Position numbers and translations under genes: made by a program
Shown here: one piece after another, positions 1-64,000 of the stretch
Position numbering within the stretch: the stretch's first letter is position 1
How the letters are laid out: every line of letters starts with the position of its first letter
IMG/VR virus record: IMGVR_UViG_3300032285_004054
Location: 154,401-218,400 of that record
Strand: one strand, 5' to 3'
Length of the DNA stretch: 64,000 nucleotides
Notes under the pieces: generated by a model
Seen by the model: only the letters and a program-made list of their open reading frames with translations
What the model was told of the DNA's origin: nothing
Databases searched by the model: none

Positions 1-589
1 CTTGACCTACTAAACAGTAGAGAGATTTAGGAAATAACCCACCTTCTATTTTCTCATCAAGAAACTTCCAACCTGTAGGAATAGGGTTATATATGGTGGT
101 TAGCTCTTTAATATGTTCATCAATATCGTCAAAATACCAATGACCTAAATTCTCTGTTAAACTTATATTATAAGCTTTTTCAAATTGTTGTAAGATTTCT
201 GCAGTGTCAGCTTTACCTTGTGCAAACTTATCTGCAGTATCAACAATAGTGTTATACAGACAACGCTCTTTTAAGAAATGCTCTGTATTAGCAAGCAATT
301 CGTCTCGATTAAACTTATTATCGATACGCTTTAACTTATCTGCTACCTCGTTAAACGCTCTCTTCTCTTCATCAGAAGTTAAGCGAGTTTTAATTTCAGT
401 GTGATTAGGTACTGCACCTCTTTCGGTAAAGAAAGAGGTTACTACCTTAAAAATAGTAGCGATATTTTTATCACTAAAATACGTAGGATCTACGTATTCT
501 ATAATAGTAGAGAGATATTCCTGACTTACTAACGAATTATATAGAATGATATTTTCGTAATAGTCAAGGTCGAGTTTGCTATTAGACAT
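1..589 (-). CDS. 41: Replicative DNA helicase, T4 gp41/DnaB-like (5' part; runs off window)
   Basis: Manual translation MSNSKLDLDYYENIILYNSL...PIPTGWKFLDEKIEGGLFPKSLYCLVGQV reaches the Walker A at the window edge; TAATG overlap with the uvsX stop. Confidence 0.88.
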   Translation of the reverse strand, partial: MSNSKLDLDYYENIILYNSLVSQEYLSTIIEYVDPTYFSDKNIATIFKVVTSFFTERGAVPNHTEIKTRLTSDEEKRAFNEVADKLKRIDNKFNRDELLANTEHFLKERCLYNTIVDTADKFAQGKADTAEILQQFEKAYNISLTENLGHWYFDDIDEHIKELTTIYNPIPTGWKFLDEKIEGGLFPKSLYCLVGQ

Positions 590-1695
590 TAGCTATCGAT
601 ATTATCGACTTCCTCTTCGAGATCTACTGTAGAACTCGTACCGTAACAAAGTTTTTCTTGAAGAGCCTTTTCAATGTCTGGCATAATCTTTTCCCAGAAT
701 TTAGCATCCTTTTCAAGATCTTTACGGTAACCAAGGCTTTCACCTTTATACAAAACAGTACGACCTGGCTTCTCAATAACTCCAAAAGCTTCTGCAATCT
801 CAAAAAGACCAGCATGCTTATCAAGACCTGTCTTAAAGTTGAGATACAACTCAGTTTTAAGGTAAGAAGGCACAAAGCGGTTTTTTACTGTTAATGCACC
901 TAGTGTAACACCTGAGATGTTGTGAGCAATAGCTACAGACTCTTCATTTGGATTATCACTCGCTTTTTCATTACGGGTGCTAAGTTGTACAAGCACAGAA
1001 GCAAGATAGATCGGGCCTTTACCACCGCTCTGTGTTTTAACAAGTGTCGGAAACATTTCCATGCCTTCATAGATATGGTTACTAAAGAGAATAGGTACTT
1101 TAGCTTTAGCAGCTTTATACGTAAGAATACGCATCATTGATTTAATAGCTTTTGCTCTTTGTCCTACATCTGCTGCATCCTTACCGGCTGCGGAATCTTT
1201 AATTTCTTTAGCACTAGCTAGATTACCTAGTGAATCAATAGCTACAATAAATTTTAAATCGGGGTTATTAGCCTTGATAACGTTATCAAGGAATGCGCAC
1301 ATTTGATTACGACAATCTTCAATTGTCTCAACAGGGTAATACTTAACTCGGGAAGTATCCATACCAGCGCCTTCAGCACTTTTCTTATCTACGGCAACCT
1401 CAGAGTCCCAAATAACAGGGATATAACCTTTCTTCTGAGCGTTAGCCATAATCTTATTCATAATAAGGGTTTTGCCAGCCATCGAGGGACCAGCAAAACC
1501 CGTAATACGTCCTCCAGGTATACCTTTATACATGGAGCCTGAAATAATAGCATTTAAGGCAAAAGACCCTGTATCGATCCAATCTTCTGCAGTTGATAGA
1601 GTTGCAGCATCGAGTACTGCAGCGTCTGGATTTAAATCATCAACAGATTTAAAAATATCTTTTAAATTCGAGAGGTCGTTTTTGTCTTTTGCCAT
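589..1695 (-). CDS. uvsX: RecA-like recombinase UvsX
   Basis: DTGSFALNAIISG, Walker A GPSMAGKT, IDSLGNL; T4-like context. Confidence 0.95.
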   Translation of the reverse strand: MAKDKNDLSNLKDIFKSVDDLNPDAAVLDAATLSTAEDWIDTGSFALNAIISGSMYKGIPGGRITGFAGPSMAGKTLIMNKIMANAQKKGYIPVIWDSEVAVDKKSAEGAGMDTSRVKYYPVETIEDCRNQMCAFLDNVIKANNPDLKFIVAIDSLGNLASAKEIKDSAAGKDAADVGQRAKAIKSMMRILTYKAAKAKVPILFSNHIYEGMEMFPTLVKTQSGGKGPIYLASVLVQLSTRNEKASDNPNEESVAIAHNISGVTLGALTVKNRFVPSYLKTELYLNFKTGLDKHAGLFEIAEAFGVIEKPGRTVLYKGESLGYRKDLEKDAKFWEKIMPDIEKALQEKLCYGTSSTVDLEEEVDNIDS

Positions 1696-1736
1696 AATGC
1701 GATATAATAGTATATCTTTAGATTAAGTCAATACTA

Positions 1737-2105
1737 TTAATCCTCGAATAGCTTTACTACCTGAGGTTCACCCTGAGCAGGCTGAGGTGCTGCAGGAAGA
1801 GCAGCAAAGATCTGCTTATACTGAGCATCAAGCTTAAAGTCAAAGGCAATATCCTCAGACTCCGTAATAAGATTACGCTGATACTTCCAGTATGTAGCTT
1901 CTGTCTTATCAGCCTGAAACTCTCTAAAGAAGAGAGGCAGAATCTGAAGAGCCAGCTGACCGGTTTGCTGATTAGGCATTACCTGTACTACTGCGGGATT
2001 CTTGACTGTAAGAACAGCATCGGTTGTTCTCTCATCAACGCGCTCTGCAATAACAGTGCGGCCAATTGTGTCAAGGAATGTGATTAGTTTTGTTGTTTCG
2101 CTCAT
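1737..2105 (-). CDS. Hypothetical protein (beta-rich)
   Basis: 122 aa ORF co-oriented between queF and uvsX. Confidence 0.6.
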   Translation of the reverse strand: MSETTKLITFLDTIGRTVIAERVDERTTDAVLTVKNPAVVQVMPNQQTGQLALQILPLFFREFQADKTEATYWKYQRNLITESEDIAFDFKLDAQYKQIFAALPAAPQPAQGEPQVVKLFED

Positions 2106-2140
2106 ATCGTTAATATATTATATTGGTTTGTTGTGTAATT

Positions 2141-3070
2141 CTACTGCCCCATTGCTTTATTTGTGTATTTGTTCACGTTGAACAAAGCTTCGGGTAGTAG
2201 ATCGGCTCTAGAAGCTCTTGCAGGATTAATATCCAGTGAACCTCTACGGGAGTAAAGAAGAGTAACACAGCAATCAGTTACTTCAGGATGCTTCATAATA
2301 GTTGTAAATAGTTTCTCAGCACAAAACTCATGAAATTCATTAACTTCACGGAGAGATACAATCTGCTTAAAAAGAGACTCCGGATCAACTGCCATGCCGT
2401 CTTTTGTCTTAATAAGAATATATGCTGCACCTGTATCCTTCTGTTTAGTATGACGGCAACGTGAACGAAGAGCATTAGTAAACCAGCGACTTGTTACGGG
2501 CTGATTGTCTTCTGGATGCAACTTATAAAACTTAAGATGATCTACCTGAGAGGAATAGTCAGTTATTTCAATAGAATCTGCTTTACCGTAGAGTTCCCAA
2601 TAAAGATCGAGATATTCATCTTCGAACGCATTATACGAATTTACATCTGAACCTGACGGAAAGAAGCAAACATGTACAGGTGTCTGTAGAGCAGCTTCAA
2701 GATCTTTCTTAACTTGCTCTTCGTAGTTAACGATAGCTTCCTTAATAGAACTACCCATCTTACACATATCAAAAGAATTGAGATAGAGTTTAGCAGACTT
2801 TGACTCTACCATAAACTTTGACTCAGCAGGGTATGTATACTTTAACGTACCTGCTACAGGGTAGCCGTTATCGAGGAGAAATGTTGCTTCGTGGCAATGC
2901 CATGTATCAAAACCGACAAATTCATTGCCGGTAATACCGTGATCAGCTCTCGCTAATTCTCTTGGCATTGGATTAAGCAATGATGGATCAAATTGCTCGG
3001 TATAAATTGCGTACGAAGCTGAAGATCCAAGTGTCTTCGACGCAATATCAGTTAGGTTTGTTGTACTCAT
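2141..3070 (-). CDS. queF: NADPH-dependent 7-cyano-7-deazaguanine reductase QueF (bimodular, E. coli YqcD-type)
   Basis: VESKSAKLYLNSF motif, catalytic Cys in RSRCRHT, EFHEFCAE, RRGSLDINP. Confidence 0.93.
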   Translation of the reverse strand: MSTTNLTDIASKTLGSSASYAIYTEQFDPSLLNPMPRELARADHGITGNEFVGFDTWHCHEATFLLDNGYPVAGTLKYTYPAESKFMVESKSAKLYLNSFDMCKMGSSIKEAIVNYEEQVKKDLEAALQTPVHVCFFPSGSDVNSYNAFEDEYLDLYWELYGKADSIEITDYSSQVDHLKFYKLHPEDNQPVTSRWFTNALRSRCRHTKQKDTGAAYILIKTKDGMAVDPESLFKQIVSLREVNEFHEFCAEKLFTTIMKHPEVTDCCVTLLYSRRGSLDINPARASRADLLPEALFNVNKYTNKAMGQ

Positions 3071-3627
3071 AATTCGTAAGGGTTGTTATATTCGTATTTT
3101 TGTGTTTCCCAGCGTTCAATAGAATTAAGCACTTGCATAACTCTATTTTCAACTGAACCTGAAATTCTAATAACAGGAACTTTATACGATTGTATAATAG
3201 CTTGAAACGATTGCACTACACATTCAAAGAAATCTCTATTAACAGTTCGTTGACCGTCTTCTACTAACGGCAATTCCGGTTCAACATAAAAAATAATATC
3301 ATATCTATCAATCATTGCATAAAACAATTCTCTAATAGCACTCAGCACTTTTAAGTCTTTAACCAAAGACATTGAGTATGCATAACCATCTAAAGCACAA
3401 CGATCGTAAATAATATTACCGTCTTCATTAAGACGCTGAAGATGTTTAGTCATAATAGCTAATTGAGTTACCTCATCACCATCCTCATTTATATTATAAC
3501 CTGCCTCCTGCATACCTCTTGTTAAAGAAGTTTTAAAAGAAAAATCATCTAATAAACCGCTATCTTGTAACGCATTTACAAGAGTAGTTTTACCTTGACT
3601 ATGAGCTCCTGAAATAGCTACCTTCAT
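3067..3627 (-). CDS. P-loop nucleotide kinase-like protein (AAA_28/thymidylate kinase-like)
   Basis: GAHSQGKTT Walker A, YDRCALD; ATGA-coupled to queF and dpdN. Confidence 0.8.
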   Translation of the reverse strand: MKVAISGAHSQGKTTLVNALQDSGLLDDFSFKTSLTRGMQEAGYNINEDGDEVTQLAIMTKHLQRLNEDGNIIYDRCALDGYAYSMSLVKDLKVLSAIRELFYAMIDRYDIIFYVEPELPLVEDGQRTVNRDFFECVVQSFQAIIQSYKVPVIRISGSVENRVMQVLNSIERWETQKYEYNNPYEL

Positions 3628-4163
3628 GCTGAATATAATAACCTCTTATTCAAAAATGTAAACCATAAATTTGTAGCATCCTTATGAAGTTTTTCTAAAA
3701 CTTCAAACTCAAGTACCCCTTCTATAAGAATTGTACTATACTCTTCTATTTTACCGCCATCAAGTTCGGCAGTACAGCGATGAATTGTATTACCTGACCA
3801 TTTCTGAAGTTCTTGTACAGCTCTTTTTTGAGGGTCCTTGCCTTTAAGATGAGGATGAAGCAAGAGATTAGCAGGATGTAGATTATATATTTCATACTCT
3901 TCACATATTTCACCCGGTATAATCCTCAACCATCCGTGTAACGTAACGAATGCGTTTTTAGGTATATGATGTTTATACTCTTCTATAGAAGGCGATTTAC
4001 TAATTTGAAAAATTCTAGCTCCAAACTCGTTAATAAGTTTTTGATTAACGCCGTTTAAATCCTGTCTATTGGTTATAATAAGATCAGGTGTACGGTTAAG
4101 TTTCTTTGAAAGATTGTAAATCTCACTACCTGTTTGACTAAAAAAAGTTACCCAAGGTCTCAT
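3624..4163 (-). CDS. dpdN: PurN-like formyltransferase, probable preQ1 formyltransferase DpdN
   Basis: LHGWLRII, YNLHPANL, TIHRCTAELDGG match the formyl_trans_N fold; lies between queF and dpdA. Confidence 0.8.
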   Translation of the reverse strand: MRPWVTFFSQTGSEIYNLSKKLNRTPDLIITNRQDLNGVNQKLINEFGARIFQISKSPSIEEYKHHIPKNAFVTLHGWLRIIPGEICEEYEIYNLHPANLLLHPHLKGKDPQKRAVQELQKWSGNTIHRCTAELDGGKIEEYSTILIEGVLEFEVLEKLHKDATNLWFTFLNKRLLYSA

Positions 4164-5014
4164 GATACGAACGTACAGAGCTTTTTAAATACGTGTGTGT
4201 TGTACAAAACATCAGTAATTTGTTCAGATGTTAATGTAGAGCTAATAAAATCAACAAGCTTTACTGACCATTTTTCATCTAATCCTCTAAGAAGACCGTA
4301 ACGCTTACCTAAGATAGCTGCAACAATTGGGTTCGATGTGTCAATTGTTTCAATACATTTAAGATTTTGAAATCCAAACTCCCAGGGTACACTACATCCT
4401 AGTAGATGATGAGGTTTATCATGATTAATAATGCCGTCTCTATACAACCTTTCAATAAGACATATACGACCTAAAGCATAATTTGACCATTTATTAAATT
4501 TAAAATCTTTTAAAACGTCAGGTATCATATCTCCCCAGTCAAGTTCCTTTTGAACGCTCGCAAGATCAGGCCATTCGTTAAGATAAAAACTATAATCGAA
4601 TGAAATAGCGATCTTATCTGCTATACTCGACATAAAACGATAACATTTTACAATCTCCTCATATGTCTTACCTTGAACAACACCTATTGTCTTACCTGGT
4701 AGTACAGAATATTTCTCAGTAAATTTTGCGTAGCTTTCGATTGTTTCTTCAGTATTTTCAAGTACATCTGGTACAATGTATTCAGTTGGTTTAAGACGAG
4801 ATACCCAATAAGCGAATTCGTCAGAATCATATGCTGTACCTAACTCAAAAATTGAGTTGTCAAGAAGAACATGTCTGCCTTCTTTAACTGAATCTTCAAA
4901 GAACTTATAATATTCAGGATGCTCTTTAAATAGATGTACAAGCGCATAATCATAATCATTATAAGATTTTGATACATCTAGGAAAGATATAGGTGTCTCG
5001 TGGCTAATTAACAT
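4160..5014 (-). CDS. dpdA: TGT-fold 7-deazaguanine transglycosylase DpdA
   Basis: VLLDNSIFELG, IVPDVL, VVQG, HHLLGCS, IDTSNP motifs; queF/queD/queE context. Confidence 0.85.
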   Translation of the reverse strand: MLISHETPISFLDVSKSYNDYDYALVHLFKEHPEYYKFFEDSVKEGRHVLLDNSIFELGTAYDSDEFAYWVSRLKPTEYIVPDVLENTEETIESYAKFTEKYSVLPGKTIGVVQGKTYEEIVKCYRFMSSIADKIAISFDYSFYLNEWPDLASVQKELDWGDMIPDVLKDFKFNKWSNYALGRICLIERLYRDGIINHDKPHHLLGCSVPWEFGFQNLKCIETIDTSNPIVAAILGKRYGLLRGLDEKWSVKLVDFISSTLTSEQITDVLYNTHVFKKLCTFVS

Positions 5015-5032
5015 AAATATTGATCAATAATA

Positions 5033-5272
5033 ATGTCTAACGAAGAAGATATCCAGTATATAATTGTAAAAAAATTAGTCTACGTGATAAAAGTAGGGCC
5101 TATTTATTTTTGGGATACAGCTGCTACAAATAAAGCTGAATGTCTTAGAAAAGGTTTACAGTTTTTTAAAGTAGAAAGTGAACATCTTTTAAAAATTAAA
5201 GGTGCTGAATTAATACGTTTATTTACAAAAGAAATTATAGCTCAAGATAATAAATCAAATAAGTCTGTTTGA
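5033..5272 (+). CDS. Hypothetical protein antisense to the replication operon
   Basis: 79 aa ORF with TAAATA at 5014-5019 upstream; overlaps the pol 3' end by 31 bp. Confidence 0.45.
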   Translation: MSNEEDIQYIIVKKLVYVIKVGPIYFWDTAATNKAECLRKGLQFFKVESEHLLKIKGAELIRLFTKEIIAQDNKSNKSV

Positions 5273-7785
5273 ACCTCTTTACCTATTTGTGGTAGTCTCC
5301 AACCGATAGCTTCATAAACACTTTCAATAGGTGGTACTACAATCTTACTAAACATCTTATCGTAATCAATTTTAATTGAATTAAATTCCTCTGGATATTC
5401 ACTTGTAAATGCTATTGCATCTAACCCATACTTATTTTTAGAAGCGTAGAAGTATTTTATCTTTTGTCCTGATTTAATAGTCTCGTATTTGGTTTCGAGC
5501 TCTAACTCATTTAAAAGTAAATTATACGCAATAGATGCTTTTACGTGACAAGGAGTTGCTTTGTTAAATTTTGATAGAGATGCACCTTGTGAATACTTTT
5601 CGTATTCTTTTACAGATTTTCTAAAAGCAGCTTCTGCAACACTGAGTGTCTTAAACGTATCGTAAGCTTCTCTAAAAACTTCATTTGTCTTCTTAACATC
5701 TCTAGACAGGAAGGCTGTATTTACGGTTTTCTTAATTACCTCTTTTACTTTTTGAGGTGTTGTTGAGCGTGCAAGCTCAACACCTACATATTTAAATTTA
5801 CTAACAGGTACCCCTTCATCATCAAGAATATGTAAGATATATCGTTTCTTTTGTAAGAAAGCTCCTACGTCAGCAATGGCTTCTCTCTTGAATACAAATC
5901 TCGGATCTGCTGAATTTAATTCTTCTCTAGCCCAGTCAAGAATTTTTGTACCTAAATGCTTATCAATTGCGTTGATAATTGTATGAGATTGCTCAGTAAC
6001 AATATTATTGTCAGCAAGTTTGATATTAAGTTTATCAAGAATTGGCTGAATTGTAATGTATAACGAGTCAGTATCACCACTTAAGATTAATGAATTATCT
6101 GTTTTAAAAGTTTCTTTTGCAAATTCGTTAATAATATGTCCACCTGCTTTAGCTACAGCTTGACCTGTAAGTGTAATAGAGGATGCATTATCAATATCCA
6201 TGAAAGCAGAATGCTTATTTGCAAACGTACCATAGATAGAATTTAGAAGAATTTTTAACGTATACTGTAGGGTATCGAAGTATTGTATAGAGGATGTTGT
6301 TTCTTTATCTTGCTTCTTTGTTTTCTTAAGCTCAAGCATTCTCTTACGAGCATAAACTCGCTCATCATAAATACTATTAATCAAATTAGGACAAACACCT
6401 TTAAACTTTTGAGAATATAGTACACCAGCTTTTGAAAGTGATACGTTTTCTGCTTTTAAGAATTGCTTGAGTTTATCAACAGTGATAGTAAATGTACCAC
6501 CGTTGACAAGTTTAATTTGAACTTCTTTATCTACTTCAACATCTCCTGTTACTATTTTACCTAATTTAGTTTCAGGTGAAATGTTTAAAGTAATAATAGT
6601 GTTAGGGTATAGGGAGTTAACGTCAAAACTTACAATAGCTTCTTTGAGACCTCGTTCGGGATCTCTTACATAACCTCCTTCAAGAGCCTCTCTTTCAATT
6701 TCGTTTTTAAATGTAGGTATAATGTATCCTTGTTTTTGGGCTTGTAAAGTCATTGCACCTGTAACAATAGATACTTTACCGAGTGCGCGTTCAAAGTTTG
6801 TACATCCTTTGTATGCTAGTAGACGAATGATCTTAAGATAGTTAAGCTTATCTTCCATTTTACGTAGAAGATCGACGTCCTGAATATTGTAATCAACGAA
6901 GTTTTCCCAATCTGTTTCAGCTAATGTTGAAAGGTTTGTAGCGTTAATTGCAAGCTTACCTTCACCTAACTCGTATTCGGCAATATAATTCAACGAAAAC
7001 GACTCTCTATCTCCTTTAGAGTAAGTCTTATAAATTTCCATGTAGTCTAAACAGCTAATACCTGTAATGTACCAGCGACCTACATCTTTACCGAACTTAG
7101 CAAAATTAGAACGGTAATTAAGTTCTCTTACTGGTGATAATTGTTTAATAAACTCTTCACCTAAGAGGTTTTTTGCTCTATTAATAATATACGGCACGTC
7201 AAACTGCTCGGTATTCCATCCTGTTAGAATATCTGGTGGATCCTTTTTCCAAAAATTAACAAACCGTTCAAATAGTTCTTCCTCGTTACTACACTTATAA
7301 TATGTAACGTTATCTAGTTTAGGTGTATAGTCGTTCTTTAACCCCCAAGTGTGTATTTTACCTGTAATTGTATCAAGAATAGTAATGAGGGTAACAGGGT
7401 CTTTTGCTCGTTCGGGTATAGGAAATTCATTCGGTGAATACGTTTCAATATCGATAAAATAAACCTTAAGAGGAAACTTACTGAATTCCTCTTTATGTAC
7501 ATCCTCTTTGAAGGTTTCGATAAGAAACTGCTGATCTACAGGTAAATTACCAAAGAGTCTTGGGTTACCTGTATCTTGAACGAACTTATTACGTTCAAAA
7601 GAATTTCTAAATGAATGTCTTTTTAAAGGGGTTTTAAAAATAGAAACACCATCCTGAGCGCCTTCTTTTTCTGTATATAAGAACGGTATAAACGGTACTT
7701 CAGTATCTATACGCTGACCGTCTTCTGTCCAAGTTCTAAGATATACTAAACCGTCTTTAGGGTTATAAGATGCGTTTCTATACAC
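5242..7785 (-). CDS. 43: Family B DNA polymerase, gp43-like
   Basis: Exonuclease DIETY, SFDVNSLYP, KILLNSIYG, SGDTDS; hydrophobic C-terminal clamp-binding-like DLFDLLS. Confidence 0.97.
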   Translation of the reverse strand: MYRNASYNPKDGLVYLRTWTEDGQRIDTEVPFIPFLYTEKEGAQDGVSIFKTPLKRHSFRNSFERNKFVQDTGNPRLFGNLPVDQQFLIETFKEDVHKEEFSKFPLKVYFIDIETYSPNEFPIPERAKDPVTLITILDTITGKIHTWGLKNDYTPKLDNVTYYKCSNEEELFERFVNFWKKDPPDILTGWNTEQFDVPYIINRAKNLLGEEFIKQLSPVRELNYRSNFAKFGKDVGRWYITGISCLDYMEIYKTYSKGDRESFSLNYIAEYELGEGKLAINATNLSTLAETDWENFVDYNIQDVDLLRKMEDKLNYLKIIRLLAYKGCTNFERALGKVSIVTGAMTLQAQKQGYIIPTFKNEIEREALEGGYVRDPERGLKEAIVSFDVNSLYPNTIITLNISPETKLGKIVTGDVEVDKEVQIKLVNGGTFTITVDKLKQFLKAENVSLSKAGVLYSQKFKGVCPNLINSIYDERVYARKRMLELKKTKKQDKETTSSIQYFDTLQYTLKILLNSIYGTFANKHSAFMDIDNASSITLTGQAVAKAGGHIINEFAKETFKTDNSLILSGDTDSLYITIQPILDKLNIKLADNNIVTEQSHTIINAIDKHLGTKILDWAREELNSADPRFVFKREAIADVGAFLQKKRYILHILDDEGVPVSKFKYVGVELARSTTPQKVKEVIKKTVNTAFLSRDVKKTNEVFREAYDTFKTLSVAEAAFRKSVKEYEKYSQGASLSKFNKATPCHVKASIAYNLLLNELELETKYETIKSGQKIKYFYASKNKYGLDAIAFTSEYPEEFNSIKIDYDKMFSKIVVPPIESVYEAIGWRLPQIGKEVQTDLFDLLS

Positions 7786-7815
7786 ACGCTAATAATAGAC
7801 CGGTTTTAATTTGTT

Positions 7816-9069
7816 TCAAGATAATTTTGGATTTGTCTCAAGAAGATATGTTCTTTCATTAGAACCAAACGGCGTAAAATATGCTTCGTGATGTTTTCCG
7901 AGATTCTTTTCATCTTCAAGCCAGTAGTTATCAGTAAACGCACGTGACTTCTTACAAAGATCAGCATAACGAGTTTGATCTTTAAGAGCATATTTAATTT
8001 GATCAATAAACTCATCACCTGTCTTATACTTTAAGAGAGCATCCTTATATGTTACCATATCTGGACAAACACAAGGTAGACCCATTGCTCCTGCTTCTAA
8101 TAATTTAATATTAGATTTAGCACGATTAAAATTATTATCTTGTAGGGCAGCGAATGTTAGCTGTGTACCTGACTCTGCCATAGAAGCCGGGAAGTCTGGT
8201 AACTGTACCCACTCCTTGTAAATAATTTCACCTGAATCAACAAACGGTTTTAACGGTAGGGGGTAGCAACCGTAAAACTGCCATTGATAATCCTTACGGG
8301 TCTTCATTACAGCATTAACTACATGTGCAAAATCGTCTGCTTGATTAACACGGTTAACTACGTCTACGTGTGTACCTGAAGCAAAAATTGAAATAACGGG
8401 TTTCTTTTTATTCTTTTCGTATCCTTTGATAAGCTTATCGAGGTTGTAATAGCGATCAAACCACCATTTCAATAGATAGTTCGGTATTACAGTCGTAGCT
8501 TTATTACCTGTTTTCTCAATAAAATAATCTCTCATGAAATCACATGTAACAGTAACCTCATCACACATGTTCATAATATCGAGAATAGATCCTCGAATCT
8601 CATCGCTCGTAAATGCATCTTTATTACGGTTGTAATCTGGAATATCTTCTCTAAAGACAATATCGTCGATTTCGTAAATAAGCTTAAAGCCGTTTTGCTT
8701 GGAAAGCTCTTTAAGAACTTTAACAAACTCTTTTTGAATTGGTGTTGCCTGGCGTTGAATTTTAACTGCCTGAATGCCCTGATAAAATCTAGGATCCAGA
8801 ACCATCGTTGTTAATTCTAACACAACAGCTTTATTATAGAGATTAAGCATGGAGTTAGGAGCCATACAACGATAAAAACTACAGCCACCGTAATCAGCTA
8901 AATAATTTACAGCTCTTGGTAGATTTGCCCCAGGTATTTCAGGTGGAGGTAATTCAAAAGAACCTCTTGTAGGTACAGCACAAAATGTTGAAGGCATACC
9001 TAAAGGTAGGCCAACAGGTGCACCTATTGTTGTGTCTAAGCTAGTTCGTACGAGATTATAGTTGCTCAT
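7816..9069 (-). CDS. Glycosyltransferase (GT-B-like)
   Basis: YEIDD, FNRAKSNIKLLEAGAMGLPCVC (GT4-like nucleotide-binding motif). Confidence 0.75.
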   Translation of the reverse strand: MSNYNLVRTSLDTTIGAPVGLPLGMPSTFCAVPTRGSFELPPPEIPGANLPRAVNYLADYGGCSFYRCMAPNSMLNLYNKAVVLELTTMVLDPRFYQGIQAVKIQRQATPIQKEFVKVLKELSKQNGFKLIYEIDDIVFREDIPDYNRNKDAFTSDEIRGSILDIMNMCDEVTVTCDFMRDYFIEKTGNKATTVIPNYLLKWWFDRYYNLDKLIKGYEKNKKKPVISIFASGTHVDVVNRVNQADDFAHVVNAVMKTRKDYQWQFYGCYPLPLKPFVDSGEIIYKEWVQLPDFPASMAESGTQLTFAALQDNNFNRAKSNIKLLEAGAMGLPCVCPDMVTYKDALLKYKTGDEFIDQIKYALKDQTRYADLCKKSRAFTDNYWLEDEKNLGKHHEAYFTPFGSNERTYLLETNPKLS

Positions 9070-10867
9070 TGTTGTTTAATATATATGTAAAACCGTTTCT
9101 TTTTTCAAGCTGAATAATACTATCAACTTTACTGTTAATAGCGTTACTACGATGTGTTATAATATAACATCCTTCATTATATTTTTCAAGACGTTCACGT
9201 AATACTTTCATTACTAATTCAACACCTTTGTCGTCTAAAGAGGAATCGAGTAGTTCATCATAAAAAATAGTACTAAAATTAATATCGCCCTGTAAGCGTC
9301 TAATGTCTAGAAAAGCAAATAAACAGGCGAGGTCAATTCTTTTACGTTCACCACCAGAGAAGTTAAAATAAGATTTAACTTCGTTATTTTCATCGATAAT
9401 TTGCTCATCAAAAAACTCGTTAAACTGACATAAGCAATTTGCATGTAGTGCATTTAAGTAGTGAGCTAATCTAGCATTCAATAGCTTTAATATTTTTTTT
9501 ACAATATAAGCTTTAACTCCTTCCTCTGAAACAACAAATTTAACACTATCCAATACGTTTAAATTTAAATCTAACGCATCTATTTGTTGGATGTAGTTAT
9601 TTTGCTCTATTGTTAAATTTTTAACGTTTTCTTCTAAAGAAGTGTTAGTTTCTTGTTTAACAGATTCGATATCTCTTAGAATCTCGTTATTACTTTCTTC
9701 AATAATATTAAGCTTATTTGTACAGATAATATTTTTATTTTTAAGATCTTTAATCTTATCTTTTTTATCTTGTAGTTCTCTAAATTGCTGTTTAATATAC
9801 TTAATGTTTTCTTTAACATTATCGTATTGCTCTTGCCACTTGCTTACGTTTTTAGTGTACTGTACTTCTTTTTCTTTTAACTTATTAATAGCATCAGTTC
9901 TATGTGTCGTATCTTCTTCAGAGTATGGTCGTTGACACAGCTTACACGATGAACCTACCTTTTCAATCTCTTTAATATTGTTAATATTTGTTTCTAATTC
10001 GAACTTAGCAGTAGTTAACTGCTGTAATGTATTTGTATGCTCAGTATCTGCTGCAACTTGAAGCTCGTTTAGTTCTGTTTCTTTATTTGAAATAAGCTCT
10101 TCAATATTTACTGGTACATCAATTATACTATTTTTAAGTAGGGTATAATTGCTGTTATTGTTTTCAATTTTAACCTCAAGATCTTTTATTTTGTTTTGTT
10201 TATTAACATTGAACTGATTAAGTTGTACTAGATTAAATTCAAGAGTTTTATCAATTGTTGTTTTTTTAGCAAAAACTACATCATACTCTCTCTTCAACTC
10301 ATTGTATTGCTCTCTAGCTTTTAAAAGCATCTCTGAAAACACTTCTAGATTAAGCGTGCTTTCGATAAATTTTCGTTTATCAACTTTAGACTGTGCCATA
10401 AAAGGTACAGTATTATTAATCGTCATTACAACAGTATTTTGAAATATTTTGCTAGTAGAGTTTACTAACTGTTGTATATACTCGTTTGTTTTAGGTAAAG
10501 TTGAACGCGTGACATCAACACCATCTTTTAAGATGGAACATTTTGTAGGTCCTAAGGACCGTGTTACGGTATAATTGTTTGTTATACCGTTTACGCTTAT
10601 TTGTAATTCGAGTTTAACTTCGCAATGTTTTTTATTATAAGAGTTAACAATAAGATCTTTACTTAGTTCTCTAATCGTTGAACCGAATAACGCAAAATGC
10701 AATGCATCGACGACTGTCGATTTACCTACACCGTTTTTAGAATCTTCCTTATCGTAGTTAATGCCTGTAATGACATTAATACCTGATTGAAAGTTAATAA
10801 CTATCGGTTCACTACCTACCGATAGAAAATTACGAACTGTAAGTGTTTTAAAGCTTATTACCCGCAC
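9056..10867 (-). CDS. 46: Recombination ATPase gp46 (SbcC/Rad50-like)
   Basis: NGVGKST, CKLC zinc hook, FSGGERKRID signature, DELLD. Confidence 0.96.
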   Translation of the reverse strand: MRVISFKTLTVRNFLSVGSEPIVINFQSGINVITGINYDKEDSKNGVGKSTVVDALHFALFGSTIRELSKDLIVNSYNKKHCEVKLELQISVNGITNNYTVTRSLGPTKCSILKDGVDVTRSTLPKTNEYIQQLVNSTSKIFQNTVVMTINNTVPFMAQSKVDKRKFIESTLNLEVFSEMLLKAREQYNELKREYDVVFAKKTTIDKTLEFNLVQLNQFNVNKQNKIKDLEVKIENNNSNYTLLKNSIIDVPVNIEELISNKETELNELQVAADTEHTNTLQQLTTAKFELETNINNIKEIEKVGSSCKLCQRPYSEEDTTHRTDAINKLKEKEVQYTKNVSKWQEQYDNVKENIKYIKQQFRELQDKKDKIKDLKNKNIICTNKLNIIEESNNEILRDIESVKQETNTSLEENVKNLTIEQNNYIQQIDALDLNLNVLDSVKFVVSEEGVKAYIVKKILKLLNARLAHYLNALHANCLCQFNEFFDEQIIDENNEVKSYFNFSGGERKRIDLACLFAFLDIRRLQGDINFSTIFYDELLDSSLDDKGVELVMKVLRERLEKYNEGCYIITHRSNAINSKVDSIIQLEKRNGFTYILNNNEQL

Positions 10868-10903
10868 ATGAATATTGTATATGATACATTAATCATTGCT
10901 ACT

Positions 10904-11512
10904 TTATTTTTTTACAATGTATGATGTAATACTTTGTCCGTTGTTTGTTGAATATACTTCACAAAATTCTATTTGGTTTTTTAAATTCAAAATTTGTTCT
11001 TCGGTTACATAAAAATTTTTATAATCTGAACAGTTAATGTTTTTAATATCTTTTAAAAGGCTTAAAGTTGTGCTTTCTGTTTTAGTTTCTAATAGACTTG
11101 TGTGTAAATCTTCTAATATGTAAATTCCTCCGCTTTTAAGTCTGTTAAAAATATTAACTATTGATACTTGCTGCTGAAGCATCGTATGACCTCCATCATC
11201 TATTATAAGGTCAAATTCTACTCCGTTAAAAACACTCTGTAAAAAATTAATATCTGTTTGATCGCCCTGTTCAATTACAATACGATCCTCTTGTAGGTAT
11301 TTTCGATCTTCTATATCGAAACCGTATATTGTTGCTTTTGGAAAGTATTCTTTCCACATACGTAACGATTGGCCTAAGAAAACACCTATTTCTAAAATAG
11401 AAGTGTAAGTATTTCTAAAATTTGAAAGTTTTTCATTATATATTTGTGTAAAGTGATGGTTTACAGCTTTATCTGTACTACATTTTAGTCCTATTTCAGT
11501 TAATATGTCCAT
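10904..11512 (-). CDS. Class I SAM methyltransferase (sugar O-methyltransferase-like)
   Basis: ILEIGV, YGFDI, IIDDGGH, YILEDL. Confidence 0.8.
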   Translation of the reverse strand: MDILTEIGLKCSTDKAVNHHFTQIYNEKLSNFRNTYTSILEIGVFLGQSLRMWKEYFPKATIYGFDIEDRKYLQEDRIVIEQGDQTDINFLQSVFNGVEFDLIIDDGGHTMLQQQVSIVNIFNRLKSGGIYILEDLHTSLLETKTESTTLSLLKDIKNINCSDYKNFYVTEEQILNLKNQIEFCEVYSTNNGQSITSYIVKK

Positions 11513-11515
11513 AAA

Positions 11516-12223
11516 TTATACTATTTTTGTAAATCCTTCGGTGTTCCATTTTCTATAAAATACTTCTTGAGCATCAAGAAGTTTCTTTCTTACCTGATCT
11601 GATGTCTCTTCAGATTCGGGTTTATTTAGCCCGTGTTCAATTTGGGATGCTGTATTTAAAGCATGCGGTAATTTGTTTGCCTGTAGACAGCGTTCATAAT
11701 CGTTATCTTGAAAATAAAAATCAAAACGCTCATCAAATTTACCAATAATATCAAAAACCTGTTTACGCATAAACAAACAAAAACCTAATAAAAATTTTGT
11801 TGTTTCATAACCAAAATATAAAGTATTATCTTCTGGGAAATCATTATATGTATTTCTATGCCAGGAACGATCTACCGGGCTTGCAGACATGAGAGTGTTA
11901 ATTTTATTAAACGCAAATACCATGTTCTCAAGGCATTTTGGTTTTGTTATAACATCGTTATTTGAAATACAAATAAACTCTGATGTACAGTATGTCAAAG
12001 CTATATTAAGAAATTTGTTGTAATTGAAATCGTAAGGCGGTACAACACTAATAATTTTATTAGAAATATTTTTCCAAATAGAGTTATCAAAGTCTTTATT
12101 ACTCTCAACCAGAATAATATTATTAATATACTGTTCTTCTTTAAGGTAAGACGTAATACATCTTAATACCATTTCATAATACTCACTATTTTTTGTATAT
12201 GTAAGTATAATAATATCGATCAT
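11516..12223 (-). CDS. Glycosyltransferase family 2-like
   Basis: N-terminal IIILTY, SNND, FDERFDFYFQDND. Confidence 0.8.
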   Translation of the reverse strand: MIDIIILTYTKNSEYYEMVLRCITSYLKEEQYINNIILVESNKDFDNSIWKNISNKIISVVPPYDFNYNKFLNIALTYCTSEFICISNNDVITKPKCLENMVFAFNKINTLMSASPVDRSWHRNTYNDFPEDNTLYFGYETTKFLLGFCLFMRKQVFDIIGKFDERFDFYFQDNDYERCLQANKLPHALNTASQIEHGLNKPESEETSDQVRKKLLDAQEVFYRKWNTEGFTKIV

Positions 12224-12939
12224 AGAGTTATACCTTCGAGGTGTTTTGTTTCTTGTGCGTATATACGCTGTACGTGCTGACCATGCATTAATATACCGAC
12301 ATTATTATGTGTTGCAGTACTACTTACGTCTATATCTTCATCCTTTTCGCCGTATTTACTAACATGCCAGGACATACCTTCGTAGTGTTTATATAGTACT
12401 CCGCTACCGTTATAGTTACCAATTTTTAATTTATGTTTTCTAATATCTTCGAAAAACGAAGAACCGATATCGTATCTCTTTTCTCCTCTACTCTTTTGTC
12501 TTTCAATATCAAAGAAATTAATATTATGATCTTTTACATGCTTAACGTTTATAAAACAATGCCAAGGATGTACTCTATTATATAGTTTTTTACCTGCACG
12601 GTCTCCTACTATTTCTCCCATTAGTGTTAAATCCATCTCTTTAAATTGTCTAAAGATTTCATCATGATTTGATAGAAAAATAACATCCGTATCTACTAGT
12701 AAAGCATAATCTGTTTTTACGTTTTTAAGTAAAATATCAACCGAAGGTCCGTGTATACCTCCTTTATTTTCAACAAATGGTATATTTGCTCTTTTGAGAA
12801 TATCTTTTGTAAGATTATCTATAGAATTTTCACATATTAATATATTACATTCTGGGTGAAACGCTCTAAATGTTTTTAACATATTAGACGTAACAACAGG
12901 AGTGTTATATGAGCAAGATATAAGAGTTAAATTATCCAT
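12220..12939 (-). CDS. Glycosyltransferase (GT-A fold)
   Basis: LISCSYNT, LLVDTD DxD motif. Confidence 0.7.
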   Translation of the reverse strand: MDNLTLISCSYNTPVVTSNMLKTFRAFHPECNILICENSIDNLTKDILKRANIPFVENKGGIHGPSVDILLKNVKTDYALLVDTDVIFLSNHDEIFRQFKEMDLTLMGEIVGDRAGKKLYNRVHPWHCFINVKHVKDHNINFFDIERQKSRGEKRYDIGSSFFEDIRKHKLKIGNYNGSGVLYKHYEGMSWHVSKYGEKDEDIDVSSTATHNNVGILMHGQHVQRIYAQETKHLEGITL

Positions 12940-13741
12940 TTTGCTTATAAATTTCTTTTAAGGATTTTTTTACTAAATCAAGCGGGGTATCAGGTATGCC
13001 ACCAGGTACGGTGCCATGCTTTTTAACAAAAATTTCATCAGCTGCTCTAACTATAGTTTGATGATCGCTTCTTGAACTAATTGTACTTGTTTGAAGAGTC
13101 CAAGGAATATCCTCTAGGTATTGATTTGAGTTTGCAATATCTGCAAAATACCAGAATGGCGGATGCATTCCTTTTTGTATAATTCTATAAGTGTGTTCTA
13201 CGTGTTCACACGCGTTAAAAAATAACTCATCAATTAACCCTACTTCTTCAAGACACTTACGCGTATAAAAAGAAAACGCACCCACACAATGTGGATATAA
13301 TGCAATTGAAAGATCCTCTGAATAGCTTATAACAGTTCTAGGGTTAGGGGTTTCGGATCTAAACATTTTATTCATAAGTCCGTGCTGACTATAATTAAAA
13401 TGCTGTATACCTGTGCCTTTTGAAGCATCTATATATCTCTGAAAAACACTTTCATCCTTAATAAGGATATCATCTTCTATTAAGAAAATGTAATCGCAAC
13501 CTTTTTCTAATAAAAGCTTTGTAGCATCATTTTTACTAATACCAACACCCTTATTGGTTTTATGCTGTATTAATGTAAAATTATCTTTATTCGGGTATAG
13601 ATCATCACTGTAAGGCGTACCGTCATTTACAACTACAACATGTTGTATCTTATCAACAGGTATAGTTTTAAAACTCTTTTTAAAGTAATTCTCTCTATTG
13701 TATGTTACAATACCTATACCTATTTTATTATTTGTTTCCAT
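12932..13741 (-). CDS. Glycosyltransferase family 2
   Basis: GIVTYNR, VVNDG, FLIEDD, EHVEHTYR. Confidence 0.85.
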   Translation of the reverse strand: METNNKIGIGIVTYNRENYFKKSFKTIPVDKIQHVVVVNDGTPYSDDLYPNKDNFTLIQHKTNKGVGISKNDATKLLLEKGCDYIFLIEDDILIKDESVFQRYIDASKGTGIQHFNYSQHGLMNKMFRSETPNPRTVISYSEDLSIALYPHCVGAFSFYTRKCLEEVGLIDELFFNACEHVEHTYRIIQKGMHPPFWYFADIANSNQYLEDIPWTLQTSTISSRSDHQTIVRAADEIFVKKHGTVPGGIPDTPLDLVKKSLKEIYKQNG

Positions 13742-14387
13742 TTTTAATTTCTTTTAGTTGTGGTTTAAGATCGTCAATACTAGGTATTAGCTGATCCCAG
13801 GGTAGTACATTATATTTGTATTTGTACCAGCCACTAGAGTACATCTCTAGAGTTTGTTTAGCAACTTTATCGTCCTTTTGAACGATATCAAATAACCAGG
13901 GTGTAGTCTTATCAATACTTGAAGGGTATAAGTTTGTACTTCCTAATCTAATTGCATAATCCATTGAGCATAATGAATCGTTAAGTCTTACATCTAAATA
14001 ACCAATTTTATCTATTGCTTGTCTTGTAAAAACCTCTAAAACAACTTTTTGCTCGCTACCGTTGCTTACATTTATCTTAACACTACCATAATCTATAACA
14101 GTACCTGTTTTAAGAGGCCCTGTGAGGTAGTTGATACCAGTTGAAATAATAGTATTTACGTACTGTTCAGCTACAATTCTCAATGAATTAACAGATAAGG
14201 GAGGTAGTTCATTGTTTGTGTTGTATATAACAAAATACTGATACTGTTCGTTATCAATAAAGCGTCGTAGAAAGCTATTTTTAGTAGCGGTAACATTTTT
14301 ACCTATAGAGGAAAAAAATATACCTGGTTCTTCTTCATTTTGAAGAGATGGCTTTGTAATAATACCAATTGCTATTTGATTATTCAT
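13728..14387 (-). CDS. Degenerate GT2-like protein
   Basis: FTRQAIDKIGYLD and DYAIRL resemble the GT2 C-terminal half of neighbouring genes; no clear DxD. Confidence 0.45.
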   Translation of the reverse strand: MNNQIAIGIITKPSLQNEEEPGIFFSSIGKNVTATKNSFLRRFIDNEQYQYFVIYNTNNELPPLSVNSLRIVAEQYVNTIISTGINYLTGPLKTGTVIDYGSVKINVSNGSEQKVVLEVFTRQAIDKIGYLDVRLNDSLCSMDYAIRLGSTNLYPSSIDKTTPWLFDIVQKDDKVAKQTLEMYSSGWYKYKYNVLPWDQLIPSIDDLKPQLKEIKNGNK

Positions 14388-15435
14388 TTGTTTGTTGTGA
14401 TATTTTATATAGTTCTAAGCATTTATCTAGTATACTTCTTTTATCTACATCAGTTGTTAATAAATTAACAAATTCTTGTAACGCTGTTTCAATGTCGAAA
14501 CTTAAATTTTCTAATTCTTCTCCTTCAACTTGTTTTTCTTCTAAGAGATTAAATTCAGTTCTTAAAGAGAGAGGTTTATACTGCGATATTTTTGTAATAA
14601 TAGAATCAATATGTTGAGCGGTTAATTTGTTATCAACATAAAGACTAACTATATTGTTTCTTACTATCTCCTCAACATTCTTTATAGAACCGTCAAATAT
14701 TTTTGCAGTATTAATTCTCTTATGCTTAGGTGAAAATGTATTTTCAATAAATTCAACATCTAGCGTATCTACATCTAATATCGAAACACCTTTTTGTTGA
14801 TCTCTGTCTCCAAAATCTAACTCATGAGGTGAACCTAGATATAATATACTTTTACCACCAGGGTAGAACCTATGCTCTCTAAAATGAAAATGACCTGATA
14901 TAACTAAATCAGCCTTATCATGTAAAAAGGTATTTTCAAAACCATGCTCACATACTTTATGTTGGTTCATTCTAAAATTAATAATATCAAAATGTCCAAC
15001 TATAACATCACACTTAGGTATACTCTTAGCTTCAGTACCCCAAGGGCAAAATGTAAATGATTTATCTCTAATTTTAAAATTACGTAACTCTTCAAAAACT
15101 GTTACGTTCTTATTATTAAGAATAGAAATCGAATTAACGTCAGATTTATCTTTATAGAAGCAATCATGATTACCAGTTATTGCTACAATATTAAAATCTT
15201 CTAATATATTAAAAAATCTATTCGCAGCATGTATTGTGTTAACACCAATTAAATGTCTATCATGAAAGATATCTCCTGCAATAATAATATCTTTAATATT
15301 GCGTTCAAGTAATGTCGATTTTAACCAATAAGCAAATTTGATAGCTATATCATGCCAGGTCTGCGAGTTTTGATGTACACCTAAGTGTATATCACTTATA
15401 CAGGCTATTTTTGGACCTGTGATATTATTCATCAT
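14380..15435 (-). CDS. 47: Recombination nuclease gp47 (SbcD/Mre11-like)
   Basis: SDIHLG, GDIFH, GNHD, SGHFH metallophosphoesterase motifs. Confidence 0.95.
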   Translation of the reverse strand: MMNNITGPKIACISDIHLGVHQNSQTWHDIAIKFAYWLKSTLLERNIKDIIIAGDIFHDRHLIGVNTIHAANRFFNILEDFNIVAITGNHDCFYKDKSDVNSISILNNKNVTVFEELRNFKIRDKSFTFCPWGTEAKSIPKCDVIVGHFDIINFRMNQHKVCEHGFENTFLHDKADLVISGHFHFREHRFYPGGKSILYLGSPHELDFGDRDQQKGVSILDVDTLDVEFIENTFSPKHKRINTAKIFDGSIKNVEEIVRNNIVSLYVDNKLTAQHIDSIITKISQYKPLSLRTEFNLLEEKQVEGEELENLSFDIETALQEFVNLLTTDVDKRSILDKCLELYKISQQTNE

Positions 15436-15985
15436 TTGTTGCTAGTGAATCGTCATAGTGATCACTACCGTCATCTTCTCTGTGAGCATTTTTCTGATAG
15501 GGTATCTGACCACTCTCTGCTAGTAGTTCATAAACTTCATTTTGATATCTATGAATAGTTTCATGTTCTTTCTTTTCTTTTTTAATTCTATTTTGAAATG
15601 CTCTATAAGCTACTTTTGTAAAGTAAGAAAAAGGATTATACCCGCTATCACACTTAAATCTCTTTCTAGTTAAAGCAGTCATCATCTTAATGATCGCGTC
15701 CCCAATCATTTCTTCCTTATATGAATAGTTAATAAAGTTCTGTGCGTACCCTAGACGTGTACCGATCTTTTGAATCATGTCGGCTAGTTCATTCTTAAGA
15801 TCGTTAGTTTTGTAGTACTCCTTTATAAGATTTTCCATCTCAATCGGGTCAACGTAATTTGGCTTAAGCTCTTCTTTAGTACGTCTGACTCTCTTCTTAC
15901 CTTTTGTAATAGCTTTATCGTCTAGTATTTCATCTAGATCTGGCTCTTCGAATCCGACGAACGCATCTTTTTGTTTTTTAATCAT
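15425..15985 (-). CDS. 55: Late-transcription sigma factor gp55
   Basis: NFINYSYKEEMIGDAI, NPFSYFT, FQNRIKKEKK. Confidence 0.92.
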   Translation of the reverse strand: MIKKQKDAFVGFEEPDLDEILDDKAITKGKKRVRRTKEELKPNYVDPIEMENLIKEYYKTNDLKNELADMIQKIGTRLGYAQNFINYSYKEEMIGDAIIKMMTALTRKRFKCDSGYNPFSYFTKVAYRAFQNRIKKEKKEHETIHRYQNEVYELLAESGQIPYQKNAHREDDGSDHYDDSLATNDE

Positions 15986-16021
15986 AAAATTTAATCAATA
16001 ATATACGATTGATATGTTTAA

Positions 16022-17470
16022 TCAACTCTCCAGTAGCTCTTTTACAGTAAAATCTATACTTTCATTTGTGTATAGTTCTATTCTTTCCTGTAAATGAGAA
16101 TTACCGTAACGTAGATTATCTCCTATATCAAAAATTGTAGCACGTTTTTTATTAGCGTGTAGACGAAGACTTCTACCTATGGATTGAATAATTTTTATCC
16201 TAGCTTTTCCAATAGCTGCAAACACAACATAGTGTAAGTTTTTAATATTAATACCGGTACTAAAAATTTTAGATATAGCAATACATACGATATTGTCGCT
16301 TGTCTCCATAAGTTCGCGTATTTTTTCTCTTTCATCTACCTCTACACCTCCATGTACAAAATAAACCATTTTATTAGTATTATTATAAAGTACGTTGTGT
16401 AGTTCTTCACCATGTGCGATACGATCAACCATAATGAGAATATTGTTTGATACACCATTAACGAGTTTAGTTATTACCTCATTACGAAATTTATTAGTTT
16501 GTAAAAATTGTATTTCTTCCTCATACCCTGCGGTAGGGTTAGACATAGACGGTGTTGTGAATGCAGGTAGATTTCTATAGTGTAACTTAAGTACAGCAAC
16601 AGTAACGTCGGTTATATATTTTTGTTCTCTTAAATCTATCGACTTCTTTGTGTATATAATCTTACCTATCTTACCAAAAATATTCCATTGGTCCATTTTA
16701 TTGTCGGGTAATGTACCTGTTAAACCGTAGCGAAACTTAGCAGGTATCTTGTCGATAACTTTATTTACTTTATTACCATGTTTAATCTTATGTACCTCAT
16801 CAACAATAAGAAGGTCTATATCTTTAAGAGCTGATAAATCTTGTTTTTCAGATTGTAATATCTGAGCATTTGAAATAATAATTGAAGCGTTTGGATCTGG
16901 TTCATTACTACCTGTCCATTTTGTTACACTACTTTCTGGTATTCCGTACTCAATAAAATCACTAGATGTCTGAGTAGCTAACTGTAGATCAGGTACTAAA
17001 ATTAATGTTTTACATTTATTAACTTGCTCCTGTATTGTACTAACAAGAGTAGCCATAACAAGAGTTTTACCTGCTGACGTAGGTAGAATTATAACACCAC
17101 CTCTATTTTTTATAGCTGCTTTAATAGTTTCTTCCTGATAATCTCTTAATGGTAGATTAAGTTTTGCAATTTTATCCTCAAATAAAAAAGGCGGTTCGTA
17201 CGCTTTCTTAAAAGCGTCACTTATTGTGATATCAAATTTAATTTCTAAACTTTGTAGATATTCAATTATTGTTGGTGCTAATCTAATCTCAAATCTACCT
17301 TGAGGTGTAATTACGTATTGTCTTGTTGAGGGACGATAACCTACTGCAAAACGTCTCTTAAAAGCTTGGTTTTTATCTTCAACAGAAAAATATTCTCTTA
17401 TGTTAGGTAGATAATCAGTTGTAATTACACCCTTCTTTCTACCAAAATCATAATCAAATAAAACCTTCAT
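16022..17470 (-). CDS. uvsW: SF2 helicase UvsW
   Basis: LRDYQ, PTSAGKT, DEVH, QSIGRSLR. Confidence 0.94.
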   Translation of the reverse strand: MKVLFDYDFGRKKGVITTDYLPNIREYFSVEDKNQAFKRRFAVGYRPSTRQYVITPQGRFEIRLAPTIIEYLQSLEIKFDITISDAFKKAYEPPFLFEDKIAKLNLPLRDYQEETIKAAIKNRGGVIILPTSAGKTLVMATLVSTIQEQVNKCKTLILVPDLQLATQTSSDFIEYGIPESSVTKWTGSNEPDPNASIIISNAQILQSEKQDLSALKDIDLLIVDEVHKIKHGNKVNKVIDKIPAKFRYGLTGTLPDNKMDQWNIFGKIGKIIYTKKSIDLREQKYITDVTVAVLKLHYRNLPAFTTPSMSNPTAGYEEEIQFLQTNKFRNEVITKLVNGVSNNILIMVDRIAHGEELHNVLYNNTNKMVYFVHGGVEVDEREKIRELMETSDNIVCIAISKIFSTGINIKNLHYVVFAAIGKARIKIIQSIGRSLRLHANKKRATIFDIGDNLRYGNSHLQERIELYTNESIDFTVKELLES

Positions 17471-17883
17471 TATGTTGTTTCAAGCTTAATAATTTCTATT
17501 AAGTTTTTTATATCGTAACTAACACTTCTAAAATTTGTTTCAACTTTACCTAGATACTCGACAAGTAATTCATTTTCTGCTATCTGATGATCTATTTTTG
17601 TAATAATTTCGTGATTGCTAGCTGCAATTTCCGCAGTCTTAGCAGTTATACCGACGGGTGATTCAGCTTTCATTTTTTCGCTAATTTTAGCGAGAGCTTG
17701 TTGGCGTAACTTGTTTAGCTTTATAACTTCCTGTTTATGGAACATAAGCCTACCAACCCAGTAATGTCTCGTAGCAGGTAGGTCTAACTGAACTTGCTTC
17801 ATATTAAATTCATCAAGAGCGATCGATTTTTTAATCGCTTCCTCGTATGTCTGTAAAAGAGAGATAGTACTTTCCTGTTCCAT
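17470..17883 (-). CDS. uvsY: Recombination mediator UvsY
   Basis: 137 aa helical ORF from ATG 17883 (track starts at an upstream GTG); YDIKNLIE C-terminus; adjacent to uvsW. Confidence 0.8.
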   Translation of the reverse strand: MEQESTISLLQTYEEAIKKSIALDEFNMKQVQLDLPATRHYWVGRLMFHKQEVIKLNKLRQQALAKISEKMKAESPVGITAKTAEIAASNHEIITKIDHQIAENELLVEYLGKVETNFRSVSYDIKNLIEIIKLETT

Positions 17884-17931
17884 CTCATTAATAATATGTG
17901 CTTTTAACCTTTTTACCACTAAATATTATAT

Positions 17932-18198
17932 ATGTCTTTGTTTGACAACATTGTTAATTCTATTTTAAAAGAAAGTGCTAATATATCTGGTGGTATTGGT
18001 AGTGCGTTTGGTCCGGGTGTAGGAGCGGAGGGAGCAACACAATTTTCAGCTGATACCTACGCAAGAGGAGATGCACGTATAGTTAAACCTTTAAGTAAAG
18101 GTGTAATCACTCGTAATGGAGTCGTAAAAACTGTATTTTCAACAGGTAAAAAAAGTAAAAAGAAACATTCCAGGCGCCGTAAACATAAAAGAAAGTAA
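17932..18198 (+). CDS. Late protein with capsid-targeting-like N-terminus and basic C-terminus
   Basis: MSLFDNIVNSILKES; TAAATA 6 nt upstream. Confidence 0.6.
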   Translation: MSLFDNIVNSILKESANISGGIGSAFGPGVGAEGATQFSADTYARGDARIVKPLSKGVITRNGVVKTVFSTGKKSKKKHSRRRKHKRK

Positions 18199-18614
18199 TG
18201 GAATACGGACATTGGATTGTAAGAGAAGGTGTTAGTATATCTGAGGGTACTTTTGGGTTTATATATGAAATTACCAATACTGTTTTAAATAAAAAGTATA
18301 TAGGTAAGAAGCAGTGTACAAGTCGTATTAAACGTAAACCTCTTAAGGGTAAAACACGTAATAGAATAGAACATAAGGAATCTGATTGGAAGTTATACAC
18401 AAGCTCCTCAAATGAACTAAATGAAGATATAGCAAAGTACGGAAAAGATAAGTTTTGTTTTGAAATTATAAAAGAATGTAATTCGAAGTGGGAATTAGCA
18501 TATTATGAAATTAAAGAGCAACTCGATAAACAGGTTCTTTTAAGGGAAGACTACTATAACGGTATAATAAATGTAAGAATAGGTAGACCTCCTAAAAGTG
18601 CTAAGATTAAATAA
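18198..18614 (+). CDS. Free-standing GIY-YIG endonuclease-like protein
   Basis: GFIY-x10-YIG plus conserved R and E. Confidence 0.85.
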   Translation: MEYGHWIVREGVSISEGTFGFIYEITNTVLNKKYIGKKQCTSRIKRKPLKGKTRNRIEHKESDWKLYTSSSNELNEDIAKYGKDKFCFEIIKECNSKWELAYYEIKEQLDKQVLLREDYYNGIINVRIGRPPKSAKIK

Positions 18615-18619
18615 AAGAC

Positions 18620-19204
18620 ATGAAGCAGGTTAATAGATGTATGTATTGTCAGAGTACGAGTTACGGTAGAGGTTGTAACTACGGTCCTCACGGTATACAC
18701 TTTCATCCTGATGACACCAAGCTTTGTTCATATTGCGGTTCAACCAACTACGGTAATGGCTGCTTAACAAACCCTTTTGGTAAAGTACATATTCACGGAA
18801 TAATGTATAATAATATGTTAAAAGAATCACTAGTTAACGGGTTTTATATGCACGAAATGTTTAAAGATCTTAAGGAATACCGAGCATACAAGTTAGGTAT
18901 TATTGACGAGAGCGGAAATAAAATTAAAGAACCTATAACGGAAGAGGAGCGTGCTGCTTTCTCCCCTATAACCAAAAACTTTATTAAAATAAAGCGTTAT
19001 TTGGGATCTAAGTTAGATCTTATTAACCGTGCAACAATCCTCGAAAAAGAAACAAAATTAAACTATAATAAGGAAGATCATAAAAAGCTGTTAAAGCATA
19101 CAGATGAGTTTGAAAATGTTTTTGAACAGTTACATAGAGCAGTAGATGCAGCTCTAGAGGATGGTTTAACCCACGAGCAAATTGAAAGCTTGTTGCAGAA
19201 ATAA
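18620..19204 (+). CDS. Hypothetical protein with duplicated Cys/His motif
   Basis: Two CxYCxSTxYGxGC...H repeats; TAAATA 6 nt upstream. Confidence 0.65.
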   Translation: MKQVNRCMYCQSTSYGRGCNYGPHGIHFHPDDTKLCSYCGSTNYGNGCLTNPFGKVHIHGIMYNNMLKESLVNGFYMHEMFKDLKEYRAYKLGIIDESGNKIKEPITEEERAAFSPITKNFIKIKRYLGSKLDLINRATILEKETKLNYNKEDHKKLLKHTDEFENVFEQLHRAVDAALEDGLTHEQIESLLQK

Positions 19205-19218
19205 ATTTACATTATAAT

Positions 19219-19722
19219 ATGGGTATGAAAATAAAAGAATACCCTGATAAGAGGATTTGTACTATAGATTTCTATCCTCTATTAGAACAAGCTACTAAAG
19301 AAGTATTAACGGCTTGTAAGCGTTATAACATACCTCTTAATACTACCGGAAGGGGTTCAACAGATGTGTCCCGCTTTTTTTATCATTTTTGTTTAGAAAA
19401 GTTTCTAGAAGGGTACAAGAGCTGTAATTCAAAGTACCCTAAAGTACTGGTTTTTTACCCTATTACTAATGGTGTATTGAAGAATTTTGTTGACAAGGGA
19501 CTTGATAAGGTCCTTAAGATATTACCCGTGCCTTGGTGTAAGGTAAAGAAGTTTGATTCACCGGATACGTCAACAGCTGCGCTAGGTGCAATTGAAAAGA
19601 ATCGTAACGTAGCACAGAACTTAGACAAGTTTGCTAGATCGAATGAACTGTTTTCCTTCCTGAAGAAAAAATATAAAGTTTTTTTAAATGGTACAGTTGA
19701 TTTAACTGAAGACCCCCAATAA
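19219..19722 (+). CDS. Hypothetical protein
   Basis: 167 aa ORF; TATAAT immediately upstream (likely start ATG 19225). Confidence 0.6.
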   Translation: MGMKIKEYPDKRICTIDFYPLLEQATKEVLTACKRYNIPLNTTGRGSTDVSRFFYHFCLEKFLEGYKSCNSKYPKVLVFYPITNGVLKNFVDKGLDKVLKILPVPWCKVKKFDSPDTSTAALGAIEKNRNVAQNLDKFARSNELFSFLKKKYKVFLNGTVDLTEDPQ

Positions 19723-19788
19723 GTGAATTAAAGACCCTTTAAGCCCCCTGAACAATTGTTTTTATGGAACTTTCAATAAATATATTAT

Positions 19789-20130
19789 ATGTCTAAATTC
19801 GCATCTGCTCTAAAATCTGTTTTTGAAGATATGGCTCTAGGAACACCTGCTCCTCAGGCCGGAAACTCTGCTGCAACCGCAAGTGCTCCTACTGCTACTG
19901 GTCCTGTTGCTACTTCTAATCCTCCTAATCAAACTTTAACTCCTAGTCCTTCTACTGGAGCACAGCCTAACCCTCTTAAAGCTGCAGCTGCTGTTACTGG
20001 TGCTAAGCCTAATTTACAAGCTAACGATCCTAACCTTTTAGCTTTTGCTAAATCTCAAAATTTAAATCCTCAAGATGTTTATAAAGCTTTAACATCTTCT
20101 GCTACTACCCATCAGCCTAACGTTCCTTAA
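19789..20130 (+). CDS. Ala/Pro/Thr-rich late protein with capsid-targeting-like N-terminus
   Basis: MSKFASALKSVFED; TAAATA 6 nt upstream. Confidence 0.6.
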   Translation: MSKFASALKSVFEDMALGTPAPQAGNSAATASAPTATGPVATSNPPNQTLTPSPSTGAQPNPLKAAAAVTGAKPNLQANDPNLLAFAKSQNLNPQDVYKALTSSATTHQPNVP

Positions 20131-20498
20131 TGCACGAGGCTGTAATCAATCTGCTTAAGCTTCAGAACCAATTACGTATTTGTCATTGGCAAACGGATTC
20201 TTTTTCTGAGCACAAAGCTCTTGATAAAGCTTATAACGGCTTAAATGGTGTTATTGATGATCTTGTAGAAGTTTATCAAGGTAAGCACGGAAAGCTAAAG
20301 TTTAACGATACTATTGATTTAACTTTAGTTAACTATGAAGAGATATCTCTTCAGGATATCCTTCAAGATGTTTACGAGTATCTTCAAACAACATTTGTTG
20401 ATGATATGGATCCAGAAATGGATACCGATCTTTTGAATATAAAAGACGAAGGTTTAGCTGTTATCAATCGTTTACGTTATCTTCTTACGCTTAAGTAA
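20130..20498 (+). CDS. Ferritin/Dps-like four-helix protein (DUF5856-like)
   Basis: HWQT...HKALD...Y...DDLVEVYQG pattern. Confidence 0.75.
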   Translation: MHEAVINLLKLQNQLRICHWQTDSFSEHKALDKAYNGLNGVIDDLVEVYQGKHGKLKFNDTIDLTLVNYEEISLQDILQDVYEYLQTTFVDDMDPEMDTDLLNIKDEGLAVINRLRYLLTLK

Positions 20499-20508
20499 TA
20501 GATAACAT

Positions 20509-21471
20509 ATGCTTTCTGAATCTTTTTTAAGTTTTTATAAAAACGGTTCGTATATTACCGAGGGAGGTAATGTATTCGGTACTACTCATCCTATTAAGAA
20601 AGAATATATTGATTCTACTTTAAAAGAATTTTATAAACAACTTATCGGTATTTTTCCTGAGGCTGATATTCATTTTAAAAGTATTCGTACTTTAGGTTCT
20701 GTTGGCAAGAAGCCTGAATCTGGAGATATTGATCTTGCTTTATCAGAAGATTCATTTAAAAATATTGATGATTGGGGTCTGAATAGATCTGAAGTAAAAC
20801 ATCTTTTTGATTCTTTTAAAAAGAAATCTAGAACCGCAACTGATGAACTTCTTCTAAAGAGAGCAGTTATTGTAGCAATTGCTGAAAAAATAAACGAAAG
20901 CGAATGTGATATAGTTACTGATATTAAGGGTTCCTCTGCAGGATCTCTTTTTTGTCAATTTCCACAATTTGATGATCAAGGTAACAAACTAGAAACATTT
21001 GTTCAAATTGATATTAATGTAGGAAATCTAGATTGGTTATCCTTTGCTTATCATTCTGCTACATATTCTGGTAATGTTAAAGGTTTACATCGTACCCAGC
21101 TTCTTGTTTCCCTCTTTTCACATAAAGGTTATACATTTTCACACAATTACGGTGTAAAAGATAGAGAAACTCAAGAAATTGCAGCCTCTACTCCTCAAGA
21201 AGCCATCGAACTTTTAAATAAACTATACAATATTGAGTTAACTCCTGATATTGCTGGAGATTACTTCAAATTAATGAATTATCTAAAGTATGAACTCTCA
21301 CCTGAAGATCTTCATGCTGTATACGACACTTACTTACGAATTTTAGATAGTACAAGAGCTGATATACCTGAAGATTTACAGGAATATTGGAAAGAACATC
21401 AACAACGCTTAGGTCTTAAGGGTAAATTCTTACCTAATGAATCAAACCTAGCAAAATATAAAACAACATAA
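20509..21471 (+). CDS. Pol-beta-superfamily nucleotidyltransferase
   Basis: GS-x7-GDID motif and VQIDI third Asp; N-terminal ITE/GGNVF. Confidence 0.75.
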   Translation: MLSESFLSFYKNGSYITEGGNVFGTTHPIKKEYIDSTLKEFYKQLIGIFPEADIHFKSIRTLGSVGKKPESGDIDLALSEDSFKNIDDWGLNRSEVKHLFDSFKKKSRTATDELLLKRAVIVAIAEKINESECDIVTDIKGSSAGSLFCQFPQFDDQGNKLETFVQIDINVGNLDWLSFAYHSATYSGNVKGLHRTQLLVSLFSHKGYTFSHNYGVKDRETQEIAASTPQEAIELLNKLYNIELTPDIAGDYFKLMNYLKYELSPEDLHAVYDTYLRILDSTRADIPEDLQEYWKEHQQRLGLKGKFLPNESNLAKYKTT

Positions 21472-21472
21472 T

Positions 21473-22888
21473 ATGTCTGGAGTAGCAGGAGGTAATAGAA
21501 TCAAAAGACAAGACGTATCTGATACGTTCAATGACTATGTTAGAAGGGTTTTGACAAGAATTCCTTCTTTTGTTAATGCTTCCTTATCAGGTAGTGTAAA
21601 AGTAGGTGCAAAAGATGATTACGGTGATCTAGACCTTATTGTTTTGTTTAAAGGTAAGGATAAAAAAGTGGTAAAACAGCAAATTATTGATGTTGTTCAA
21701 TCTTTACCAGATGCCGTTATTGTACCTTTCAAAAATCCTCGCTATCAGGGTAGAAAATACTATAATGCTGGGGAATTAATATCCGTATTATTCCCTATTA
21801 CAGGCCGTCCCGGAGAATTTATACAGGTTGATAATAATGTAGCTTTATCAGTTGAAGAGCACACATTTAAAAACAATTTTTTAGATTTACCTGCTGAAAT
21901 TCAAGGACTTCTTATCGGTCTTACAAAAGTAGTAACACTCGAAGAAAAGCCTTCTGAGATTTTTAAAAAATTAGGTATTACAAATTTACCAAAATTAGCT
22001 AGTAATCAAGAATTTGAGTTTAATTTAAGCTCGGTCAATCTTTCTCTTAGAAAAGTTACTCTAGATGGATACAAAGAGTTATCCAGGGAAGTAGTTTGGA
22101 GTTCATCTGATTGGGAAAAAGTAAAATTACTTCTTAGTAAGTTCAATATCAATCTACCTTTTGAAGAGTTACTGAATAGTATTGCCAGACGCTTAACAAA
22201 TCCAAGATCCAAAGCAAGAATTGCAGGAATCTTTAAGAGTATGGTGAGTGTTAAGTCAGGGGAGGTAGGTACCGCTAAGGGAGCAGGTAAAGAAAAAGCA
22301 CTTCTTGCTGTAGCTCAAAAGCTTGCTGAATCTGTTGAAGAAAGTCAACAGGTTGTATCAATTTATGCCGGGGGGTTTAAACCACCTCATAAAGCACATT
22401 TTAGAAACGCACAAATTCTTGCAAACAAATCAAACAAATTAATAATTTTCATTGGACCGAAAATACGGGAAGGGTTAACAATAACACCTGAGCAATCTAA
22501 ATCTATTTGGGAGGTATACACCAAGTATATTGATGTACCTACCGAGGTAAGTATTAGTAGTATCACACCAATTAGAGATACATACGAATGGATTGACTTA
22601 AATCAGTCAACTGTCAAACAGATCATTACCGGTACAACAAAAGAAGAGATGGGTAAGTTCTCAAGTATAGCTAAAAACGCTGAAAAATACCCTAAAGTTA
22701 CCGTAGTTGAGTTACCGGTAATAACATACGGTGAAGATGAAAAATTCTCTGCAGGAGATATTAGAAAATCAGAAGATTATATCAAATCCGGTAGCTGGAT
22801 ACCTGCTGAGCTTAGTGAAGAGGATAAGAAAAAAGTTATTAATATAGCTCTACCGAAACAAGCGTTTAGAGAATATTTTAAGAAATAA
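21473..22888 (+). CDS. Nucleotidyltransferase fused to an HxGH-like (cytidylyltransferase-family) domain
   Basis: GS-x8-GDLD plus IQVD; C-terminal GGFKPPHKAH...FSAGDIR. Confidence 0.75.
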   Translation: MSGVAGGNRIKRQDVSDTFNDYVRRVLTRIPSFVNASLSGSVKVGAKDDYGDLDLIVLFKGKDKKVVKQQIIDVVQSLPDAVIVPFKNPRYQGRKYYNAGELISVLFPITGRPGEFIQVDNNVALSVEEHTFKNNFLDLPAEIQGLLIGLTKVVTLEEKPSEIFKKLGITNLPKLASNQEFEFNLSSVNLSLRKVTLDGYKELSREVVWSSSDWEKVKLLLSKFNINLPFEELLNSIARRLTNPRSKARIAGIFKSMVSVKSGEVGTAKGAGKEKALLAVAQKLAESVEESQQVVSIYAGGFKPPHKAHFRNAQILANKSNKLIIFIGPKIREGLTITPEQSKSIWEVYTKYIDVPTEVSISSITPIRDTYEWIDLNQSTVKQIITGTTKEEMGKFSSIAKNAEKYPKVTVVELPVITYGEDEKFSAGDIRKSEDYIKSGSWIPAELSEEDKKKVINIALPKQAFREYFKK

Positions 22889-22930
22889 CTATAGTTGATA
22901 AAGAAATACGAGGTTATATAATAACCCGTA

Positions 22931-23212
22931 ATGAACACCGCAGAAACGTTTTCTTTTACAAAAGATGAACTAAATCTTATTACTGAATCTCTCTTATTTT
23001 CATCATCTGTTAATATCTGTGCAGATTGGGATGAAAATTCAATTACTAGTATGCTAGAGCTCGCTAAGAAGATTAAGAAGCATACAAAAACTGATACTGA
23101 TCTTAAAAATATTTACTTCTTAGAAGAAGAGAATTACGAAGAAAAGTGGACCGGTGATATTATTAAAAACTTTAAGGGAAAAATTAGAGTACTGGATTTA
23201 AGTAAAGCATAA
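22931..23212 (+). CDS. Hypothetical protein
   Basis: 93 aa ORF after TTGATA..TATAAT promoter. Confidence 0.6.
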   Translation: MNTAETFSFTKDELNLITESLLFSSSVNICADWDENSITSMLELAKKIKKHTKTDTDLKNIYFLEEENYEEKWTGDIIKNFKGKIRVLDLSKA

Positions 23213-23213
23213 T

Positions 23214-23732
23214 ATGTCTCAATACACATCTACTAAATTAATCGAGCTAGGCTCTTGTGCTTTTCGTCAATGGCGTGCTACCCACAGTCATTGCCAATAT
23301 ATTCACGGATATCGCTTAATGGCTAAGTTTTGGTTTGGTTGTGATTCTCTTGATGAGAAGAACTGGGCAGTTGACTTTGGAGGTCTTAAGGAGCTTAAGA
23401 AGATTCTTAACAATCAGTTTGACCACACCCTTTGTGTTGCTCAGGATGACCCTCTCCTAGAGGAGTTTAAGAAGCTAGATGATATTGGAGGTGTTCAACT
23501 CCGTATTATGGAATCAGTCGGTGTTGAAAAAACAGCCGAATGGTGCTTTAAAACAGCTAATGAGTTTGTAAAAAACCTAACACAGAATCGTTGCTGGGTA
23601 GAGAGTGTTGAAGTGTTCGAACACGAACAGAATTCTGCTATCTATTCTAAAGAAGATTTAACACTTAAAATAACACCTTCAGTAACTTCAACATCAAATA
23701 CATTTTATGCCTCAGACCGACCAGGAGTCTAA
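23214..23732 (+). CDS. queD: 6-carboxytetrahydropterin synthase QueD (HCxxxHGY variant)
   Basis: CAFRQW...HCQYIHGY, VDFG, FDH, E..NSA. Confidence 0.9.
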   Translation: MSQYTSTKLIELGSCAFRQWRATHSHCQYIHGYRLMAKFWFGCDSLDEKNWAVDFGGLKELKKILNNQFDHTLCVAQDDPLLEEFKKLDDIGGVQLRIMESVGVEKTAEWCFKTANEFVKNLTQNRCWVESVEVFEHEQNSAIYSKEDLTLKITPSVTSTSNTFYASDRPGV

Positions 23733-23922
23733 ACCTCTACTACTTAAACCTTACGCACCTGTAACAGGGGATGTATTTACAGAAGGTGAGTTCGGGTTTA
23801 CTAAACTCGTAGCTTTACTTAGTGTACTTGTATATGCACTCATTTATAATATTATTTGTACACCTTTAGGGTGGATTGGTATTGTAATATCTGCAATTGG
23901 GTATAAACTGATATCAAAATAA
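23707..23922 (+). CDS. Small membrane protein
   Basis: Two hydrophobic segments. Confidence 0.5.
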   Translation: MPQTDQESKPLLLKPYAPVTGDVFTEGEFGFTKLVALLSVLVYALIYNIICTPLGWIGIVISAIGYKLISK

Positions 23923-23923
23923 T

Positions 23924-24754
23924 ATGGAAAATAATACATTAGAAATTTCAGAGCACTTCTACTCCGTACAATGTGAAGGTATCTCCACAGGTGTACCGGC
24001 GTATTTTATTCGTTTGAAAGGTTGTAATCTATCCTGTGGTTTTTCAGGTAAAGCTATTGTAGATCTTAAGCGTAATCTTGAAGAAGTTGAAGGTTATGTA
24101 GTAGGTGGTAATATAACTGGTGATTTACACAGTGAAGGTAAGGCAACATGGACATGTGATTCAGCACCTGTCTGGCTCAGAGGTGCTCATACTACATACG
24201 AGCAGCTAGTACAATCTTGGGTTGATCAAGGTATCCTAGATTGGATTCTAGATGGTACAATTCATCTTATCTGGACAGGAGGTGAACCTACAATACCTAA
24301 GCATCAAAAAGCAATTGTCGGTTTCTTGAAGTGGTTTGCTGACAAATATAAAACAGAAAAAGTTTATAGTGAGATTGAAACTAACGGTTCAATTGTTATT
24401 GAAGATAGTCTTCTTACTTGGCTAGATCAGATTAATTGCTCGGTTAAGCTTCATAATTCAGGCATGGATAAAGATAAGCGTATTAATGAACAGGCACTTC
24501 GCCGTATTAAGCTTCATCGCAATTATTCATTTAAGTTTGTAATCTCTGACGAGGAAGATTTAGTAGAAATTATTAGAGATTTTGTAGTACCTTTTGAAAT
24601 ACCTACTAACAGAATCTGTATGATGCCCGGACTAGATAGTCAAGAACATTACCATGAAAGGACACGTTTTGTTTTAGAGATGGCTAAGAAGTATGGTTTT
24701 AGAGGTTTATCACGTTTACATATTAGTGCTTGGGATCAAGCAACAGGTGTATGA
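23924..24754 (+). CDS. queE: Radical SAM 7-carboxy-7-deazaguanine synthase QueE
   Basis: FYSVQCEG, RLKGCNLSC...CDS, TGGEP, EIETNG, RLHI. Confidence 0.92.
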   Translation: MENNTLEISEHFYSVQCEGISTGVPAYFIRLKGCNLSCGFSGKAIVDLKRNLEEVEGYVVGGNITGDLHSEGKATWTCDSAPVWLRGAHTTYEQLVQSWVDQGILDWILDGTIHLIWTGGEPTIPKHQKAIVGFLKWFADKYKTEKVYSEIETNGSIVIEDSLLTWLDQINCSVKLHNSGMDKDKRINEQALRRIKLHRNYSFKFVISDEEDLVEIIRDFVVPFEIPTNRICMMPGLDSQEHYHERTRFVLEMAKKYGFRGLSRLHISAWDQATGV

Positions 24755-25380
24755 AAATTGCTATAATAGGTACACATTGTAACGGTAAGACAACTCTTAT
24801 TGAGGAATTTCTAAAGCGCTGGCCAATGTATAAGAAGCCAGCGAAGACGTATAGAGATTTCTTAAATGATAAGAAAATAAAAATTAATCAAAAAGGCACT
24901 AAAGAGAGCCAGAGAGCGATACTTGATGCACTTATTGATGAAGTACAAACGGCTTGCGGATCAGGAGATGAGTTTCTTATCTTTGATCGTTGTGTATTAG
25001 ACAATCTTGTTTATTCACTTTGGCTTAATGCAAAAGGTAAAGTTGATGATAACTTTATTATGGATTGTAAGTTTCTAGTATCTGAAACAATTAAGCTTTT
25101 TGATATTATCTTTTACATACCTTTAAGAGAAGAAATTAAATTAGAGAAGAGAAAACATAGAGATATTGACCCTGTTTATCGAGAGGAAATTGATAATATA
25201 TTCTCAGCGGTTATTGGTACATATCTTACTGGGTCAGGTATTTTCTTTCCGTTAAGTGATTGCCCGGCTGTTATTGAAATTGAAGGTCCGCCGGATCTAA
25301 GATGCGATCAAATACAGCTCTATATTAAAGATACAGGAAAAACGTATACAGAGGAAGATCCATCGTTAATTTATACATAA
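24751..25380 (+). CDS. Second P-loop nucleotide kinase-like protein (AAA_28-like)
   Basis: GTHCNGKTT, FDRCVLD; ATG 24751 overlaps the queE stop. Confidence 0.8.
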   Translation: MKIAIIGTHCNGKTTLIEEFLKRWPMYKKPAKTYRDFLNDKKIKINQKGTKESQRAILDALIDEVQTACGSGDEFLIFDRCVLDNLVYSLWLNAKGKVDDNFIMDCKFLVSETIKLFDIIFYIPLREEIKLEKRKHRDIDPVYREEIDNIFSAVIGTYLTGSGIFFPLSDCPAVIEIEGPPDLRCDQIQLYIKDTGKTYTEEDPSLIYT

Positions 25381-25398
25381 TCATATTAAATATATGAT

Positions 25399-26400
25399 AT
25401 GTTGGATTTTAGGTCAATAGTACATGAAAAGCTCTTTTTAGAAGAAGAAGAGATAGCTTCGCCTCCTACCAGTACTGCAAGTGATGCTGAGATAACTTTT
25501 TTTAAGAAAATTAACACAGCTAATAGTTCAATTCCTCAAAAACAAGAAGATGTTAGGAAATTTGTACAAACACTTTTAAGTAAACAAAGCGATTATCAGG
25601 CTGTAAAGGATTTTATTCCTTATGAGGATTATCTACCTATAATAGACATTATCTATACCAGTCTAGGTAGTAAAGCAGGTTTTTTAGCAAGTAAAAGCCC
25701 AGATGGTACCTTAGATAAACTTTGGAATAACGTTAATGCTGCGCTAGATGCAAATCCTACTATTTTAAATAAACTTAAAAATAAAAATATTGATACGTAC
25801 GTATATCAGGATACTGTTATAGAAGGAATGGCCAAGAATATTCTAGATTTTAAAAATAAGAGCTTAATAGCAGCAGCAGCTTATCAAACAATAGGTCCAA
25901 TGTTTATTGTACCGGCCTTAGAATCAATTTTCGAAAAAAGACTTAGCGTCGAAACACAGTTAAAAATTTCAGGTAATAAAACAGGCTATGTAACACCGGA
26001 TATTTACAGAAGCTTTATACAGGATATTTTTACACACTACACTGAATACAGTACAGGCGGAAAAAAAGTAGATGATAAAATACTTTCAGGTTTAACAGAA
26101 GCAGGTATAAACTATCAAGCTTTAATTTATATAGCAATTTCTACTATAAAATTTTATAATAACCTATTAGTAGATTTATTAACTAAATCGTTTGCAGAAG
26201 ATGATCCTAAGCAAGATATAATCGGTAAATATCTAGAAAAGGAATTAGTAGATAACACTAATGCAAAAAAATATGCATTTCAGTTAGCGTTAACAGGTAA
26301 ATTTAACTCTGATTTTGGAGTCAAAACCTCTGATATTGAAAAATCACCTGCTGGTAAACAACAATTTCCAGCATCACCAACACCAACACCAACTGCGTAA
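25399..26400 (+). CDS. Late protein with capsid-targeting-like N-terminus
   Basis: MLDFRSIVHEKLFLEE; TAAATA 6 nt upstream. Confidence 0.6.
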   Translation: MLDFRSIVHEKLFLEEEEIASPPTSTASDAEITFFKKINTANSSIPQKQEDVRKFVQTLLSKQSDYQAVKDFIPYEDYLPIIDIIYTSLGSKAGFLASKSPDGTLDKLWNNVNAALDANPTILNKLKNKNIDTYVYQDTVIEGMAKNILDFKNKSLIAAAAYQTIGPMFIVPALESIFEKRLSVETQLKISGNKTGYVTPDIYRSFIQDIFTHYTEYSTGGKKVDDKILSGLTEAGINYQALIYIAISTIKFYNNLLVDLLTKSFAEDDPKQDIIGKYLEKELVDNTNAKKYAFQLALTGKFNSDFGVKTSDIEKSPAGKQQFPASPTPTPTA

Positions 26401-26408
26401 ACATATAT

Positions 26409-26747
26409 ATGAGTAATTTATTTGATAAAATTATAAGCGAAATTTTGTTAGAAGGTAACGGTTATAATCGCGCCGCGCGAGGTGCCGGAGGCGGTAATCG
26501 CTCTAAGCAAAAAAGATACGGTGTAAAAAAATTCACACCGCCTGCTCCTGAGACTCCAACAGCACCTGTACAGGAAATTATCGATTATTCTAAAAATTTA
26601 TACACACTTAACTTTATTGAAAGCTTAAAAGATACTGATGGTAATGTAATTATTACTAAGTTTAAAGAAATATGTTCTGGTGTTCAAGCTAAACCTGAAA
26701 CACCAGGATTTGATTTTGGCATTTTCGGTAAAGGTTTAAACTTCTAA
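26409..26747 (+). CDS. Late protein with capsid-targeting-like N-terminus
   Basis: MSNLFDKIISEILLEG. Confidence 0.6.
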   Translation: MSNLFDKIISEILLEGNGYNRAARGAGGGNRSKQKRYGVKKFTPPAPETPTAPVQEIIDYSKNLYTLNFIESLKDTDGNVIITKFKEICSGVQAKPETPGFDFGIFGKGLNF

Positions 26748-26748
26748 T

Positions 26749-26988
26749 ATGAGCAAAAAATTTAATACATTAGTAGAAAGCTTTTTCCCTACAACACTTA
26801 AGTTGGTAACAAGGGTTCGCTACCCGAAACAAATACAATTTAGTCAGGAGTTTCATGAAGCTTTAAAGAAAGAGTATCAGAGACTTCAAACAATTGAAGA
26901 AAAAGAAACCGAGCAGCAAATCGCTCCTATTAGAAATTACAGAGATAAATTTCTTAAAGCAGTAAATTTTTGTATTAGAGCTCTTTAA
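26749..26988 (+). CDS. Small protein with capsid-targeting-like N-terminus
   Basis: MSKKFNTLVES. Confidence 0.55.
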   Translation: MSKKFNTLVESFFPTTLKLVTRVRYPKQIQFSQEFHEALKKEYQRLQTIEEKETEQQIAPIRNYRDKFLKAVNFCIRAL

Positions 26989-27986
26989 CGTTTAAGCTTT
27001 AACTTAGCCTCGATACCTGAGTAAGCGTTATCAACGATATATTTGTACGGAAATTCGTTAAGTTGTAAACTCGTACATACTTCATTTATATCTTTAAATT
27101 TACTAAACTCTTTCGGCCAAATAAAGATCTTCTTACCAGAGTCAACAACTGATAATATCTTCTTATCTACTTCTTTATTATCTTTATCGTTATCGTAGAC
27201 GTATATAAGCTCATGACCAAAGCAAGTATTGAGAAATTGTTCCTGCTTTTCTGTCGTTGATGTACCACCCATTGCTACTGCATTTCTAACAAACATAGCA
27301 TCAATAGGTCCCTCAAAAATAAAGATATACGGTATATCTGAATCAATATTATTTTCGCCGTACAAACATTTTTCACCATACTTAGTTAGGTATTTTGGAA
27401 ATGCATCACCGCACAATACTCTACTCTGATAGCTTTCTATTTTATTATTTTTAGAGTAAAAAGGTATAATAAGTCTATTCTTATGTACCTTGTCATCAAA
27501 TGACATATAAAGAGCCTTAGGTCTATTTACTGCAGTTGTTAATCTTCTCTCTTGACAGTACGTTAACGCACTTTCAATTAACGGCCACTGACTCGTATCT
27601 TTAAAGAAATTACATTGATAGTCTTCAAACAAATTTATACTATCCTCCGGTATTGAAGGAACAGATTTAGTATATGTATTACTATTTTTTGAACTTACCG
27701 GGTCGGTAATTGTGTCATATGTTTTAGATTCTCTTAGAATCTCACTATAGCTTTTTTTACTTACCTCTTGAATCCAAGAAGACTCTTGCCAAGATCTACT
27801 ACAGTTAAAGCAGTAAAAATACCTATCATTAGTAAAATAAAACAAACGCCGCTTACTGCCAGCCGAAGAGCCTTCATTACATATACAACATTCTGCATTG
27901 TAGCACCCCTGGTGTTTTTTGTAAGTAGGTCGCTTGCAGTAGGTATAGATGTTTTGTACAACATAACTTTGAGGTAGTAACTCCAC
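26985..27986 (-). CDS. 61: DNA primase gp61-like
   Basis: CCIC...CFNC zinc finger, TOPRIM FEGPIDA and YDND. Confidence 0.93.
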   Translation of the reverse strand: MELLPQSYVVQNIYTYCKRPTYKKHQGCYNAECCICNEGSSAGSKRRLFYFTNDRYFYCFNCSRSWQESSWIQEVSKKSYSEILRESKTYDTITDPVSSKNSNTYTKSVPSIPEDSINLFEDYQCNFFKDTSQWPLIESALTYCQERRLTTAVNRPKALYMSFDDKVHKNRLIIPFYSKNNKIESYQSRVLCGDAFPKYLTKYGEKCLYGENNIDSDIPYIFIFEGPIDAMFVRNAVAMGGTSTTEKQEQFLNTCFGHELIYVYDNDKDNKEVDKKILSVVDSGKKIFIWPKEFSKFKDINEVCTSLQLNEFPYKYIVDNAYSGIEAKLKLKR

Positions 27987-28013
27987 CTCAATAGTATACT
28001 ATATTTTTATAAC

Positions 28014-28487
28014 TTATCTACGGGGAGCAGGCTGATTACCAGCTCCAGAAGCTAGATCACGAGAGCGCTTTGAGGAATTAATAAGATAACCATTTAAAAC
28101 CTCTATAAGACTACGAACTTGTTCTGCAATCTTGATAATATCTGTGGATGTGTCTCTAGAGATACCAGCAAAAAGGCTACCAGCAACATCAATATCATTT
28201 ACAAATTTCTGTAATGAATCACCTTTAGGGTTGTTTAAAGCATCAGCAAATTGTTCGAGCTTCTCAATCTGGGAGGAAAGATTACCAGCGTGCTCACCTG
28301 TACCGGTAGCAACAGGAGCAGGTTCTACACCATAGTTATCAGGAACAGGTTCATTTGTTGTTGAATCGTCTCCCTCTGAAGGTACCTGACCGTCGGTAGG
28401 AGGAGGTACATCTGTAGGAGCTGGAGCAGGAGGAGCAACTGTTTCATCTGCTTCAATTAATAGTGTATAAAGCTTCTTAAAGTCCAT
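28014..28487 (-). CDS. Late protein with capsid-targeting-like N-terminus
   Basis: MDFKKLYTLLIEA followed by a Pro/acidic linker; TAAATA upstream. Confidence 0.6.
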   Translation of the reverse strand: MDFKKLYTLLIEADETVAPPAPAPTDVPPPTDGQVPSEGDDSTTNEPVPDNYGVEPAPVATGTGEHAGNLSSQIEKLEQFADALNNPKGDSLQKFVNDIDVAGSLFAGISRDTSTDIIKIAEQVRSLIEVLNGYLINSSKRSRDLASGAGNQPAPRR

Positions 28488-28503
28488 AAATTATATAATA
28501 TTT

Positions 28504-28854
28504 ATGTTATTATTTATTAATCTTGTTTGTATTGTAGTGAGTATTTTGTTTATTTGGAACAAGACAGATGCTTTTATAAGTTATTGTGAGTTATTAGGAT
28601 GGTTTAAAACTACCATAAACAACTATAATTTAACATCTAATTTAAGTTTTCCACAGTTTTTATACGTTACCTATAAGCATAGTATGAAAAACAAATTGAC
28701 GCTGTTCTCCCTAAAGCTAATAACTTGTCCTATATGTCTAGGTCTGTGGTTAAGCAGTATACTATGCTTACTTACAGGTGTATTTGCATACACGTTAATA
28801 GTTTTTATATTATCCGTAATACTATATTCTATTTTAGAACGCCTGTACTCTTAA
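28504..28854 (+). CDS. Membrane protein
   Basis: Hydrophobic helices and CPICLGLW. Confidence 0.55.
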   Translation: MLLFINLVCIVVSILFIWNKTDAFISYCELLGWFKTTINNYNLTSNLSFPQFLYVTYKHSMKNKLTLFSLKLITCPICLGLWLSSILCLLTGVFAYTLIVFILSVILYSILERLYS

Positions 28855-29629
28855 TATGTGTTAAAATATTCTCGATACGTTCCTGCATCGGGTTTAACTT
28901 AATGAGCTTATATTCAGTATTAATTACGTTAAACCAAATTACATAGGTATTTTTAATTTCTATTTTAGAATACTTTTCTATGAAATTTTTATACGCTGCA
29001 AGCTGCAAACTATAGGTATTAAATTCACAAACTTGTAGATCCGAAATAGGGTCATGATAAATTTCGTCAAATTTATTTGTAAAACGAATATCTTTATTTG
29101 TTTTATAGTCGTATATTTCAAAACCATTTACCTTTGGATTATACACTAATAAATCCATCATACCGCAAATACCTGTATCGTTAATATCACCGACAACTAA
29201 TTCGTTTTTAATTGGCAGTAGATAGTTGTAGTCGTCGTAAAATTTATGAAACTGTTTAACCAGCTCTAATACTTCTTTGTTAAGATTTTCATGAACCTCT
29301 TCACCAATTTCTTTTATTACAGCGTCTCTATTATAAGGTATAACCTTATTATTGTAATAATTTTCAATATAGTTATGAAGAATTGTACCTTTCCATGTGG
29401 AGTACAAATTATTAATTCTCCACGTTTCTAAAATCTCTTCAGGTGTAACGCCGAGCTGTTGCGCTTTAATATTTGACCATTTTACTTTATCGAACTTAGG
29501 CTTATACTTTTCTAGTAATCCTGTTACAGATAAAGAAGGCGCAGGTCTTCCTTTAATTAGATATCTATGATTGTGATGTAAAAATGTAATTGCATCAAAT
29601 ACACGCAAGCTTTGTAGTTCTTCAAACAT
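28829..29629 (-). CDS. PD-(D/E)XK exonuclease (RecB/Cas4-like fold)
   Basis: SVT motif, E...GMMD...DYKT, QLAAY. Confidence 0.85.
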   Translation of the reverse strand: MFEELQSLRVFDAITFLHHNHRYLIKGRPAPSLSVTGLLEKYKPKFDKVKWSNIKAQQLGVTPEEILETWRINNLYSTWKGTILHNYIENYYNNKVIPYNRDAVIKEIGEEVHENLNKEVLELVKQFHKFYDDYNYLLPIKNELVVGDINDTGICGMMDLLVYNPKVNGFEIYDYKTNKDIRFTNKFDEIYHDPISDLQVCEFNTYSLQLAAYKNFIEKYSKIEIKNTYVIWFNVINTEYKLIKLNPMQERIENILTHIKSTGVLK

Positions 29630-30240
29630 TATTTTAATCTCTTAATAGGGCAGCAACAATGCTTGTATATATTACAACCACCGCAATGACGACCGTTATC
29701 AAGGTAGATATGAGGTCTTGCGCATGCAAAATGAGTAATTGACTTTACATCATCCGGGTTTGTCATATCCAAAAACTTAGGATCACCTTTAGGTTTTAGG
29801 ATATATTTCGAGGGATTAGGATCATTAATAAAATCGTTCAAAGCTTTTCTTTGAGCTCTCCTCTTAGCTCGCTCTCTATTTTTAATCTTAGGAGCATAAC
29901 ATTTCAAATACTTAAGAGGTAGCTCGGTATTATCCCTGTATTTGTATTTGTTACGAATTTCAATATCTGTGAATCCGTCTTTAAGCATCTTTCTTGCATC
30001 CTTACAAACGTAGTATTGTACATACTCAGACGAAGAAGGAAACTTAAGCTTAATAGCCTGCTTCTCAAGCATTGCTTTACTAATTTTAAATTCCTGACCA
30101 GTAAGAATACAAATAACAACTGGCTTACGAGGACGCTTGAGCACTCTCTCTTTTTTAACCTTAACTGGTTTTGTTTTAACAGGCTTAGGCTTAACAGTCT
30201 TAACCTTCGTAGGTTTAACTTTCTTTTTCTTTTTAATCAT
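29629..30240 (-). CDS. Basic protein with Cys-rich C-terminus
   Basis: K/P-rich N-terminus; CARP...CGGC...CCC. Confidence 0.6.
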   Translation of the reverse strand: MIKKKKKVKPTKVKTVKPKPVKTKPVKVKKERVLKRPRKPVVICILTGQEFKISKAMLEKQAIKLKFPSSSEYVQYYVCKDARKMLKDGFTDIEIRNKYKYRDNTELPLKYLKCYAPKIKNRERAKRRAQRKALNDFINDPNPSKYILKPKGDPKFLDMTNPDDVKSITHFACARPHIYLDNGRHCGGCNIYKHCCCPIKRLK

Positions 30241-30251
30241 AAATAAAATAT

Positions 30252-30437
30252 ATGCCCATCATTAAAGGAAATAAAGCAAAAAGTAAAAAATCAATTGCTA
30301 AAAATATTAAAACCGAGCTAAAAGCAGGTAAGCCTAAAAAACAAGCAGTAGCCATTGCTTTAAGTTTAGCGGGTAAAAAGAAGAAAACTGTCAAGGAATC
30401 TTTTGACAGTGTAGTTGCTTCTATACTTGGTGAATAA
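30252..30437 (+). CDS. Small very basic late protein
   Basis: KPKKQAVAIALSLA; TAAATA 6 nt upstream. Confidence 0.65.
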   Translation: MPIIKGNKAKSKKSIAKNIKTELKAGKPKKQAVAIALSLAGKKKKTVKESFDSVVASILGE

Positions 30438-30472
30438 AAGAAAAACGGCCGGATTTCTCCGGCCGTTTCTTA
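30437..30472. terminator. Bidirectional intrinsic terminator
   Basis: 11-bp stem AAACGGCCGGA/TCCGGCCGTTT between convergent genes. Confidence 0.85.
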
Positions 30473-30484
30473 AGTTAAGAACAA

Positions 30485-30715
30485 TTAGCGATTACCCTTA
30501 ACGCGTGCCCAACGACCCTTGTTGTCACGTACGTTGTAGTAGCGTGCACGGAGGAGGGCAGTATTGGTACGATCAACGAAACCAAGGAACTCGTACTTGG
30601 AAGGGTTGATGTAGTTCTCCACGATGCTCTCCCTCATGGTACGAGGCATTGCGGAATCGACGTCAAAGTTAGCAATCTCGCTAACATTCTTTGTTGTGAT
30701 GGTGTTGTTTGTCAT
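30485..30715 (-). CDS. Hypothetical protein
   Basis: 76 aa ORF with GC-richer codon usage. Confidence 0.6.
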   Translation of the reverse strand: MTNNTITTKNVSEIANFDVDSAMPRTMRESIVENYINPSKYEFLGFVDRTNTALLRARYYNVRDNKGRWARVKGNR

Positions 30716-30745
30716 AACGATTTTTATAATAGAAGCTGCTTTCTA

Positions 30746-31912
30746 TTATTCAACTGAAAAACCAATAATTCTTTTTTCACTCTTAACGTCACCATGTACG
30801 TTTTCTACTTCGGCATTGTAAATTTCAGCCAAAGACATAGGCTCTGTAACTTTAACTTTAAGCTTCATCTTCTTAACAAGCTTTTGTGCTGTTTTTACAG
30901 AAAGTTTATCAAATTGATATTCTTTCTTAAGTCTTCCCTTACGTAAGAGAGCTTGATCGAGTTCATGTCTCGGGTTATTGTAAGTTGCAATAATTGAGAT
31001 ATTAAAAATATCCCCCATCATACCGTCTGTAAGGTTTAGAATAGTAGAAACTAGGGACGATTGATCACCACCCTCTCTTTGAAGAAGTGCTTTCTCAGCA
31101 TCTTCAATAATTAGAATACTAGATTTTTTATCAAGAAGTGCAGGTAGAAAGGACGGATCAACAATTGCATCAATAAAGTTTGTCGGTACGTAAATCATAT
31201 TACGCTTAACAACTGATGAAAGGTATTTGATATAAGTTGTCTTACCTGTACCAGGGTCGCCATGAAACAAATACAAACCGCTTTTGTTCTTGTTTAACTC
31301 TTCAACGATCTCATCATGCACTTTTTCTAATTCTGGCTCATAATGAGTTGTAATATCATATGTTTCAGGTAAAACAACTTCAAAAGGTTCAAAATTAAAA
31401 CCACTAGCTGTTTTTATAATTGTATGAATTACAGCTTTATAATTTGGTTTATAGATAAATTCTTCAAAGTCTTCTAAAGGCGGACGAACACCTGGAGGAT
31501 GATAAAAACGTAGAACATAATACTGTTCTTTAGTGTTATTAACACTTCTTTGTTCAGCCATTTCAATTTCAATAACAATATTTTCTTTGTATAGATATGT
31601 ACCTCTGTATTGTGCATCCCCATCTTCTTCCCACGTTAAACCTCCGTCATCTACATAACCTGAAGCTCCTTTACTAAGTTCATTAGGTACAAAAATCCAA
31701 TCAGAAATTAGCTTACCTTTTTCTTTAATTATTTCTACTGCATTAAAACTATATTGAAATGAAGAGTTGTACACACAAGGACAGCATTTAAATCTTTCCA
31801 TAAAGAAAGATCCAACAGGCAATATATGGGTTGTGTGACTTTTTGTAAAAAAATCATGAGACTTATCAAAGATTAAAGGATCGCCGTCTCCTGAGATGGT
31901 AATTTTTTTCAT
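30746..31912 (-). CDS. AAA+ ATPase
   Basis: GDPGTGKT, IIEDAE, ALLRKGR. Confidence 0.9.
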   Translation of the reverse strand: MKKITISGDGDPLIFDKSHDFFTKSHTTHILPVGSFFMERFKCCPCVYNSSFQYSFNAVEIIKEKGKLISDWIFVPNELSKGASGYVDDGGLTWEEDGDAQYRGTYLYKENIVIEIEMAEQRSVNNTKEQYYVLRFYHPPGVRPPLEDFEEFIYKPNYKAVIHTIIKTASGFNFEPFEVVLPETYDITTHYEPELEKVHDEIVEELNKNKSGLYLFHGDPGTGKTTYIKYLSSVVKRNMIYVPTNFIDAIVDPSFLPALLDKKSSILIIEDAEKALLQREGGDQSSLVSTILNLTDGMMGDIFNISIIATYNNPRHELDQALLRKGRLKKEYQFDKLSVKTAQKLVKKMKLKVKVTEPMSLAEIYNAEVENVHGDVKSEKRIIGFSVE

Positions 31913-32850
31913 TTTAATGTAACGTAGTTGATATACTTTAAGGACGATAAATCATTACCGCCAGCGTAACTTATAGAAGACTGTAGTGACTGTTTAATTT
32001 CTGCTAAACGTTGCTCAAGGGTAACTCCCTGCTCAAGCTCTAACAGCGTACCTTCAATATGTTTATTTTCTTTCTTTGCTGAAAAACTTGCAGAACCAAA
32101 ATACACTTTACGTCCATTTACAGTAGGAGCAGGAGAATCAGCACATGATGCAAATAATGAACCTGCCATGGTTATTGTAGCACCAGCGGAAATAGCTTTA
32201 GCAATATCACCGTAATATCTAATACCTCCATCTGCAATAATAGGAATACATGCTTCCTTGGCACAATTTTGTACAGCCGTGAACATCGGTATATGAAAAC
32301 CGGTTTGCAGTCTTGTGGTACATGCTCTACCAGGCCCGATCCCTACTTTCAAGGCATTAGCTCCCCAATTAGTTAAATCAGTTACTGCTTCAGGAGTAGT
32401 AATATTACCTGCTATAATAAAAGTATTCGGAAAAAATAGTTTGATATAATCAATCATCCTACGAACTTTTTCGTGATGACCGTGAGCTACATCAATAGTA
32501 ATATAATCGACCCTTAATCTATCATCGTAAATTCTATTTAACTCATCGTAACTATCCTGATTAACACCAGTACTGATACTAATAATATGATGACCTAAAT
32601 CATTAAATTTTAAAACAAACGGGTAGGTAATCTTGTTAAAACGATGCATTACATAAAAGTAATTGTTTAAACTCATCCATCCTGCCCAGTCCTCACTTAT
32701 TACCGTTTCCATATTTGACGGTACAATAGGAAGTTTGAAATTGTAGTTTCCTAATCTTACAGATGTATCAGCTAGAGATCTACTCTCAAGTTGAGAGTAT
32801 TGAGGTACGAGGTAAACATCGTCGTAACAGAGAGCTGGCTTAACATTCAT
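31909..32850 (-). CDS. guaC: GMP reductase (IMPDH/GMPR family, no CBS domain)
   Basis: YDDVYLVP, DVAHGH, KVGIGPGRACTT, DGGIRYYGD. Confidence 0.88.
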   Translation of the reverse strand: MNVKPALCYDDVYLVPQYSQLESRSLADTSVRLGNYNFKLPIVPSNMETVISEDWAGWMSLNNYFYVMHRFNKITYPFVLKFNDLGHHIISISTGVNQDSYDELNRIYDDRLRVDYITIDVAHGHHEKVRRMIDYIKLFFPNTFIIAGNITTPEAVTDLTNWGANALKVGIGPGRACTTRLQTGFHIPMFTAVQNCAKEACIPIIADGGIRYYGDIAKAISAGATITMAGSLFASCADSPAPTVNGRKVYFGSASFSAKKENKHIEGTLLELEQGVTLEQRLAEIKQSLQSSISYAGGNDLSSLKYINYVTLK

Positions 32851-32852
32851 AA

Positions 32853-33065
32853 GTGTGTAAAATTACACCTATGATTTTACGTACAATAATCATATTATCA
32901 ACCTGTTTATTAACAGGCTGTCTTTCACTACAAAAAGATGATTACGGTAACACTTGCTTAGGAAATAAAATACTTACACTTAAGGGAGTAGTCAATACAG
33001 AAGATTACAGAATAACCCCTCAAAAACCTCCAGGTCTAGATAACACAGTTACAATATTTTTTTAA
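32853..33065 (+). CDS. Putative lipoprotein
   Basis: Hydrophobic signal plus lipobox LLTGC (likely start MILRT). Confidence 0.55.
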   Translation: MCKITPMILRTIIILSTCLLTGCLSLQKDDYGNTCLGNKILTLKGVVNTEDYRITPQKPPGLDNTVTIFF

Positions 33066-33066
33066 G

Positions 33067-33099
33067 AAAAAAAAAAAGGGCCCGTAAGGGCCCTTTTTT
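33067..33099. terminator. Bidirectional intrinsic terminator
   Basis: A11-GGGCCC-GTAA-GGGCCC-T6 between convergent genes. Confidence 0.88.
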
Positions 33100-33112
33100 A
33101 GGTTATATGTTC

Positions 33113-34195
33113 TTAGGCTCCTACGGGAGTAAGAAACGGGTTAGGCGCCATTGAAGCAAGATCCGGTCCAGAGAAGAACAGATCGGATGCAAGACGGTTG
33201 ATCTCCATACGTGTAGCAATCTCCTCATCCGTAAGCTTATGAGTAGCCGTATGGGTGAGCTGATTGAACAGATCGTAACTGTTAATGTTTGAGTTAGCAG
33301 ATGCCAACCAGCGATTGTTTTGCTTCTTAACATCCACCCCGATTGAAGCATAACGAGTCTTGATAACTTCGTCGTTAAAGACTTCTGCAGCGAGTTCCTT
33401 ATCGTAGTTTGCAACAACAGCCTTAGCAGCATAAAACTCCCTCAAAGAGGCGTTATTGCTACGAAGACGGTTACAACCCTGTTGAATCTCTTCCTTGTAC
33501 CCTTCACCGCCTAGGTAACGTCCAATCTGACGATCGAAAGTCTTCTGTGTGAGTTCAGTGCTTGAAACAAAACGCTGAGCCATACGATGAACAGCTTGCA
33601 TGCCGTTCGAGCAAACAAGTCGCAGAAAGTAAGGATAGGATTGAAGTTTATTGAGTGACATACTCAAGCCAAATCCGCCTTTCCAGAGATCTTGACCGTC
33701 ACCGAAGACGTCGATATCAGCGTTAGGGTTCTTAAAGTCAATATTAATTGAAATATTAACAGGGTCAAAGTTCATACTACGAAGTTCTAGATCTACGTTT
33801 GTACCTCGAAGATACTCCTCAGTAAAGCGAAGACCGTTAGTAAGATCTACCGGTTTCTCTTCGGTAGACTCATGATTTAGGATGCGAGTAATATATTGAT
33901 CTTTATGATTTACTACTGCAGTTACAACTTTATTCTCTTTAATATTTGAGAGAGCGTCATGCAAAGGAGCCCACTGAGAGGCATCATCTTTAATTTCATT
34001 AACCAAATCGTCCTTAATTCCAAGGACACCAAGAAGGTTACTTAGAGAAGTCTCTCCGAGCCTGTTTCCATTAGCGGAAAAAGAGTTTCCACTCTTTTCG
34101 ATGTCTTTGACGGCGAGAGGCACCAACGAATAACCGTTCAATGTCTCTTGAATGCTGCTACGATGAGCTACGTATTTTTCTAGTGTTGTTGTCAT
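33113..34195 (-). CDS. DUF932-like protein
   Basis: RLVCSNGM motif, YDLFNQLTH. Confidence 0.6.
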   Translation of the reverse strand: MTTTLEKYVAHRSSIQETLNGYSLVPLAVKDIEKSGNSFSANGNRLGETSLSNLLGVLGIKDDLVNEIKDDASQWAPLHDALSNIKENKVVTAVVNHKDQYITRILNHESTEEKPVDLTNGLRFTEEYLRGTNVDLELRSMNFDPVNISINIDFKNPNADIDVFGDGQDLWKGGFGLSMSLNKLQSYPYFLRLVCSNGMQAVHRMAQRFVSSTELTQKTFDRQIGRYLGGEGYKEEIQQGCNRLRSNNASLREFYAAKAVVANYDKELAAEVFNDEVIKTRYASIGVDVKKQNNRWLASANSNINSYDLFNQLTHTATHKLTDEEIATRMEINRLASDLFFSGPDLASMAPNPFLTPVGA

Positions 34196-34240
34196 ACCCC
34201 TACATTATACGGGATATAATTTTGAACTCCAGCAATTTTT

Positions 34241-34522
34241 TTAATCTTCCGGAAATTCTTTTTGCTTCCTAAAAACTTCTACAGTTTTAAGTAATTCTGC
34301 TTTATCGTTTGTGTTGAGAAGTCGATGTAGCATATCACTCTCTTCAATTAGTGTTTTTATTTTACCGGCAAGTAAGTCAGGAGCTTGAACACCTGCAATA
34401 TGTTGACAGGAACGTAAAGATGTATAAGCCTGTCTGTATTTTTCGTTTTCTTCAACGAGTTTTTGTATGTCACTATTAAACTGTATCGTAACGCCCTGTT
34501 TAAGTCTAGTGTGCGGTGTCAT
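34241..34522 (-). CDS. Hypothetical protein
   Basis: 93 aa helical ORF. Confidence 0.5.
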   Translation of the reverse strand: MTPHTRLKQGVTIQFNSDIQKLVEENEKYRQAYTSLRSCQHIAGVQAPDLLAGKIKTLIEESDMLHRLLNTNDKAELLKTVEVFRKQKEFPED

Positions 34523-34576
34523 AGCTAAAATATTTATACTTGATAAGGTACTTTTACAAAAATAAATAAACCGATT

Positions 34577-34765
34577 ATGCCAAATACATCAAACACAATA
34601 ATTGAACTTGTAAATACTTTTGCTGCTGAAGCAGGTAAATTTTACGAGGGTAACAATGCCGCCGGCGCAAGAGCCCGGAAAGCTCTTCAGGAAATAATCA
34701 AGTACGGTCGTGACGAACGCAAGAGAATTCAGGAAGAGAAAAACGCACGTAAAGCTGCAAAGTAA
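34577..34765 (+). CDS. Hc1-like (histone H1-like) nucleoid protein
   Basis: GNNAAGARARKAL pattern, basic C-terminus. Confidence 0.7.
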   Translation: MPNTSNTIIELVNTFAAEAGKFYEGNNAAGARARKALQEIIKYGRDERKRIQEEKNARKAAK

Positions 34766-34767
34766 AA

Positions 34768-35406
34768 GTGTCAGTTAAACTCGTATCGGTTACAAAACCG
34801 GTTATTGAGGGAATCACGAGCGCAGAGGATTTAATTTCTTACTGCGCTCGTGTCAGTAACCCTACTAATCAGTTTAATACAGAAACAGCTCCTAAGCTTC
34901 TTGCTTATCTTATAAAGCATAAGCATTGGTCACCATTTGAAATGGTATCTATGACCGTGGAGATTAAAACTTCTAGAGCTATTGCTGCTCAAATTCTTCG
35001 TCATCGTAGTTTTTCTTTTCAAGAGTTTTCTCAAAGATACTCTACAGCGACAGAACTCGAAGATATTGAATGGAGACTACAAGGTAAGACTAACCGTCAA
35101 GTAGGAGATGAAAAAGTCGATCTTAGTATAGGTGCATTAACAAAATTACATTTTTTACAAACAAAGTCTAAAGAATTGTATGATGAACTAATTAATTCAG
35201 GTATTGCAAAAGAATGCGCTAGAATGGTATTACCACTCAATACATCAACTACTTTATATATGAGCGGTACAATTCGTTCATGGATACATTATCTACAAAT
35301 ACGTAGCGACGAAACAACTCAAAAAGAGCATAGAGTTATTGCTATTAAAATTAGAGAGCTGTTTAACCAACAATTCCCAGTTGTTTCAGAAGCATTAAAT
35401 TGGTAA
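34768..35406 (+). CDS. thyX: Flavin-dependent thymidylate synthase
   Basis: HWSPFE, RHRSFSFQEFSQRY, ARMVLP. Confidence 0.95.
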   Translation: MSVKLVSVTKPVIEGITSAEDLISYCARVSNPTNQFNTETAPKLLAYLIKHKHWSPFEMVSMTVEIKTSRAIAAQILRHRSFSFQEFSQRYSTATELEDIEWRLQGKTNRQVGDEKVDLSIGALTKLHFLQTKSKELYDELINSGIAKECARMVLPLNTSTTLYMSGTIRSWIHYLQIRSDETTQKEHRVIAIKIRELFNQQFPVVSEALNW

Positions 35407-35407
35407 G

Positions 35408-35479
35408 TGGAATCGATGGGACTCGAACCCATAACCAATAGATTAAAAGTCTACTGCTCTACCATTGAGCTACGATTCC
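35408..35479 (-). tRNA. tRNA-Lys(UUU), CCA not encoded
   Basis: Cloverleaf folded by hand; loop CTTTTAA. Confidence 0.92.
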
Positions 35480-35483
35480 AAAA

Positions 35484-35558
35484 TGGTGCACGATGAGGGG
35501 ATCGAACCCCCGACCTTGTCCGTGTAAAGGACCTGCTCTACCGCTAAGCTAATCGTGC
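35484..35558 (-). tRNA. tRNA-Val(UAC)
   Basis: Loop TTTACAC, CCA encoded. Confidence 0.92.
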
Positions 35559-35564
35559 TAAAAG

Positions 35565-35644
35565 TGCTCATGGAGGGACTTGAACCCCCACCCTTACGGA
35601 CTAGATCCTAAGTCTAGCGCGGCTGCCAATTACGCCACATGAGC
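35565..35644 (-). tRNA. tRNA-Leu(UAG), CCA not encoded
   Basis: Loop CTTAGGA, class II variable arm. Confidence 0.92.
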
Positions 35645-35651
35645 TTTAAAA

Positions 35652-35727
35652 TGGTACATCGGGCAGGGATCGAACCTGCGACCAAGGGTTTAGAAAACCC
35701 CTGCTCTATCCACTGAGCTACCGATGC
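35652..35727 (-). tRNA. tRNA-Arg(UCU)
   Basis: Loop TTTCTAA, CCA encoded. Confidence 0.92.
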
Positions 35728-35731
35728 ATAT

Positions 35732-35902
35732 TTAAGGAAGTTCCTCCTTTGGAGGGTCAATAATATCTTTAATCTCTGCCTGAATACGTTTGATTTCTTC
35801 GTTAAAAGCTTTTGCAGACTGCTTCTTACGATTTTTCATATCGTCAAGATCCTGTACTAGTTGAAATACTCTTGCTTCTTTTGTTGTGTTTGTTTCTTCC
35901 AT
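35732..35902 (-). CDS. Small coiled-coil protein inside the tRNA cluster
   Basis: Manual translation MEETNTTKEARVFQLVQDLDDMKNRKK... (56 aa). Confidence 0.6.
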   Translation of the reverse strand: MEETNTTKEARVFQLVQDLDDMKNRKKQSAKAFNEEIKRIQAEIKDIIDPPKEELP

Positions 35903-35912
35903 AATTTTAAAG

Positions 35913-35988
35913 TGGTGCGCCCGGAGGGATTTGAACCCCCAACCAATCAGTTATGAGCCGACTGCTCTGACCATTGAGCTACAAGCGC
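35913..35988 (-). tRNA. tRNA(CAU), Ile2 or elongator Met
   Basis: Loop CTCATAA, A73, CCA; no initiator GGG/CCC stem. Confidence 0.85.
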
Positions 35989-35998
35989 GTTGTTAAAA

Positions 35999-36074
35999 TG
36001 GTACTCCAGGTCGGATTCGAACCGACACTTGAGGGATTTTAAGTCCCTTGTCTCTGCCGTTGGACTACTGGAGC
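35999..36074 (-). tRNA. tRNA-Leu(UAA) with short variable loop
   Basis: Loop CTTAAAA, 5-nt variable loop, CCA. Confidence 0.85.
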
Positions 36075-36219
36075 GCATAAAAGACATATTAATTACAAAG
36101 CCAAAGGCATTCAAGAAGAAAAATAATAAAACTCAAAATAACTACAATAGTAATAGTCTTTTCGTGATTCCAAAAATTTTGAAACGCAATATAGAGCTGA
36201 TTATTTTTCATATCAAAAA

Positions 36220-36314
36220 TGGTACTGGGTGTGGGAATCGAACCCACGCTCGGCCCTCATCTAGGGCGCCACGATTATAAGTCGTGCGGTGCTCTCCAAT
36301 TACACTAACCCAGT
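36220..36314 (-). tRNA. Atypical long-arm tRNA with UAU anticodon (reads Ile AUA)
   Basis: Acceptor ACTGGGT/ACCCAGT, loop CTTATAA, ~22-nt variable region with GCCCT/AGGGC stem, T-arm GTGGG-TTCGATT-CCCAC, CCA. Confidence 0.82.
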
Positions 36315-36320
36315 ATAGAA

Positions 36321-36536
36321 TTATTTGTTCTTGTTATACTCGTTTTGAGCTTTGATTTGCTTACTCTTACGAACTTTGATTTTTTCTTTAGCTTTCTTTT
36401 TTTGGTTAGGTGTGAGAAAATTACGGTGTAACCTTACTTCATCAAGAATACCTTCTCGGTCAATCTTTGTCTTAAGCTTCTTAAGTGCGCGTTCTAGGCC
36501 ATTCGGCTCTCTGTTGTTTACGTATACTTGTACCAT
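36321..36536 (-). CDS. rpsU: Ribosomal protein bS21
   Basis: LERALKKLKTKIDREGILDEVRLHRNFLTP bS21 pattern, 71 aa, basic tail. Confidence 0.88.
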   Translation of the reverse strand: MVQVYVNNREPNGLERALKKLKTKIDREGILDEVRLHRNFLTPNQKKKAKEKIKVRKSKQIKAQNEYNKNK

Positions 36537-36591
36537 ATTTAGAATTATACCTTTTTAAGTTAAAATAGCAAATGAAAAAATAAATATTATT

Positions 36592-36903
36592 ATGAAAGAC
36601 TTTAAGAGATTTAATAGAGAAGAACCTTGGTATACAAAAGTATATGTAAAGTTAATAATATATATTGTTATATCTTGTATTACTTCTCTTATAGCAGATC
36701 TTTCACACTATACATGTCACGATTCAGGGTTTGGAGATATAACCCCTGTGCATTGGATTGTAATAGGTTTAAATTTTATATTACAAGGGGTAATAGCTTG
36801 GAGAGCATTTATTGACGAATCTTCTGCTAAATACAGAGAGTATTTAGAAAATTACGAAGATAAAGAAGAAGAAAAAATTGAGAAAGTAGCAGCTATTAGG
36901 TAA
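36592..36903 (+). CDS. Two-TM late membrane protein (holin candidate)
   Basis: Two hydrophobic helices, charged tail, TAAATA upstream. Confidence 0.45.
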   Translation: MKDFKRFNREEPWYTKVYVKLIIYIVISCITSLIADLSHYTCHDSGFGDITPVHWIVIGLNFILQGVIAWRAFIDESSAKYREYLENYEDKEEEKIEKVAAIR

Positions 36904-37210
36904 TTTCCCATTCGTCATCCCAATTGTCTAATGTAACATCATTGGATTTATTTTGCTGCCATTGATCATCAGATACAACTTTCTTATCAAGAATATATTC
37001 AATTGTACTCTGTAGCTCTTTCTGATTAAAGACTTCGTAACTAAAAGTGTTACCTCTGGTATCGTTATGAATAACTTCAGCAGATTCATCATCAATGCTA
37101 AGCTCAACGAGTACTTCACCTTTATTCTTATCTACGGTTGAGTAGGTATAAAACCTTTCGTCAATAACTCCGTCGAACTTAAAGAATGTATTATCTAGGT
37201 ATTTTTTCAT
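36896..37210 (-). CDS. Hypothetical acidic protein
   Basis: 104 aa ORF. Confidence 0.55.
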   Translation of the reverse strand: MKKYLDNTFFKFDGVIDERFYTYSTVDKNKGEVLVELSIDDESAEVIHNDTRGNTFSYEVFNQKELQSTIEYILDKKVVSDDQWQQNKSNDVTLDNWDDEWEIT

Positions 37211-37211
37211 A

Positions 37212-37421
37212 TTATGGATGGATGTATGTTAGTAGTGTAATGTATATAAAAAGGAGCATTAGAGCATCTAGATTAATAAAACCTAAACAATTAAGCACGC
37301 AAGCAGTAAATAGAGCTGCTACACCGGTAAACCCTGTTTCAGACTTAGTCTTATTAAACCAAATATAGGTAAAAATAAACAAAAACAATAACGCTATCAT
37401 ACTAGTATACAGGATCACCAA
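37212..37421 (-). CDS. Small membrane protein
   Basis: Hydrophobic 69 aa ORF. Confidence 0.5.
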   Translation of the reverse strand: MVILYTSMIALLFLFIFTYIWFNKTKSETGFTGVAALFTACVLNCLGFINLDALMLLFIYITLLTYIHP

Positions 37422-37584
37422 GACCGTACTCTTCTTTTTCTAGAGCAATAATAATCTGCCCGTAATTGTAAAACTTACCATCTATCTCTACATCATTTGA
37501 TGTAACTTTTTCCGCTGTAAAATGTACGTTTTCTTTTATAAACTCCCTTGTTACAGGGTTATTAATATCGAAGCTGAATTTCAT
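37402..37584 (-). CDS. Hypothetical protein
   Basis: 60 aa ORF. Confidence 0.5.
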   Translation of the reverse strand: MKFSFDINNPVTREFIKENVHFTAEKVTSNDVEIDGKFYNYGQIIIALEKEEYGLGDPVY

Positions 37585-37778
37585 AACTACTACACAGAAG
37601 CCTCTGTCTGTTCAGTACTGTCAATAATATCTACTACAGTAGCGCTCTTTTCAGTATGCTGACCTCCGGGTAGACCAATATCATTATTGGTAGAGGTAGG
37701 ATCAATATAGGCGTTTACTGGTAGTTCCGTATTTGTCATACCTGAATATTATAATATTAGAAATTATAATCCAGCTTT

Positions 37779-38174
37779 TTATATACCTTTTGCAGCAGCG
37801 TGGTAACGAGCTCTCTTAGCAACGTCACAAATAGCACTAGAAGCTACAGCAATCTTTTGTAACATCCAGGGCTCAATACTCTCACCAGAAGAGAGAATAT
37901 CATGAAGCTCTTTAGCGTTTGTAAAGAGATCAAAAAGGTTTGTCTTGGCCATTTCTAATTCCTCGCTTTCATGCTCTTCCGGAGACTCTTCACATTCACA
38001 ACCTTCTTCTTCAGGTTCTTCACCTAAATCCATAACAATTACACCAGCATCCTTGCCTTCATCATCCGTTACTTCAACAGGTGTTGTATCATGCTCAATA
38101 TCTGTAGGTTCATTATGATCTTTTTGTCTTGAGGAAATATAAGCCTCAGCAATTAAGCGAAATTCCTTGTCCAT
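37779..38174 (-). CDS. Putative internal virion protein
   Basis: MDKEFRLIAEAY; acidic; PWMLQKI helix. Confidence 0.6.
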   Translation of the reverse strand: MDKEFRLIAEAYISSRQKDHNEPTDIEHDTTPVEVTDDEGKDAGVIVMDLGEEPEEEGCECEESPEEHESEELEMAKTNLFDLFTNAKELHDILSSGESIEPWMLQKIAVASSAICDVAKRARYHAAAKGI

Positions 38175-38175
38175 A

Positions 38176-38541
38176 TTAAGCTACGCTTCCGTCCTCTGGA
38201 CAATTTCCTGTCTCGTGATCTCCGCCACAAGTCGTACAGACCTTAGCGGTTACTTTATCATCTTCGCCGGCTGTACCAGCAACTTCTTCTTTTTCTTTCT
38301 TTGTAAGAAGAGCGTCAAGATCAGCGATGGTCTTACCGTGGTCGTTAACAATCTTAACAATATCTTCTTTTTCGTCCTTAAGCTTTAGATAGTCCTTAGA
38401 ACCGTGCTCAGCTTTAAGTAAGGAACGAACTACTTTGTAGTAACGTCTTGCAAGCTTTTTGTTAACAACTTTATCAGTAGCTGTACCTTCGAGGATGCGC
38501 TGATAAGCTTCCGCTAATAATACTTCATCTTTATTGATCAT
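38176..38541 (-). CDS. Putative internal virion protein with C-terminal Cx2Cx3Hx4C knuckle
   Basis: LLAEAYQRILEG; CTTCGGDHETGNC; TAAATA 6 nt upstream. Confidence 0.6.
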   Translation of the reverse strand: MINKDEVLLAEAYQRILEGTATDKVVNKKLARRYYKVVRSLLKAEHGSKDYLKLKDEKEDIVKIVNDHGKTIADLDALLTKKEKEEVAGTAGEDDKVTAKVCTTCGGDHETGNCPEDGSVA

Positions 38542-38550
38542 ATATTATAT

Positions 38551-38772
38551 TTAATCTTTCCTATGGGACTTCTTCCACCATTTGCACCAGGCACTAGGCT
38601 TAATGTCCCCGCTAACAGCAGAACATTTATTTGGTGATCTCCACATTGTACATTGATCACATCGCTGTCCCTTAACAGTGTGAGCTACATAACCCGCTTC
38701 TGCTTTAGAGTGTTTTGCTTTAGCTTCACTTAACATCTCTAAAGCTAATTTTATAACTTTATCGAAGCTCAT
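38551..38772 (-). CDS. HiPIP-like [4Fe-4S] domain protein with capsid-targeting-like N-terminus
   Basis: AGY...CDQC...C...GDIKPSAWCKWW matches the HiPIP Cys/aromatic pattern. Confidence 0.75.
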   Translation of the reverse strand: MSFDKVIKLALEMLSEAKAKHSKAEAGYVAHTVKGQRCDQCTMWRSPNKCSAVSGDIKPSAWCKWWKKSHRKD

Positions 38773-39203
38773 CCGCCTTGCTGTGCTGCCTTCATATATG
38801 AATGAAGTTGTTCGATATCCTTAGGTATAGCTTTTTTAATAACTTCAGGAATTGGTTTACTTAATAACAATAATGATTGTGCGTAATCTTTAGCTGTATC
38901 TCTATCTTTTGAAATAGCTATAATTTCGTGTGTAGTAAGTTGAGCACCATTTATATATTTACGATACGCTCTTTCAGCGTCATAACGTGTATTATCTTCT
39001 TTTGGTGTGTGAGGTTTGGCAACTTCTTCTGTTTCACCTGGACCTCTAGGGTTAGGCTCTTCAGGGTTTCCAGCAGGTCTAGCTTTAGCAGGATGTGCTA
39101 AACCTAATGAAGCAGCCATGGCTGCAGTTGCCATAGCTTTTGAAAAAGGTCCTTCTTGAACCAATTCATATGCTTCTGTTATTTTTTGTATATCTTTACT
39201 CAT
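38769..39203 (-). CDS. Putative internal virion protein
   Basis: KITEAYELVQEG followed by hydrophobic MATAAMAASLGLA. Confidence 0.55.
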   Translation of the reverse strand: MSKDIQKITEAYELVQEGPFSKAMATAAMAASLGLAHPAKARPAGNPEEPNPRGPGETEEVAKPHTPKEDNTRYDAERAYRKYINGAQLTTHEIIAISKDRDTAKDYAQSLLLLSKPIPEVIKKAIPKDIEQLHSYMKAAQQGG

Positions 39204-39204
39204 A

Positions 39205-39459
39205 TTAATCTTTATTTACTACGCTGTCAAAACCTGCACTCCAGAGATCAGCAGCTTTTTTATTACCGCCTTTATGAGGATTTTCAGGCATAACACCATC
39301 TCTGAGATATCTTCTTCCAGCTAAAGCGCCATGGGCAAAATGATCAGATGCATCTGAGGCTGCGTGATAATCAGTAGGAGTTCTTGACATAAGTTTTTCG
39401 TATTCTTGTCTACTAATAGTATCGTATGCTTCGTTTAAAGCGGTTTCGAATTTCGACAT
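39205..39459 (-). CDS. Putative internal virion protein
   Basis: MSKFETALNEAY; TAAATA 6 nt upstream. Confidence 0.6.
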   Translation of the reverse strand: MSKFETALNEAYDTISRQEYEKLMSRTPTDYHAASDASDHFAHGALAGRRYLRDGVMPENPHKGGNKKAADLWSAGFDSVVNKD

Positions 39460-39482
39460 ATAATATATTTAAGGTTTAATAT

Positions 39483-39532
39483 AAAAAAAGAGACGGTAGA
39501 TCAAGAGGCGACCAAGCCCTCAACCTACCGTC
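39483..39532 (-). terminator. Long hairpin followed by a U-tract
   Basis: GACGGTAG/CTACCGTC outer stem, inner GAGG/CCTC stem, T7 on the minus strand. Confidence 0.6.
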
Positions 39533-39578
39533 ATTTTGCTCTTGTTTAACGTCGTAGCGCTAGCCAACTCAGACGGGT

Positions 39579-39800
39579 CTAAGTACGCTCTATGTTTTTG
39601 TAACGTACCCCTCTGCGTTTCCTTAGTAAAGGCTCCGGACTTGAGACCGGCTTAGTAGCATTAATACGATGTTTTAATCTACACATGAATCTATATACAG
39701 TATCCGGATCAGGCAAGCAAAGAAATAAAAATATTATTAATGGAAACCCCATAAAAACCGCTATACCTTCCAGATACTGTAAAATAGCACTCACTAGCAA
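39579..39800 (-). CDS. Small membrane protein
   Basis: One TM helix plus basic tail. Confidence 0.45.
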   Translation of the reverse strand: MLVSAILQYLEGIAVFMGFPLIIFLFLCLPDPDTVYRFMCRLKHRINATKPVSSPEPLLRKRRGVRYKNIERT

Positions 39801-39809
39801 ATAACGATT

Positions 39810-40775
39810 TTACGTTATAGCATCAATTAATCCACCGAAATTTTCTTCGGTCTCCGGATCAATTATACCTTTTAGTAAATCAGATTCTATTGGATAAAGA
39901 TCATTATACTCGACTACATATTTTTCACTTTTATCTTTAGCAAAATCAGGCTCAACAAGAGCTTGTCGTACGCGATGTCTTGCCCAAGGACTCATTTCCA
40001 CAGCTGGTTTAATGTATGTAGCAAGTTCACCTTTCCATAAATTATCTCTATCACTTCTTAAACAAACTCTATCTCCCTCTTTAAGGTTGTTTCTCCATGT
40101 TTCTAAATCAAAATCCTTACTCTCTGTAACACTTAGTAAATCACTAAATGAATCTTTAGTATCTTTTGTTAATGACTTTCTTAATTCCCAATCAATAGGA
40201 AATAATTTACTTAGATTGTATCTAGTATAGCCTTGAGAGCCATCTATATTGTGACCTTCTTTAACAAGTAAAGCAATATCTCTAAAACTATCAACTACTT
40301 CTAAATATGTAGCTTTAAATCCACGGACAGTAAAAGGTCTAACTTCTACCTTATCGCCTTTCTTTAAGTTACTTCGCCAAGTTCTAAGATATTCGTAATC
40401 CTCTTGAGTCTCTTCTGATACTATATCGATTAAATCGCTAAATGAATTTTCTGTATCCTTAGATAGAGAGTTCTTTAATTCATATTTTTTTAAAGCTTTT
40501 TGTACTTTATCGGTTACAACCTTTCTAACTGTATAGTAACTATCAGGTACATGTAAGCTTCTATACCATTCATCAAAATCTTTCATATGAACAAACCAAC
40601 CATTACCTGATTTAGCATCTCTAGTCCATATAGCAGGTTTTCCGTCTATAATAATATCCCAACAAGGATTCCACATCTGACCTCCCATTAAGGTTTCAAA
40701 AGGACCCTTAACAATCTCTACTTTAAGATCATTAGCTCTTCTTAATTCCTCTAATATAAGATCATTAAATCTCAC
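39810..40775 (-). CDS. Tail-family member: three-module fusion
   Basis: MRFNDLILEE start; tails KYELKNSLSKDTENSFSDLIDI, DWELRKSLTKDTKDSFSDLLSV, IDPETEENFGGLIDAIT. Confidence 0.85.
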   Translation of the reverse strand: MRFNDLILEELRRANDLKVEIVKGPFETLMGGQMWNPCWDIIIDGKPAIWTRDAKSGNGWFVHMKDFDEWYRSLHVPDSYYTVRKVVTDKVQKALKKYELKNSLSKDTENSFSDLIDIVSEETQEDYEYLRTWRSNLKKGDKVEVRPFTVRGFKATYLEVVDSFRDIALLVKEGHNIDGSQGYTRYNLSKLFPIDWELRKSLTKDTKDSFSDLLSVTESKDFDLETWRNNLKEGDRVCLRSDRDNLWKGELATYIKPAVEMSPWARHRVRQALVEPDFAKDKSEKYVVEYNDLYPIESDLLKGIIDPETEENFGGLIDAIT

Positions 40776-40914
40776 GGTTTATTATTTATCAATATCTGCT
40801 CTAGCGCGGCGAGGTTTCTCCTAATTTCCCCGCTTAGTGCATCCGTCTCGGCCCCAAAGTTTTTGAAAATATTTTATACTCTAAATTGAATTCCGATTAT
40901 TAATTCTAGGGAAA

Positions 40915-41199
40915 TTAAAGAATATCTAATAGATCTCCGAACGTCTCGCCTGTCTCCTTGGACAGATGCCGCTTTATATTATGATCTTCTATAGCTTTGG
41001 CAATAGCGTTCTTTACTCCTTGCTTCTTATAGAGTTCAAGTCCCCAAACAGTGAGGTATTGGTTAGTCTCCAAATATCTAAAACCATCTGGCTCCTCGCC
41101 TATTGTTAACTTCTGGCCATCTACCTCCACGTCATAGCCTATATAGCCTTCGTCCTTAAGGTCGTAAGGACCTCTTAAGAATTTTACTTTATAAGACAT
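40915..41199 (-). CDS. Tail-family member
   Basis: Ends HLSKETGETFGDLLDIL. Confidence 0.85.
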   Translation of the reverse strand: MSYKVKFLRGPYDLKDEGYIGYDVEVDGQKLTIGEEPDGFRYLETNQYLTVWGLELYKKQGVKNAIAKAIEDHNIKRHLSKETGETFGDLLDIL

Positions 41200-41542
41200 C
41201 TAAGAACCCTCCGAATGAATCTCTTGTTTCTGGAGACATAGCTTGAAGTGTCTCCCAATTCTTAATAGCTTTAGCTACCGGACCGTTTTCAGTATCTTTT
41301 CCATCCCAAAGGTAAATCTCTGGCATATAAAGAACATAAGGGTATTCACCACGTTCTGGAGTATAAATGACAAAACTATTTCGATCTTCCGTATCCTCTT
41401 TAATATGCATTAACCAGGCACCTTCTATATCTTCGGGAAGTGTATAGCCTCGCTTTAGATACTCATTGATCTCTTCATCGGTAGCCCTTCTTAGGACTTT
41501 ATAGAAGTTACCAGACTCTAGAAAGAACTTGTTAAAGGACAT
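41189..41542 (-). CDS. Tail-family member
   Basis: MSFNKFFLES ... MSPETRDSFGGFLDVL. Confidence 0.85.
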   Translation of the reverse strand: MSFNKFFLESGNFYKVLRRATDEEINEYLKRGYTLPEDIEGAWLMHIKEDTEDRNSFVIYTPERGEYPYVLYMPEIYLWDGKDTENGPVAKAIKNWETLQAMSPETRDSFGGFLDVL

Positions 41543-41906
41543 CTAATAAACCTCCAAATGAATCTTTAGTTTCTTTGTCTACACTATTTAAAAGATTATA
41601 ATCTTCTATAGCCTTGTCTATTTGTTCTCTAAACGGATCATCATAGACGTCGGTATGATTGGGGATAATCTTAGGATAGGGAGGTAGCCAATGCCCTCTA
41701 TAATGACCTGGTGGCCAGCAGTAATAGCATATGCACTCCTTGTCCTTATACTTCATTTGTAGCTTATAGACATTCTCTTCCCAATCTTTTATATCCAGCT
41801 CATTACGAAAGAGATGGGTCATTGGTCCCTCAAGTATCTTTACTTCAATTCCTCTATTATCACCGTAATTGATAAGAGCTTCTTTTATTAATCGATCAAA
41901 GTACAT
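41532..41906 (-). CDS. Tail-family member
   Basis: MYFDRLIKEA ... VDKETKDSFGGLLDVL. Confidence 0.85.
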   Translation of the reverse strand: MYFDRLIKEALINYGDNRGIEVKILEGPMTHLFRNELDIKDWEENVYKLQMKYKDKECICYYCWPPGHYRGHWLPPYPKIIPNHTDVYDDPFREQIDKAIEDYNLLNSVDKETKDSFGGLLDVL

Positions 41907-42312
41907 CTAATAATCCTCCAAATGAATCTCTTGTATCTTTACTTAATCCTTGCTTAAAATTCCATTGATCTATAAGAGCTGGAACTGTTTCACGTAACAT
42001 CTTATTAAGGAATTGAGCTCTCGGGGCTGACTTGTGTTGTCTACCGACCATACGTTTAAACCAAGTAGGTGTTTGAATAACAGTATAATAAGCTGTTGTC
42101 TTCTGAAGCTCTCTATCTTTATCCTCTATCTTCTTAACCCACCAAGTACCTCCTTTACTATCCTTTAAACAAAAGACCTCTTTATAGTCTTTATGTGGAG
42201 GTTGTTCAAGATGAAGCTCACCAGTAAGACTATCCATAAAGCCGGTACCTACAACCTTAAATGTTGTATTCATCCAGTCCAGTTCTTCTAATACTAATTG
42301 ATTAAAGTACAT
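41896..42312 (-). CDS. Tail-family member
   Basis: MYFNQLVLEE ... LSKDTRDSFGGLLDVL. Confidence 0.85.
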   Translation of the reverse strand: MYFNQLVLEELDWMNTTFKVVGTGFMDSLTGELHLEQPPHKDYKEVFCLKDSKGGTWWVKKIEDKDRELQKTTAYYTVIQTPTWFKRMVGRQHKSAPRAQFLNKMLRETVPALIDQWNFKQGLSKDTRDSFGGLLDVL

Positions 42313-42664
42313 CTAATAATCCTCCGAATGTTTTCTTTGTATCATTACTTAATAGCTTTCTAAACTCCCAATCATTAATAGCATCAGGAACTAACCCGGA
42401 GAACCCCATAAAGGTTACATCTCCGCTATCATGAATGTTGTAGCTAGTATATCCTTCCTTCTCGTTATCTTTAAACCGTACAACAAGACGCGGCCAATAC
42501 CCAGGTCTATTACCATCATCGTCTACCACCCAGGCACCTTTTATATACTCTTCCCTTACCCAGCGATAGCCATAACCGTATATCCTCTGAAGATCTTCTT
42601 CTGTAGCGTCCCGAACGACGTGATACTTCTCTAAAGCTTCTAATACTATTTGATTAAAGTACAT
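42302..42664 (-). CDS. Tail-family member
   Basis: MYFNQIVLEA ... LSNDTKKTFGGLLDVL. Confidence 0.85.
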   Translation of the reverse strand: MYFNQIVLEALEKYHVVRDATEEDLQRIYGYGYRWVREEYIKGAWVVDDDGNRPGYWPRLVVRFKDNEKEGYTSYNIHDSGDVTFMGFSGLVPDAINDWEFRKLLSNDTKKTFGGLLDVL

Positions 42665-42995
42665 CTAATAATCCTCCGAAAGTTTCTCTTGTATCCTTTG
42701 ATAAGGATTGTTTTAATTCCCAATCTTTCATAGCTTTAATAATAAGGCTATCAAGTGTATCAATATCAATACCGAATAGCTTTTTACATTGATCTCGTTC
42801 ATATACAGCATTATCCGGATCAATTCCTGAAGTATTTAAACCATCGAGATAAAGCATACATTGATCATCTTTGACATAACGAAAGAAACACTTCTTACCA
42901 TTTACAGTTATATTATAATGAAGGTCTCCGATAGCCCAATCTGGAAGATCTTTGTCTTCTATAACATTAATAATCTTAATAGAAGGTTGTTTCAT
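42654..42995 (-). CDS. Tail-family member (no N-terminal CTS)
   Basis: Ends DWELKQSLSKDTRETFGGLLDVL. Confidence 0.85.
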   Translation of the reverse strand: MKQPSIKIINVIEDKDLPDWAIGDLHYNITVNGKKCFFRYVKDDQCMLYLDGLNTSGIDPDNAVYERDQCKKLFGIDIDTLDSLIIKAMKDWELKQSLSKDTRETFGGLLDVL

Positions 42996-43003
42996 ATAGG
43001 CTA

Positions 43004-43540
43004 TTAGAGGGCGTCTAGGAAGTCCTTAAATGATCCTTGAGTCTTAGTATCGGTTTGTCCTAGAGCTAAGAAGTTCTTTTCTTTATGTTTTATCCACCAG
43101 TTTACTAGCTTATCTAGCTTCTCGGCAAATGCGTAATGATAACCTTTCTGCCTCCATACTGGATCCTCTGTATTATTATCATAATGAACGAAGTAACTTA
43201 TATATGGATATAAAACATTCGGTACCCAAGAGGCAGCTGCAGCAATATGGGTAGGTCCTGTTTCATCTTCAAGTCTTCTAGTATCATCAATACAAGTCAT
43301 ATAATATGTCTTTGTATCTGTCCATGTAGCAAGCTCCCTAGTCTTATGTAATATACCATTAGGTTCAGCCTCCTTCGGTAGTCCTTCTTTAATGTCATAT
43401 ATCTCAAAGTTATGAAAGGGCATTGAATCAACCTCATCCGTTGACCAGACCGATCGTTCAAAGCCTTGCTTTCTATCGGGGTTTCTTGATCGAGGTACAT
43501 TAGCTACTAGAGCCTCTTTGAAGTAATCTTTAAATGACAT
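43004..43540 (-). CDS. Tail-family member
   Basis: MSFKDYFKEA ... TDTKTQGSFKDFLDAL. Confidence 0.8.
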   Translation of the reverse strand: MSFKDYFKEALVANVPRSRNPDRKQGFERSVWSTDEVDSMPFHNFEIYDIKEGLPKEAEPNGILHKTRELATWTDTKTYYMTCIDDTRRLEDETGPTHIAAAASWVPNVLYPYISYFVHYDNNTEDPVWRQKGYHYAFAEKLDKLVNWWIKHKEKNFLALGQTDTKTQGSFKDFLDAL

Positions 43541-43877
43541 CGATTAAACCTCCAAATGATTGTTCAGTATCCTTTGATAGATTGTTTTTTAATTCCCAAG
43601 ATATAAGCTGTTTGTATATAGGAAAGTCCGGATAGATATACCCTTCAAAGCCATAATTAGGTAAGCTATACACCATTAAGTTTTCATTGTTAAGATCTTC
43701 AAATAAGTCCTTACAACGTATGACTAGAACATCAGATACATCGGTATAGTTTCTAATTACCCATCCTCTAGTTAATTTTAAATCCTCATCATATTGAGAA
43801 GATAAACCATCGAGTATTTTCTGAGGAGCTAATTCTATCTTCTCCTTCTTTGATTCGTAGAATAACTTAAATGACAT
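43530..43877 (-). CDS. Tail-family member
   Basis: MSFKLFYES ... LSKDTEQSFGGLIDVI. Confidence 0.85.
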   Translation of the reverse strand: MSFKLFYESKKEKIELAPQKILDGLSSQYDEDLKLTRGWVIRNYTDVSDVLVIRCKDLFEDLNNENLMVYSLPNYGFEGYIYPDFPIYKQLISWELKNNLSKDTEQSFGGLIDVI

Positions 43878-44265
43878 CTAGTAGCCCTCCGAAAGTATCT
43901 CTTGTCTTATCTGGTAGATGCCTCCTTTGTTCAAAGTCATCTATAGCCTTAACTACTCTCCTACCTTCTTCTCTATAGGCTGGTATATCCCGCTCGGTAA
44001 AGGCACCACATCTATCCATACCTTCTAAAGTATAAACATCATAACCTTTTACATACGTAATAGATCTTATAGCAATATATCTAGCAATATATCTATCAGT
44101 TCCTGATTCCTTCTTTATAGTAAGAAGATAGAGAGGGTCATCTTTTCTCCAAGGATACTTCCTACGAAAGACCCCCTCATACCCCTCAGGCACTGCTTCT
44201 ACAGTTATATTATCTCTTTGAAGCTTATAAGGCTCTTTAGATTCGTAGAATAACTTAAATGACAT
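43867..44265 (-). CDS. Tail-family member
   Basis: MSFKLFYES ... LPDKTRDTFGGLLDVI. Confidence 0.85.
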   Translation of the reverse strand: MSFKLFYESKEPYKLQRDNITVEAVPEGYEGVFRRKYPWRKDDPLYLLTIKKESGTDRYIARYIAIRSITYVKGYDVYTLEGMDRCGAFTERDIPAYREEGRRVVKAIDDFEQRRHLPDKTRDTFGGLLDVI

Positions 44266-44608
44266 CTAATAGACCTCCAAATGAATCTTTAGTATCGTCT
44301 GATAGATTATTTTTAAACTCCCATTTCTTAATAGCTTTAGCAAGAGGTGAGTTTATATCCTCATGACTAATAAGGTCAATAGTGTTAGGGTCTAATGTGT
44401 AAATTGAATATGTCTTCCAGTCAGGAATATATGCTACAATAACCTGTCCTTCATCATAGTCATCGTTCATATAAACGATCCATGCCTGTTCAATATCTCC
44501 CTTCTCCGTATCAAGATCTCTTGTAAGATCTTTAAGTTCTTTCTTTGTAAATCTTCTAAGAACTTTGTATGAGTCGTTTGACTCTGTAAAAAATTGTTTA
44601 AATGACAT
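44255..44608 (-). CDS. Tail-family member (first in the array)
   Basis: MSFKQFFTES ... LSDDTKDSFGGLLDVI. Confidence 0.85.
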   Translation of the reverse strand: MSFKQFFTESNDSYKVLRRFTKKELKDLTRDLDTEKGDIEQAWIVYMNDDYDEGQVIVAYIPDWKTYSIYTLDPNTIDLISHEDINSPLAKAIKKWEFKNNLSDDTKDSFGGLLDVI

Positions 44609-44628
44609 CTATCTATCTCCTTGATAGA

Positions 44629-44823
44629 TTATTTAAGAGTCTTTATTTCATTCCCTATCTCTACTATATACTCACCTATCTTAGACATGCCGAGCTCCTT
44701 GGTTAGGCTCTGCTTCTCCCTTAGTATTCTAACGATAGTCTCTAGCTTACCTAGATAGTCTTCTAATGTAAGCCCGGATAGATCTTCCTTTAGATAGCCT
44801 GATACAATTTCATTAAACTTCAT
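44629..44823 (-). CDS. Small late protein with CTS-like N-terminus
   Basis: MKFNEIVSGYLKED; TAAATA 7 nt upstream. Confidence 0.6.
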   Translation of the reverse strand: MKFNEIVSGYLKEDLSGLTLEDYLGKLETIVRILREKQSLTKELGMSKIGEYIVEIGNEIKTLK

Positions 44824-44859
44824 AGTCTATTATTTAGTCTATGAACAGGTTTAATAGTA

Positions 44860-45411
44860 TTAGGATTCCCTCTTTATAATAGTTAATCCGTTGTTGTTAG
44901 TGTAGGTACAAACCTCTTTCCATTCCTTATGATTAGAAAGGAAGAGCTTAATAGCTGGTACCAAACCAATCCTTCCCTCTACAGTTGATCCATCCTCATT
45001 AACCGTTCCGAAAGTAATAGTATCATGGAACAGTATATACTTCTTAACCTTACTATGATGTCTCTCAAGTTCTCCTAATACCTGATCGTATGTATGCAGA
45101 GTATCTATAAAGAGCATATCTACTTCCTCTAGATCATACTCCAAGGTACTAGCTTGATCAAAGCGCATATTAACATTCTCTCTCTTACATTCTTCCTTAA
45201 AGATATCGATATTGTAATTCGTATTAATATCTACGCATATAAGCTTCTTAGGATTAGCCTTAGCTAGGGCATAAGAGCTAACTACATTACGTACACCAAA
45301 CTCAGCTATTGTTTCACACTCCCTAGCGTATGTGTAAAGGGTCTCCAGATGTTCATTAATATCTGAAGGTGTATATCTTCTTTCGTTGTACCTTGAATCT
45401 ATAATACTCAT
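44860..45411 (-). CDS. Class I SAM methyltransferase (Methyltransf_24-like)
   Basis: IAEFGVR, CVDI, FIDTLH, FHDT. Confidence 0.8.
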   Translation of the reverse strand: MSIIDSRYNERRYTPSDINEHLETLYTYARECETIAEFGVRNVVSSYALAKANPKKLICVDINTNYNIDIFKEECKRENVNMRFDQASTLEYDLEEVDMLFIDTLHTYDQVLGELERHHSKVKKYILFHDTITFGTVNEDGSTVEGRIGLVPAIKLFLSNHKEWKEVCTYTNNNGLTIIKRES

Positions 45412-45467
45412 TTAATAGAATTTATACTAGTCTTTTATATAGTGCTAGTATCTATTAAATGTTTATA

Positions 45468-45656
45468 TTACTTTTCTTTATCTTGCTTTACAGTTACTAC
45501 TAAGTTAACCGGCTGGCTATTCTCTTTATCAAATACTATACCACCATGGGTATGATTAAGTCCTGCTACAATTGCTCCTGTTATATCAAAGAATGTATAA
45601 GCTATACAGAAGTAAATTAGGAAGTTCTTTAGCGTTAATTCTCTTAGAAAGTTCAT
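45468..45656 (-). CDS. Small membrane protein
   Basis: One TM helix; TAAATA 7 nt upstream. Confidence 0.5.
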   Translation of the reverse strand: MNFLRELTLKNFLIYFCIAYTFFDITGAIVAGLNHTHGGIVFDKENSQPVNLVVTVKQDKEK

Positions 45657-45854
45657 ATAGAACTATTTAAGGTATTTGAAAGGATTTTATTCCGGATTTT
45701 GTTCCTTCCTCATCGATAGTCAGGCATGGAGCCTCTTCTACCGACCAGCTCGTGCTTAATCAATACATCAGGATCAAAGCTTACCATAGGTCTTTGGCTC
45801 CCCTGAACTAGATAGAGTCTATAAGCATCACCAACGAGCAATTCGACTCTACCT

Positions 45855-46025
45855 CCCTCTAGGATTATACCTACAACTAGAGGGTATTAATTTGTTTGAC
45901 CGGGGTGGTTAATCCATCCTGATGCACCGGTTGATAAAGGCCTTTTAGAGCAACCTAGTCACGCGCACGTACGGTAGCTCTTTCGATCGAGCCTGCGAAC
46001 GGTCAAAATGTTTTAAAGGCCTAAG
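45855..46025. ncRNA. Candidate structured non-coding RNA
   Basis: GC-rich and ORF-free; TTTGACCG/CGGTCAAA closing helix plus internal stems. Confidence 0.4.
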
Positions 46026-46043
46026 CCATCATAGTCCTCCATA

Positions 46044-46247
46044 TTAATATCGTCCATGTCTCTTATCATAGGTAGCAAAAGGATCAGAGTCTACAATGGT
46101 TACCAGGACCCAGGCCGCTATACAATTCCAAAAGGTATAATGAATATTGGTATGGAATAGATAATTGATTGCCCAGATACCGAGCCAGATGTCTAGAACT
46201 CGATAGATGATATAGTAGATGCCTCGTACTAGTTCGTTCCGTTCCAT
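46044..46247 (-). CDS. Small membrane protein
   Basis: Likely start MERNELVRG; two hydrophobic segments. Confidence 0.5.
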   Translation of the reverse strand: MERNELVRGIYYIIYRVLDIWLGIWAINYLFHTNIHYTFWNCIAAWVLVTIVDSDPFATYDKRHGRY

Positions 46248-46412
46248 ATTACTTCCTCTTCTTACCTGCGTCCGATCGTTGGGCACGATAGGCTCCTACC
46301 TTAGATCCCTTTGGTACTCCGGCCGATAGTTGAGTACGAAGATACTTGGCCGTATTATAACGAACCAATGATCCACCTTTACAGATTTTGTTCTTTGTTG
46401 TTGCCATACAGA

Positions 46413-46610
46413 TTAGATATTATAGGCGTTATCGATAACGGCAAGGTAATAACCATCTAGATCTACCTCCCACCTATCTACCTTTGTATTCTTTACTAGG
46501 TTATGAACCTTATACCTATCATCATTAGAGTAGATATTGACAATGACCTCCTTGTCTAGCTCCTCCTCTGGTACCTCTGAGAGCTTATTCTTTAGATCCC
46601 TATAGGTCAT
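46413..46610 (-). CDS. Hypothetical early protein
   Basis: MTYRDLKNKL, similar to 48012-48203 (MTYKQLLNEL). Confidence 0.6.
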   Translation of the reverse strand: MTYRDLKNKLSEVPEEELDKEVIVNIYSNDDRYKVHNLVKNTKVDRWEVDLDGYYLAVIDNAYNI

Positions 46611-46814
46611 TTAATTAGTAAAGTAGGTAGGGTTGGCTCGGAAGGCTGGAGTAGGTTTAGTAAGCTGGGAATGCTTTACTGAATCCTTTCCGAGATAATA
46701 GACACCAATGATGGCGTAGAGGACAATGTTACAGGTAACATAAGTTATACAGAATAGCTTATAGGTATCCCAGATAGCTTCCTTGAGACGATTAGAGGTT
46801 ATAGTAGAGCTCAT
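46611..46814 (-). CDS. Small membrane protein
   Basis: One TM helix. Confidence 0.5.
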   Translation of the reverse strand: MSSTITSNRLKEAIWDTYKLFCITYVTCNIVLYAIIGVYYLGKDSVKHSQLTKPTPAFRANPTYFTN

Positions 46815-46986
46815 ACTTGTAGTTATTAATGTTGTTGTTGTTTGACATACGCCTCAGCCATCCATCCTGGGTAGTTGATTGTATGTGGTTTAGAAGAAGA
46901 GAAGGCTTCCTCTCTACGGAGTACCCGAAGATATTAAAGAAAGCTTCTAGAGGGTTCTTAATGAATGTCTTGATCTTATTCTTCAT
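46792..46986 (-). CDS. Hypothetical early protein
   Basis: MKNKIK start 6 nt after the -10 of TTGCCG-17-CATAAT. Confidence 0.6.
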   Translation of the reverse strand: MKNKIKTFIKNPLEAFFNIFGYSVERKPSLLLNHIQSTTQDGWLRRMSNNNNINNYKYELYYNL

Positions 46987-47026
46987 ACGAGTATTATGAA
47001 TGCTTTGGTTGGAACCGGCAACTACT

Positions 47027-47155
47027 TTATCGATCAAACGATTTAAATGATTGGCGGTTATAGTTCTTCTTATTCTTAAAGGCCTTCTGACCCGGGGCCC
47101 AATGCCGCCGGGTCTTAATCTCCTTTAGAGAGATGGTAAATGCTTTCGTCTTCAT
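47027..47155 (-). CDS. 42-aa basic peptide
   Basis: MKTKAFTISLKEIKTRRHWAPGQKAFKNKKNYNRQSFKSFDR; own promoter TTGCAG-17-TACTAT. Confidence 0.6.
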   Translation of the reverse strand: MKTKAFTISLKEIKTRRHWAPGQKAFKNKKNYNRQSFKSFDR

Positions 47156-47196
47156 ACTACTAATAGTAGAAGCTTATAGAGGCACCTGCAAGTATC

Positions 47197-47361
47197 TTAT
47201 AGAGCCTCTACCGCTCTCTTCATACTATCTATCTCCATGACGACGTCGGAGTAGGCTACTACTAGCTCTTGGATCTGCATATCCTTCTGATAGATTTGAT
47301 CCTTGAGGACGGCTATGAGCTTCTCCATCTCTTCGATCTTGTTTTGTAGGTCTGTTGTCAT
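47197..47361 (-). CDS. Small coiled-coil protein
   Basis: MTTDLQNKIEEMEKLIAVLKDQ... (54 aa); ATGA overlap with the upstream gene. Confidence 0.6.
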   Translation of the reverse strand: MTTDLQNKIEEMEKLIAVLKDQIYQKDMQIQELVVAYSDVVMEIDSMKRAVEAL

Positions 47362-47648
47362 TTTGTTGTAGGTGGTTCTTGGCCGGGATTACCATCCGTC
47401 CTCCAGGTACTATAGATGCCTTCATTGAGGGCGTCGATATTGGCGTAGTTGTGGATCAGATCGTAGTCATGCTTGAACTGTAGCGTACCCCAAACCAGAA
47501 CCAGAGCTACCCAGAGGGCTAGGATCAATGGCCAGATACGAAGGTAGAGCCTATCTACAAACCTTCTTAGACGCCTCAGTTGTACTTCGATCTCAACTGA
47601 GATAGGATACCAATATGTCCATTTGAGCTGTTGGGTCTTGGAGAACAT
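47358..47648 (-). CDS. Membrane protein
   Basis: TM segment IWPLILALWVALVLVWG. Confidence 0.55.
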   Translation of the reverse strand: MFSKTQQLKWTYWYPISVEIEVQLRRLRRFVDRLYLRIWPLILALWVALVLVWGTLQFKHDYDLIHNYANIDALNEGIYSTWRTDGNPGQEPPTTK

Positions 47649-47809
47649 AATCCTTTTAATTCATCATTGTGTTCTGGGTAATGCATACCCTATAAAGCTT
47701 CTCCATGGCGGCCAGGTACTCCTCATCGACTCCCATGAGCCTGGCCGCCATTTGTCGCATGCTATTCATCTCTTCTTCAGAGATGGAGTCTAAAGCGTTC
47801 TCCATTATC

Positions 47810-48007
47810 TTATTCGGTTACAATCTCGTAGGTAAGGGACTGGATAGCAAACCCATAGGCGTCGGCGATGGCGTCGGCCAGATCCTCTTCGAGGTTGCAG
47901 CTATCAGGGAACTCAAACTCCAGATCGACTGGAAGGTCACAAAGGTCCTCTTCATTATCGACGACCCAATAGATGTCGGTTACTTTGATCTTGTTCAGTA
48001 GTTCCAT
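47810..48007 (-). CDS. Acidic hypothetical early protein
   Basis: 65 aa, tightly packed. Confidence 0.6.
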   Translation of the reverse strand: MELLNKIKVTDIYWVVDNEEDLCDLPVDLEFEFPDSCNLEEDLADAIADAYGFAIQSLTYEIVTE

Positions 48008-48011
48008 AGTC

Positions 48012-48203
48012 TTAGATTCCGTAGGAGGTTAATACGAGGTAGAAATGATCGGGGTCGAGAACGTCATTGGCGTCATCGGTAGATACTTCGGCGTGATTGA
48101 TTGAGCAGAAGTCATCACGATCAGGATCATAGACGGTGACTGTGTCTTCAAGACGCTCTTTAGGAAGCTTCTTAAGCTCGTTGAGGAGTTGTTTGTAGGT
48201 CAT
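48012..48203 (-). CDS. Hypothetical early protein
   Basis: 63 aa. Confidence 0.6.
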   Translation of the reverse strand: MTYKQLLNELKKLPKERLEDTVTVYDPDRDDFCSINHAEVSTDDANDVLDPDHFYLVLTSYGI

Positions 48204-48208
48204 AAGGG

Positions 48209-48457
48209 TTAGGCGGTTACTTGTTTGTTCTTTAGTTGTTCGATCTCGGCTTTAGAGCTGCTATACCCATCATTGATAGCCTCCTGAAGGGTACGTCCGT
48301 AGTTGAAGTATCCGCTGCGATCCATCTCCAGGTATGTTTGAATGGATCCGAGGGTGAAGGCGTATCTGTATTCCTTATTACCTCTGAGTGTCTCAAGCTC
48401 CAGAATCAGATCTACGAGCTCCTTGACGGTTCTATCTACTGTGTTCTTATTTTTCAT
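48209..48457 (-). CDS. Hypothetical early protein
   Basis: MKNK start; promoter TTGTAG-17-TATACT-6-ATG. Confidence 0.65.
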   Translation of the reverse strand: MKNKNTVDRTVKELVDLILELETLRGNKEYRYAFTLGSIQTYLEMDRSGYFNYGRTLQEAINDGYSSSKAEIEQLKNKQVTA

Positions 48458-48473
48458 ACGATCAGTATAAGGG

Positions 48474-48674
48474 CTAGAGGTCGGAACTACAAGCTTCTTC
48501 TGCTGGCAACCCTAGAACAATCTCGTTATACTTGCTATGGAATACCTCCTGGATCTGATCTACTAGATTGAACATAATATAGGCCTTATCATTAGCCCCG
48601 CTACTATATTCATTCTCAAGATCTTTGAGGTAGTCGGAGATGAATGCGATGAATTCTTCGTTCTTATCTTTCAT
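48474..48674 (-). CDS. Hypothetical early protein
   Basis: TTGAGG-17-CATAAT-6-ATG. Confidence 0.65.
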   Translation of the reverse strand: MKDKNEEFIAFISDYLKDLENEYSSGANDKAYIMFNLVDQIQEVFHSKYNEIVLGLPAEEACSSDL

Positions 48675-48705
48675 ATAATGATTATGATCGGGTTGGAAGG
48701 AAACC

Positions 48706-48903
48706 TCAAGCCAAGAATTTGCCGAATGTCTCCATGCTCAGGTAGTATCGCCTCTGAACGGCCTCAGGCACCCTCCAGAAGTCAGAATCAGGTCCATCGC
48801 ACTTATCATACTCTTTCATCGCTTTCTTGGCTTCATTCATAGCTTCGAAGAAGTCTCGAGCCTTTAAGACGGCTTCCATGTCGTACTTGATCTTATTTTT
48901 CAT
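48706..48903 (-). CDS. Hypothetical early protein
   Basis: TTGACC-17-TATACT-6-ATG. Confidence 0.65.
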   Translation of the reverse strand: MKNKIKYDMEAVLKARDFFEAMNEAKKAMKEYDKCDGPDSDFWRVPEAVQRRYYLSMETFGKFLA

Positions 48904-48921
48904 ACGATCAGTATATAGGGT

Positions 48922-49113
48922 TCAGTCCTGAAGGTCAATGATAGAATCTGTAATTCCTTCCATACGTTCCTGTTGGGAATCCTCGACAGCTCCATAGAAG
49001 TACTCCTCATAATGGGCTTCTACTTCGGCTTTGGTAATATCAATGCCTTGATCCTTTAAAGCATCAATAACGTCTTGAATTTCAGAGTCAGCGATTTCAA
49101 TCTCAATCTTCAT
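48922..49113 (-). CDS. Acidic hypothetical early protein
   Basis: 63 aa. Confidence 0.6.
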   Translation of the reverse strand: MKIEIEIADSEIQDVIDALKDQGIDITKAEVEAHYEEYFYGAVEDSQQERMEGITDSIIDLQD

Positions 49114-49117
49114 ATGT

Positions 49118-49267
49118 TTATTCAGCGGTTAGGAATTTGATGTTGATATAACGGCGTAGACCTCTTGGTTTATTCTTCTCTGACATCATCGCCAGTCCTC
49201 CGACGATTGAACGAATGATCCAGATCTTACCCTGGTCCTCTATGTGCATTCCTTTTCTTATTTTCAT
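49118..49267 (-). CDS. Small basic early protein
   Basis: MKIRKGMHIEDQGKIWIIRS (49 aa); TTGCAG-17-TATACT-6-ATG. Confidence 0.6.
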   Translation of the reverse strand: MKIRKGMHIEDQGKIWIIRSIVGGLAMMSEKNKPRGLRRYINIKFLTAE

Positions 49268-49367
49268 ACATTCAGTATAAGGGAATTGAAAAGGAACTGC
49301 AAGCCTGGAAGAGTTGAAAAATAAGAAACGTCTCTATCCAGGCCTGCAGCAACCCTTCCCAAAAGTC

Positions 49368-49745
49368 TCAGTACCTAGGCACCACGATGGTGGGCTGTGG
49401 GGCGGTAAAATACGCTGGGGAATAATAAGCAGGGTTAGCATACGTCGGTACGTATCCTCCACATCCATAGGCTGGTACCGGGACGGGGGCAGCATATGCT
49501 GGGGCGGCCAGAGCTCCGGCGACGCCTAAACCGAAGAGCGTCCAACCTAGGCCATTAGGGATGCCAGTTCCACACCAGCCACCTCCTCCCCCATAGCCAC
49601 ATCCCCCGCGGTAGTATCCTCCATTACCGCAACCCCCGCCCCATCCTCCACCACCGCGATAGCATCCCCCATTGCCGTTATAATAGGCTTGGGATGTACT
49701 AACGAGAGCTGTAATAAGGAGTAGGGATAGAATGATCTTTTTCAT
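49368..49745 (-). CDS. Exported Gly/Cys/Tyr-rich protein
   Basis: Signal peptide MKKIILSLLLITALVSTSQA, GGC repeats, hydrophobic helix, Pro/Tyr tail. Confidence 0.65.
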   Translation of the reverse strand: MKKIILSLLLITALVSTSQAYYNGNGGCYRGGGGWGGGCGNGGYYRGGCGYGGGGGWCGTGIPNGLGWTLFGLGVAGALAAPAYAAPVPVPAYGCGGYVPTYANPAYYSPAYFTAPQPTIVVPRY

Positions 49746-49746
49746 A

Positions 49747-49938
49747 TTATTGATTGTAGTTAGAATTGGCTGATTGTGCAAGCTCCTCATAGTGTTCAAT
49801 TACAAAGAGGTATTCATCTTTGGTTAGACCGGCGACGATTCGGGCCTGGGGATCGAGCATATTGTATCGACCGCCAGCTCGGACCTTCTCATAGGCGAGC
49901 CAGTCGTTGATTTGATCTTTGGTAAAGTCCATTGTCAT
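49747..49938 (-). CDS. Hypothetical early protein
   Basis: Likely start MTMDFTKD. Confidence 0.55.
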   Translation of the reverse strand: MTMDFTKDQINDWLAYEKVRAGGRYNMLDPQARIVAGLTKDEYLFVIEHYEELAQSANSNYNQ

Positions 49939-49942
49939 AGTC

Positions 49943-50170
49943 TTAGGCAATGCGTAACATAATGGTACCTTCTTCATCGAGGATCGAGCGCCATTCAAAG
50001 CCCTCGGCCTTCAACTTAGCAATCATCCGGCCGGCTGGTGGGTGGCTATTGTTCAGACGGAAGATCGTTCCGATTGCTGACGAACGCCAGGGATAGGTGG
50101 TCGTATTAAAAGGACGACCTGGCTTACGCTTACCTCGAACATTGATGGACTTGATTTTATTGTGCTTCAT
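49943..50170 (-). CDS. Basic protein (AT-hook-like RKPGRP)
   Basis: 75 aa. Confidence 0.55.
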   Translation of the reverse strand: MKHNKIKSINVRGKRKPGRPFNTTTYPWRSSAIGTIFRLNNSHPPAGRMIAKLKAEGFEWRSILDEEGTIMLRIA

Positions 50171-50238
50171 TGTATTGGATTGTATTTGGGTTTAAAAAGT
50201 GGGAGACCCCAGGGCTCGCTGGGATCTCCCTATGATTC

Positions 50239-50571
50239 TTACTTAGCCTTCCCCTCAACCGGCATAGGAGCCTTAGCCTTAGGAGCGGCCTTCTTCTTAG
50301 CCGTCTGGATCTCCTCCTTCAGAGCCTCGACAACGGTCTCTACCGTCTTCTGAGCAGTCTTCTTAACAGCGCCCTTCCCGGTAAAGGTACGCAGGAGGTT
50401 CTCCAAGGAGCCGTACTTCTCGATCTTCTTCTTGAGGTTGGATCCGAAGCAGGTGAACGCGTTACCGGTTACCGTGCACTCGATGTAGTTCGTCGGAAGA
50501 ACTCCGAACTGGTCGAAGTAACCGAGCTGATAGGCGATGACGTCGTCGTTGATGATGTTGTTGTTTTTCAT
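50239..50571 (-). CDS. Basic protein with CxxTG motif and histone-like tail
   Basis: Start MKNNNII after an A/C-rich leader; weakly similar to the N-terminal domain of 29629-30240. Confidence 0.6.
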   Translation of the reverse strand: MKNNNIINDDVIAYQLGYFDQFGVLPTNYIECTVTGNAFTCFGSNLKKKIEKYGSLENLLRTFTGKGAVKKTAQKTVETVVEALKEEIQTAKKKAAPKAKAPMPVEGKAK

Positions 50572-50651
50572 TGTTGGGTTTGTTTTTGGGTTTTGGTTGT
50601 TACTGCTGTACTGATTGTACTTCTTCATTGTGGCTCCGATCCTTCGGAACC

Positions 50652-50861
50652 TCAAGCTTTTTCATCCAGGAATTCCTGAACCTGTTCTTCCAGGATAGGA
50701 TCCTGAATAGGATTCCCGTCTGTATCCCGGATCTCAAAATCAATGATCTTTCCCTTGGCGTTGGAATACTCATTGACAACGATGGATCCGTAGCGTGGGA
50801 CCTCATCGATAAAATAGGTGTCGAGAATAGTCTCGGTGTGTTCGTGGGTTGTAATTGTCAT
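50652..50861 (-). CDS. Acidic hypothetical early protein
   Basis: TTGAGG-17-CATAAT-6-ATG. Confidence 0.65.
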   Translation of the reverse strand: MTITTHEHTETILDTYFIDEVPRYGSIVVNEYSNAKGKIIDFEIRDTDGNPIQDPILEEQVQEFLDEKA

Positions 50862-50898
50862 ACGAGCATTATGGATGGATTGGAAGGAAACCTCAAGC

Positions 50899-51174
50899 TT
50901 AAACCAATCCTACAAGAGCCTTAAAGGTCTGATCGGATGGACGCTCGGTAGCAAACCAGGTATGGGTAGTATAATTGCCAATATCTACACCGAGATCTTG
51001 AAGGTCTTCACCAATAATAACATCCATAAGCTTCCATCCTTTAACGGCCTGATCTTTAAAAGCCTCTCGGATGATTACTTGCTTGTAAGGATTAATCTGA
51101 TACATCTCATAATCATCAATGAAAAGGATGTATTTAGCTGTCGATGAGTTTAGGGCGATGTTCTTATTTTTCAT
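50899..51174 (-). CDS. Hypothetical early protein
   Basis: TTGAGT-17-CATACT-6-ATG. Confidence 0.65.
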   Translation of the reverse strand: MKNKNIALNSSTAKYILFIDDYEMYQINPYKQVIIREAFKDQAVKGWKLMDVIIGEDLQDLGVDIGNYTTHTWFATERPSDQTFKALVGLV

Positions 51175-51192
51175 AGATTCAGTATGTAGGGA

Positions 51193-51384
51193 TCAGAGAA
51201 GGAACTCAAGCTGTTTCTTCAGCTCCTGTGCCGTCTCTATATCAATGACGATGATTTGATTGCAGGAAAACCCCTTGAGGGTCAGCTCCAGGACCTCCTT
51301 ATGGCCTTCGTATGGGTTCTGGCCATGACGTACGGCTACGCCTTGGTAGATAGATCCGGTGATTGGTTCTTCTGTATTTTTCAT
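51193..51384 (-). CDS. Hypothetical early protein
   Basis: TTGCCT-17-CATAAT-7-ATG. Confidence 0.6.
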   Translation of the reverse strand: MKNTEEPITGSIYQGVAVRHGQNPYEGHKEVLELTLKGFSCNQIIVIDIETAQELKKQLEFLL

Positions 51385-51421
51385 AGATTGGATTATGGAT
51401 TGGAAGGAAAGAACAGGCAAG

Positions 51422-51691
51422 CTATTCCTTCTCCCAAAGATAAGCCCTTTCAGTCAGATCTTGGATGAAGCAGCTGAATTCGCCATTCATACAAGCATTC
51501 TCAACGGCCAAAGCAGCCTCTTCCAACGCTGGATCCTCAGTATAAAGGACATCGATGGCTTCTGTATACTCTGGCTTATCCATAAAACCTTTCAGTTCTT
51601 GGAGGGCCTTATAGACGCCAGAGGTAAGCTCTTCGTAGCGTCCGGCGATAGCGATGATGGCTTCAGGGTTCAGGGTGTTTTTATTTTTCAT
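51422..51691 (-). CDS. Hypothetical early protein
   Basis: TTGTCT-17-CATAAT-6-ATG. Confidence 0.65.
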   Translation of the reverse strand: MKNKNTLNPEAIIAIAGRYEELTSGVYKALQELKGFMDKPEYTEAIDVLYTEDPALEEAALAVENACMNGEFSCFIQDLTERAYLWEKE

Positions 51692-52056
51692 GCATTCATT
51701 ATGGCAGCAGAGGGAAGGAAAGACAAGGGAATCTTTTTTTATTTCCGGCTTGATGGTTCCAATAGGAGCCTATAGAATGAAAGGATAATAAAGAAGAGGT
51801 CGTTGAGCAGGGACCTAGGAGAAGAAAACAGCTCGAAGAGGGAGTAACATCCTGCCACGTTTGTTAGCACACCCTGCCCCTATATACTAACATCGTTGTT
51901 AAATCTTCCTAGAATAGGGTAACTAACTTCTCTGTTAGATGTTAGTAGAATTTCCTGCTTGCAACAATCAGTAAGTACCGGATAATGGAAATATAGTTCA
52001 GGAAATCTCGGATAGTTCAGTTGAACATTCCTAGAAGTAAGCACGGAAAGTACTAG

Positions 52057-52118
52057 AAAAAAACTGTTCTAAAAAAACCGTGAAAAAAACAGGGTAGAAA
52101 AAAACTGTGAAAAAAAAC
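52057..52118. repeat. Five tandem A7-8C tracts
   Basis: Tracts start at 52057, 52071, 52083, 52098, 52110. Confidence 0.8.
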
Positions 52119-52121
52119 GTG

Positions 52122-52195
52122 TGGCTACCCCTCATGGATTCGAACCATGACAAAGAGAGCCAAAATCTCTTGTGCTACCGTTACACTAAAGGGTA
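52122..52195 (-). tRNA. tRNA-Gln(UUG)
   Basis: U1-A72, loop TTTTGGC, CCA. Confidence 0.9.
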
Positions 52196-52199
52196 AGAA

Positions 52200-52274
52200 T
52201 GGCTCCCGAGGCTGGATTCGAACCAACAACATGCGAGTTAACAGCTCGCTGCTCTACCGTTGAGCTACTCGGGA
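52200..52274 (-). tRNA. tRNA-Asn(GUU)
   Basis: Loop CTGTTAA, G73, CCA. Confidence 0.93.
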
Positions 52275-52280
52275 ACAATT

Positions 52281-52363
52281 TGGGCAGAGAAGGACTCGAA
52301 CCTTCGAAGGCGAATGCCAAAGGATTTACAGTCCTCCCCGTTTGACCGCTTCGGTATCTACCC
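52281..52363 (-). tRNA. tRNA-Tyr(GUA), CCA not encoded
   Basis: Loop CTGTAAA, long variable arm. Confidence 0.92.
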
Positions 52364-52414
52364 GTATTGCTTATACAATTTATAATAGACATAGATATAG
52401 TCAAGAGAATAAAA

Positions 52415-52489
52415 TGGCATCCTCAAGGGGATTTGAACCCCTGCTAGGTCCGTGAAAGGGACCGGTGCTAACCGCTACACTATGAGGAC
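52415..52489 (-). tRNA. tRNA-Glu(UUC)
   Basis: Loop CTTTCAC, CCA. Confidence 0.92.
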
Positions 52490-52704
52490 ATAGATAGAGT
52501 ATTATATAGGCTCTATAAGAATAGGCAAGAGCTATTAAAGGAATCTAAGAGAAATTCCCCTTATTAGGAGGCTATAAGGACTGTTTATATGAGAAAAAAA
52601 TTAAAAAAATTCTTGAAAAATTGTAAGGACACACTAAGTGTTTTCTAAGTATTCGCAATTATTCTTCCATTCCCTAATCAATCTTTAATAATCTTTAATA
52701 CTCT

Positions 52705-52944
52705 CTATATAAGCTCTACCTTTGTTCTATGATTAAAAGTGACACATTGTCCTACTACAATTGGCCAGACACCTTCTGGAAGTACCGGAGGAACATCTAC
52801 TACGATCCTGGCAGCTTTATAGGCTGGGTTACGAGCTTCTGGCCAATAAGGACTGGCACATCTATAGACACCTCCATCATTGTTATGTTTGAACTGTTGG
52901 CCTTTCTTTAGCTCTCCAATTCTTACAATGTTCTTATTGTTCAT
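52705..52944 (-). CDS. Hypothetical early protein
   Basis: TTGAAT-17-TAAAAT-6-ATG. Confidence 0.65.
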   Translation of the reverse strand: MNNKNIVRIGELKKGQQFKHNNDGGVYRCASPYWPEARNPAYKAARIVVDVPPVLPEGVWPIVVGQCVTFNHRTKVELI

Positions 52945-52982
52945 AGATTCATTTTAAAATCTATCGGAGGAACATTCAAGCT

Positions 52983-53288
52983 TTAAATGATACCCAAGAG
53001 ACCTTCAAATGAGTCTTTTGTTTCCGGTGATAGATTCTTCATTATATTATATCTCTCTATCGCCTTTAATCCTTCTTCTTCTATATCTTTGAATATATTA
53101 ACCGATGTTGCCAGCCCCAGTAATGGCTTATATTTTGTTGGTACCTTTAAGAACGCTAGATATGATCTCTTTTTACCTTTTTCTAAAACAAATTGCCAGG
53201 TATTACCTTCATTATCTTTCATCTCATACCCTGGTTCCCTTCTCTTTCCTACTATCTTATACTCTACATCTGTAAATGTTAATGACAT
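52983..53288 (-). CDS. Tail-family member
   Basis: Ends RYNIMKNLSPETKDSFEGLLGII. Confidence 0.8.
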   Translation of the reverse strand: MSLTFTDVEYKIVGKRREPGYEMKDNEGNTWQFVLEKGKKRSYLAFLKVPTKYKPLLGLATSVNIFKDIEEEGLKAIERYNIMKNLSPETKDSFEGLLGII

Positions 53289-53291
53289 AAC

Positions 53292-53423
53292 CTATTCCTT
53301 TACGCAATTATTAACTACCCTCCCGGATGGTAGCTTCTTTGTTCCTTTCTTCTTATATCCCTTCCAACAATGCATTTGCTTCTTTTCGGTTAATATAGCT
53401 TTTACAATTTTATCAAAATTCAT
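53292..53423 (-). CDS. 43-aa CTS-bearing peptide with CWKGY...NCVK motif
   Basis: Manual translation MNFDKIVKAILTEKKQMHCWKGYKKKGTKKLPSGRVVNNCVKE. Confidence 0.7.
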   Translation of the reverse strand: MNFDKIVKAILTEKKQMHCWKGYKKKGTKKLPSGRVVNNCVKE

Positions 53424-53432
53424 ATACTCTAT

Positions 53433-53786
53433 TTATACAACATCAATAAAGCTACCGAACGTTTCTTTTGTATCATCGGACATATGCTTTTCTAATTCAA
53501 ATCTATTATATTCCTTTTTTACTAGATCTCTAATATACTTTTCTAGTTCCTTACGATCTGGAGATAATGTATCTTTTGATATCCCAGGGATCTTACTACT
53601 CAATGAATAGCCTATATCCTTATCAAATCCATCATTTGTCCCATAGATACCCATCTTCTCACCATTTATATAAACATCGGCTAGTACCGTCCATATCTTA
53701 GAACTAGTACTGGGACGAATCTTTACAGCAATATCCAATCCTGCAAAGCCTTCATTGAGTATACTCTCTACTAGATCCTGGAACAT
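53433..53786 (-). CDS. Tail-family member
   Basis: MFQDLVESILNEG ... MSDDTKETFGSFIDVV. Confidence 0.8.
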   Translation of the reverse strand: MFQDLVESILNEGFAGLDIAVKIRPSTSSKIWTVLADVYINGEKMGIYGTNDGFDKDIGYSLSSKIPGISKDTLSPDRKELEKYIRDLVKKEYNRFELEKHMSDDTKETFGSFIDVV

Positions 53787-53811
53787 ATATTATACTTATT
53801 AAATAATACAC

Positions 53812-54222
53812 ATGTCATTTAGTCAATTAGTTCTGGAAACCCTAGATGAATACCGAGTCATCGGGGATGCCTCCCATCATGCTATCAATATGGCTATGCG
53901 GTACTTTACCGCCGGGATCAAGGATACTGATAAGATCTTCACCCAACCTATTGAACATGGATGGCTTTTGAATGTACGAGGGGATAAGATTTATGTATTC
54001 CCTAATTACTTTATAGGTATGATGGATCCAGGTGATTCAGATTACGTCGTCTTTAATGATCAATATAACTTCATTAACCGTTCAACCAATCGTGTTAATA
54101 ATCCAAAGGGAGTTATTGATAATAGAAAGATAAAGAAAGCGATTGAGAATTGGGAGATGCTTAAGTCAGTATCCCCAGATACTAAATCCTCATTCGAAGA
54201 CTTATTAGGTACTATATCCTAA
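53812..54222 (+). CDS. Tail-family member
   Basis: MSFSQLVLET ... NWEMLKSVSPDTKSSFEDLLGTIS. Confidence 0.8.
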   Translation: MSFSQLVLETLDEYRVIGDASHHAINMAMRYFTAGIKDTDKIFTQPIEHGWLLNVRGDKIYVFPNYFIGMMDPGDSDYVVFNDQYNFINRSTNRVNNPKGVIDNRKIKKAIENWEMLKSVSPDTKSSFEDLLGTIS

Positions 54223-54566
54223 CCGATCAGCTTCTCCAGTAGCATTCTACTGTTAACCTTAATATCACACTCCAAGGCGTCTCTAGATTCAATAGCCTTA
54301 AAGTACTCTTCGTCATTATCAATCAGTTCCTGACCTAACGTCTTCTTAACATCTGGATTGAGCTTTGATTTGATCAGTTCCAGGATTGGCTCCACATCTT
54401 TATCTGATAGATGGAGGGTAACTTCGGAGCCATCATATACGGAACCATAATTGAATTCCAGCTTTAGAGTAACCGGAGGACATGGACTATAACCAAATGG
54501 TTGACCAGTAAAGTCGGAGAAGTAACTTGCCTCCTCTATCTGTTCAGGAACGATTATCTTTTTCAT
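54219..54566 (-). CDS. Hypothetical protein
   Basis: 115 aa, coupled to the second queD. Confidence 0.55.
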   Translation of the reverse strand: MKKIIVPEQIEEASYFSDFTGQPFGYSPCPPVTLKLEFNYGSVYDGSEVTLHLSDKDVEPILELIKSKLNPDVKKTLGQELIDNDEEYFKAIESRDALECDIKVNSRMLLEKLIG

Positions 54567-55129
54567 AGTTTTCGATCATCATATTCAACAACACCCTTTT
54601 CGTCTCTATAAAGCTCAATTAGGTATTTGTTTCCAATATAGAAGTTAGAACGTTCATCTTGAGAAATAGAATCTCTATTACAATCGGTATAACAATTAGG
54701 CGTCTCATATAGACGAACATTCTCAATCCAAAGATTAGGATACTTGTTAAAGAGAATATCCATAGCCAGGAATACTTCTTTAGCAATATTCTCTACCGAT
54801 GGATTGCAGTAATTACCTGGACCATTCAATGTCATAATCCAGAGCTTGGTACCTAAATCATTAACAGCCTTGATGAGTGTCCTATCATGACAATTGAGAA
54901 TAGCTCCATGATCGAGCTTATCATCAATCCATTGACATCCTACTCTCTTAATCTCCTTGAAGTCTACAGCATATCCGATCTCTTCAATTGTATCAAAGCC
55001 AAAGGTTAGTTCATAAAGATATGTATGCCCATGAACATGAAAGCATTTCATCCGCTCATTCATTACCCGATGCATTACATCGAACGATCCCTTTCTAGTA
55101 ATAGTCTGTTTAGTACTCATACTCTTCAT
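54563..55129 (-). CDS. queD: Second QueD/PTPS-family enzyme (canonical H...CxxxHGH)
   Basis: MHRV...KCFHVHGHTY, VDFKEIK, DH, NPSVENIA, LYETP. Confidence 0.88.
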   Translation of the reverse strand: MKSMSTKQTITRKGSFDVMHRVMNERMKCFHVHGHTYLYELTFGFDTIEEIGYAVDFKEIKRVGCQWIDDKLDHGAILNCHDRTLIKAVNDLGTKLWIMTLNGPGNYCNPSVENIAKEVFLAMDILFNKYPNLWIENVRLYETPNCYTDCNRDSISQDERSNFYIGNKYLIELYRDEKGVVEYDDRKL

Positions 55130-55336
55130 CTATTATAGATTCAACCCTTTTGAAATCAATAATAATAGGTATTTGCAGGGAGATCCTACTATTCCTTCAA
55201 ATAAACCCTGAATTCCCCATTATTCAACACTTATTTCGACGTTGAATATCAACGACTTACGACAGCAAAAGCACGTATATTATTTATTGAAAAATCCTTT
55301 GTTTTTTACAGATTTCCCCTAAAAATCACTACTTTT

Positions 55337-55612
55337 TCACAGAATTCCCACAAAATCCTGGAAATTCTCCTGTGTTTTCTCTGATAATTCCTTAATAATA
55401 CTATAGTTTTTCGGGAACATTTTACAGATTTCCGCTACTTGATCCCTGTCTGTTGAACCATCCTGGTAACGAACATCTATCTTACACATTAAACTACTAG
55501 GGAATATAGTTTGCATTTCCGTTACTTGTACGGTCATAATTCTTCCGTCATAGTAATAATCAAACCAGTCCCCAGGCTTGAGATTACTAACAAATGATAG
55601 GTTATCGAACAT
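55337..55612 (-). CDS. Tail-family member under an early-type promoter
   Basis: Ends LSEKTQENFQDFVGIL; TTGAAC-17-TAGTAT-6-ATG. Confidence 0.7.
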   Translation of the reverse strand: MFDNLSFVSNLKPGDWFDYYYDGRIMTVQVTEMQTIFPSSLMCKIDVRYQDGSTDRDQVAEICKMFPKNYSIIKELSEKTQENFQDFVGIL

Positions 55613-55667
55613 GAATATATACTAGAGGAATTTGATTTATAGTTCAACTATAAAATAAATATAACCG

Positions 55668-55991
55668 ATGAACTTCGAGGATCTTGTTGTAGAGGCTATA
55701 CATAACAAATATGTTAAGTTTGATATAGAGATTCTTAGTGGTCCTTACCCTGGTGAACATTACGGGTGGTTGGAAGAGTGTCAAGTATACAAAGCAAGAA
55801 TTTTTGATAATACAAACGTTCAATTAATCTATCAACCGAGTAGGGATTATGTTGGTGCGAAGAATTTTGACGTCTGGTGGTTTGGTCGGGAGGCTGGATT
55901 TGACGAACAGGCCAAAGCAGCTATAATAAAATACAATATGTCAAAGGAAGCTAAGGGATCATTTGGTGACTTCTTAGACGCCATATCATGA
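55668..55991 (+). CDS. Tail-family member
   Basis: MNFEDLVVEA ... MSKEAKGSFGDFLDAIS. Confidence 0.8.
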   Translation: MNFEDLVVEAIHNKYVKFDIEILSGPYPGEHYGWLEECQVYKARIFDNTNVQLIYQPSRDYVGAKNFDVWWFGREAGFDEQAKAAIIKYNMSKEAKGSFGDFLDAIS

Positions 55992-56314
55992 GCTTAAACG
56001 TAGAAATAATTCCCAGAAGAACGTACGATACAAGTTACGGATTCAAGCGTTACAGTTGTAAGATATCCGGATCTGTAGACGGAATTGATATCAATAATGC
56101 ACTACCTTGGCAGAAAGGTGTCTTCCAAGTAGAAATATGGCATAATGGCTCCTGTCGACTACCTGCTTTAGATCAAGTTCCAGAGATTCCCTACCCTAAA
56201 ACCTATCACAAGTTTTGTGCTGAAGTTAAGAAAGCTATTGAAGACCAGGAGCTAATATCCTCACTATCGCCGGAAACAGGCGATGCTTTCAAAGACCTTA
56301 TTAGTATAACTTAG
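55988..56314 (+). CDS. Tail-family member
   Basis: Ends LSPETGDAFKDLISIT. Confidence 0.78.
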   Translation: MSLNVEIIPRRTYDTSYGFKRYSCKISGSVDGIDINNALPWQKGVFQVEIWHNGSCRLPALDQVPEIPYPKTYHKFCAEVKKAIEDQELISSLSPETGDAFKDLISIT

Positions 56315-56475
56315 AAACCGGCCTGATCTAGAAAAGCAACAGCACCTTGAATAAGACCGATAGCAATATCAGGTTTATTGTTTTGATTGAGGCTTCTAAC
56401 ATCATTAAGGAGATTCTTAAGTCTCTCAATTAGAGCAATAAGCTGCTCTTTAGAATATTCGTTTGATTTAGGCAT
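56311..56475 (-). CDS. Small helical late protein
   Basis: MPKSNEYSKEQLIALIERL (54 aa); TAAATA 6 nt upstream. Confidence 0.55.
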   Translation of the reverse strand: MPKSNEYSKEQLIALIERLKNLLNDVRSLNQNNKPDIAIGLIQGAVAFLDQAGF

Positions 56476-56603
56476 ATAAGTTATTTAACTATAGGTTTTT
56501 CCTTTTCAACCTTTTTATTGTGTTCTCTATCAATAGTTAGGAACAGTCTTTTAATTTTCTCCCTCTTAAGTTTCTTCTTTTTAGAGGGAGAACTCATTCA
56601 ATA

Positions 56604-56828
56604 TTATTTAGGCAAATATGTCTTAGTTATCATTGATATAATCATATCATGGTCATGATGATAACTAGAATCGTCTTCATAATCAAAACGATCAAACGAA
56701 CCATTACTAAACGTAATATAAATTGCCTTTACATCTTCACCTTCAGGACTATCAATAAACATAATCCTTTGAGCAAAAGCTAAATTAACGTATTGATTTT
56801 GAAGTTTTACAAAGTTTGGAGATTGCAT
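56604..56828 (-). CDS. Hypothetical protein
   Basis: 74 aa. Confidence 0.55.
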   Translation of the reverse strand: MQSPNFVKLQNQYVNLAFAQRIMFIDSPEGEDVKAIYITFSNGSFDRFDYEDDSSYHHDHDMIISMITKTYLPK

Positions 56829-56953
56829 AATACAAAAATATAATAGCTCTTTTTATTTCTTTAGCAAGTGATATAATGAAATAAGGTATAACTGTTACAT
56901 AGATAGCCCATATGATTATTAGCATTAGGTTCCTTACAGCGTTTTCAGACCAA

Positions 56954-58160
56954 TCAGGGTACATAATCTACCTCCTCGACACGTCTTACCTCAAGTCCAA
57001 AATCAACTCTAATAGGCTTCCCTACTACATGATTGCTTTCATCTATTGCTCTTACAATAATACAACAAGGATCCTTTAGGTCCATCTGAACCATTCCAGC
57101 ATCCATAATATAAACAGATTCGTTTTCTAAACCACAATCAGGAGCATGATCTACTCTTACTGCTTTCATGATGATCTAGGAAGGTATACTGCACTAATGT
57201 TATCAGACTCTATACCAAGAGATCTTACTTCCTGGTACTCTCCATCGTACCAATGTTTGTCTTGTTTTGGATAAAAGCTAAGGCCAGTAACAATTTCAAT
57301 TTTCTTTACTTCGTCATATCCAGTTTCATATCCATCCACGAGAACAATTTGCTCAGGATCATACTTTTGTAGTTGCTCTAATAGTTCTTTAACTTTCATA
57401 TTTTCCAGGTTGTTTTGCCTCCAAAGTGACCACAGGTTTCACAAGAGCCTTTATCAGACTCGTAATCATCATATTGAAGACAATAGAGAAGATCATCTAC
57501 AGATGTTTGGTTCTTCTTAATAGCTTCCTTTAGTTGACCAAGTAAATAATCTATCAGTTCTTCGTTCTGTTCAAGATACTCTCCTTCTTTTAGCCACTCT
57601 CCATTTACACACCATGCTGGACCAAAGCAGGACTTTTCATCTTTAATGATTATATATTTGTGTTCGTCAGACATTAGAGTGATGGCTTATTTGTTCCAAT
57701 ATCTTCAGCTACATAAGGACATTGCATCTTAATCCATTTGCTAGAAGGATATTCTTTAAAAGATACATAACCATCTGTACCCCAGGGATAACCTTTTGAA
57801 TAGTAGGTCTGCTGAACCTCTCCATTAATGTTTAGTCTTTGAATCTTATAGTAATGTACCTGAGGTCGATCGAAATAAGCACATCCTGTAAAAAACAAAA
57901 TAGGTACAAGTGGTATAGCTATTATAAAAGCTATTACTTTTACCTCAAACCAGAATGTTTTAGATTTGTTAGTCATACTACTCAACCTTCTCACCAGGAA
58001 TCTTTCCAATGTCTAAGAAGACAGAATGAGGATGAGTATCTTTGTAGGTGACTAGATCAATACCAAACACATTAAAGACATTATTGGACTTACTAGCACA
58101 ATAAACATCTGCATCAGGATCTTGAAGCTCGAGAGCATGAATGAGTTCTTTTACTGTCAT
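56954..58160 (-). other. Coupled operon of five small hypothetical ORFs (56954-57169, 57166-57399, 57396-57674, 57674-57976 with lipobox FTGC, 57978-58160)
   Basis: ATGA overlaps; upstream TTGACT..TAGAAT promoter. Confidence 0.6.
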
Positions 58161-58197
58161 ATGATAATTCTATATGATTATCTTTTTGAGTCAAGCA

Positions 58198-58620
58198 CTA
58201 AATCTTATTCAGTAAAGAAGCTGATGAGTTTAGGTCCTGTTGACCCCAATCAACTAAAAGAGCATTGACACCAGCTTGTTCAGCACAGATGCACACCTCA
58301 ACACTATCATCAATATGAAGGGTACTCTTAAGGTTCAAAAGAGTCTGAGTCTTTGATCTGCCTTCTGTACTAATAACAGACTTGATAGGGAGGTTGTAGA
58401 GCTTAATCAGATCATGACACTCTGGAATATGTTCAGGCATTCTAAATGTTACAACATGAATCTCAAAACCCTCTTCATGCTTTTCTCTAACAAAGTCATG
58501 GACTCTCTTTACAGGTTCTGGATCGAAGCCAGATGATATCCAAAGAGCTCCAGAACCATATTGATATGCTGGATCCTCAAACAGAGTGTCGTCAAAGTCG
58601 ACTGTGATTACTGGCTTCAT
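58198..58620 (-). CDS. HAD-superfamily phosphatase
   Basis: VDFDDTL motif I, VTFR motif II, HIDDS motif IV. Confidence 0.8.
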   Translation of the reverse strand: MKPVITVDFDDTLFEDPAYQYGSGALWISSGFDPEPVKRVHDFVREKHEEGFEIHVVTFRMPEHIPECHDLIKLYNLPIKSVISTEGRSKTQTLLNLKSTLHIDDSVEVCICAEQAGVNALLVDWGQQDLNSSASLLNKI

Positions 58621-58736
58621 TTTGTAAAAAGGTTTCTAATCAATTTATAGCTCACATAGGATGTAATTACAATAAAAAAGATAAACAGAAATATATCTGG
58701 TTCAGTTATATACATATCCTATATGCTCTAGAAGGA

Positions 58737-61243
58737 CTAGTCAAGAGAATCTTCAGCAACTTCTGGTTTAAAGTCTTTAGGAATGTTATCATCTAACCAC
58801 TCTTTTGGTCTCTCTGTAAACTTTCCTTCTTCTCCTAACAGACTAAAATAAGCACATTCCAATCCAATAAGCATACCATACATATACTCATTGCAGTTGT
58901 AGTTGCCATTCTGCTTTTGGATGTCAATAAGACCTTTAATCTTTTCAGCTGCTTCTTTCATAATGTTATAGGTAAAGTAGTCTTTGTACCATCATAAGCT
59001 ACATGGTATACTGGAGTTGCTTCTCTAATAACTCTAACACCACCACAGACATTATCTTCATCTCTAATTGGAACAACTTCACAGTCTGGTCCTTTATATG
59101 GAACATAAGCAATGTCTTTTCCAAAATGAGGATCAATGTTTGGAGGTACTGGAACAGTTGGAAGAGTTCTCCAAATGTTTTGATTCTTTATGATCTCTTC
59201 ATTCTGCTTAACAATCATTTCAAGCAGTTCAATAATCTTTTCTTCTTTCTTCATATTAATTTCTAGGATCAGTCCAACTCTGAATAGGATAAGGTGTATT
59301 GAGAATCATTTCAACAAAAGCTTTTCCTTTTTCAGTAAGTGTAAGTTGATCAGCATCAGAATCATGTTCAGCAAATCTCACTAGGATATGATCTTTTAGT
59401 AATTGACTAGCAGCATCATATTCTGCCTTATTCCATCTGTTGATCATATACCTTGGCATATAGTGAGCTTTGAGTAGAATTTCAATCTTTAATGGACTGT
59501 GTAGGTTTCTGCTAATCATATTTTTACCAGGCTGGAAGGTTTTTACTAATGTTCCATCCTTTTGCTTCATATTTCTTTTCAAGTCTTTCTAGGATAGGCT
59601 TTAGAAAGTCATTGAGTTCTTTGCTTGTACAATTCTCTTCACAGCTCAGATAATAGAACATACCCTTATAATATGTCTCCCAATGATATGCTTTACTTCT
59701 ACTCAGTTGACCAATCATTGTAGATGGTAGACCTGTAGCTGTATAGAAAATTTCTTTCTTCTTCATACTATGATGCTAATCTATTTCCTGGTTTGTATCC
59801 AGCTGCTTTTAGAACTTCATCTCTAGCTTCCAATAACTTCTCAGATGGTAAAAAATAAGGCTCAACACAGCTTAGAAGCTTATCAATAGCTCTGCCCAAA
59901 GATTCTTTCCTTTCTCCATAAATGTGTCTGTGGAGTTCTTTAGCCATTCTATCTTTAATAAGGTCTTCATACATTCCTATGCTAGACTCTGACCATTGGC
60001 TATCTATATCTTGGTAATACTCTGTAAAGAATTCAAGTTTAGCTCTATGTCTAATCCTGCCACTATTGGATATCTCCTTAGTGTATTGGATCATATCTGT
60101 AAAGTCTTTGTCATTCATATTATTGATCTTTATATCTTAAACCTTATCATCATAAGCTTCATCATATCCATTTCTCCAAGCCTCTTCTTTAATCTCTTCA
60201 ATCCTTTCATTAAAGACATTCAAAAGATAATCAATAAAAAGCTTTGCTGACTCTTCTACATCTCCTTCAAACTTTAATTTGTCTTCATTAAAGTCAAACT
60301 TACCAACTTCTTTATGTTCTTTGTTAAAGAATGTTACAATGTGATTAGGTTCAAAAAGAGATAGAGCATTATCAGTACAAATAACTTTATCCCAATTAGA
60401 TGTATCAATCTCTAGTTCTTTCATATTAGTTTACTGTTACCTTTTGATACCCTATCTCCTCTATAACAACTCCACCCTTTAAGAGTCTGTGTTTATATCT
60501 TTGATTAGAGAATGATTTTAGCATAGCCCAAGCCCCTTCTGCAAAGGACTTCTGCATATCACAGAATCCCATCACTCTACTCCACTTATCAACAGGAGGT
60601 TCCATATAGAACTGAATATCATAGTATGATTTTTTCATTTCAAGAAGTATAGCACAGTAAAGTAAAGTGTCCAGACAAAAAAAGCACAGATGAAGCAAAA
60701 GATTCCAAGTAATGCTAAACCAAAGTCTCCAAAAAGAGAACCATCACTTGCATCATTTAGGTTTTTACCACCAAAGATAGCAAGAGCAATGGATAGGATA
60801 ATAGGAATCCAAATAGATGAGAAAGAGATTGTGAGTGCTAAAATCATAAATTAAATGCCTCATTAACTCTCTCTTCAAACTTCTTAACAGCTGGGAGGAT
60901 TACTTCTTGTACAACTTGTGATTCTGGATGAACATCTTTAGCTAACATACTCCCAAATTCCATTGCAGCAAATACTACTTTATTTCTAATAACAGAAAGC
61001 TCATCATGTTCTTCTAGTCCAGTTAGAACCTCTTTTAGGAAATTTTTAATCTCTTCTCTTTTCATATTAATTAAAATAATTCTGTGCTCCAAACAAACTA
61101 TATACCCAATGATAATATGGTGTAAAAAACTTTACAAGCCAAAAACATATACCAAAGATAAATGGAACAACTAAAGCAATTATTACAAAGATTGCAATTG
61201 CATGTATTGCTACTAATAGATTTTCAATTGTCTTTGTGCTCAT
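58737..61243 (-). other. Run of small hypothetical ORFs (58737-58961, 58958-59254, 59256-59582, 59524-59766, 59768-60118, 60137-60424, 60426-60638, 60635-60847 membrane, 60844-61065, 61067-61243 membrane)
   Basis: Tightly packed, co-oriented; no family recognised. Confidence 0.6.
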
Positions 61244-61417
61244 ATTAATGTTTAAAGAAAGTATATGTCAAATAGCCCCAAGTTACAAGCATAAAAAATA
61301 CAAATACTGAAAAGCCTATAATCAGAGTCTTATGAATCTCTCTAACAAGCTGAAGAACTGATATATTAAAATCAGATTGTTTTGTATTAAATTCAGCTTG
61401 TGATGATTTGAATGTAT

Positions 61418-61603
61418 CTAGTTTAATTTTGCAATTTTTTCACAAATATTGTTGTATTTGTTACAAAGCTTACTTTCTGCCCTATCAAGCTTATTCAACT
61501 CTCTCTTTATAAGAGTATATTCTTTTTTAACACCCTTGAGCTGTTTATCAATACAACCAAGAGTAAATTTTAGCTTTTTGATTTGTTCTTTCTTATTTTT
61601 CAT
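61418..61603 (-). CDS. Coiled-coil early protein
   Basis: TTGAAG-17-TATACT-6-ATG; MKNK start. Confidence 0.6.
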   Translation of the reverse strand: MKNKKEQIKKLKFTLGCIDKQLKGVKKEYTLIKRELNKLDRAESKLCNKYNNICEKIAKLN

Positions 61604-61624
61604 ACATTCAGTATATAGGCTTCT

Positions 61625-61810
61625 TTAGGGCACTTCAAGCCTTTTCTTCTTCTCAATAGTTGTGTAAATGAACATCTCTTTTGGTATCCAAAATTGATAC
61701 CATCTCTTAGTTACTGGTGCTCTTTGTATAGCTTGAAAATCATATACATTATAAGTTGAAACCCTAGGCATCAACCATTCATCTTTCTTTAGTCCTATAG
61801 AGTCATTCAT
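61625..61810 (-). CDS. Hypothetical protein
   Basis: Likely start MNDSIG. Confidence 0.5.
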   Translation of the reverse strand: MNDSIGLKKDEWLMPRVSTYNVYDFQAIQRAPVTKRWYQFWIPKEMFIYTTIEKKKRLEVP

Positions 61811-61811
61811 A

Positions 61812-62498
61812 TTAAATCTCCTCAAGTTCTTTAGGTTTAATAGGTGCTGTAACCTTTATACTATATCCATCACTAATGAAGTTACTGCAAATAATCTCTG
61901 ACTTCTCTCCTCTTGGCAAATTAGGCATAGCTTTATCAATGCTCTTCCAAATATCACTCCAATCAGCTGTGTCCTTATTCTCAATAGCATTAGCAATCTT
62001 CTTCCAAAGTTTCTTAGGAACTTTAAAGAGCTTATACTCAATTGCTCCTTGAACTACAGGCAATGGAACACCAGTGTGACTAAAAGGCTTATCAAACCTT
62101 CTAGTGTAATCAGCCCATCCATCATTGTCCTTAAAAGCTTTGTACCTTCCTAGAACCTTATAAATCTCATAGGCCATTGTAGCATCTCCTACCTTCTCCT
62201 GGTTATAGATGCCATAGGATACATTAGGATTGTTCTCTAAATCTGTACCCTTGAACAGATACTTCCTAGCACAATTATGAATCTCTTGTTTATCTTCATA
62301 GGCTAATGAATATCCAAATGCTTCATCAAGGGCATAATCAATCTGACCAAGTTTTAATCTCTGAAAAACTTCTAAAGACTTCAACAGAGTTGGAATGTGT
62401 CTCTCATCAAACTCAATAGTAACAGGCTGTCGAACTTTCTCTTTATAGTTCTTAGCAGCCTTCTTAAGATTCTTTTTAGCTTGTACTTTAGTGGTCAT
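61812..62498 (-). CDS. Hypothetical early protein
   Basis: 228 aa; TTGAGG-17-TATTAT promoter. Confidence 0.65.
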   Translation of the reverse strand: MTTKVQAKKNLKKAAKNYKEKVRQPVTIEFDERHIPTLLKSLEVFQRLKLGQIDYALDEAFGYSLAYEDKQEIHNCARKYLFKGTDLENNPNVSYGIYNQEKVGDATMAYEIYKVLGRYKAFKDNDGWADYTRRFDKPFSHTGVPLPVVQGAIEYKLFKVPKKLWKKIANAIENKDTADWSDIWKSIDKAMPNLPRGEKSEIICSNFISDGYSIKVTAPIKPKELEEI

Positions 62499-62532
62499 TG
62501 TGTCTTTATAATATATGGATCTTTAGGACACC

Positions 62533-63376
62533 TCAAGCTTCTTCTTTTGTATAATCCTCTTCAATGTTCTCATTGGTTTCCATATCCCACATCTCATCAA
62601 TGTTAATATCAAACCCATCACTTTGAAAAGCTCTATCTCTTGCAATGTCTTTAATGAGCTTATTAGCTTCATCAGTAATCTCTCCATCACTGAGACTATC
62701 ATCAACCTCCATCTCAGTCTCTACCCAGATCTTTACTTCAGCTGATACATAGATTGTTCTCATTTATTTCTCCTTTTTAACAGGTGTAATTTCACTCTGA
62801 ACAATATCTGGAAACTTTTTACCAAGCATTGGCTTTAGAATGTTTGGTATTCTGTCGAGCTTCTTCATCTCATCTCTCTCCTTAAGATACTTCAAACAGA
62901 TTTGAGGTACAAACCTACCAAGATCCTCTACTTCAGCATTCAAGTTAATATAATCAGAGACTTCATTCCACTGATTCATAATCTTTAGAGCTTCTTCTTT
63001 CCATTGTCTCAACTCATTATTTACATCTCTCAGTTCATTTATAATCCTCTCATCCTCTTGAGTTTTGACCCACAGAGCATCTCTTTCTAGCTGAACATCC
63101 TTTAGAGTCTTTGTCAATACAGACACAGACAACTCCAAATCAATATCATCATTCATAATCTTATTCTAAAATATGATTCTTAATCATCTCAAAAAGAGAA
63201 TCAATACTCTCTTTAACTGAGCCTTCAATCTTAATTGCTGTCTTTAAAACATTACCTTCAAAGCCTTTCATTGGATCATTAGGATCTTTAGGAACTGGCA
63301 AAGCACTATCTCCATCCCAATAAATGAGACTGATGAGATTGTTATTCCTATCAATTGATATTTTATAATTGTTCAT
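62533..63376 (-). other. Three-gene early operon (62533-62763, 62764-63156, 63161-63376)
   Basis: TTGACA-17-TAGACT-6-ATG at its head. Confidence 0.62.
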
Positions 63377-63480
63377 TATTACAGTCTATATGCTTTAGGA
63401 GAAGGTGTCAAGAAAAGAATTTTTACTAGAATCTATTGTTTTTACTGATGAGTAAAAATTCATGTTTTCAGCAAAAACAA

Positions 63481-63732
63481 TCAATAGCAGCAATCACACT
63501 TCTCAACAGTTGGATCAATATCTGCAATGACATTTCTAGCCTTTCTCAATGCTTGATCCAAATGATCCTTATTGATCTCATCCTTCTGTGCTACAATGAC
63601 TAGGTGCTTTAGAGCTTTCATGAGATCATCTCTTTCTAGTTTCAAAGCATCAAACTGTTCAACAAAACTCTTCATCTCTTGGACATCTTCTTTGATTTGT
63701 TTATGATCTTCTTTAATAAAATTGTGAATCAT
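63481..63732 (-). CDS. Coiled-coil early protein
   Basis: TTGAAT-17-TAGACT-6-ATG. Confidence 0.62.
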   Translation of the reverse strand: MIHNFIKEDHKQIKEDVQEMKSFVEQFDALKLERDDLMKALKHLVIVAQKDEINKDHLDQALRKARNVIADIDPTVEKCDCCY

Positions 63733-63741
63733 TTTTACAGT

Positions 63742-63942
63742 CTATAGAGATTCTAAGGACAATTCAAGCTTTTTAATTTTATCCCTTAACTCTTTATTGA
63801 CATCTTCTTGTTCATTAAGCATCCTCTCTAGTTCCCAGACTTTAGCTTCTAATGAATCTCTTTCTAGTTCTACTTTTTCTAGTCTGTCTTCAAACCACTC
63901 GAGTCTAAACTCTGGGTCATCATAGTCATAAGGGCAATTCAT
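63742..63942 (-). CDS. Coiled-coil early protein
   Basis: TTGACA-17-TAGAAT-6-ATG. Confidence 0.62.
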   Translation of the reverse strand: MNCPYDYDDPEFRLEWFEDRLEKVELERDSLEAKVWELERMLNEQEDVNKELRDKIKKLELSLESL

Positions 63943-64000
63943 TTTTACATTCTATATGCTTTAGGAGGAGGTGTCAATAAGATTCTTCACCACAGCATCA

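What the first reader, a model, noticed from the sequence alone, without database searches (positions are those of the whole stretch)
38551..38772. HiPIP-like iron-sulfur protein with a capsid-targeting leader instead of a Tat signal
Seen: after MSFDKVIKLALEMLSE/A comes AGY-x7-CDQC-x8-C-x11-WCKWW. Established: HiPIPs are Tat-exported periplasmic [4Fe-4S] electron carriers with this Cys/Trp pattern. Inference: a redox or Fe-S protein packaged in the head and injected, possibly to serve radical-SAM QueE, buffer oxidative damage, or repurposed as a binder. I know no phage HiPIP.
Basis: partly seen in the sequence, partly recalled or inferred. Interest (0 to 1): 0.65.

Follow-up and report, generated by a model that had tools for sequence, protein, structure and literature searches.

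The report
Head-packaged phage mini-HiPIP iron-sulfur protein
A T4-like phage encodes a tiny iron-sulfur protein of the bacterial HiPIP type whose export signal is replaced by the kind of short leader that T4 uses to load proteins into its head, so it is probably carried in the capsid and delivered to the host with the DNA.

Summary
The ORF is real: window 38551-38772, minus strand, 73 aa. Residues about 17-67 are a HiPIP domain. They keep the four Cys at PioC's exact spacing and the shielding aromatics. The family profile hits only HiPIPs in the PDB (PioC E=6e-19). An AF2 model (pLDDT 89) superposes on PioC and 1isu at 1.1-1.3 Å. There is no Tat signal.

The 16-residue N-terminus is an amphipathic helix ending in L-x-E|A. 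The genome is T4-like, with a gp21-type S77 prohead protease and a gp23 capsid protein. Orthologues keep the domain (77% identity) but swap leaders (31%). Some leaders start MKTFKEF, identical to the start of T4 internal protein I. Neighbouring unrelated small genes carry the same leader types.

In other phages the domain is fused to portal, MuF, XkdF protease, lysin and Acb1 domains. It is flanked by hydrophobic-x-E sites far more often than background. The gene sits in a five-gene operon behind a late-promoter-like motif.

Best reading: a capsid-targeted, protease-processed internal head protein carrying an air-stable [4Fe-4S] cluster. Cluster binding, packaging and cleavage are inferred, not shown, and the downstream function is unknown. 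The QueE idea is not supported. A HiPIP label exists only as automatic annotation; I found no literature.

The parts
38551..38772 (-). Whole gene: 73-aa precursor made of leader plus mini-HiPIP domain (stop codon 38551-38553)
   Evidence: ORF. 29 homologous clusters. 62 IMG/VR loci.
38725..38772 (-). Leader, residues 1-16 (MSFDKVIKLALEMLSE). A predicted amphipathic helix with two hydrophobic-x-E sites (ALE12|M and LSE16|A); proposed capsid-targeting propeptide.
   Evidence: AF2 helix at residues 3-17. Leader identity among orthologues is 31% against 77% for the domain, and all 26 orthologues have hydrophobic-x-E at the boundary. T4 IP leaders for comparison.
38554..38724 (-). Predicted mature protein, residues 17-73: basic (pI 9.8) mini-HiPIP domain with a KKSHRKD tail.
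   Evidence: pI and charge. PioC alignment. Fold match to HiPIPs.
38584..38661 (-). The four putative [4Fe-4S] ligands: Cys38 (38659-38661), Cys41 (38650-38652), Cys50 (38623-38625), Cys63 (38584-38586).
   Evidence: Invariant in alignment A3 of 146 sequences. Aligned to the PioC ligands. Codon positions read.
39205..39459 (-). First gene of the five-gene cluster, 84 aa, leader MSKFETALNE|AY.
38769..39203 (-). Second gene, 144 aa, leader MSKDIQKITE|AY. Its stop overlaps the HiPIP start (ATGA).
38176..38541 (-). Fourth gene, 121 aa, leader MINKDEVLLAE|AY. Homologue present next to the HiPIP gene in locus L008.
37779..38174 (-). Fifth gene, 131 aa, acidic, leader MDKEFRLIAE|AY.
39483..39532 (-). 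Hairpin (39492-39532) plus T-run that closes the upstream unit, just before the cluster.
   Evidence: Read directly from the sequence. The simple terminator scan did not list it because its loop is longer than the scan allows.
39466..39473 (-). CTTAAATA, a T4-late-promoter-like motif 6 nt before the first gene's ATG. A second copy, ATTAAATA, lies at 38548-38555 just after the HiPIP stop.
   Evidence: ATAAATA-type heptamers are 9-16 fold enriched upstream of genes in this genome, and precede the protease and scaffold genes.

Best explanation
The gene encodes the precursor of an internal head protein of a T4-like phage. Proposed sequence of events: (1) The protein is made late in infection from a five-gene operon. 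(2) The HiPIP domain folds in the cytoplasm around a [4Fe-4S] cluster supplied by the host ISC/SUF machinery, as bacterial HiPIPs do before Tat export. (3) The 16-residue amphipathic leader docks it on the scaffolding core of the prohead, playing the role that the Tat signal plays in bacterial HiPIPs. (4) The gp21-type prohead protease cuts after Glu16 (LSE|A) and perhaps Glu12, freeing a 57-residue basic (pI 9.8), aromatic-shielded and therefore air-stable mini-HiPIP. (5) The mature protein stays among the packaged DNA and leaves through the tail with it at the next infection. Shown here: the HiPIP homology and fold, the absence of a Tat signal, the T4-type protease in the genome, and the modular, T4-CTS-like nature of the leader. 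Inferred: cluster binding, packaging, cleavage and ejection. What the protein does in the capsid or the new host is not known. My preferred guess is a compact DNA-associated cargo that either protects the packed genome or acts early against the host. It is not a conventional electron carrier, because the cytoplasm offers no high-potential partner.
For: HiPIP identity:
- PioC E=2e-5 for the single sequence. The family profile gives 6e-19, with seven other HiPIPs and nothing else.
- 94 of 146 family members hit Pfam HIPIP, and three relatives pass its cut-off.
- The AF2 model has pLDDT 88.8. The top 18 Foldseek PDB hits are all HiPIPs: PioC TM 0.77 at rmsd 1.3 Å, 1isu TM 0.72 at rmsd 1.1 Å.
- Y28, W44 and W62 are conserved at the positions of the cluster-shielding aromatics named in PMC10654088.

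Leader:
- The genome has Peptidase_S77 (E=6e-30) and Gp23 (E=1e-90).
- T4 ipII/ipIII start MKTYQEFIAE|A, and ipI starts MKTFKEF.
- Orthologue leaders include MKTFKEFFIE|SK, MKTFKQFLAE|SK and, in the cultured phage S-SRM01, MKSFQEFLFE|EE.
- The leader is 31% identical among orthologues against 77% for the domain, and every one of 26 has hydrophobic-x-E at the boundary.
- Leader types are shared with unrelated neighbours. L008 has four MNKDxxLIxEAY genes beside a HiPIP with MNTDDRRICEAY. L011 has three consecutive MK[KT]FKEF genes.
- 17 genes of this genome match a CTS-like N-terminal pattern, against 4.9±2.1 in composition-preserving shuffles.

Independent architecture evidence:
- The domain is fused to Phage_portal, Phage_Mu_F, XkdF protease, DUF2213, Glyco_hydro_19 lysin, Acb1, ParB and NUDIX domains. 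This is the syntax of packaged, injected proteins described in PMC5512222.
- Hydrophobic-x-E lies at the N-boundary in 55 of 94 non-Tat members, against 17% background and 3 of 17 Tat members. At the C-boundary it is 27 of 59 against 24%.
- In five relatives a second basic module follows the HiPIP domain after DLKE|K or NLAE|K. In this genome the same module is a separate ORF with its own leader, MQTFKQYLLE|K.

Context:
- Tightly coupled five-gene operon behind a hairpin and a late-promoter-like motif.
- It lies 1.5 kb from a tRNA cluster, as the T4 ip genes do.
- Three of four large contigs carrying the gene hold an S77 protease.
- The T4 CTS is known to load foreign folded proteins (PMC9026906).
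Against: - No virion proteome, no N-terminal sequence and no metal analysis exists for any member. The only cultured carrier, S-SRM01, was not analysed by mass spectrometry.
- This protein's own leader is a looser match to the T4 CTS than those of some orthologues, and carries a three-residue insertion.
- Many orthologous loci show no CTS-like neighbour within 3 kb.
- The N-terminal pattern is so common in this genome (about 20 genes) that it could be a general N-terminal helix habit rather than a packaging signal.
- The late-promoter reading rests on a motif that ends only 5-14 nt before start codons, which is unusual for T4.
- The single-sequence Pfam score is under the gathering cut-off (20.0 against 22).
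- The boundary-site statistics use related sequences, so the p-values overstate independence.
- The four cluster neighbours are acidic to neutral, unlike classic basic internal proteins.
Confidence: 0.6

Rival explanations
1. A cytoplasmic, non-packaged phage HiPIP. The protein stays in the infected cell as a soluble one-electron carrier or iron-sulfur helper (an auxiliary metabolic gene), and the N-terminal helix is simply part of the protein or a partner-binding element.
For: The HiPIP fold and ligands are intact. Loss of the Tat signal alone would leave the protein in the cytoplasm. 27 of the 175 proteins classified (the 150 best representatives plus the close family) are leaderless short forms, so a leader is not needed for the domain to be useful to a phage. 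One relative's locus lies beside queuosine-type genes (PTPS), and this genome has QueF.
Against: - This does not explain leader swapping with a conserved Glu boundary.
- It does not explain MKTFKEF leaders identical to the start of T4 IPI, or fusion to portal, MuF and prohead-protease proteins.
- It does not explain hydrophobic-x-E sites on both sides of the domain.
- From established redox chemistry, a high-potential carrier has no obvious cytoplasmic partner and cannot reduce radical-SAM or ferredoxin-dependent enzymes.
- No Radical_SAM gene is present.
Confidence: 0.2
2. A packaged internal protein in which the Cys4 site is only a structural staple (zinc, or a cluster with no redox role). 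The HiPIP fold is reused as a very small, rigid, basic DNA-binding or defence-inhibiting module, as T4 IPI* is a compact inhibitor.
For: The mature part has pI 9.8 with a Lys/Arg tail. T4 internal proteins are diverse, compact anti-restriction cargo joined only by the CTS (PMC3012670). Relatives are fused to the anti-defence domain Acb1 and to ParB and Zeta domains. This overlaps with the best explanation for packaging and differs only on the metal and its role.
Against: All three aromatic positions that shield a cubane in true HiPIPs are kept across 146 sequences. The Cys spacing is exactly that of PioC. Zinc sites rarely need such a hydrophobic cage. Nothing tested here discriminates between the metals.
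Confidence: 0.15
3. A recently captured host HiPIP gene that lost its signal peptide and is decaying, or a spurious ORF with no function.
For: It is small, has no PHROG family and is annotated only as hypothetical in S-SRM01.
Against: The domain is 77% conserved over 26 orthologues with invariant ligands. There are 62 viral loci and 1869 representative clusters at E<=1e-3. The query's clade is well supported (SH-aLRT 98) and lies apart from the group holding most Tat-type proteins. The gene is translationally coupled within an operon.
Confidence: 0.02

Closest known systems
PioC, the 54-residue periplasmic HiPIP of Rhodopseudomonas palustris TIE-1 (PDB 6xyv)
   Same: Same minimal size and identical ligand spacing (C-x2-C-x8-C-x12-C). 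Same AGY / aromatic / W-C landmarks. 31% identity. TM 0.77 and rmsd 1.3 Å to the model.
   Different: PioC is made with a Tat signal, works in the periplasm and belongs to the pioABC iron-oxidation operon (PMC10654088). The phage protein has an acidic amphipathic leader ending in L-x-E, a Lys/Arg tail and a phage operon context.
T4 internal proteins IPI, IPII and IPIII with their capsid targeting sequence
   Same: Short N-terminal propeptide of 10-19 residues ending in hydrophobic-x-E before a small residue. Some orthologue leaders are identical to the start of IPI over seven residues. A gp21-type protease is in the genome. The products are small, sit in a variable gene cluster and lie next to a tRNA cluster.
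   Different: The mature T4 IPs have no metal cluster and no sequence or fold relation to HiPIP. Processing and packaging are proven for T4 and only inferred here.
Synechococcus phage S-SRM01 QPX48026.1 (UniProt A0A879R316), 67 aa
   Same: The only homologue found in 50,697 GenBank phage records, using four different queries. It has leader MKSFQEFLFE, the same four Cys, and TM 0.72-0.78 to the model.
   Different: 45% identical over the 38 residues matched by tblastn (Foldseek gives 41% over 64 columns). A cyanomyovirus of a different lineage: the window phage's capsid protein is only about 35% identical to cyanophage gp23. Annotated as hypothetical in GenBank and as a HiPIP-profile domain by UniProt automation. 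No experiments.
Portal- and MuF-fused 'polyvalent' ejected proteins (Iyer et al. 2017, PMC5512222)
   Same: Relatives of this domain occur in the same architectures: portal-MuF-HiPIP, HiPIP-XkdF protease, HiPIP-ParB, HiPIP-Acb1 and HiPIP-lysin.
   Different: The window protein is a single domain with its own leader, not a fusion. HiPIP is not mentioned in that paper's text.
[4Fe-4S] clusters of siphophage and GTA tail-tip proteins (lambda gpL type)
   Same: The iron-sulfur cluster in a phage particle that the literature search turned up (papers listed).
   Different: Those are tail-tip structural proteins with a different fold and place. They are not HiPIP, not in the head and not propeptide-targeted.

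Membership tests
HiPIP (Pfam PF01355, PROSITE HiPIP profile) | Four Cys ligands in the order and spacing C-x2-C-x(8-16)-C-x(10-13)-C | tested here: met
   C38, C41, C50 and C63, with spacing identical to PioC. Invariant in 146 sequences.
HiPIP (Pfam PF01355, PROSITE HiPIP profile) | Aromatic residues caging the cluster: Tyr before Cys1, an aromatic after Cys2, and Trp/Tyr before Cys4 | tested here: met
   Y28 and W44 are invariant and W62 nearly invariant in A2. The positions named in PMC10654088 correspond.
HiPIP (Pfam PF01355, PROSITE HiPIP profile) | Single-sequence score over Pfam's gathering cut-off | tested here: not met
   20.0 bits against a cut-off of 22. Relatives P0038, P0039 and P0042 score 23.1-23.6.
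HiPIP (Pfam PF01355, PROSITE HiPIP profile) | Profile-level homology to solved HiPIPs | tested here: met
   The A3 profile hits PioC at 6e-19, 3h31 at 3e-7, 1isu at 5e-6 and 1hlq at 2e-3. All eight hits are HiPIPs.
HiPIP (Pfam PF01355, PROSITE HiPIP profile) | HiPIP fold | tested here: met
   The model has pLDDT 88.8. The top 18 PDB matches are all HiPIPs, with rmsd 1.1-1.3 Å to 1isu and PioC. It is a predicted model, not a solved structure.
HiPIP (Pfam PF01355, PROSITE HiPIP profile) | Binds a [4Fe-4S] cluster cycling 2+/3+ at positive potential | not testable with these tools
   Needs UV-visible spectroscopy, EPR and potentiometry on purified protein.
Canonical bacterial HiPIP (periplasmic electron carrier) | Twin-arginine (Tat) signal peptide and periplasmic location | tested here: not met
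   No RR motif and no hydrophobic h-region in residues 1-16. 17 of the 175 classified proteins do carry RR signals and mostly group together in the tree.
T4-type internal head proteins (CTS cargo) | N-terminal propeptide of 10-19 residues resembling MKTYQEFIAE or MKTFKEF | tested here: inconclusive
   This protein's leader (MSFDKVIKLALEMLSE) shares the M-x-F-x-K-hydrophobic pattern but is longer. The orthologue P0008 has MKTFKEFFIE, and S-SRM01 has MKSFQEFLFE.
T4-type internal head proteins (CTS cargo) | Propeptide ends in L/I-x-E followed by a small residue (gp21 site) | tested here: met
   LSE16|A and ALE12|M. Hydrophobic-x-E is at the boundary in all 26 orthologues and is enriched family-wide.
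T4-type internal head proteins (CTS cargo) | Genome encodes a gp21-type (S77) prohead protease and T4-type head genes | tested here: met
   Peptidase_S77 at 101 bits and Gp23 at 300 bits. Three of four large related contigs also have S77.
T4-type internal head proteins (CTS cargo) | Late expression together with head genes | tested here: inconclusive
   A late-promoter-like CTTAAATA precedes the operon, and the motif class also precedes the protease and scaffold genes. No transcript data: no RNA run holds the stretch.
T4-type internal head proteins (CTS cargo) | Present in virions in processed form and ejected with the DNA | not testable with these tools
   Needs a virion proteome and N-terminal mapping. 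None exists for S-SRM01.
Polyvalent / portal-MuF-linked ejected proteins | Domain found fused to portal, MuF or other head-internal proteins | tested here: met
   Met for the domain family: P0070, P0086, P0089, P0090, P0082, P0130, P0073 and P0097. The window protein itself is stand-alone.

The most novel reading that the evidence does not exclude
Tailed phages of many lineages carry an air-stable [4Fe-4S] HiPIP module inside the capsid, either as free CTS-tagged cargo or fused to portal, MuF or prohead-protease proteins. Its redox chemistry would be the point. Lying among the densely packed DNA, it could act as a sacrificial electron donor that quenches oxidative (guanine-radical) damage to the genome in sunlit, oxic water. 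Alternatively it could be a redox-active effector or sensor delivered to the host in the first seconds of infection. That would be a new class of virion component and a new biological role for HiPIPs outside periplasmic electron transport.
Probability: 0.15. Interest if true: 0.88.

Novelty: new variant of a known kind. Interest (0 to 1): 0.68.

Why it matters
HiPIPs are textbook periplasmic electron carriers of phototrophs and iron oxidisers, and phage internal proteins are textbook anti-restriction cargo. This finding joins the two. If the prediction holds, a cofactor-bearing redox protein is loaded into capsids by swapping a Tat signal for a capsid-targeting propeptide. Both routes accept proteins that are already folded and cofactor-loaded.

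The comparative data go beyond this one gene. The same mini-domain turns up in about 1,900 representative clusters, many of them in phage head-internal architectures. It is found in only one cultured phage and, as far as I could find, in no paper. That gives a directly testable question, since S-SRM01 is in culture: do virions contain iron-sulfur protein in the head, and what does it do for the packaged DNA or the incoming infection? It also offers a natural, very small, metal-stapled cargo for T4-style protein delivery systems.

Tried and rejected
- The first AF2 run, on the shallow 29-sequence alignment, gave pLDDT 51 and was not used for fold search. The 146-sequence alignment fixed this.
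- Complex prediction of the S77 protease with the precursor returned no verdict (score 0.02). It is not evidence either way.
- PHROGs gave no family for this protein or its four neighbours.
- Megablast of the 6-kb neighbourhood against GenBank phages found nothing.
- The exact T4 late promoter TATAAATA is depleted in the window (2 against 12 expected). The relaxed motif [ACT][AT]TAAATA upstream of starts is the enriched signal.
- Rfam found only tRNAs. The sigma-70 and terminator scan was uninformative.
- The look-up of sequencing runs found one DNA holder, probably the source sample, and no RNA.
- The radical-SAM/QueE link was rejected: no PF04055 match in the genome, and the redox potentials do not fit.
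- Literature searches for HiPIP with phage, bacteriophage or virion, and for iron-sulfur with portal, found no report of a phage HiPIP. HiPIP does not appear in the text of the polyvalent-protein paper, and its supplements are not held.
- The domain tree is too short (57 columns) to resolve origins. Only the query's own clade and the clustering of Tat forms are usable.
- Context look-ups of two leaderless relatives returned contigs of 0.6-1 kb, too short to help.

Full report
**1. The observation**

The ORF exists exactly as described: window 38551-38772, minus strand, 73 aa. The sequence starts with MSFDKVIKLALEMLSE and continues AKAKHSKAEAGY. It holds Cys38-x2-Cys41-x8-Cys50-x12-Cys63, with Trp62 before the last Cys and WCKWW at 62-66. 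The start codon overlaps the stop of the upstream gene (ATGA) and is preceded by AAGG. Every orthologue also has a leader from an equivalent Met.

**2. It is a HiPIP domain**

- The single sequence scores 20.0 bits against Pfam HIPIP (E=8e-4), just under the 22-bit cut-off.
- It hits one solved protein convincingly, PioC, the 54-residue HiPIP of Rhodopseudomonas palustris (E=2e-5). All four ligands are aligned and the spacing is identical.
- The word search found 29 metagenomic clusters, 55-82% identical, with the four Cys invariant.
- A profile of 26 of them, searched against 1.84 billion representatives, found 1,869 clusters at E<=1e-3 and 107 at E<=1e-10.
- A 146-sequence domain alignment (A3) used as a profile hits only HiPIPs in the PDB: PioC 6e-19, 3h31 3e-7, 1isu 5e-6, 1hlq 2e-3, and four more.
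- 94 of the 146 members hit Pfam HIPIP on their own, and three relatives pass the cut-off.
- With the shallow alignment AlphaFold gave pLDDT 51. With A3 it gave 88.8 overall and about 95 over residues 21-67, with residues 3-17 as a separate helix.
- The top 18 Foldseek PDB matches are all HiPIPs. PioC gives TM 0.77 and rmsd 1.3 Å, and 1isu gives TM 0.72 and rmsd 1.1 Å.
- Y28, W44 and W62 sit where true HiPIPs place the aromatics that shield the cubane (PMC10654088).

Cluster binding itself cannot be tested here.

**3. The genome**

The window is the last 64 kb of a 218.4-kb IMG/VR virus record. The record encodes a T4 gp21-type prohead protease (Peptidase_S77, 101 bits) and a gp23 capsid protein (300 bits). 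The capsid protein is only about 35% identical to those of cyanomyoviruses, so this is a deep T4-like lineage of unknown host. The window also holds PolB, RecA/UvsX-like, helicase and QueF genes and eleven tRNAs.

**4. The leader**

There is no twin-arginine motif and no hydrophobic core. Several lines of evidence point to a capsid-targeting role.

- *T4 reference.* T4 ipII and ipIII begin MKTYQEFIAE|A, and ipI begins MKTFKEF and is cut after a later TE (read from NC_000866). In T4 these 10-19-residue capsid targeting sequences (CTS) dock cargo on the prohead core. The protease gp21 removes them by cutting after Glu. They will load foreign folded proteins (PMC9026906; PMC5694885; PMC3012670).
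- *Orthologue leaders.* The HiPIP gene's orthologues carry at least three leader types. Most have M-x-F-x-K-hydrophobic...L-L-x-E|AK. P0008, P0009 and P0014 have MKTFKEFFIE|SK or MKTFKQFLAE|SK, and P0028 has a shorter form (VKTFKEFYE|SK). P0021, P0023, P0024 and P0027 have MNKDxxLIxEAY...LEE|SK.
- *Cultured phage.* The one cultured phage with a homologue, Synechococcus phage S-SRM01, has MKSFQEFLFE|EE.
- *Conservation.* Among 26 orthologues the leader is 31% identical pairwise while the domain is 77% identical. All 26 keep hydrophobic-x-E at the junction.
- *Shared with neighbours.* In locus L008 four small neighbours start MNKDQKLISEAY and the like, beside a HiPIP starting MNTDDRRICEAY. In L011 three consecutive genes start MKKFKEFF, MKTFKEFY and VKTFKEFF.
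- *In the window itself.* The four flanking genes start M..K....L.AE|AY. Many other genes of the genome start MSFK.FF.E|S. In all, 17 genes match a CTS-like pattern, against 4.9±2.1 in shuffles that keep N-terminal composition.

**5. Independent evidence from domain architecture**

Among the best 150 representatives plus the close family (175 proteins), the domain occurs in several forms:

- 17 with Tat signals, the ordinary bacterial form, which mostly group together in the tree
- 27 as leaderless short proteins; one sits beside a terminase small subunit in a 34-kb phage contig
- at least 38 with CTS-like leaders
- 16 placed more than 150 residues into larger proteins (the text gives their Pfam domains below)

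Pfam shows that the large proteins include the following:

- portal proteins with C-terminal extensions: P0070 (portal-MuF-HiPIP), P0086, P0089, P0090, P0082
- a MuF protein: P0130
- XkdF-type phage proteases: P0073, P0097
- a DUF2213 protein: P0124
- leader-HiPIP-LysM-lysin proteins: P0045, P0048, P0063
- an Acb1 anti-CBASS polyprotein: P0060
- a NUDIX protein: P0112

BFVD adds fusions to Zeta-toxin, ParB, SppA and prohead-protease proteins. This is the architecture that Iyer et al. use to recognise proteins packaged in the head and injected (PMC5512222). HiPIP does not appear in that paper's text.

The domain is also bracketed by cleavage-type motifs:

| Boundary | Members | With hydrophobic-x-E | Background |
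|---|---|---|---|
| N-terminal, non-Tat | 94 | 55 (59%) | 17% |
| N-terminal, Tat | 17 | 3 (18%) | 17% |
| C-terminal, non-Tat | 59 | 27 (46%) | 24% |

The p-values overstate independence because the sequences are related.

The cleanest case is a second module. In P0008, P0009, P0014, P0026 and P0030 a basic module of about 50 residues (starting KSIHDPVRPG) follows the HiPIP domain after DLKE|, DLQE|, NLAE| or LQVE|. In this genome the same module is a separate 63-aa ORF (G000 91949-92140, outside the window) with its own leader, MQTFKQYLLE|K. So the fusion junction and the stand-alone leader end at the same L-x-E.

**6. Local context**

The gene is third in a five-gene, translationally coupled run on the minus strand (39459 down to 37779). 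The run begins right after a hairpin and T-run (39483-39532) and a CTTAAATA motif. ATAAATA-type heptamers are the most enriched words upstream of genes in this genome (52 genes against 3.2 expected). They precede the protease and scaffold genes and most of the structural region. I read them as T4-type late promoters, with the caveat that they lie unusually close to the start codons. The cluster lies 1.5 kb from a tRNA cluster, as the T4 ip genes do. Three of four large related contigs carrying the gene also carry an S77 protease.

**7. Mechanism**

Most likely (about 0.6), this is a late-made precursor. The HiPIP domain folds round a host-supplied [4Fe-4S] cluster in the cytoplasm, which is where Tat-exported HiPIPs also mature. 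The leader takes it to the prohead core, and the S77 protease trims it after Glu16 and perhaps Glu12. The resulting 57-residue product has pI 9.8, stays with the DNA, and is small enough to leave through the tail while folded. By analogy with bacterial HiPIPs, the buried, aromatic-caged cluster should be air-stable, which suits a particle that drifts in oxic water.

The role after that is open. A classical electron-carrier role is unlikely in the cytoplasm. Serving a radical-SAM enzyme is excluded by the redox potentials, and no such gene is present. Candidates are DNA-associated protection of the packed genome or an early anti-host action. I could not discriminate between them.

**8. Rivals**

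- A non-packaged cytoplasmic HiPIP (0.2). This fails to explain the leader swapping, the fusions and the boundary sites.
- A packaged protein in which the Cys4 site is only a metal staple (0.15). It shares the packaging steps with the best explanation and differs only on the metal and its role. Only spectroscopy can distinguish it.
- A decaying capture or spurious ORF (0.02). This is contradicted by the conservation.

**9. Novelty**

Four tblastn queries found the domain in only one of 50,697 GenBank phage records, S-SRM01. It is present in 62 IMG/VR loci of the close family alone. UniProt automation already labels the S-SRM01 protein and a few metagenomic phage proteins as HiPIP-domain proteins, so the bare annotation is not new. 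I found no paper on a phage HiPIP or on an iron-sulfur protein in a phage head. The virion Fe-S clusters that the literature search turned up are in siphophage tail tips. I therefore rate it a new variant of a known kind: new cargo for the known T4 CTS/internal-protein system, with a wider unreported pattern of HiPIP modules in head-internal phage proteins.

**10. Limits**

There are no proteomic, spectroscopic or transcript data. The complex prediction gave no verdict. The only sequencing run holding the stretch is probably the source metagenome. The statistics use related sequences.

Noticed in passing
window 39810-44608 (genes 39810-40775, 40915-41199, 41189-41542, 41896-42312, 42654-42995, 44255-44608), plus G000 8383-8781 and 9132-9572 outside the window: A multi-copy family whose members all end in the same C-terminal tail (L-S-K-D/E-T-x-x-S/T-F-G-G-L-L/I-D-V/I-L, then stop). 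The 321-aa member has the motif near its middle, a looser copy further on and the tail version at its end. Many members also begin with the CTS-like MSF[KN].FF.ES. The three members scanned had no Pfam or PHROG match better than weak sub-threshold hits. The fixed C-terminal tag is unexplained.
   Followed up: partly
G000 91949-92140 (-), outside the window: A 63-aa basic ORF (leader MQTFKQYLLE, then KNINDPVRPGILKRR ... FINYHCNK). It overlaps the end of a 433-aa gene. In other phages it is fused behind the HiPIP domain after an L-x-E site, so it is probably a second small internal-protein module.
   Followed up: partly
whole genome G000; in the window at 39466-39473 and 38548-38555: The late-promoter-like motif [ACT][AT]TAAATA ends only 5-14 nt before the start codon in about 61 genes, which would give near-leaderless late mRNAs. 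The exact TATAAATA is depleted in the window (2 against 12 expected).
   Followed up: partly
window 36220-36314 (-): tRNA-Ile with anticodon TAT is 95 nt long, unusually long for a tRNA. It closes a seven-tRNA cluster (35407-36314), and a second four-tRNA cluster lies at 52122-52489.
   Followed up: no
window 39460-39809: About 350 nt with no convincing ORF, ending in a strong hairpin and T-run. No Rfam family matched.
   Followed up: partly
window 38176-38541 (-); L008 2892-3245; L011 4280-4828: The HiPIP gene's downstream neighbour ends in a Cys/His knuckle (C-x2-C...H-x4-C). Its homologues in two other phages end in CxCxxCxxC, so this is possibly another small metal-binding cargo with an ...AEAY leader.
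   Followed up: no
window 2141-3070 (-) and 3624-4163 (-): A QueF-like nitrile reductase and a formyltransferase-like gene are present, but there is no Radical_SAM (QueE-type) match anywhere in the genome.
   Followed up: partly
proteins P0036, P0038 and P0071, and loci L051-L076: Phage polyproteins of 1,000-1,570 aa, starting with an HxGH nucleotidyltransferase-like segment and carrying an internal HiPIP domain bracketed by hydrophobic-x-E sites. L/I-x-E sites are about two- to threefold over-represented in two of the three tested (P0038, P0071). They are the (weakly supported) sister group of the query's clade.
   Followed up: partly
G000 40439-41929 (-) and 41946-43796 (-), outside the window: Two large proteins (496 and 616 aa) with ...LQEAY / ...LIFEAR leaders and late-type motifs upstream. 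They are candidate large head-internal proteins (Alt-like or scaffold-like).
   Followed up: no

What the first reader, a model, noticed from the sequence alone, without database searches (positions are those of the whole stretch)
39810..44608. Tandem array of hypervariable, probably virion-injected proteins sharing a conserved C-terminal tail
Seen: 11 consecutive minus-strand ORFs (94-321 aa) end in [WY]ExxxxLSx[DE]Txx[ST]FGGLLDV[LI]*. Nine begin MxF-x5/6-E (MSFKQFFTES, MYFNQLVLEE, MSFKDYFKEA). The cores are barely alignable but fall into two loose subfamilies (YKV.R.T.EE...GAW; VK/EI..GP...Y). TAAATA late promoters lie upstream. Established: T4 internal proteins IPII/IPIII carry the capsid-targeting sequence MKTYQEFIAE, removed by gp21 after Glu; injected IPI* blocks the modification-dependent nuclease GmrSD, and the IPI locus varies among T-even phages. 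Inference: this is an expanded, diversifying arsenal of injected effectors, plausibly anti-defence proteins shielding 7-deazaguanine/glycosylated DNA. The tail would be a shared docking, packaging or ejection helix. I recognise no described family with this constant-head/variable-core/constant-tail design.
Basis: partly seen in the sequence, partly recalled or inferred. Interest (0 to 1): 0.93.

Follow-up and report, generated by a model that had tools for sequence, protein, structure and literature searches.

The report
Phage protein arrays sharing one tail
An uncultured T4-like phage carries at least 23 probably late-expressed genes for small, fast-changing proteins that all end in the same ~30-residue tail and often begin with a peptide resembling T4's capsid-targeting sequence. 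They are probably accessory proteins sent to one common destination, perhaps the virion, but nothing here shows packaging or injection.

Summary
All 11 minus-strand ORFs (39810-44608) carry the C-terminal module, and the 321-aa ORF is three fused units. The window holds six more members (52983-56314). The same 218-kb genome holds five more, plus a 662-aa leucine-rich-repeat protein with both head and tail.

An exhaustive profile search found only 37 matches among 1.84 billion representatives. There is no Pfam, PHROG, PDB, cultured-phage or literature hit.

Neighbouring genes overlap by exactly 11 nt. The tail's Phe-Gly-Gly codons are the GGAGG ribosome-binding site and its Asp-Val codons hold the next ATG, which fixes the next protein's first four residues. 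Synonymous variation, internal tails and non-overlapping members show that head and tail are still selected as peptides.

Perfect repeats of 29-31 nt flank single cassettes, and related phages carry almost non-overlapping repertoires at different sites.

NTAAATA precedes tail-fibre genes and every family unit but no replication gene, so late expression is likely. The head resembles T4's capsid-targeting sequence and this phage's putative scaffold N-terminus. Against T4-type internal proteins, most members are acidic and about half lack the head.

Packaging, injection and anti-defence remain untested.

The parts
44255..44608 (-). ORF1, 117 aa; head MSFKQFFTES, core type A, canonical tail; second cistron of the operon, with its own AAGGAG ribosome-binding site
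   Evidence: AlphaFold model
43867..44265 (-). ORF2, 132 aa; a cassette flanked by 29-nt perfect direct repeats; absent between the ORF1 and ORF3 orthologues in relative L001
43530..43877 (-). ORF3, 115 aa; 77% identical orthologue in L001
43004..43540 (-). ORF4, 178 aa; degenerate tail SFKDFLDAL with no GGAGG and no embedded ATG, because the next gene does not overlap it
42654..42995 (-). ORF5, 113 aa; no head (MKQPSIK), core type B, canonical tail
42302..42664 (-). ORF6, 120 aa; core type A; flanked by 31-nt perfect direct repeats
41896..42312 (-). ORF7, 138 aa; head MYFNQLVLEE
41532..41906 (-). ORF8, 124 aa; core type B
41189..41542 (-). ORF9, 117 aa; core type A; 65% identical orthologue in relative L008/L009 that lacks the head
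40915..41199 (-). ORF10, 94 aa; core type B, no head; tail TFGDLLDIL (ribosome-binding site and ATG lost, no overlapping downstream gene)
   Evidence: AlphaFold model
39810..40775 (-). ORF11, 321 aa, GTG start; three fused units with internal tails ending near 40419 and 40128; units 2 and 3 have a WRxNLKxGDxV core (third core type)
44629..44823 (-). 64-aa first cistron of the operon; head-like N-terminus (MKFNEIV), no tail
44831..44837 (-). CTAAATA, late-promoter-like box 7 nt before the ATG at 44823; similar boxes at 44630-44636 and 40783-40789
39492..39532 (-). Hairpin followed by a U-run downstream of ORF11: probable intrinsic terminator of the array
   Evidence: -26.7 kcal/mol, z -4.9
52983..53288 (-). 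Second-cluster member, 101 aa
53433..53786 (-). Second-cluster member, 117 aa
53812..54222 (+). Second-cluster member, 136 aa; head MSFSQLVLET without any upstream overlap; TTAAATA 6 nt before the ATG
55337..55612 (-). Second-cluster member, 91 aa
55668..55991 (+). Second-cluster member, 107 aa; head MNFEDLVVEA; ATAAATA 6 nt before the ATG
55988..56314 (+). Second-cluster member, 108 aa; 4-nt overlap with the previous gene, no head

Best explanation
This is a lineage-specific multigene family of a far-T4-like phage. The genome carries at least 23 genes and 25 tail units.

Each protein is modular:
- An optional ~10-residue N-terminal head (M-x-F-[KN]-x-h-h-x-E).
- A small core of at least three unrelated types, or in one case a 600-residue leucine-rich-repeat body.
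- A constant ~30-residue C-terminal module: a helix (KAIxxWE) followed by a capped amphipathic helix (LSxDTxxSFGxLhDhh).

Shown:
- The genes form translationally coupled arrays. The tail codons also encode the GGAGG ribosome-binding site and the ATG of the next gene.
- The conserved junctions carry 29-31-nt perfect repeats around single cassettes.
- Repertoires differ almost completely between related phages.

Inferred:
- Recombination at the junctions adds and removes cassettes.
- The family is transcribed late from gp55-type NTAAATA promoters.
- The head is this lineage's equivalent of the T4 capsid-targeting sequence, sending head-bearing members into the prohead core for delivery with the DNA.
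- The tail, predicted with low confidence despite strong conservation, is a second docking helix that binds one common partner, still unidentified.
- The variable cores are host-interaction modules, most plausibly counter-defence.
For: Family and tail.

Dual coding:
- Eight 11-nt overlaps in the window.
- 17 of 20 such junctions across loci carry GGAG in the F-G-x codons, against 11 of 27 other tails that have FG at all (p=0.003).

Peptide-level selection:
- Synonymous variation occurs in the tail and in the head.
- Internal tails lack any ribosome-binding site.
- Heads occur on non-overlapping genes.
- Head and tail are both kept on leucine-rich-repeat orthologues that are only 32-37% identical.
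- Head and tail co-occur: 11 of 24 family members versus 7 of 305 other ORFs (p=6e-10).

Unrelated cores and flexible ends:
- Both AlphaFold models give the most C-terminal ~15 tail residues pLDDT ~45-55; the head of ORF1 scores 43. The models have different core topologies.
- Profile comparison of the cores aligns only the heads.

Turnover.

Late promoter:
- TAAATA lies within 45 nt upstream of five of eight tail or fibre-region genes, the MoxR and VWA genes, the leucine-rich-repeat gene and all family units. It precedes none of six replication genes.
- The motif is enriched just before ATG: 18 observed versus 8.5 expected.
- A gp55-like sigma factor is present.

Likeness to the capsid-targeting sequence:
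- Alignment with the T4 ipI/II/III N-termini.
- The putative scaffold, which lies between the protease and the major capsid protein, starts MNFKEIL.
- This parallels T4, where the gp22 N-terminus (..QLIAEA) resembles the IPII/III targeting sequence (..EFIAEA).
- T4 ip genes also flank the tRNA cluster on the early-direction strand.
- Literature on the targeting sequence, on diverse internal proteins, and on Alt being processed at both ends: PMC3012670, PMC9026906.
Against: - There are no virion, processing or expression data.
- 18 of 22 members are acidic, whereas T4 IPs are basic.
- About half of the members lack the head, and presence tracks the junction type: 15 of 20 with 11-nt overlaps versus 2 of 13 with 4-nt overlaps. 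An orthologue pair differs in having it.
- A head profile built from the family ranks the scaffold only 14th of 305.
- On T4 the same profile ranks a UvsW.1-like ORF and gp61.1 above ipI (6th of 930), and ipII/III fall outside the top 25. Such N-termini are therefore not diagnostic of head proteins.
- No protein in the 20.9-kb locus that contains the head genes carries the tail.
- NTAAATA also precedes many small genes of unknown role.
Confidence: 0.42

Rival explanations
1. The proteins are late cytoplasmic accessory proteins that are never packaged. The tail docks all of them on one hub, phage or host, and the head is simply an N-terminal helix. One candidate hub is the MoxR AAA+/VWA pair encoded next to the leucine-rich-repeat member. 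VWA MIDAS sites bind acidic residues, and the tail carries a conserved Asp in a hydrophobic context.
For: - Most members are acidic.
- Half lack the head.
- The tail is the only universal feature.
- The head/tail leucine-rich-repeat gene sits next to a ~155-aa gene plus MoxR plus VWA/DUF2201 in three lineages, even though its orientation flips. Short family arrays are adjacent in two of them.
- No head-module protein carries the tail.
Against: - The adjacency may be inherited synteny.
- Some tails lack the Asp (..LINTIL..LLGIL).
- This reading does not explain the head's likeness to the T4 targeting sequence and to the scaffold N-terminus.
Confidence: 0.22
2. The proteins form one structural family whose C-terminal helices serve folding or oligomerisation rather than addressing. 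On this view the tail is just the slowest-evolving part of rapidly diverging paralogues.
For: - Both models are a beta-meander followed by C-terminal helices, and the KAIxxWE helix is confidently packed (pLDDT ~85).
- All small members are of similar size.
Against: - The cores are not detectably homologous.
- A third core type and a 662-aa leucine-rich-repeat protein carry the same tail.
- The distal tail has low confidence in both models.
- The tail also works as an internal linker-like repeat in ORF11, P0024 and P0034.
Confidence: 0.13
3. The conservation of head and tail comes mainly from nucleotide-level constraints: ribosome-binding site, start codon, translational coupling and recombination homology. 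There is no shared protein function.
For: - The 11-nt overlaps, with GGAGG and ATG inside the tail codons.
- These signals are lost where no gene follows (ORF4, ORF10).
- The first four head residues are forced by the overlap.
- Perfect 29-31-nt junction repeats flank single cassettes.
Against: - Synonymous sites vary while the residues stay the same.
- Tails are kept with 4-nt overlaps that lack a ribosome-binding site (SFDDLINTIL), at internal positions and on terminal genes.
- The conserved part extends about 25 residues upstream of the ribosome-binding site.
- Heads occur on genes with no upstream overlap.
Confidence: 0.1
4. The tail is a sliding-clamp interaction motif, like the C-termini of T4 gp43, gp33 and gp55. 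It would tether the proteins to the phage clamp on DNA.
For: - The T4 motifs read from the record are ..SLDFLFG, ..TLDFLL and ..SLDFLYEAND.
- This phage's polymerase ends ..TDLFDLLS.
- The family tail is ..[ST]F[GDE][GD]L[LI].. at or near the C-terminus.
Against: - The hydrophobic spacing differs: F-x-x-L-L in the family, L-x-F-L-F in T4 and F-x-L-L in this phage's own polymerase.
- The position that is Phe in T4 is Gly or Asp here.
- The gp55-like protein here has no such tail.
- No clamp gene was examined.
Confidence: 0.07

Closest known systems
T4 internal proteins IPI/IPII/IPIII and their capsid-targeting sequence (CTS)
   Same: - Small proteins with divergent bodies and a ~10-residue N-terminal peptide carrying aromatic and hydrophobic residues and a hydrophobic-x-Glu site (PMC9026906).
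- The genes lie on the early-direction strand beside tRNA clusters.
- The T-even IP repertoire is described as highly diverse, with only the CTS conserved (PMC3012670).
   Different: - No sequence homology (hhalign probability 0.2% to ipI).
- Members here are acidic, not basic.
- At least 23 genes rather than 3.
- The head is optional.
- A constant C-terminal module is the defining feature, and T4 IPs have no counterpart to it.
T4 Alt (packaged ADP-ribosyltransferase processed at both termini)
   Same: A large protein (682 aa in T4, 662 aa for the leucine-rich-repeat member here) with short signal-like peptides at both ends (PMC9026906).
   Different: No homology. The body here is a leucine-rich-repeat binder, not an enzyme. 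Cleavage of either end is unknown.
Paralogous ejection and inner-body protein families of giant phages (phiKZ, 201phi2-1, SPN3US)
   Same: Multiple paralogous head-internal proteins with N-terminal propeptides cleaved after Glu. Whether a protein is processed varies between relatives (PMC5694885).
   Different: Those propeptides are mostly longer than 100 residues. No shared C-terminal module is described for them, and there is no homology.
Scaffold or cargo C-terminal capsid-docking peptides (P22 scaffolding helix-turn-helix, encapsulin cargo-loading peptides); recalled from my own knowledge, not tested here
   Same: A short C-terminal helical or Gly-containing hydrophobic peptide on variable cargo addresses it to the interior of an HK97-fold shell.
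   Different: No sequence match was tested or found. The partner of the tail here is unknown.
Translationally coupled overlapping genes and the plastic regions of T4-like genomes
   Same: Dense small ORFs with overlapping stop and start codons, and gain or loss by recombination between short repeats.
   Different: Here the overlap is a fixed 11 nt, and the ribosome-binding site and start codon are built into a conserved protein motif. One sequence therefore serves as peptide signal, translation signal and recombination homology.

Membership tests
T4-type internal (injected) head proteins | N-terminal 10-19-residue capsid-targeting sequence ending at a prohead-protease site (hydrophobic-x-Glu) | tested here: inconclusive
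   Nine of the 11 array members and the leucine-rich-repeat member fit the pattern and align with the T4 ipI/II/III N-termini. About half of the family lacks it. A profile of the family heads is not specific for head proteins in T4.
T4-type internal (injected) head proteins | Sequence or fold homology of the mature part to IPI, IPII or IPIII | tested here: not met
   hhalign of family alignment A7 against T4 ipI gives probability 0.2%. There are no Pfam or PHROG hits and no Foldseek hit with E<0.09.
T4-type internal (injected) head proteins | Basic proteins packed with the DNA | tested here: not met
   18 of 22 members have pI 4.5-5.7. T4 ipI/II/III have pI 8.9-9.5.
T4-type internal (injected) head proteins | Late transcription | tested here: inconclusive
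   NTAAATA lies upstream of every family unit and of the tail and fibre genes, but of none of six replication genes. This rests on the motif alone; there are no expression data.
T4-type internal (injected) head proteins | Presence in the virion, cleavage by the prohead protease, ejection into the host | not testable with these tools
   The phage is uncultured and no proteome exists. A prohead protease homologue is present in the genome.
T4 sliding-clamp-binding proteins (gp43/gp33/gp55 type) | C-terminal [ST]-L-D-F-L-[FLY] motif | tested here: not met
   The likeness is loose. The Phe position is Gly or Asp in the family, and the spacing differs from this phage's own polymerase tail.
Any curated protein family (Pfam-A, PHROGs, PDB sequences) | Significant profile match | tested here: not met
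   The best Pfam E-value was 0.037, below the curated cut-off.
Translationally coupled overlapping cistrons | Start codon and ribosome-binding site of the downstream gene lie inside the upstream coding sequence | tested here: met
   Eight junctions in the window overlap by 11 nt, with GGAGG 8 nt before the ATG. Across loci, 17 of 20 such junctions carry GGAG.

The most novel reading that the evidence does not exclude
This would be a two-label cargo-addressing system of a T4-like phage. An N-terminal capsid-targeting peptide that copies the scaffold's own N-terminus, together with a C-terminal docking helix, loads a rotating repertoire of 20 or more unrelated cargo domains into the capsid for injection; one cargo is a leucine-rich-repeat binder. 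New cargo would be plugged in by recombination at junctions that serve at once as peptide signal, ribosome-binding site and start codon.
Probability: 0.25. Interest if true: 0.85.

Novelty: new variant of a known kind. Interest (0 to 1): 0.62.

Why it matters
If the head and tail are addressing signals, this family would show how a phage keeps a large, quickly exchangeable set of delivered or co-localised host-interaction proteins. It would also give portable peptide tags for loading cargo.

The triple use of one short sequence is a clear, testable example of overlapping constraints that could drive cassette evolution. That sequence acts as protein motif, ribosome-binding site plus start codon, and recombination homology.

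The family is also a pool of more than 50 uncharacterised small domains that are natural candidates for counter-defence screens.

Tried and rejected
- Homology searches all came back empty for the small members:
  - Pfam and PHROGs.
  - blastn and tblastn against 50,697 phage records with four queries.
  - PDB sequences with the tail profile.
  - Full-text search for the tail peptides.
- Foldseek of both AlphaFold models against PDB and BFVD found nothing below E 0.09.
- A single common fold for the cores is not supported; profile comparison aligns only the heads.
- The word-indexed protein search found few members. The exhaustive profile search was more useful.
- The sigma-70 promoter scan found fewer sites than in shuffled sequence. 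The terminator scan missed the real hairpin because its loop is long, and folding recovered it.
- The spacer between ORF10 and ORF11 is not unusually structured (z 0.5). Rfam finds only tRNAs.
- I walked about 110 kb along the genome to reach the head genes. No tail-bearing protein lies in the 20.9-kb locus that contains them.
- The head profile proved not to be diagnostic in T4.
- dN/dS was not attempted. Orthologues are 25-35% diverged at the protein level, most members have no orthologue, and synonymous sites would be saturated.
- The sample identifiers gave no literature, so the host is unknown.

Full report
**What the window is.** The window is the last 64 kb of a 218,400-bp IMG/VR contig. 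It belongs to a phage only distantly related to cultured T4-like phages. Its DNA polymerase is at best 34% identical to any of them.
- The window encodes UvsX, gp46/47, a helicase, a primase, a gp55-like late sigma factor, 7-deazaguanine genes, several glycosyltransferases and 11 tRNAs.
- The structural genes lie elsewhere on the opposite strand.

**The observation.** Eleven consecutive minus-strand ORFs at 39810-44608 all end in the described module.
- A profile of the last 40 residues scores each unit at E 1e-12 to 1e-20 within the session's loci.
- In an exhaustive search of 1.84e9 representative proteins it finds only 37 matches at E<=1e-3. Nearly all are 90-150 residues long with the match at the C-terminus.
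- Nothing matches in Pfam, PHROGs, PDB sequences, 50,697 phage records or the literature.

The family is larger than reported:
- The 321-aa ORF is three units fused in frame.
- Six more members lie at 52983-56314 on both strands.
- Five more lie near the start of the same contig (L004).
- A 662-aa leucine-rich-repeat protein of the same genome carries both head and tail.
- Five phage lineages carry the family (L001, L008/9, L015, L016 and this one).

**A second coding layer.** Eight junctions in the array overlap by exactly 11 nt.
- The Phe-Gly-Gly codons read TTTGGAGGN, which contains the GGAGG ribosome-binding site.
- The Asp-Val codons read GATGTN, which holds the ATG of the next gene. The stop codon lies inside that gene's codons 3-4, so M-[SY]-F-[KND] is forced.
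- Where no gene overlaps (ORF4, ORF10) both signals are lost.
- Across all loci, 17 of 20 junctions with 11-nt overlaps carry GGAG. Relatives that use 4-nt overlaps have tails such as SFDDLINTIL with no ribosome-binding site (p=0.003).

This does not explain the conservation away:
- Synonymous sites vary in both tail and head.
- Internal tails and terminal tails are conserved without any downstream gene.
- The conserved region reaches about 25 residues upstream of the ribosome-binding site.
- Heads occur on genes with no upstream overlap. These include leucine-rich-repeat orthologues only 32-37% identical that keep both MSFKQF..E and the tail.
- Head and tail co-occur far more often than chance: 11 of 24 family members versus 7 of 305 other ORFs.

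**Architecture.** The two AlphaFold models have mean pLDDT 74 and 71.
- Both give the most C-terminal ~15 tail residues only ~45-55 despite their conservation.
- The cores differ in topology and are not detectably homologous.
- A third core type (WRxNLKxGDxV) and a leucine-rich-repeat body carry the same tail.
- Conserved yet unplaced termini on unrelated bodies fit docking peptides better than fold elements.

**Dynamics.**
- ORF2 and ORF6 are each flanked by perfect 29-nt and 31-nt junction repeats.
- Relative L001 has the ORF1 and ORF3 orthologues adjacent, without ORF2.
- A collinear relative (L008/L009) has its 12-gene array where the window has its second cluster. At the site of the main array it has no array.
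- Non-family orthologues between these two phages are a median 61% identical. Only one of 22 family members has a full-length orthologue at 65%, and most match through the tail alone.

**Timing.** TAAATA followed 5-8 nt later by ATG is enriched: 18 observed versus 8.5 expected, and none of 100 shuffles reached 18.
- TAAATA lies within 45 nt upstream of five of eight tail or fibre-region genes, the MoxR and VWA genes, the leucine-rich-repeat gene and every family transcription unit.
- It precedes none of six replication genes.
- With a gp55 homologue present, this is most simply the late promoter.
- A strong hairpin with a U-run ends the array.

**Is the head a capsid-targeting sequence?** In favour:
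- Read from the T4 record, ipII/III start MKTYQEFIAEA and ipI starts MKTFKEF. Family heads such as MSFKQFFTES and MSFKEYIEEAV align with these with one gap.
- I reached the head genes of this genome and confirmed the protease and the major capsid protein. The acidic coiled-coil protein between them sits where T4 has its scaffold and starts MNFKEIL.
- In T4 the gp22 N-terminus (..QLIAEA) likewise resembles the IPII/III targeting sequence.
- T4 ip genes also sit on the early-direction strand beside the tRNA cluster.

Against:
- The scaffold ranks only 14th of 305 with a family-head profile.
- On T4 the same profile puts a UvsW.1-like ORF and gp61.1 above ipI, and misses ipII/III.
- Half of the family lacks the head, and presence tracks the junction type: 15 of 20 versus 2 of 13.
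- Members are acidic, whereas T4 IPs are basic.

**Verdict.** The structure, extent, dual coding, modularity, rarity and turnover of the family are shown. Late expression is a well-supported inference. Prohead targeting by the head is plausible, at roughly even odds for the head-bearing members. The partner and role of the tail are unknown, and injection and anti-defence are untested. I file this as a new variant of the T4 theme of diverse accessory proteins with a shared addressing peptide. It is not a member of the IP families.

Noticed in passing
window 17920-17934, 19777-19791, 25387-25401, 30240-30254, 34563-34579, 36581-36594, 38539-38553, 39457-39471, 45654-45669 and others: Many genes start 5-8 nt after NTAAATA, which leaves no room for a ribosome-binding site, whereas internal cistrons use GGAGG. 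If the box is the late promoter, first cistrons would be leaderless or nearly so. Replication genes instead have TATACTAT-like boxes 8-12 nt before the start.
   Followed up: partly
L014 13546-15534 (same genome, contig about 38-40 kb); L015 10001-11842; L016 5558-6784: A 400-660-aa leucine-rich-repeat protein with family head and tail always sits next to a ~155-aa gene, a MoxR-type AAA+ ATPase and a VWA/DUF2201 protein. This holds in three lineages even though the gene's orientation flips.
   Followed up: partly
window 17932-18198; 38551-38772; 28014-28487; L026 6855-7160: Small non-family proteins combine a head-like N-terminus with a very basic C-terminus (for example ..KKHSRRRKHKRK). By charge they look closer to T4-style internal proteins than the acidic tail family does.
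   Followed up: no
window 46000-52000: This is a higher-GC island (0.43-0.46 versus about 0.35) packed with 60-140-aa ORFs. Several begin MKNKN or MKDKN, which may mark another paralogous set.
   Followed up: no
T4 record NC_000866: 114210-114440 and 18966-19130: The family-head profile scores two T4 proteins highest: a 76-aa UvsW.1-like ORF (MLLEFKQFLYEA) and gp61.1 (MKTFKEFIKE). I do not know either as a head protein. Their N-termini resemble the T4 capsid-targeting sequence.
   Followed up: no
window 2141-3070, 23214-24754, 7816-9069, 11516-13741; L013 16402-17097: The genome carries 7-deazaguanine pathway genes (GTP cyclohydrolase, QueD, QueE, QueC) and several glycosyltransferases, which suggests hypermodified DNA.
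   Followed up: no
window 36220-36314: ARAGORN calls a 95-nt tRNA-Ile with anticodon TAT, which is unusually long for a tRNA.
   Followed up: no
L008/L009 3864-5090: The relative carries an IS605 OrfB/Cas12f-like (TnpB) gene a few kb from its family array.
   Followed up: no

What the first reader, a model, noticed from the sequence alone, without database searches (positions are those of the whole stretch)
39810..40775. Three-cassette polyprotein with internal tails followed by protease-like sites
Seen: the 321-aa ORF contains two internal tails (SFSDLIDIVSE/ET; SFSDLLSVTE/SK) and a terminal one. Modules 2 and 3 are SH3/KOW-like paralogues (TWRSNLKKGDKVEV; TWRNNLKEGDRVCL). Established: T4 gp21 cuts after hydrophobic-X-Glu. 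Inference: where the stop was lost, the tail runs into V-x-E, so the prohead protease could release three effectors. The tail (SFxxLL) also resembles the N-terminal CTS (SFxxF/L), suggesting the tail is a C-terminal version of the core-binding helix.
Basis: partly seen in the sequence, partly recalled or inferred. Interest (0 to 1): 0.66.

Follow-up and report, generated by a model that had tools for sequence, protein, structure and literature searches.

The report
Three fused phage cargo cassettes
One late gene of an uncultured T4-like phage fuses three members of a 24-gene family of small proteins that share a 32-residue tail; each internal tail runs into a glutamate site of the kind T4-type head proteases cut, so it may be a polyprotein of head cargo, but neither cutting nor packaging is shown.

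Summary
Window 39810-40775, on the minus strand, is one 321-codon ORF with three copies of a 32-residue tail (profile E 9e-14, 1e-11, 5e-10). The tail defines a family of 24 genes and 26 tails in this 218-kb T4-like phage. Every other tail ends 0-1 residue before a stop. Module 1 has a stand-alone paralogue three genes upstream. Modules 2 and 3 belong to a cassette subfamily that in related phages is a stand-alone gene with its own N-terminal leader.

Some findings bear on the protease idea. All seven internal tails known (two here, five in relatives) run into hydrophobic-x-Glu followed by Ser, Ala or Glu, while terminal tails of the same lineages keep Asp. The ORF is its own unit, with a late-type promoter motif 7 nt before the start and a strong terminator. 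A leader-like N-terminus also occurs on the scaffold-like protein and the gp21-like protease.

One caveat: the Gly-Gly of the tail is the GGAGG ribosome site of the next, overlapping gene.

Cleavage, packaging and the tail's partner remain untested. The SH3/KOW fold and the tail-leader likeness are only weakly supported. Verdict: a real three-cassette fusion, and plausibly (about 0.4) a prohead-processed cargo polyprotein.

The parts
40783..40790 (-). Late-type promoter motif (G-ATAAATA), 7 nt upstream of the GTG start.
   Evidence: Sequence. ATAAATA lies 2-25 nt before a start codon in 50 of 83 genome occurrences and TTAAATA in 25 of 80, against 3 of 80 for GTAAATA. It precedes the scaffold, protease and large tail genes. 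A gp55-like late sigma factor is encoded at window 15425-15985.
39810..40775 (-). 321-aa ORF: an in-frame fusion of three cassettes (GTG start; stop at 39810-39812).
   Evidence: No in-frame start codon lies near the module borders.
40749..40775 (-). N-terminal leader, residues 1-9, ending Ile-Leu-Glu. It resembles the T4 capsid-targeting sequence in pattern.
   Evidence: The pattern M-x-h-x-x-h-h-x-[ED] occurs in 13 of 311 ORFs: 10 family members, the scaffold-like protein, the gp21-like protease and one 63-aa ORF. The pattern was loosened after the scaffold had been seen.
40419..40775 (-). Module 1 (residues 1-119). Its core is a paralogue of the 138-aa gene at window 41896-42312. Tail 1 is at 40419-40514.
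   Evidence: 31% identity over 89 aa, phmmer E 1e-4; tail E 9e-14.
40413..40421 (-). Junction 1: Val-Ser-Glu (residues 119-121), then Glu. Candidate cleavage site.
   Evidence: Inference from the T4 gp21 rule L/I-X-E (PMC9026906).
40125..40418 (-). Module 2 (residues 120-217), with no leader of its own. Tail 2 is at 40125-40220.
   Evidence: Subfamily alignments A2 and A3; tail E 1.2e-11; AlphaFold2 model pLDDT 66.
40122..40130 (-). Junction 2: Val-Thr-Glu (residues 216-218), then Ser. Candidate cleavage site.
39813..40124 (-). Module 3 (residues 218-321). Terminal tail 3 is at 39813-39908. Its Gly-Gly is coded GGT GGA, not GGAGG.
39485..39532 (-). Intrinsic terminator about 280 nt after the stop: a hairpin of about 17 pairs followed by a U run.
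   Evidence: Folding of 39485-39615 gives -46.4 kcal/mol, z -3.2; 1 of 200 shuffles folds as well.
40915..44608 (-). Upstream tandem array of 10 stand-alone family genes. Eight junctions overlap by 11 nt, with a tail-coded GGAGG and the next gene's ATG inside the Asp-Val codons.
   Evidence: TTAAATA lies 21 nt before the first gene.
52983..56314 (.). Six further family genes on both strands: 52983-53288, 53433-53786, 53812-54222, 55337-55612, 55668-55991, 55988-56314.

Best explanation
The ORF is an in-frame fusion of three cassettes from a phage-specific multigene family. Each cassette is a variable core of 60-110 aa plus a conserved 32-residue C-terminal module: an amphipathic helix, then Leu-Ser-x-[Asp/Glu]-Thr, then [Ser/Thr]-Phe-x-[Gly/Asp]-Leu-Leu-Asp-Val-Leu. 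Shown: the three-cassette anatomy, the existence of stand-alone relatives of each cassette type, and protein-level conservation of the tail. Inferred: the gene is transcribed late from its own promoter motif as a monocistronic unit. Inferred: the product enters the prohead core, through the N-terminal leader that resembles the start of the scaffold-like and protease proteins, through the tails, or both. Inferred: the gp21-like Glu-specific prohead protease removes the 9-residue leader and cuts after Glu121 and Glu218. That would release three acidic proteins of about 11-13 kDa, each ending in a tail, which stay in the head and enter the host with the DNA as T4 internal proteins and Alt do. On this reading a terminal tail keeps Asp, which in the T4 targeting sequence allows targeting but blocks cutting, while an internal tail needs a Glu. 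What the tail binds is unknown.
For: Anatomy: three tails at E 9e-14 to 5e-10. Module 1 has a paralogue at window 41896-42312. Modules 2 and 3 fall in a subfamily of 13 stand-alone genes, most with their own leader.

Tail under protein-level selection: synonymous codon variation. The tail is kept in genes with no downstream overlap and in other phages.

Glu sites: 7 of 7 internal tails run into h-x-E followed by Ser, Ala or Glu, while terminal tails in the same contigs end Asp-x or Leu-Ser. Glu is 5.4% of residues, which gives a chance of roughly 0.24 per junction. That is about 5e-5 for seven junctions, or about 3e-3 if only four are independent.

Protease: a gp21 homologue, PHROG E 1e-58, 34% identical to T4 gp21. 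The conserved MCP N-terminus carries Cys-Phe-Glu then Ala/Ser where T4 gp23 is cut.

Timing: [A/T]TAAATA precedes this ORF, both arrays, and the scaffold, protease and tail genes. A terminator follows.

Leader: it is shared with the scaffold-like protein and the protease.

Literature: gp21 cuts after L/I-X-E; Asp at P1 blocks processing but not targeting; Alt and gp21 have C-terminal propeptides (PMC9026906). The SPN3US protease's C-terminal propeptide is proposed to target it to the prohead (PMC7411985).
Against: There is no proteomic, expression or structural evidence, and no RNA run holds the locus.

The two sites here have Val at P3, not Leu/Ile. Four other [LIV]-x-E motifs lie inside the cores.

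The late-type motif also precedes CobS/CobT-like genes, so it does not prove virion association.

Eight family members lack the leader. One tail-bearing protein is a deoxyribonucleotidase-like enzyme.

The family is mostly acidic, pI 4.5-5.7. From memory, T4 IPII and IPIII are basic.

The leader pattern was widened after the scaffold N-terminus had been seen.

The tail profile does not hit the scaffold, protease or MCP of this phage.

Part of the tail's conservation (Gly-Gly, Asp-Val) is explained by the embedded ribosome site and start codon.
Confidence: 0.4

Rival explanations
1. The product is an uncleaved three-domain protein. The fusion simply joins three cassettes, and the internal tails serve as linkers or as extra copies of a binding motif, so one polypeptide carries three tails. 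The Glu residues after the tails are linker composition.
For: Nothing shows cleavage. The segments after the junctions are acid-rich, which raises the chance of a Glu. The AlphaFold2 model of module 2 predicts the tail as helices with moderate confidence rather than a free peptide. Multidomain 'polyvalent' phage proteins that stay intact are known, for example the N4 virion RNA polymerase (PMC5512222).
Against: 45 of 52 tails found sit 0-1 residue from a C-terminus, which suggests the free end matters. Seven of seven internal tails gain a Glu in a protease-like context, including Asp-to-Glu changes inside the tail itself.
Confidence: 0.3
2. The tail is a short C-terminal docking motif for a partner outside the capsid: a phage replication hub such as the sliding clamp or gp32, or a host protein. 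On this reading the family is cytoplasmic, and the fusion is a multivalent binder or an accident.
For: Hydrophobic-acidic C-termini are used this way in T4-type phages. T4 gp43 ends in Ser-Leu-Asp-Phe-Leu-Phe-Gly. This phage's polymerase, RNase H-like and gp32-like proteins also end in Leu/Asp-rich tails. A tail-bearing deoxyribonucleotidase-like enzyme fits a metabolic or replication complex better than capsid cargo.
Against: The tail profile gives no hit to the polymerase, RNase H or gp32 C-termini. The conserved unit is 32 residues, far longer than clamp-binding peptides. The family units carry late-type promoter motifs, which the replication genes lack. This reading does not explain the Glu after every internal tail. 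No clamp gene could be identified to test it.
Confidence: 0.15
3. The fusion is a recent accident or a decaying gene. The tail's conservation mainly reflects the RNA signals it encodes (ribosome site, start and stop of the next gene), so internal tails are leftovers without a role.
For: GGAGG is coded by the Gly-Gly of all 14 tails that have a downstream overlapping ATG, and by no tail without one. The ORF starts with GTG and has no clear ribosome site. Both internal tails have lost Gly-Gly and one has lost the Asp.
Against: 321 open codons in a 36% G+C genome. The ORF has its own promoter motif and terminator. Tails without any downstream gene keep the helix and the Thr, Phe and Leu-Leu positions with different codons. 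Multi-cassette fusions recur in other lineages.
Confidence: 0.1

Closest known systems
T4 internal proteins IPI, IPII, IPIII and Alt, with the N-terminal capsid targeting sequence
   Same: Small, highly variable proteins in tandem loci near tRNA genes of a T4-type phage. They share a short N-terminal leader of the form aromatic-x-x-hydrophobic-hydrophobic-x-Glu. A gp21-type Glu-specific prohead protease is encoded in the genome. Alt and gp21 show that C-terminal propeptides exist (PMC9026906).
   Different: No sequence homology to T4 IPs; there are no Pfam or PHROG hits. The universal mark here is a 32-residue C-terminal tail, which T4 IPs lack, and a third of the members lack the leader. The family has 24 members. 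Several cassettes can be fused in one ORF. Packaging and cleavage are untested.
Polyvalent proteins of phages and conjugative elements (Iyer et al. 2017, PMC5512222)
   Same: Several independent modules in one polypeptide. They are proposed to be packaged, delivered with the DNA and, in many cases, cut into units.
   Different: Polyvalent proteins are large and built from recognisable enzymatic or anti-defence domains, and usually carry their own metallopeptidase. This ORF is 321 aa, made of three orphan modules of one family, and has no peptidase. Cutting would be in trans, by the prohead protease.
C-terminal shell-binding signals: encapsulin cargo-loading peptides, and the coat-binding C-terminal helix-turn-helix of P22-type scaffolding proteins (from general knowledge)
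   Same: A short conserved C-terminal element attached to otherwise unrelated cargo. It is needed at or near the free C-terminus, in a system with an HK97-fold shell.
   Different: No sequence similarity was tested or found, and the partner of the tail is unknown. This is an analogy of design, not a membership claim.
Processed head proteins of giant phages (phiKZ, 201phi2-1, SPN3US)
   Same: Paralogous head and ejection proteins cut after Glu by gp21-like proteases. The protease's C-terminal propeptide is proposed as a prohead-targeting signal (PMC9026906, PMC7411985).
   Different: There the removed parts are long N-terminal propeptides and the motif is Ser/Ala/Gly-x-Glu. No shared C-terminal tail family and no cassette fusions of this kind were described in the texts read.

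Membership tests
T4-type internal (ejection) proteins with a capsid targeting sequence | N-terminal leader of 10-19 residues with targeting aromatic/hydrophobic positions, ending in L/I-X-E. | tested here: met
   Residues 1-9 end Ile-Leu-Glu. The pattern is shared by 10 family members, the scaffold-like protein and the protease. This is pattern likeness only.
T4-type internal (ejection) proteins with a capsid targeting sequence | Sequence homology to known IP or Alt families. | tested here: not met
   No Pfam, PHROG, phage-GenBank or ESM Atlas match.
T4-type internal (ejection) proteins with a capsid targeting sequence | Cleaved by the prohead protease, present in the mature head, and ejected. 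| not testable with these tools
   Uncultured phage; no RNA or protein data.
T4-type internal (ejection) proteins with a capsid targeting sequence | Late expression together with the head genes. | tested here: inconclusive
   The late-type motif lies 7 nt before the start and before most family units, but it also precedes non-structural genes.
Polyvalent proteins (PMC5512222) | Two or more distinct effector domains in one polypeptide. | tested here: inconclusive
   Three modules are present, but all belong to one orphan family and none has a known domain.
Polyvalent proteins (PMC5512222) | Embedded peptidase (MPTase) or other signature domains of the class. | tested here: not met
   No Pfam hit above cut-off.
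SH3/KOW-like small beta-barrel (modules 2 and 3) | Five-stranded small barrel recognisable by fold comparison. | tested here: inconclusive
   Model pLDDT 66, with only two short strands. Foldseek finds no hit. VIA-align Z is at most 3.8, though Tudor, SH3, chromo and KOW entries dominate the list. Pfam hits to PUA and AbrB-like families are only E 0.04-0.05.
Sliding-clamp-binding C-terminal peptides of T4-type phages | Likeness to the C-terminus of the phage's own polymerase. | tested here: not met
   The tail profile gives no hit to the polymerase or RNase H C-termini. Only a loose hydrophobic-Asp-hydrophobic likeness is visible by eye.
Sliding-clamp-binding C-terminal peptides of T4-type phages | Binding to the clamp. 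| not tested
   No clamp gene could be identified.
Tail-bearing cassette family of this phage lineage (defined here) | The 32-residue C-terminal module matches the family profile. | tested here: met
   Three matches in the ORF. 26 matches in the genome. About 14 further proteins among 1.84 billion representatives.

The most novel reading that the evidence does not exclude
The tail is a natural, portable C-terminal capsid-loading tag of a T4-type phage: a non-cleavable (Asp) counterpart of the N-terminal targeting leader. It lets about two dozen unrelated cargo modules be loaded into the head. The tail-coding DNA also carries the ribosome site, start and stop of the next gene, making a standard junction at which cassettes can be swapped or fused. 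Fused cassettes are resolved by the prohead protease through an Asp-to-Glu switch at the tail end.
Probability: 0.2. Interest if true: 0.8.

Novelty: new variant of a known kind. Interest (0 to 1): 0.6.

Why it matters
If the reading is right, this phage carries a large, fast-evolving arsenal of injected proteins marked by a C-terminal tag no one has described, and it sometimes ships several as one polyprotein that the head protease resolves. That would extend the T4 internal-protein model from three or four proteins with an N-terminal tag to a modular cassette system. It would give a second, C-terminal handle for loading foreign proteins into T4-type heads, and point to about 24 candidate host-takeover or anti-defence proteins in an abundant uncultured phage lineage (more than 7,800 capsid homologues). 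Whatever the function, the junction is a clear example of dual coding: 11 overlapping bases plus an in-tail GGAGG fix both protein ends and the translation signals.

Tried and rejected
- One complex prediction (capsid protein alignment A4 with tail alignment A1) returned 'no answer': no support and no evidence against. It is not used anywhere in the argument.
- AlphaFold2 on the whole ORF without an alignment gave pLDDT 37 and was discarded.
- The ESM Atlas feature search gave only scores below 0.8.
- megablast and tblastn against GenBank phages found nothing for the locus or the ORF.
- A degenerate DNA pattern of the junction found only the same phage and one chance match without tails.
- The sigma-70 promoter scan showed no excess over shuffles. 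Rfam found only tRNAs.
- The sliding clamp could not be found with the two Pfam clamp models, phmmer with T4 gp45, or PHROGs on the best candidate, genome 149666-150406. The clamp-binding rival therefore stayed untested.
- Eye-level likenesses of the tail to T4 gp22 residues 28-44, to the scaffold C-terminus and to the protease C-terminal extension were considered. T4 gp22 is the top hit of the tail profile in 20 kb of T4, but at only 8.9 bits, E 0.03 for that small set. This phage's own scaffold and protease do not score. I treat these as leads only.
- The genome search on relatives of a virus record, and on an ENA locus, was not possible.
The test was redone from stored files.
- Read laying was not used, because no RNA run and only one DNA run hold the locus.
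- No other genetic code was invoked.

Full report
**What is at the coordinates.** The plus-strand translation of 39810-40775 is full of stops. The minus strand carries one ORF of 321 codons, from a GTG at 40775 to a stop at 39812-39810. The window is the last 64 kb of a single 218,400-bp virus record with 36% G+C, rated complete by CheckV. It encodes T4-type replication and head genes:
- a DNA polymerase only about 34% identical to any GenBank phage;
- UvsX, gp46-like, helicase and primase proteins;
- a gp55-like late sigma factor, a gp23-like capsid protein and a gp21-like prohead protease.

The protease is 34% identical to T4 gp21. The capsid protein has more than 7,800 metagenomic homologues, the best at 77-84% identity, so the lineage is abundant but uncultured.

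**The tail family.** A motif scan and then an HMM of the last 32 residues show 26 tails in 24 genes of this genome, 17 of them in the window.
- Twenty-four tails end 0-1 residue before a stop. The only internal ones are the two in this ORF.
- The three tails of the ORF score E 9e-14, 1.2e-11 and 4.8e-10.
- The conserved unit is an amphipathic helix, then Leu-Ser-x-[Asp/Glu]-Thr, then [Ser/Thr]-Phe-x-[Gly/Asp]-Leu-Leu-Asp-Val-Leu.
- Cores are unrelated, or related only within small subfamilies.
- No Pfam or PHROG family matches.
- Two larger proteins also carry the tail: a 662-aa protein with leucine-rich-type repeats and a leader, and a 322-aa protein with a deoxyribonucleotidase-like domain.

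**Dual coding at the junctions.** In the arrays, neighbouring genes overlap by 11 nt. The Asp-Val codons of the tail contain the next gene's ATG, and the last tail codon plus the stop give the next protein's third residue, Phe. All 14 tails whose Gly-Gly is coded GGA-GGN, which reads GGAGG, have a downstream overlapping ATG. Tails with no downstream gene have Lys-Gly, Glu-Asp, Ser-Asp and the like at those two positions. So Gly-Gly is largely a ribosome site. The rest of the tail is kept with varying codons, in genes without overlap and in other phages, so it is selected as protein.

**The three modules.**
- Module 1 (residues 1-119) has the family's N-terminal leader. Its core is 31% identical to the 138-aa gene three genes upstream.
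- Modules 2 and 3 resemble each other directly only over about 35 residues (E about 6e-5).
- A profile of modules 2 and 3 with three relatives recovers 13 stand-alone proteins of 111-146 aa at E 3e-30 to 2e-6. Most of these have their own leader, then the shared Trp-Arg ... Lys-x-Gly-Asp-x-Val core, then a tail.

Modules 2 and 3 are therefore cassettes that elsewhere are separate genes. Here they have no leader and no start codon, so they can be made only as part of the fusion.

**Fold of modules 2 and 3.** An AlphaFold2 model of module 2 built with that alignment reaches pLDDT 66. Foldseek finds nothing. VIA-align gives Z of at most 3.8, below the tool's noise bar, although Tudor, SH3, chromo and KOW barrels fill the list. 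The SH3/KOW label is a weak hint at best.

**Distribution.** A profile search of 1.84 billion representatives found 33 proteins at E <= 1e-3. About 14 come from other metagenomic phages. All are small with the tail at the very end, except two two-cassette proteins of 248 and 245 aa. Their contigs, and others fetched, show the same arrays with 11-nt overlaps and more fusions. One relative is a scaffold of 213,773 bp. Five IMG/VR relatives with capsid identity of 66-79%, each 27-66% complete, have no tail match, while the same search finds 26 in the own genome. The family therefore seems confined to a narrow subclade.

**Evidence bearing on cleavage.** Seven internal tails are now known: two here, one in each of the two-cassette proteins, two in their neighbours, and one weaker case whose upstream cassette is truncated.
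- All seven run into hydrophobic-x-Glu followed by Ser, Ala or Glu.
- In four of them the Glu replaces the tail's conserved Asp or is inserted at its end, whereas terminal tails on the same contigs lack it.
- With Glu at 5.4% of residues and about five eligible positions, the chance is roughly 0.24 per junction. That gives about 5e-5 for seven junctions, or about 3e-3 if only four are independent.

The literature agrees in kind (PMC9026906). T4 gp21 cuts after L/I-X-E. An Asp at the cut position of the targeting sequence blocks processing but not targeting. Alt and gp21 have C-terminal propeptides. The SPN3US protease's C-terminal propeptide is proposed to target it into the prohead (PMC7411985).

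There are limits. The two sites in this ORF have Val at P3, and four other [LIV]-x-Glu motifs lie inside the cores.

**Evidence bearing on head association.**
- The motif [A/T]TAAATA lies 2-25 nt before a start in 75 of 163 occurrences, against 3 of 80 for a control. It precedes the scaffold, the protease, the head-tail adaptor and the large tail genes, but not the replication genes.
- It lies 7 nt before this ORF's GTG, before the first gene of both arrays and before several single family genes. A CTAAATA variant precedes the 662-aa protein.
- A strong hairpin with a U run follows the ORF (z -3.2), so the ORF is a unit of its own.
- The leader pattern occurs in 13 of 311 ORFs: ten family members, the scaffold-like protein, the protease and one small ORF. 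I widened that pattern after seeing the scaffold, so it is suggestive only.

Against head association, the motif also precedes CobS/CobT-like genes, the family is acidic, and a third of the members lack the leader.

**Tail versus leader.** A matrix built from 28 leaders places the median tail at the 88th percentile of random windows, and a quarter of tails above the 95th. One Asp-to-Glu internal tail exceeds the 99th. The leader's first residues are partly dictated by the overlap.

**Verdict.** The three-cassette fusion is certain. Processing by the prohead protease into three tail-ended head proteins is the best-supported mechanism, at about 0.4. An uncleaved multidomain protein comes next at about 0.3. 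A docking tail for a partner outside the capsid (about 0.15) and a functionless recent fusion (about 0.1) follow. The closest known systems are the T4 internal proteins and Alt, and the polyvalent proteins of PMC5512222. The ORF works like the former on my reading, but it fails homology-based membership in both.

Noticed in passing
window 37779-39459, minus strand (genes 37779-38174, 38176-38541, 38769-39203, 39205-39459); also genome 40439-41929: A second set of small genes directly downstream starts with a different shared leader that ends hydrophobic-x-Glu-Ala-Tyr at residues 8-12. It is closer in spacing to the T4 capsid targeting sequence than the family leader is. One has a C-terminal Cys-x-x-Cys ... 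Cys motif. A homologue sits next to a tail cassette in a relative (L022:855-1199). TTAAATA precedes two of them.
   Followed up: partly
window 40915-44608 and genome 7368-9572: Gene junctions in the arrays overlap by 11 nt, and the tail's Gly-Gly codons spell GGAGG 8 nt before the next ATG. One stretch of DNA thus fixes a protein C-terminus, a ribosome site, a start codon, a stop codon and the next protein's first three residues. It is a ready-made junction for cassette exchange.
   Followed up: yes
genome 37945-39933 (L002:17945-19933, minus): A 662-aa protein with the family leader, about ten leucine-rich-type repeats and the tail. It is the last gene of a run that begins with CobT-like and CobS-like ATPase genes carrying late-type motifs. 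A relative (L020) also has its cassette array right after DUF2201 and AAA_5 genes.
   Followed up: partly
genome 49178-50146 (L003:9178-10146, minus): A 322-aa protein with an N-terminal 5'-3' deoxyribonucleotidase-like domain (PHROG E 8e-15) and the tail. It overlaps an upstream 79-aa gene that has the late-type motif.
   Followed up: no
whole genome; for example window 40783-40790: The late-type promoter motif [A/T]TAAATA sits only 2-25 nt (mostly 4-14 nt) before start codons of about 75 genes. That implies very short or absent 5' leaders on late mRNAs.
   Followed up: partly
window 39485-39615, minus strand: A G+C-rich structured 3' region after the ORF (z -3.2) ends in a long terminator hairpin. 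The 73-aa TTG ORF at 39579-39800 inside this region is probably not a gene.
   Followed up: partly
window 40786-40870, minus strand: A G+C-rich stretch (about 40-42% in a 29-36% background) lies between the array and the ORF's promoter motif. It does not fold better than shuffles (z -0.2), and its role is unknown.
   Followed up: partly
window 35407-36314 and 52122-52489: Two clusters hold 11 tRNA genes in total (Lys, Val, Leu x2, Arg, Met, Ile; Gln, Asn, Tyr, Glu), all on the minus strand, flanking the cassette region.
   Followed up: no
window 5242-7785 (polymerase), genome 79339-80238 (RNase H-like), genome 151739-152617 (gp32-like): These replication proteins end in short Leu/Asp-rich C-termini, reminiscent of the T4 gp43 clamp-binding end. 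No sliding-clamp gene could be recognised. The best guess is an unannotated 246-aa ORF at genome 149666-150406.
   Followed up: partly
L012 and L013 (Logan SRR28926313): In this related lineage four of the five cassette ORFs seen are multi-cassette fusions with all-helical cores. Fusion may be the rule there rather than the exception.
   Followed up: partly
genome 106935-108404 (capsid protein), alignment A4: The N-terminal 54 residues of the capsid protein are nearly invariant across 27 homologues. They end in Trp-Cys-Phe-Glu followed by Ala/Ser, a likely maturation site comparable in position to the T4 gp23 cut.
   Followed up: no
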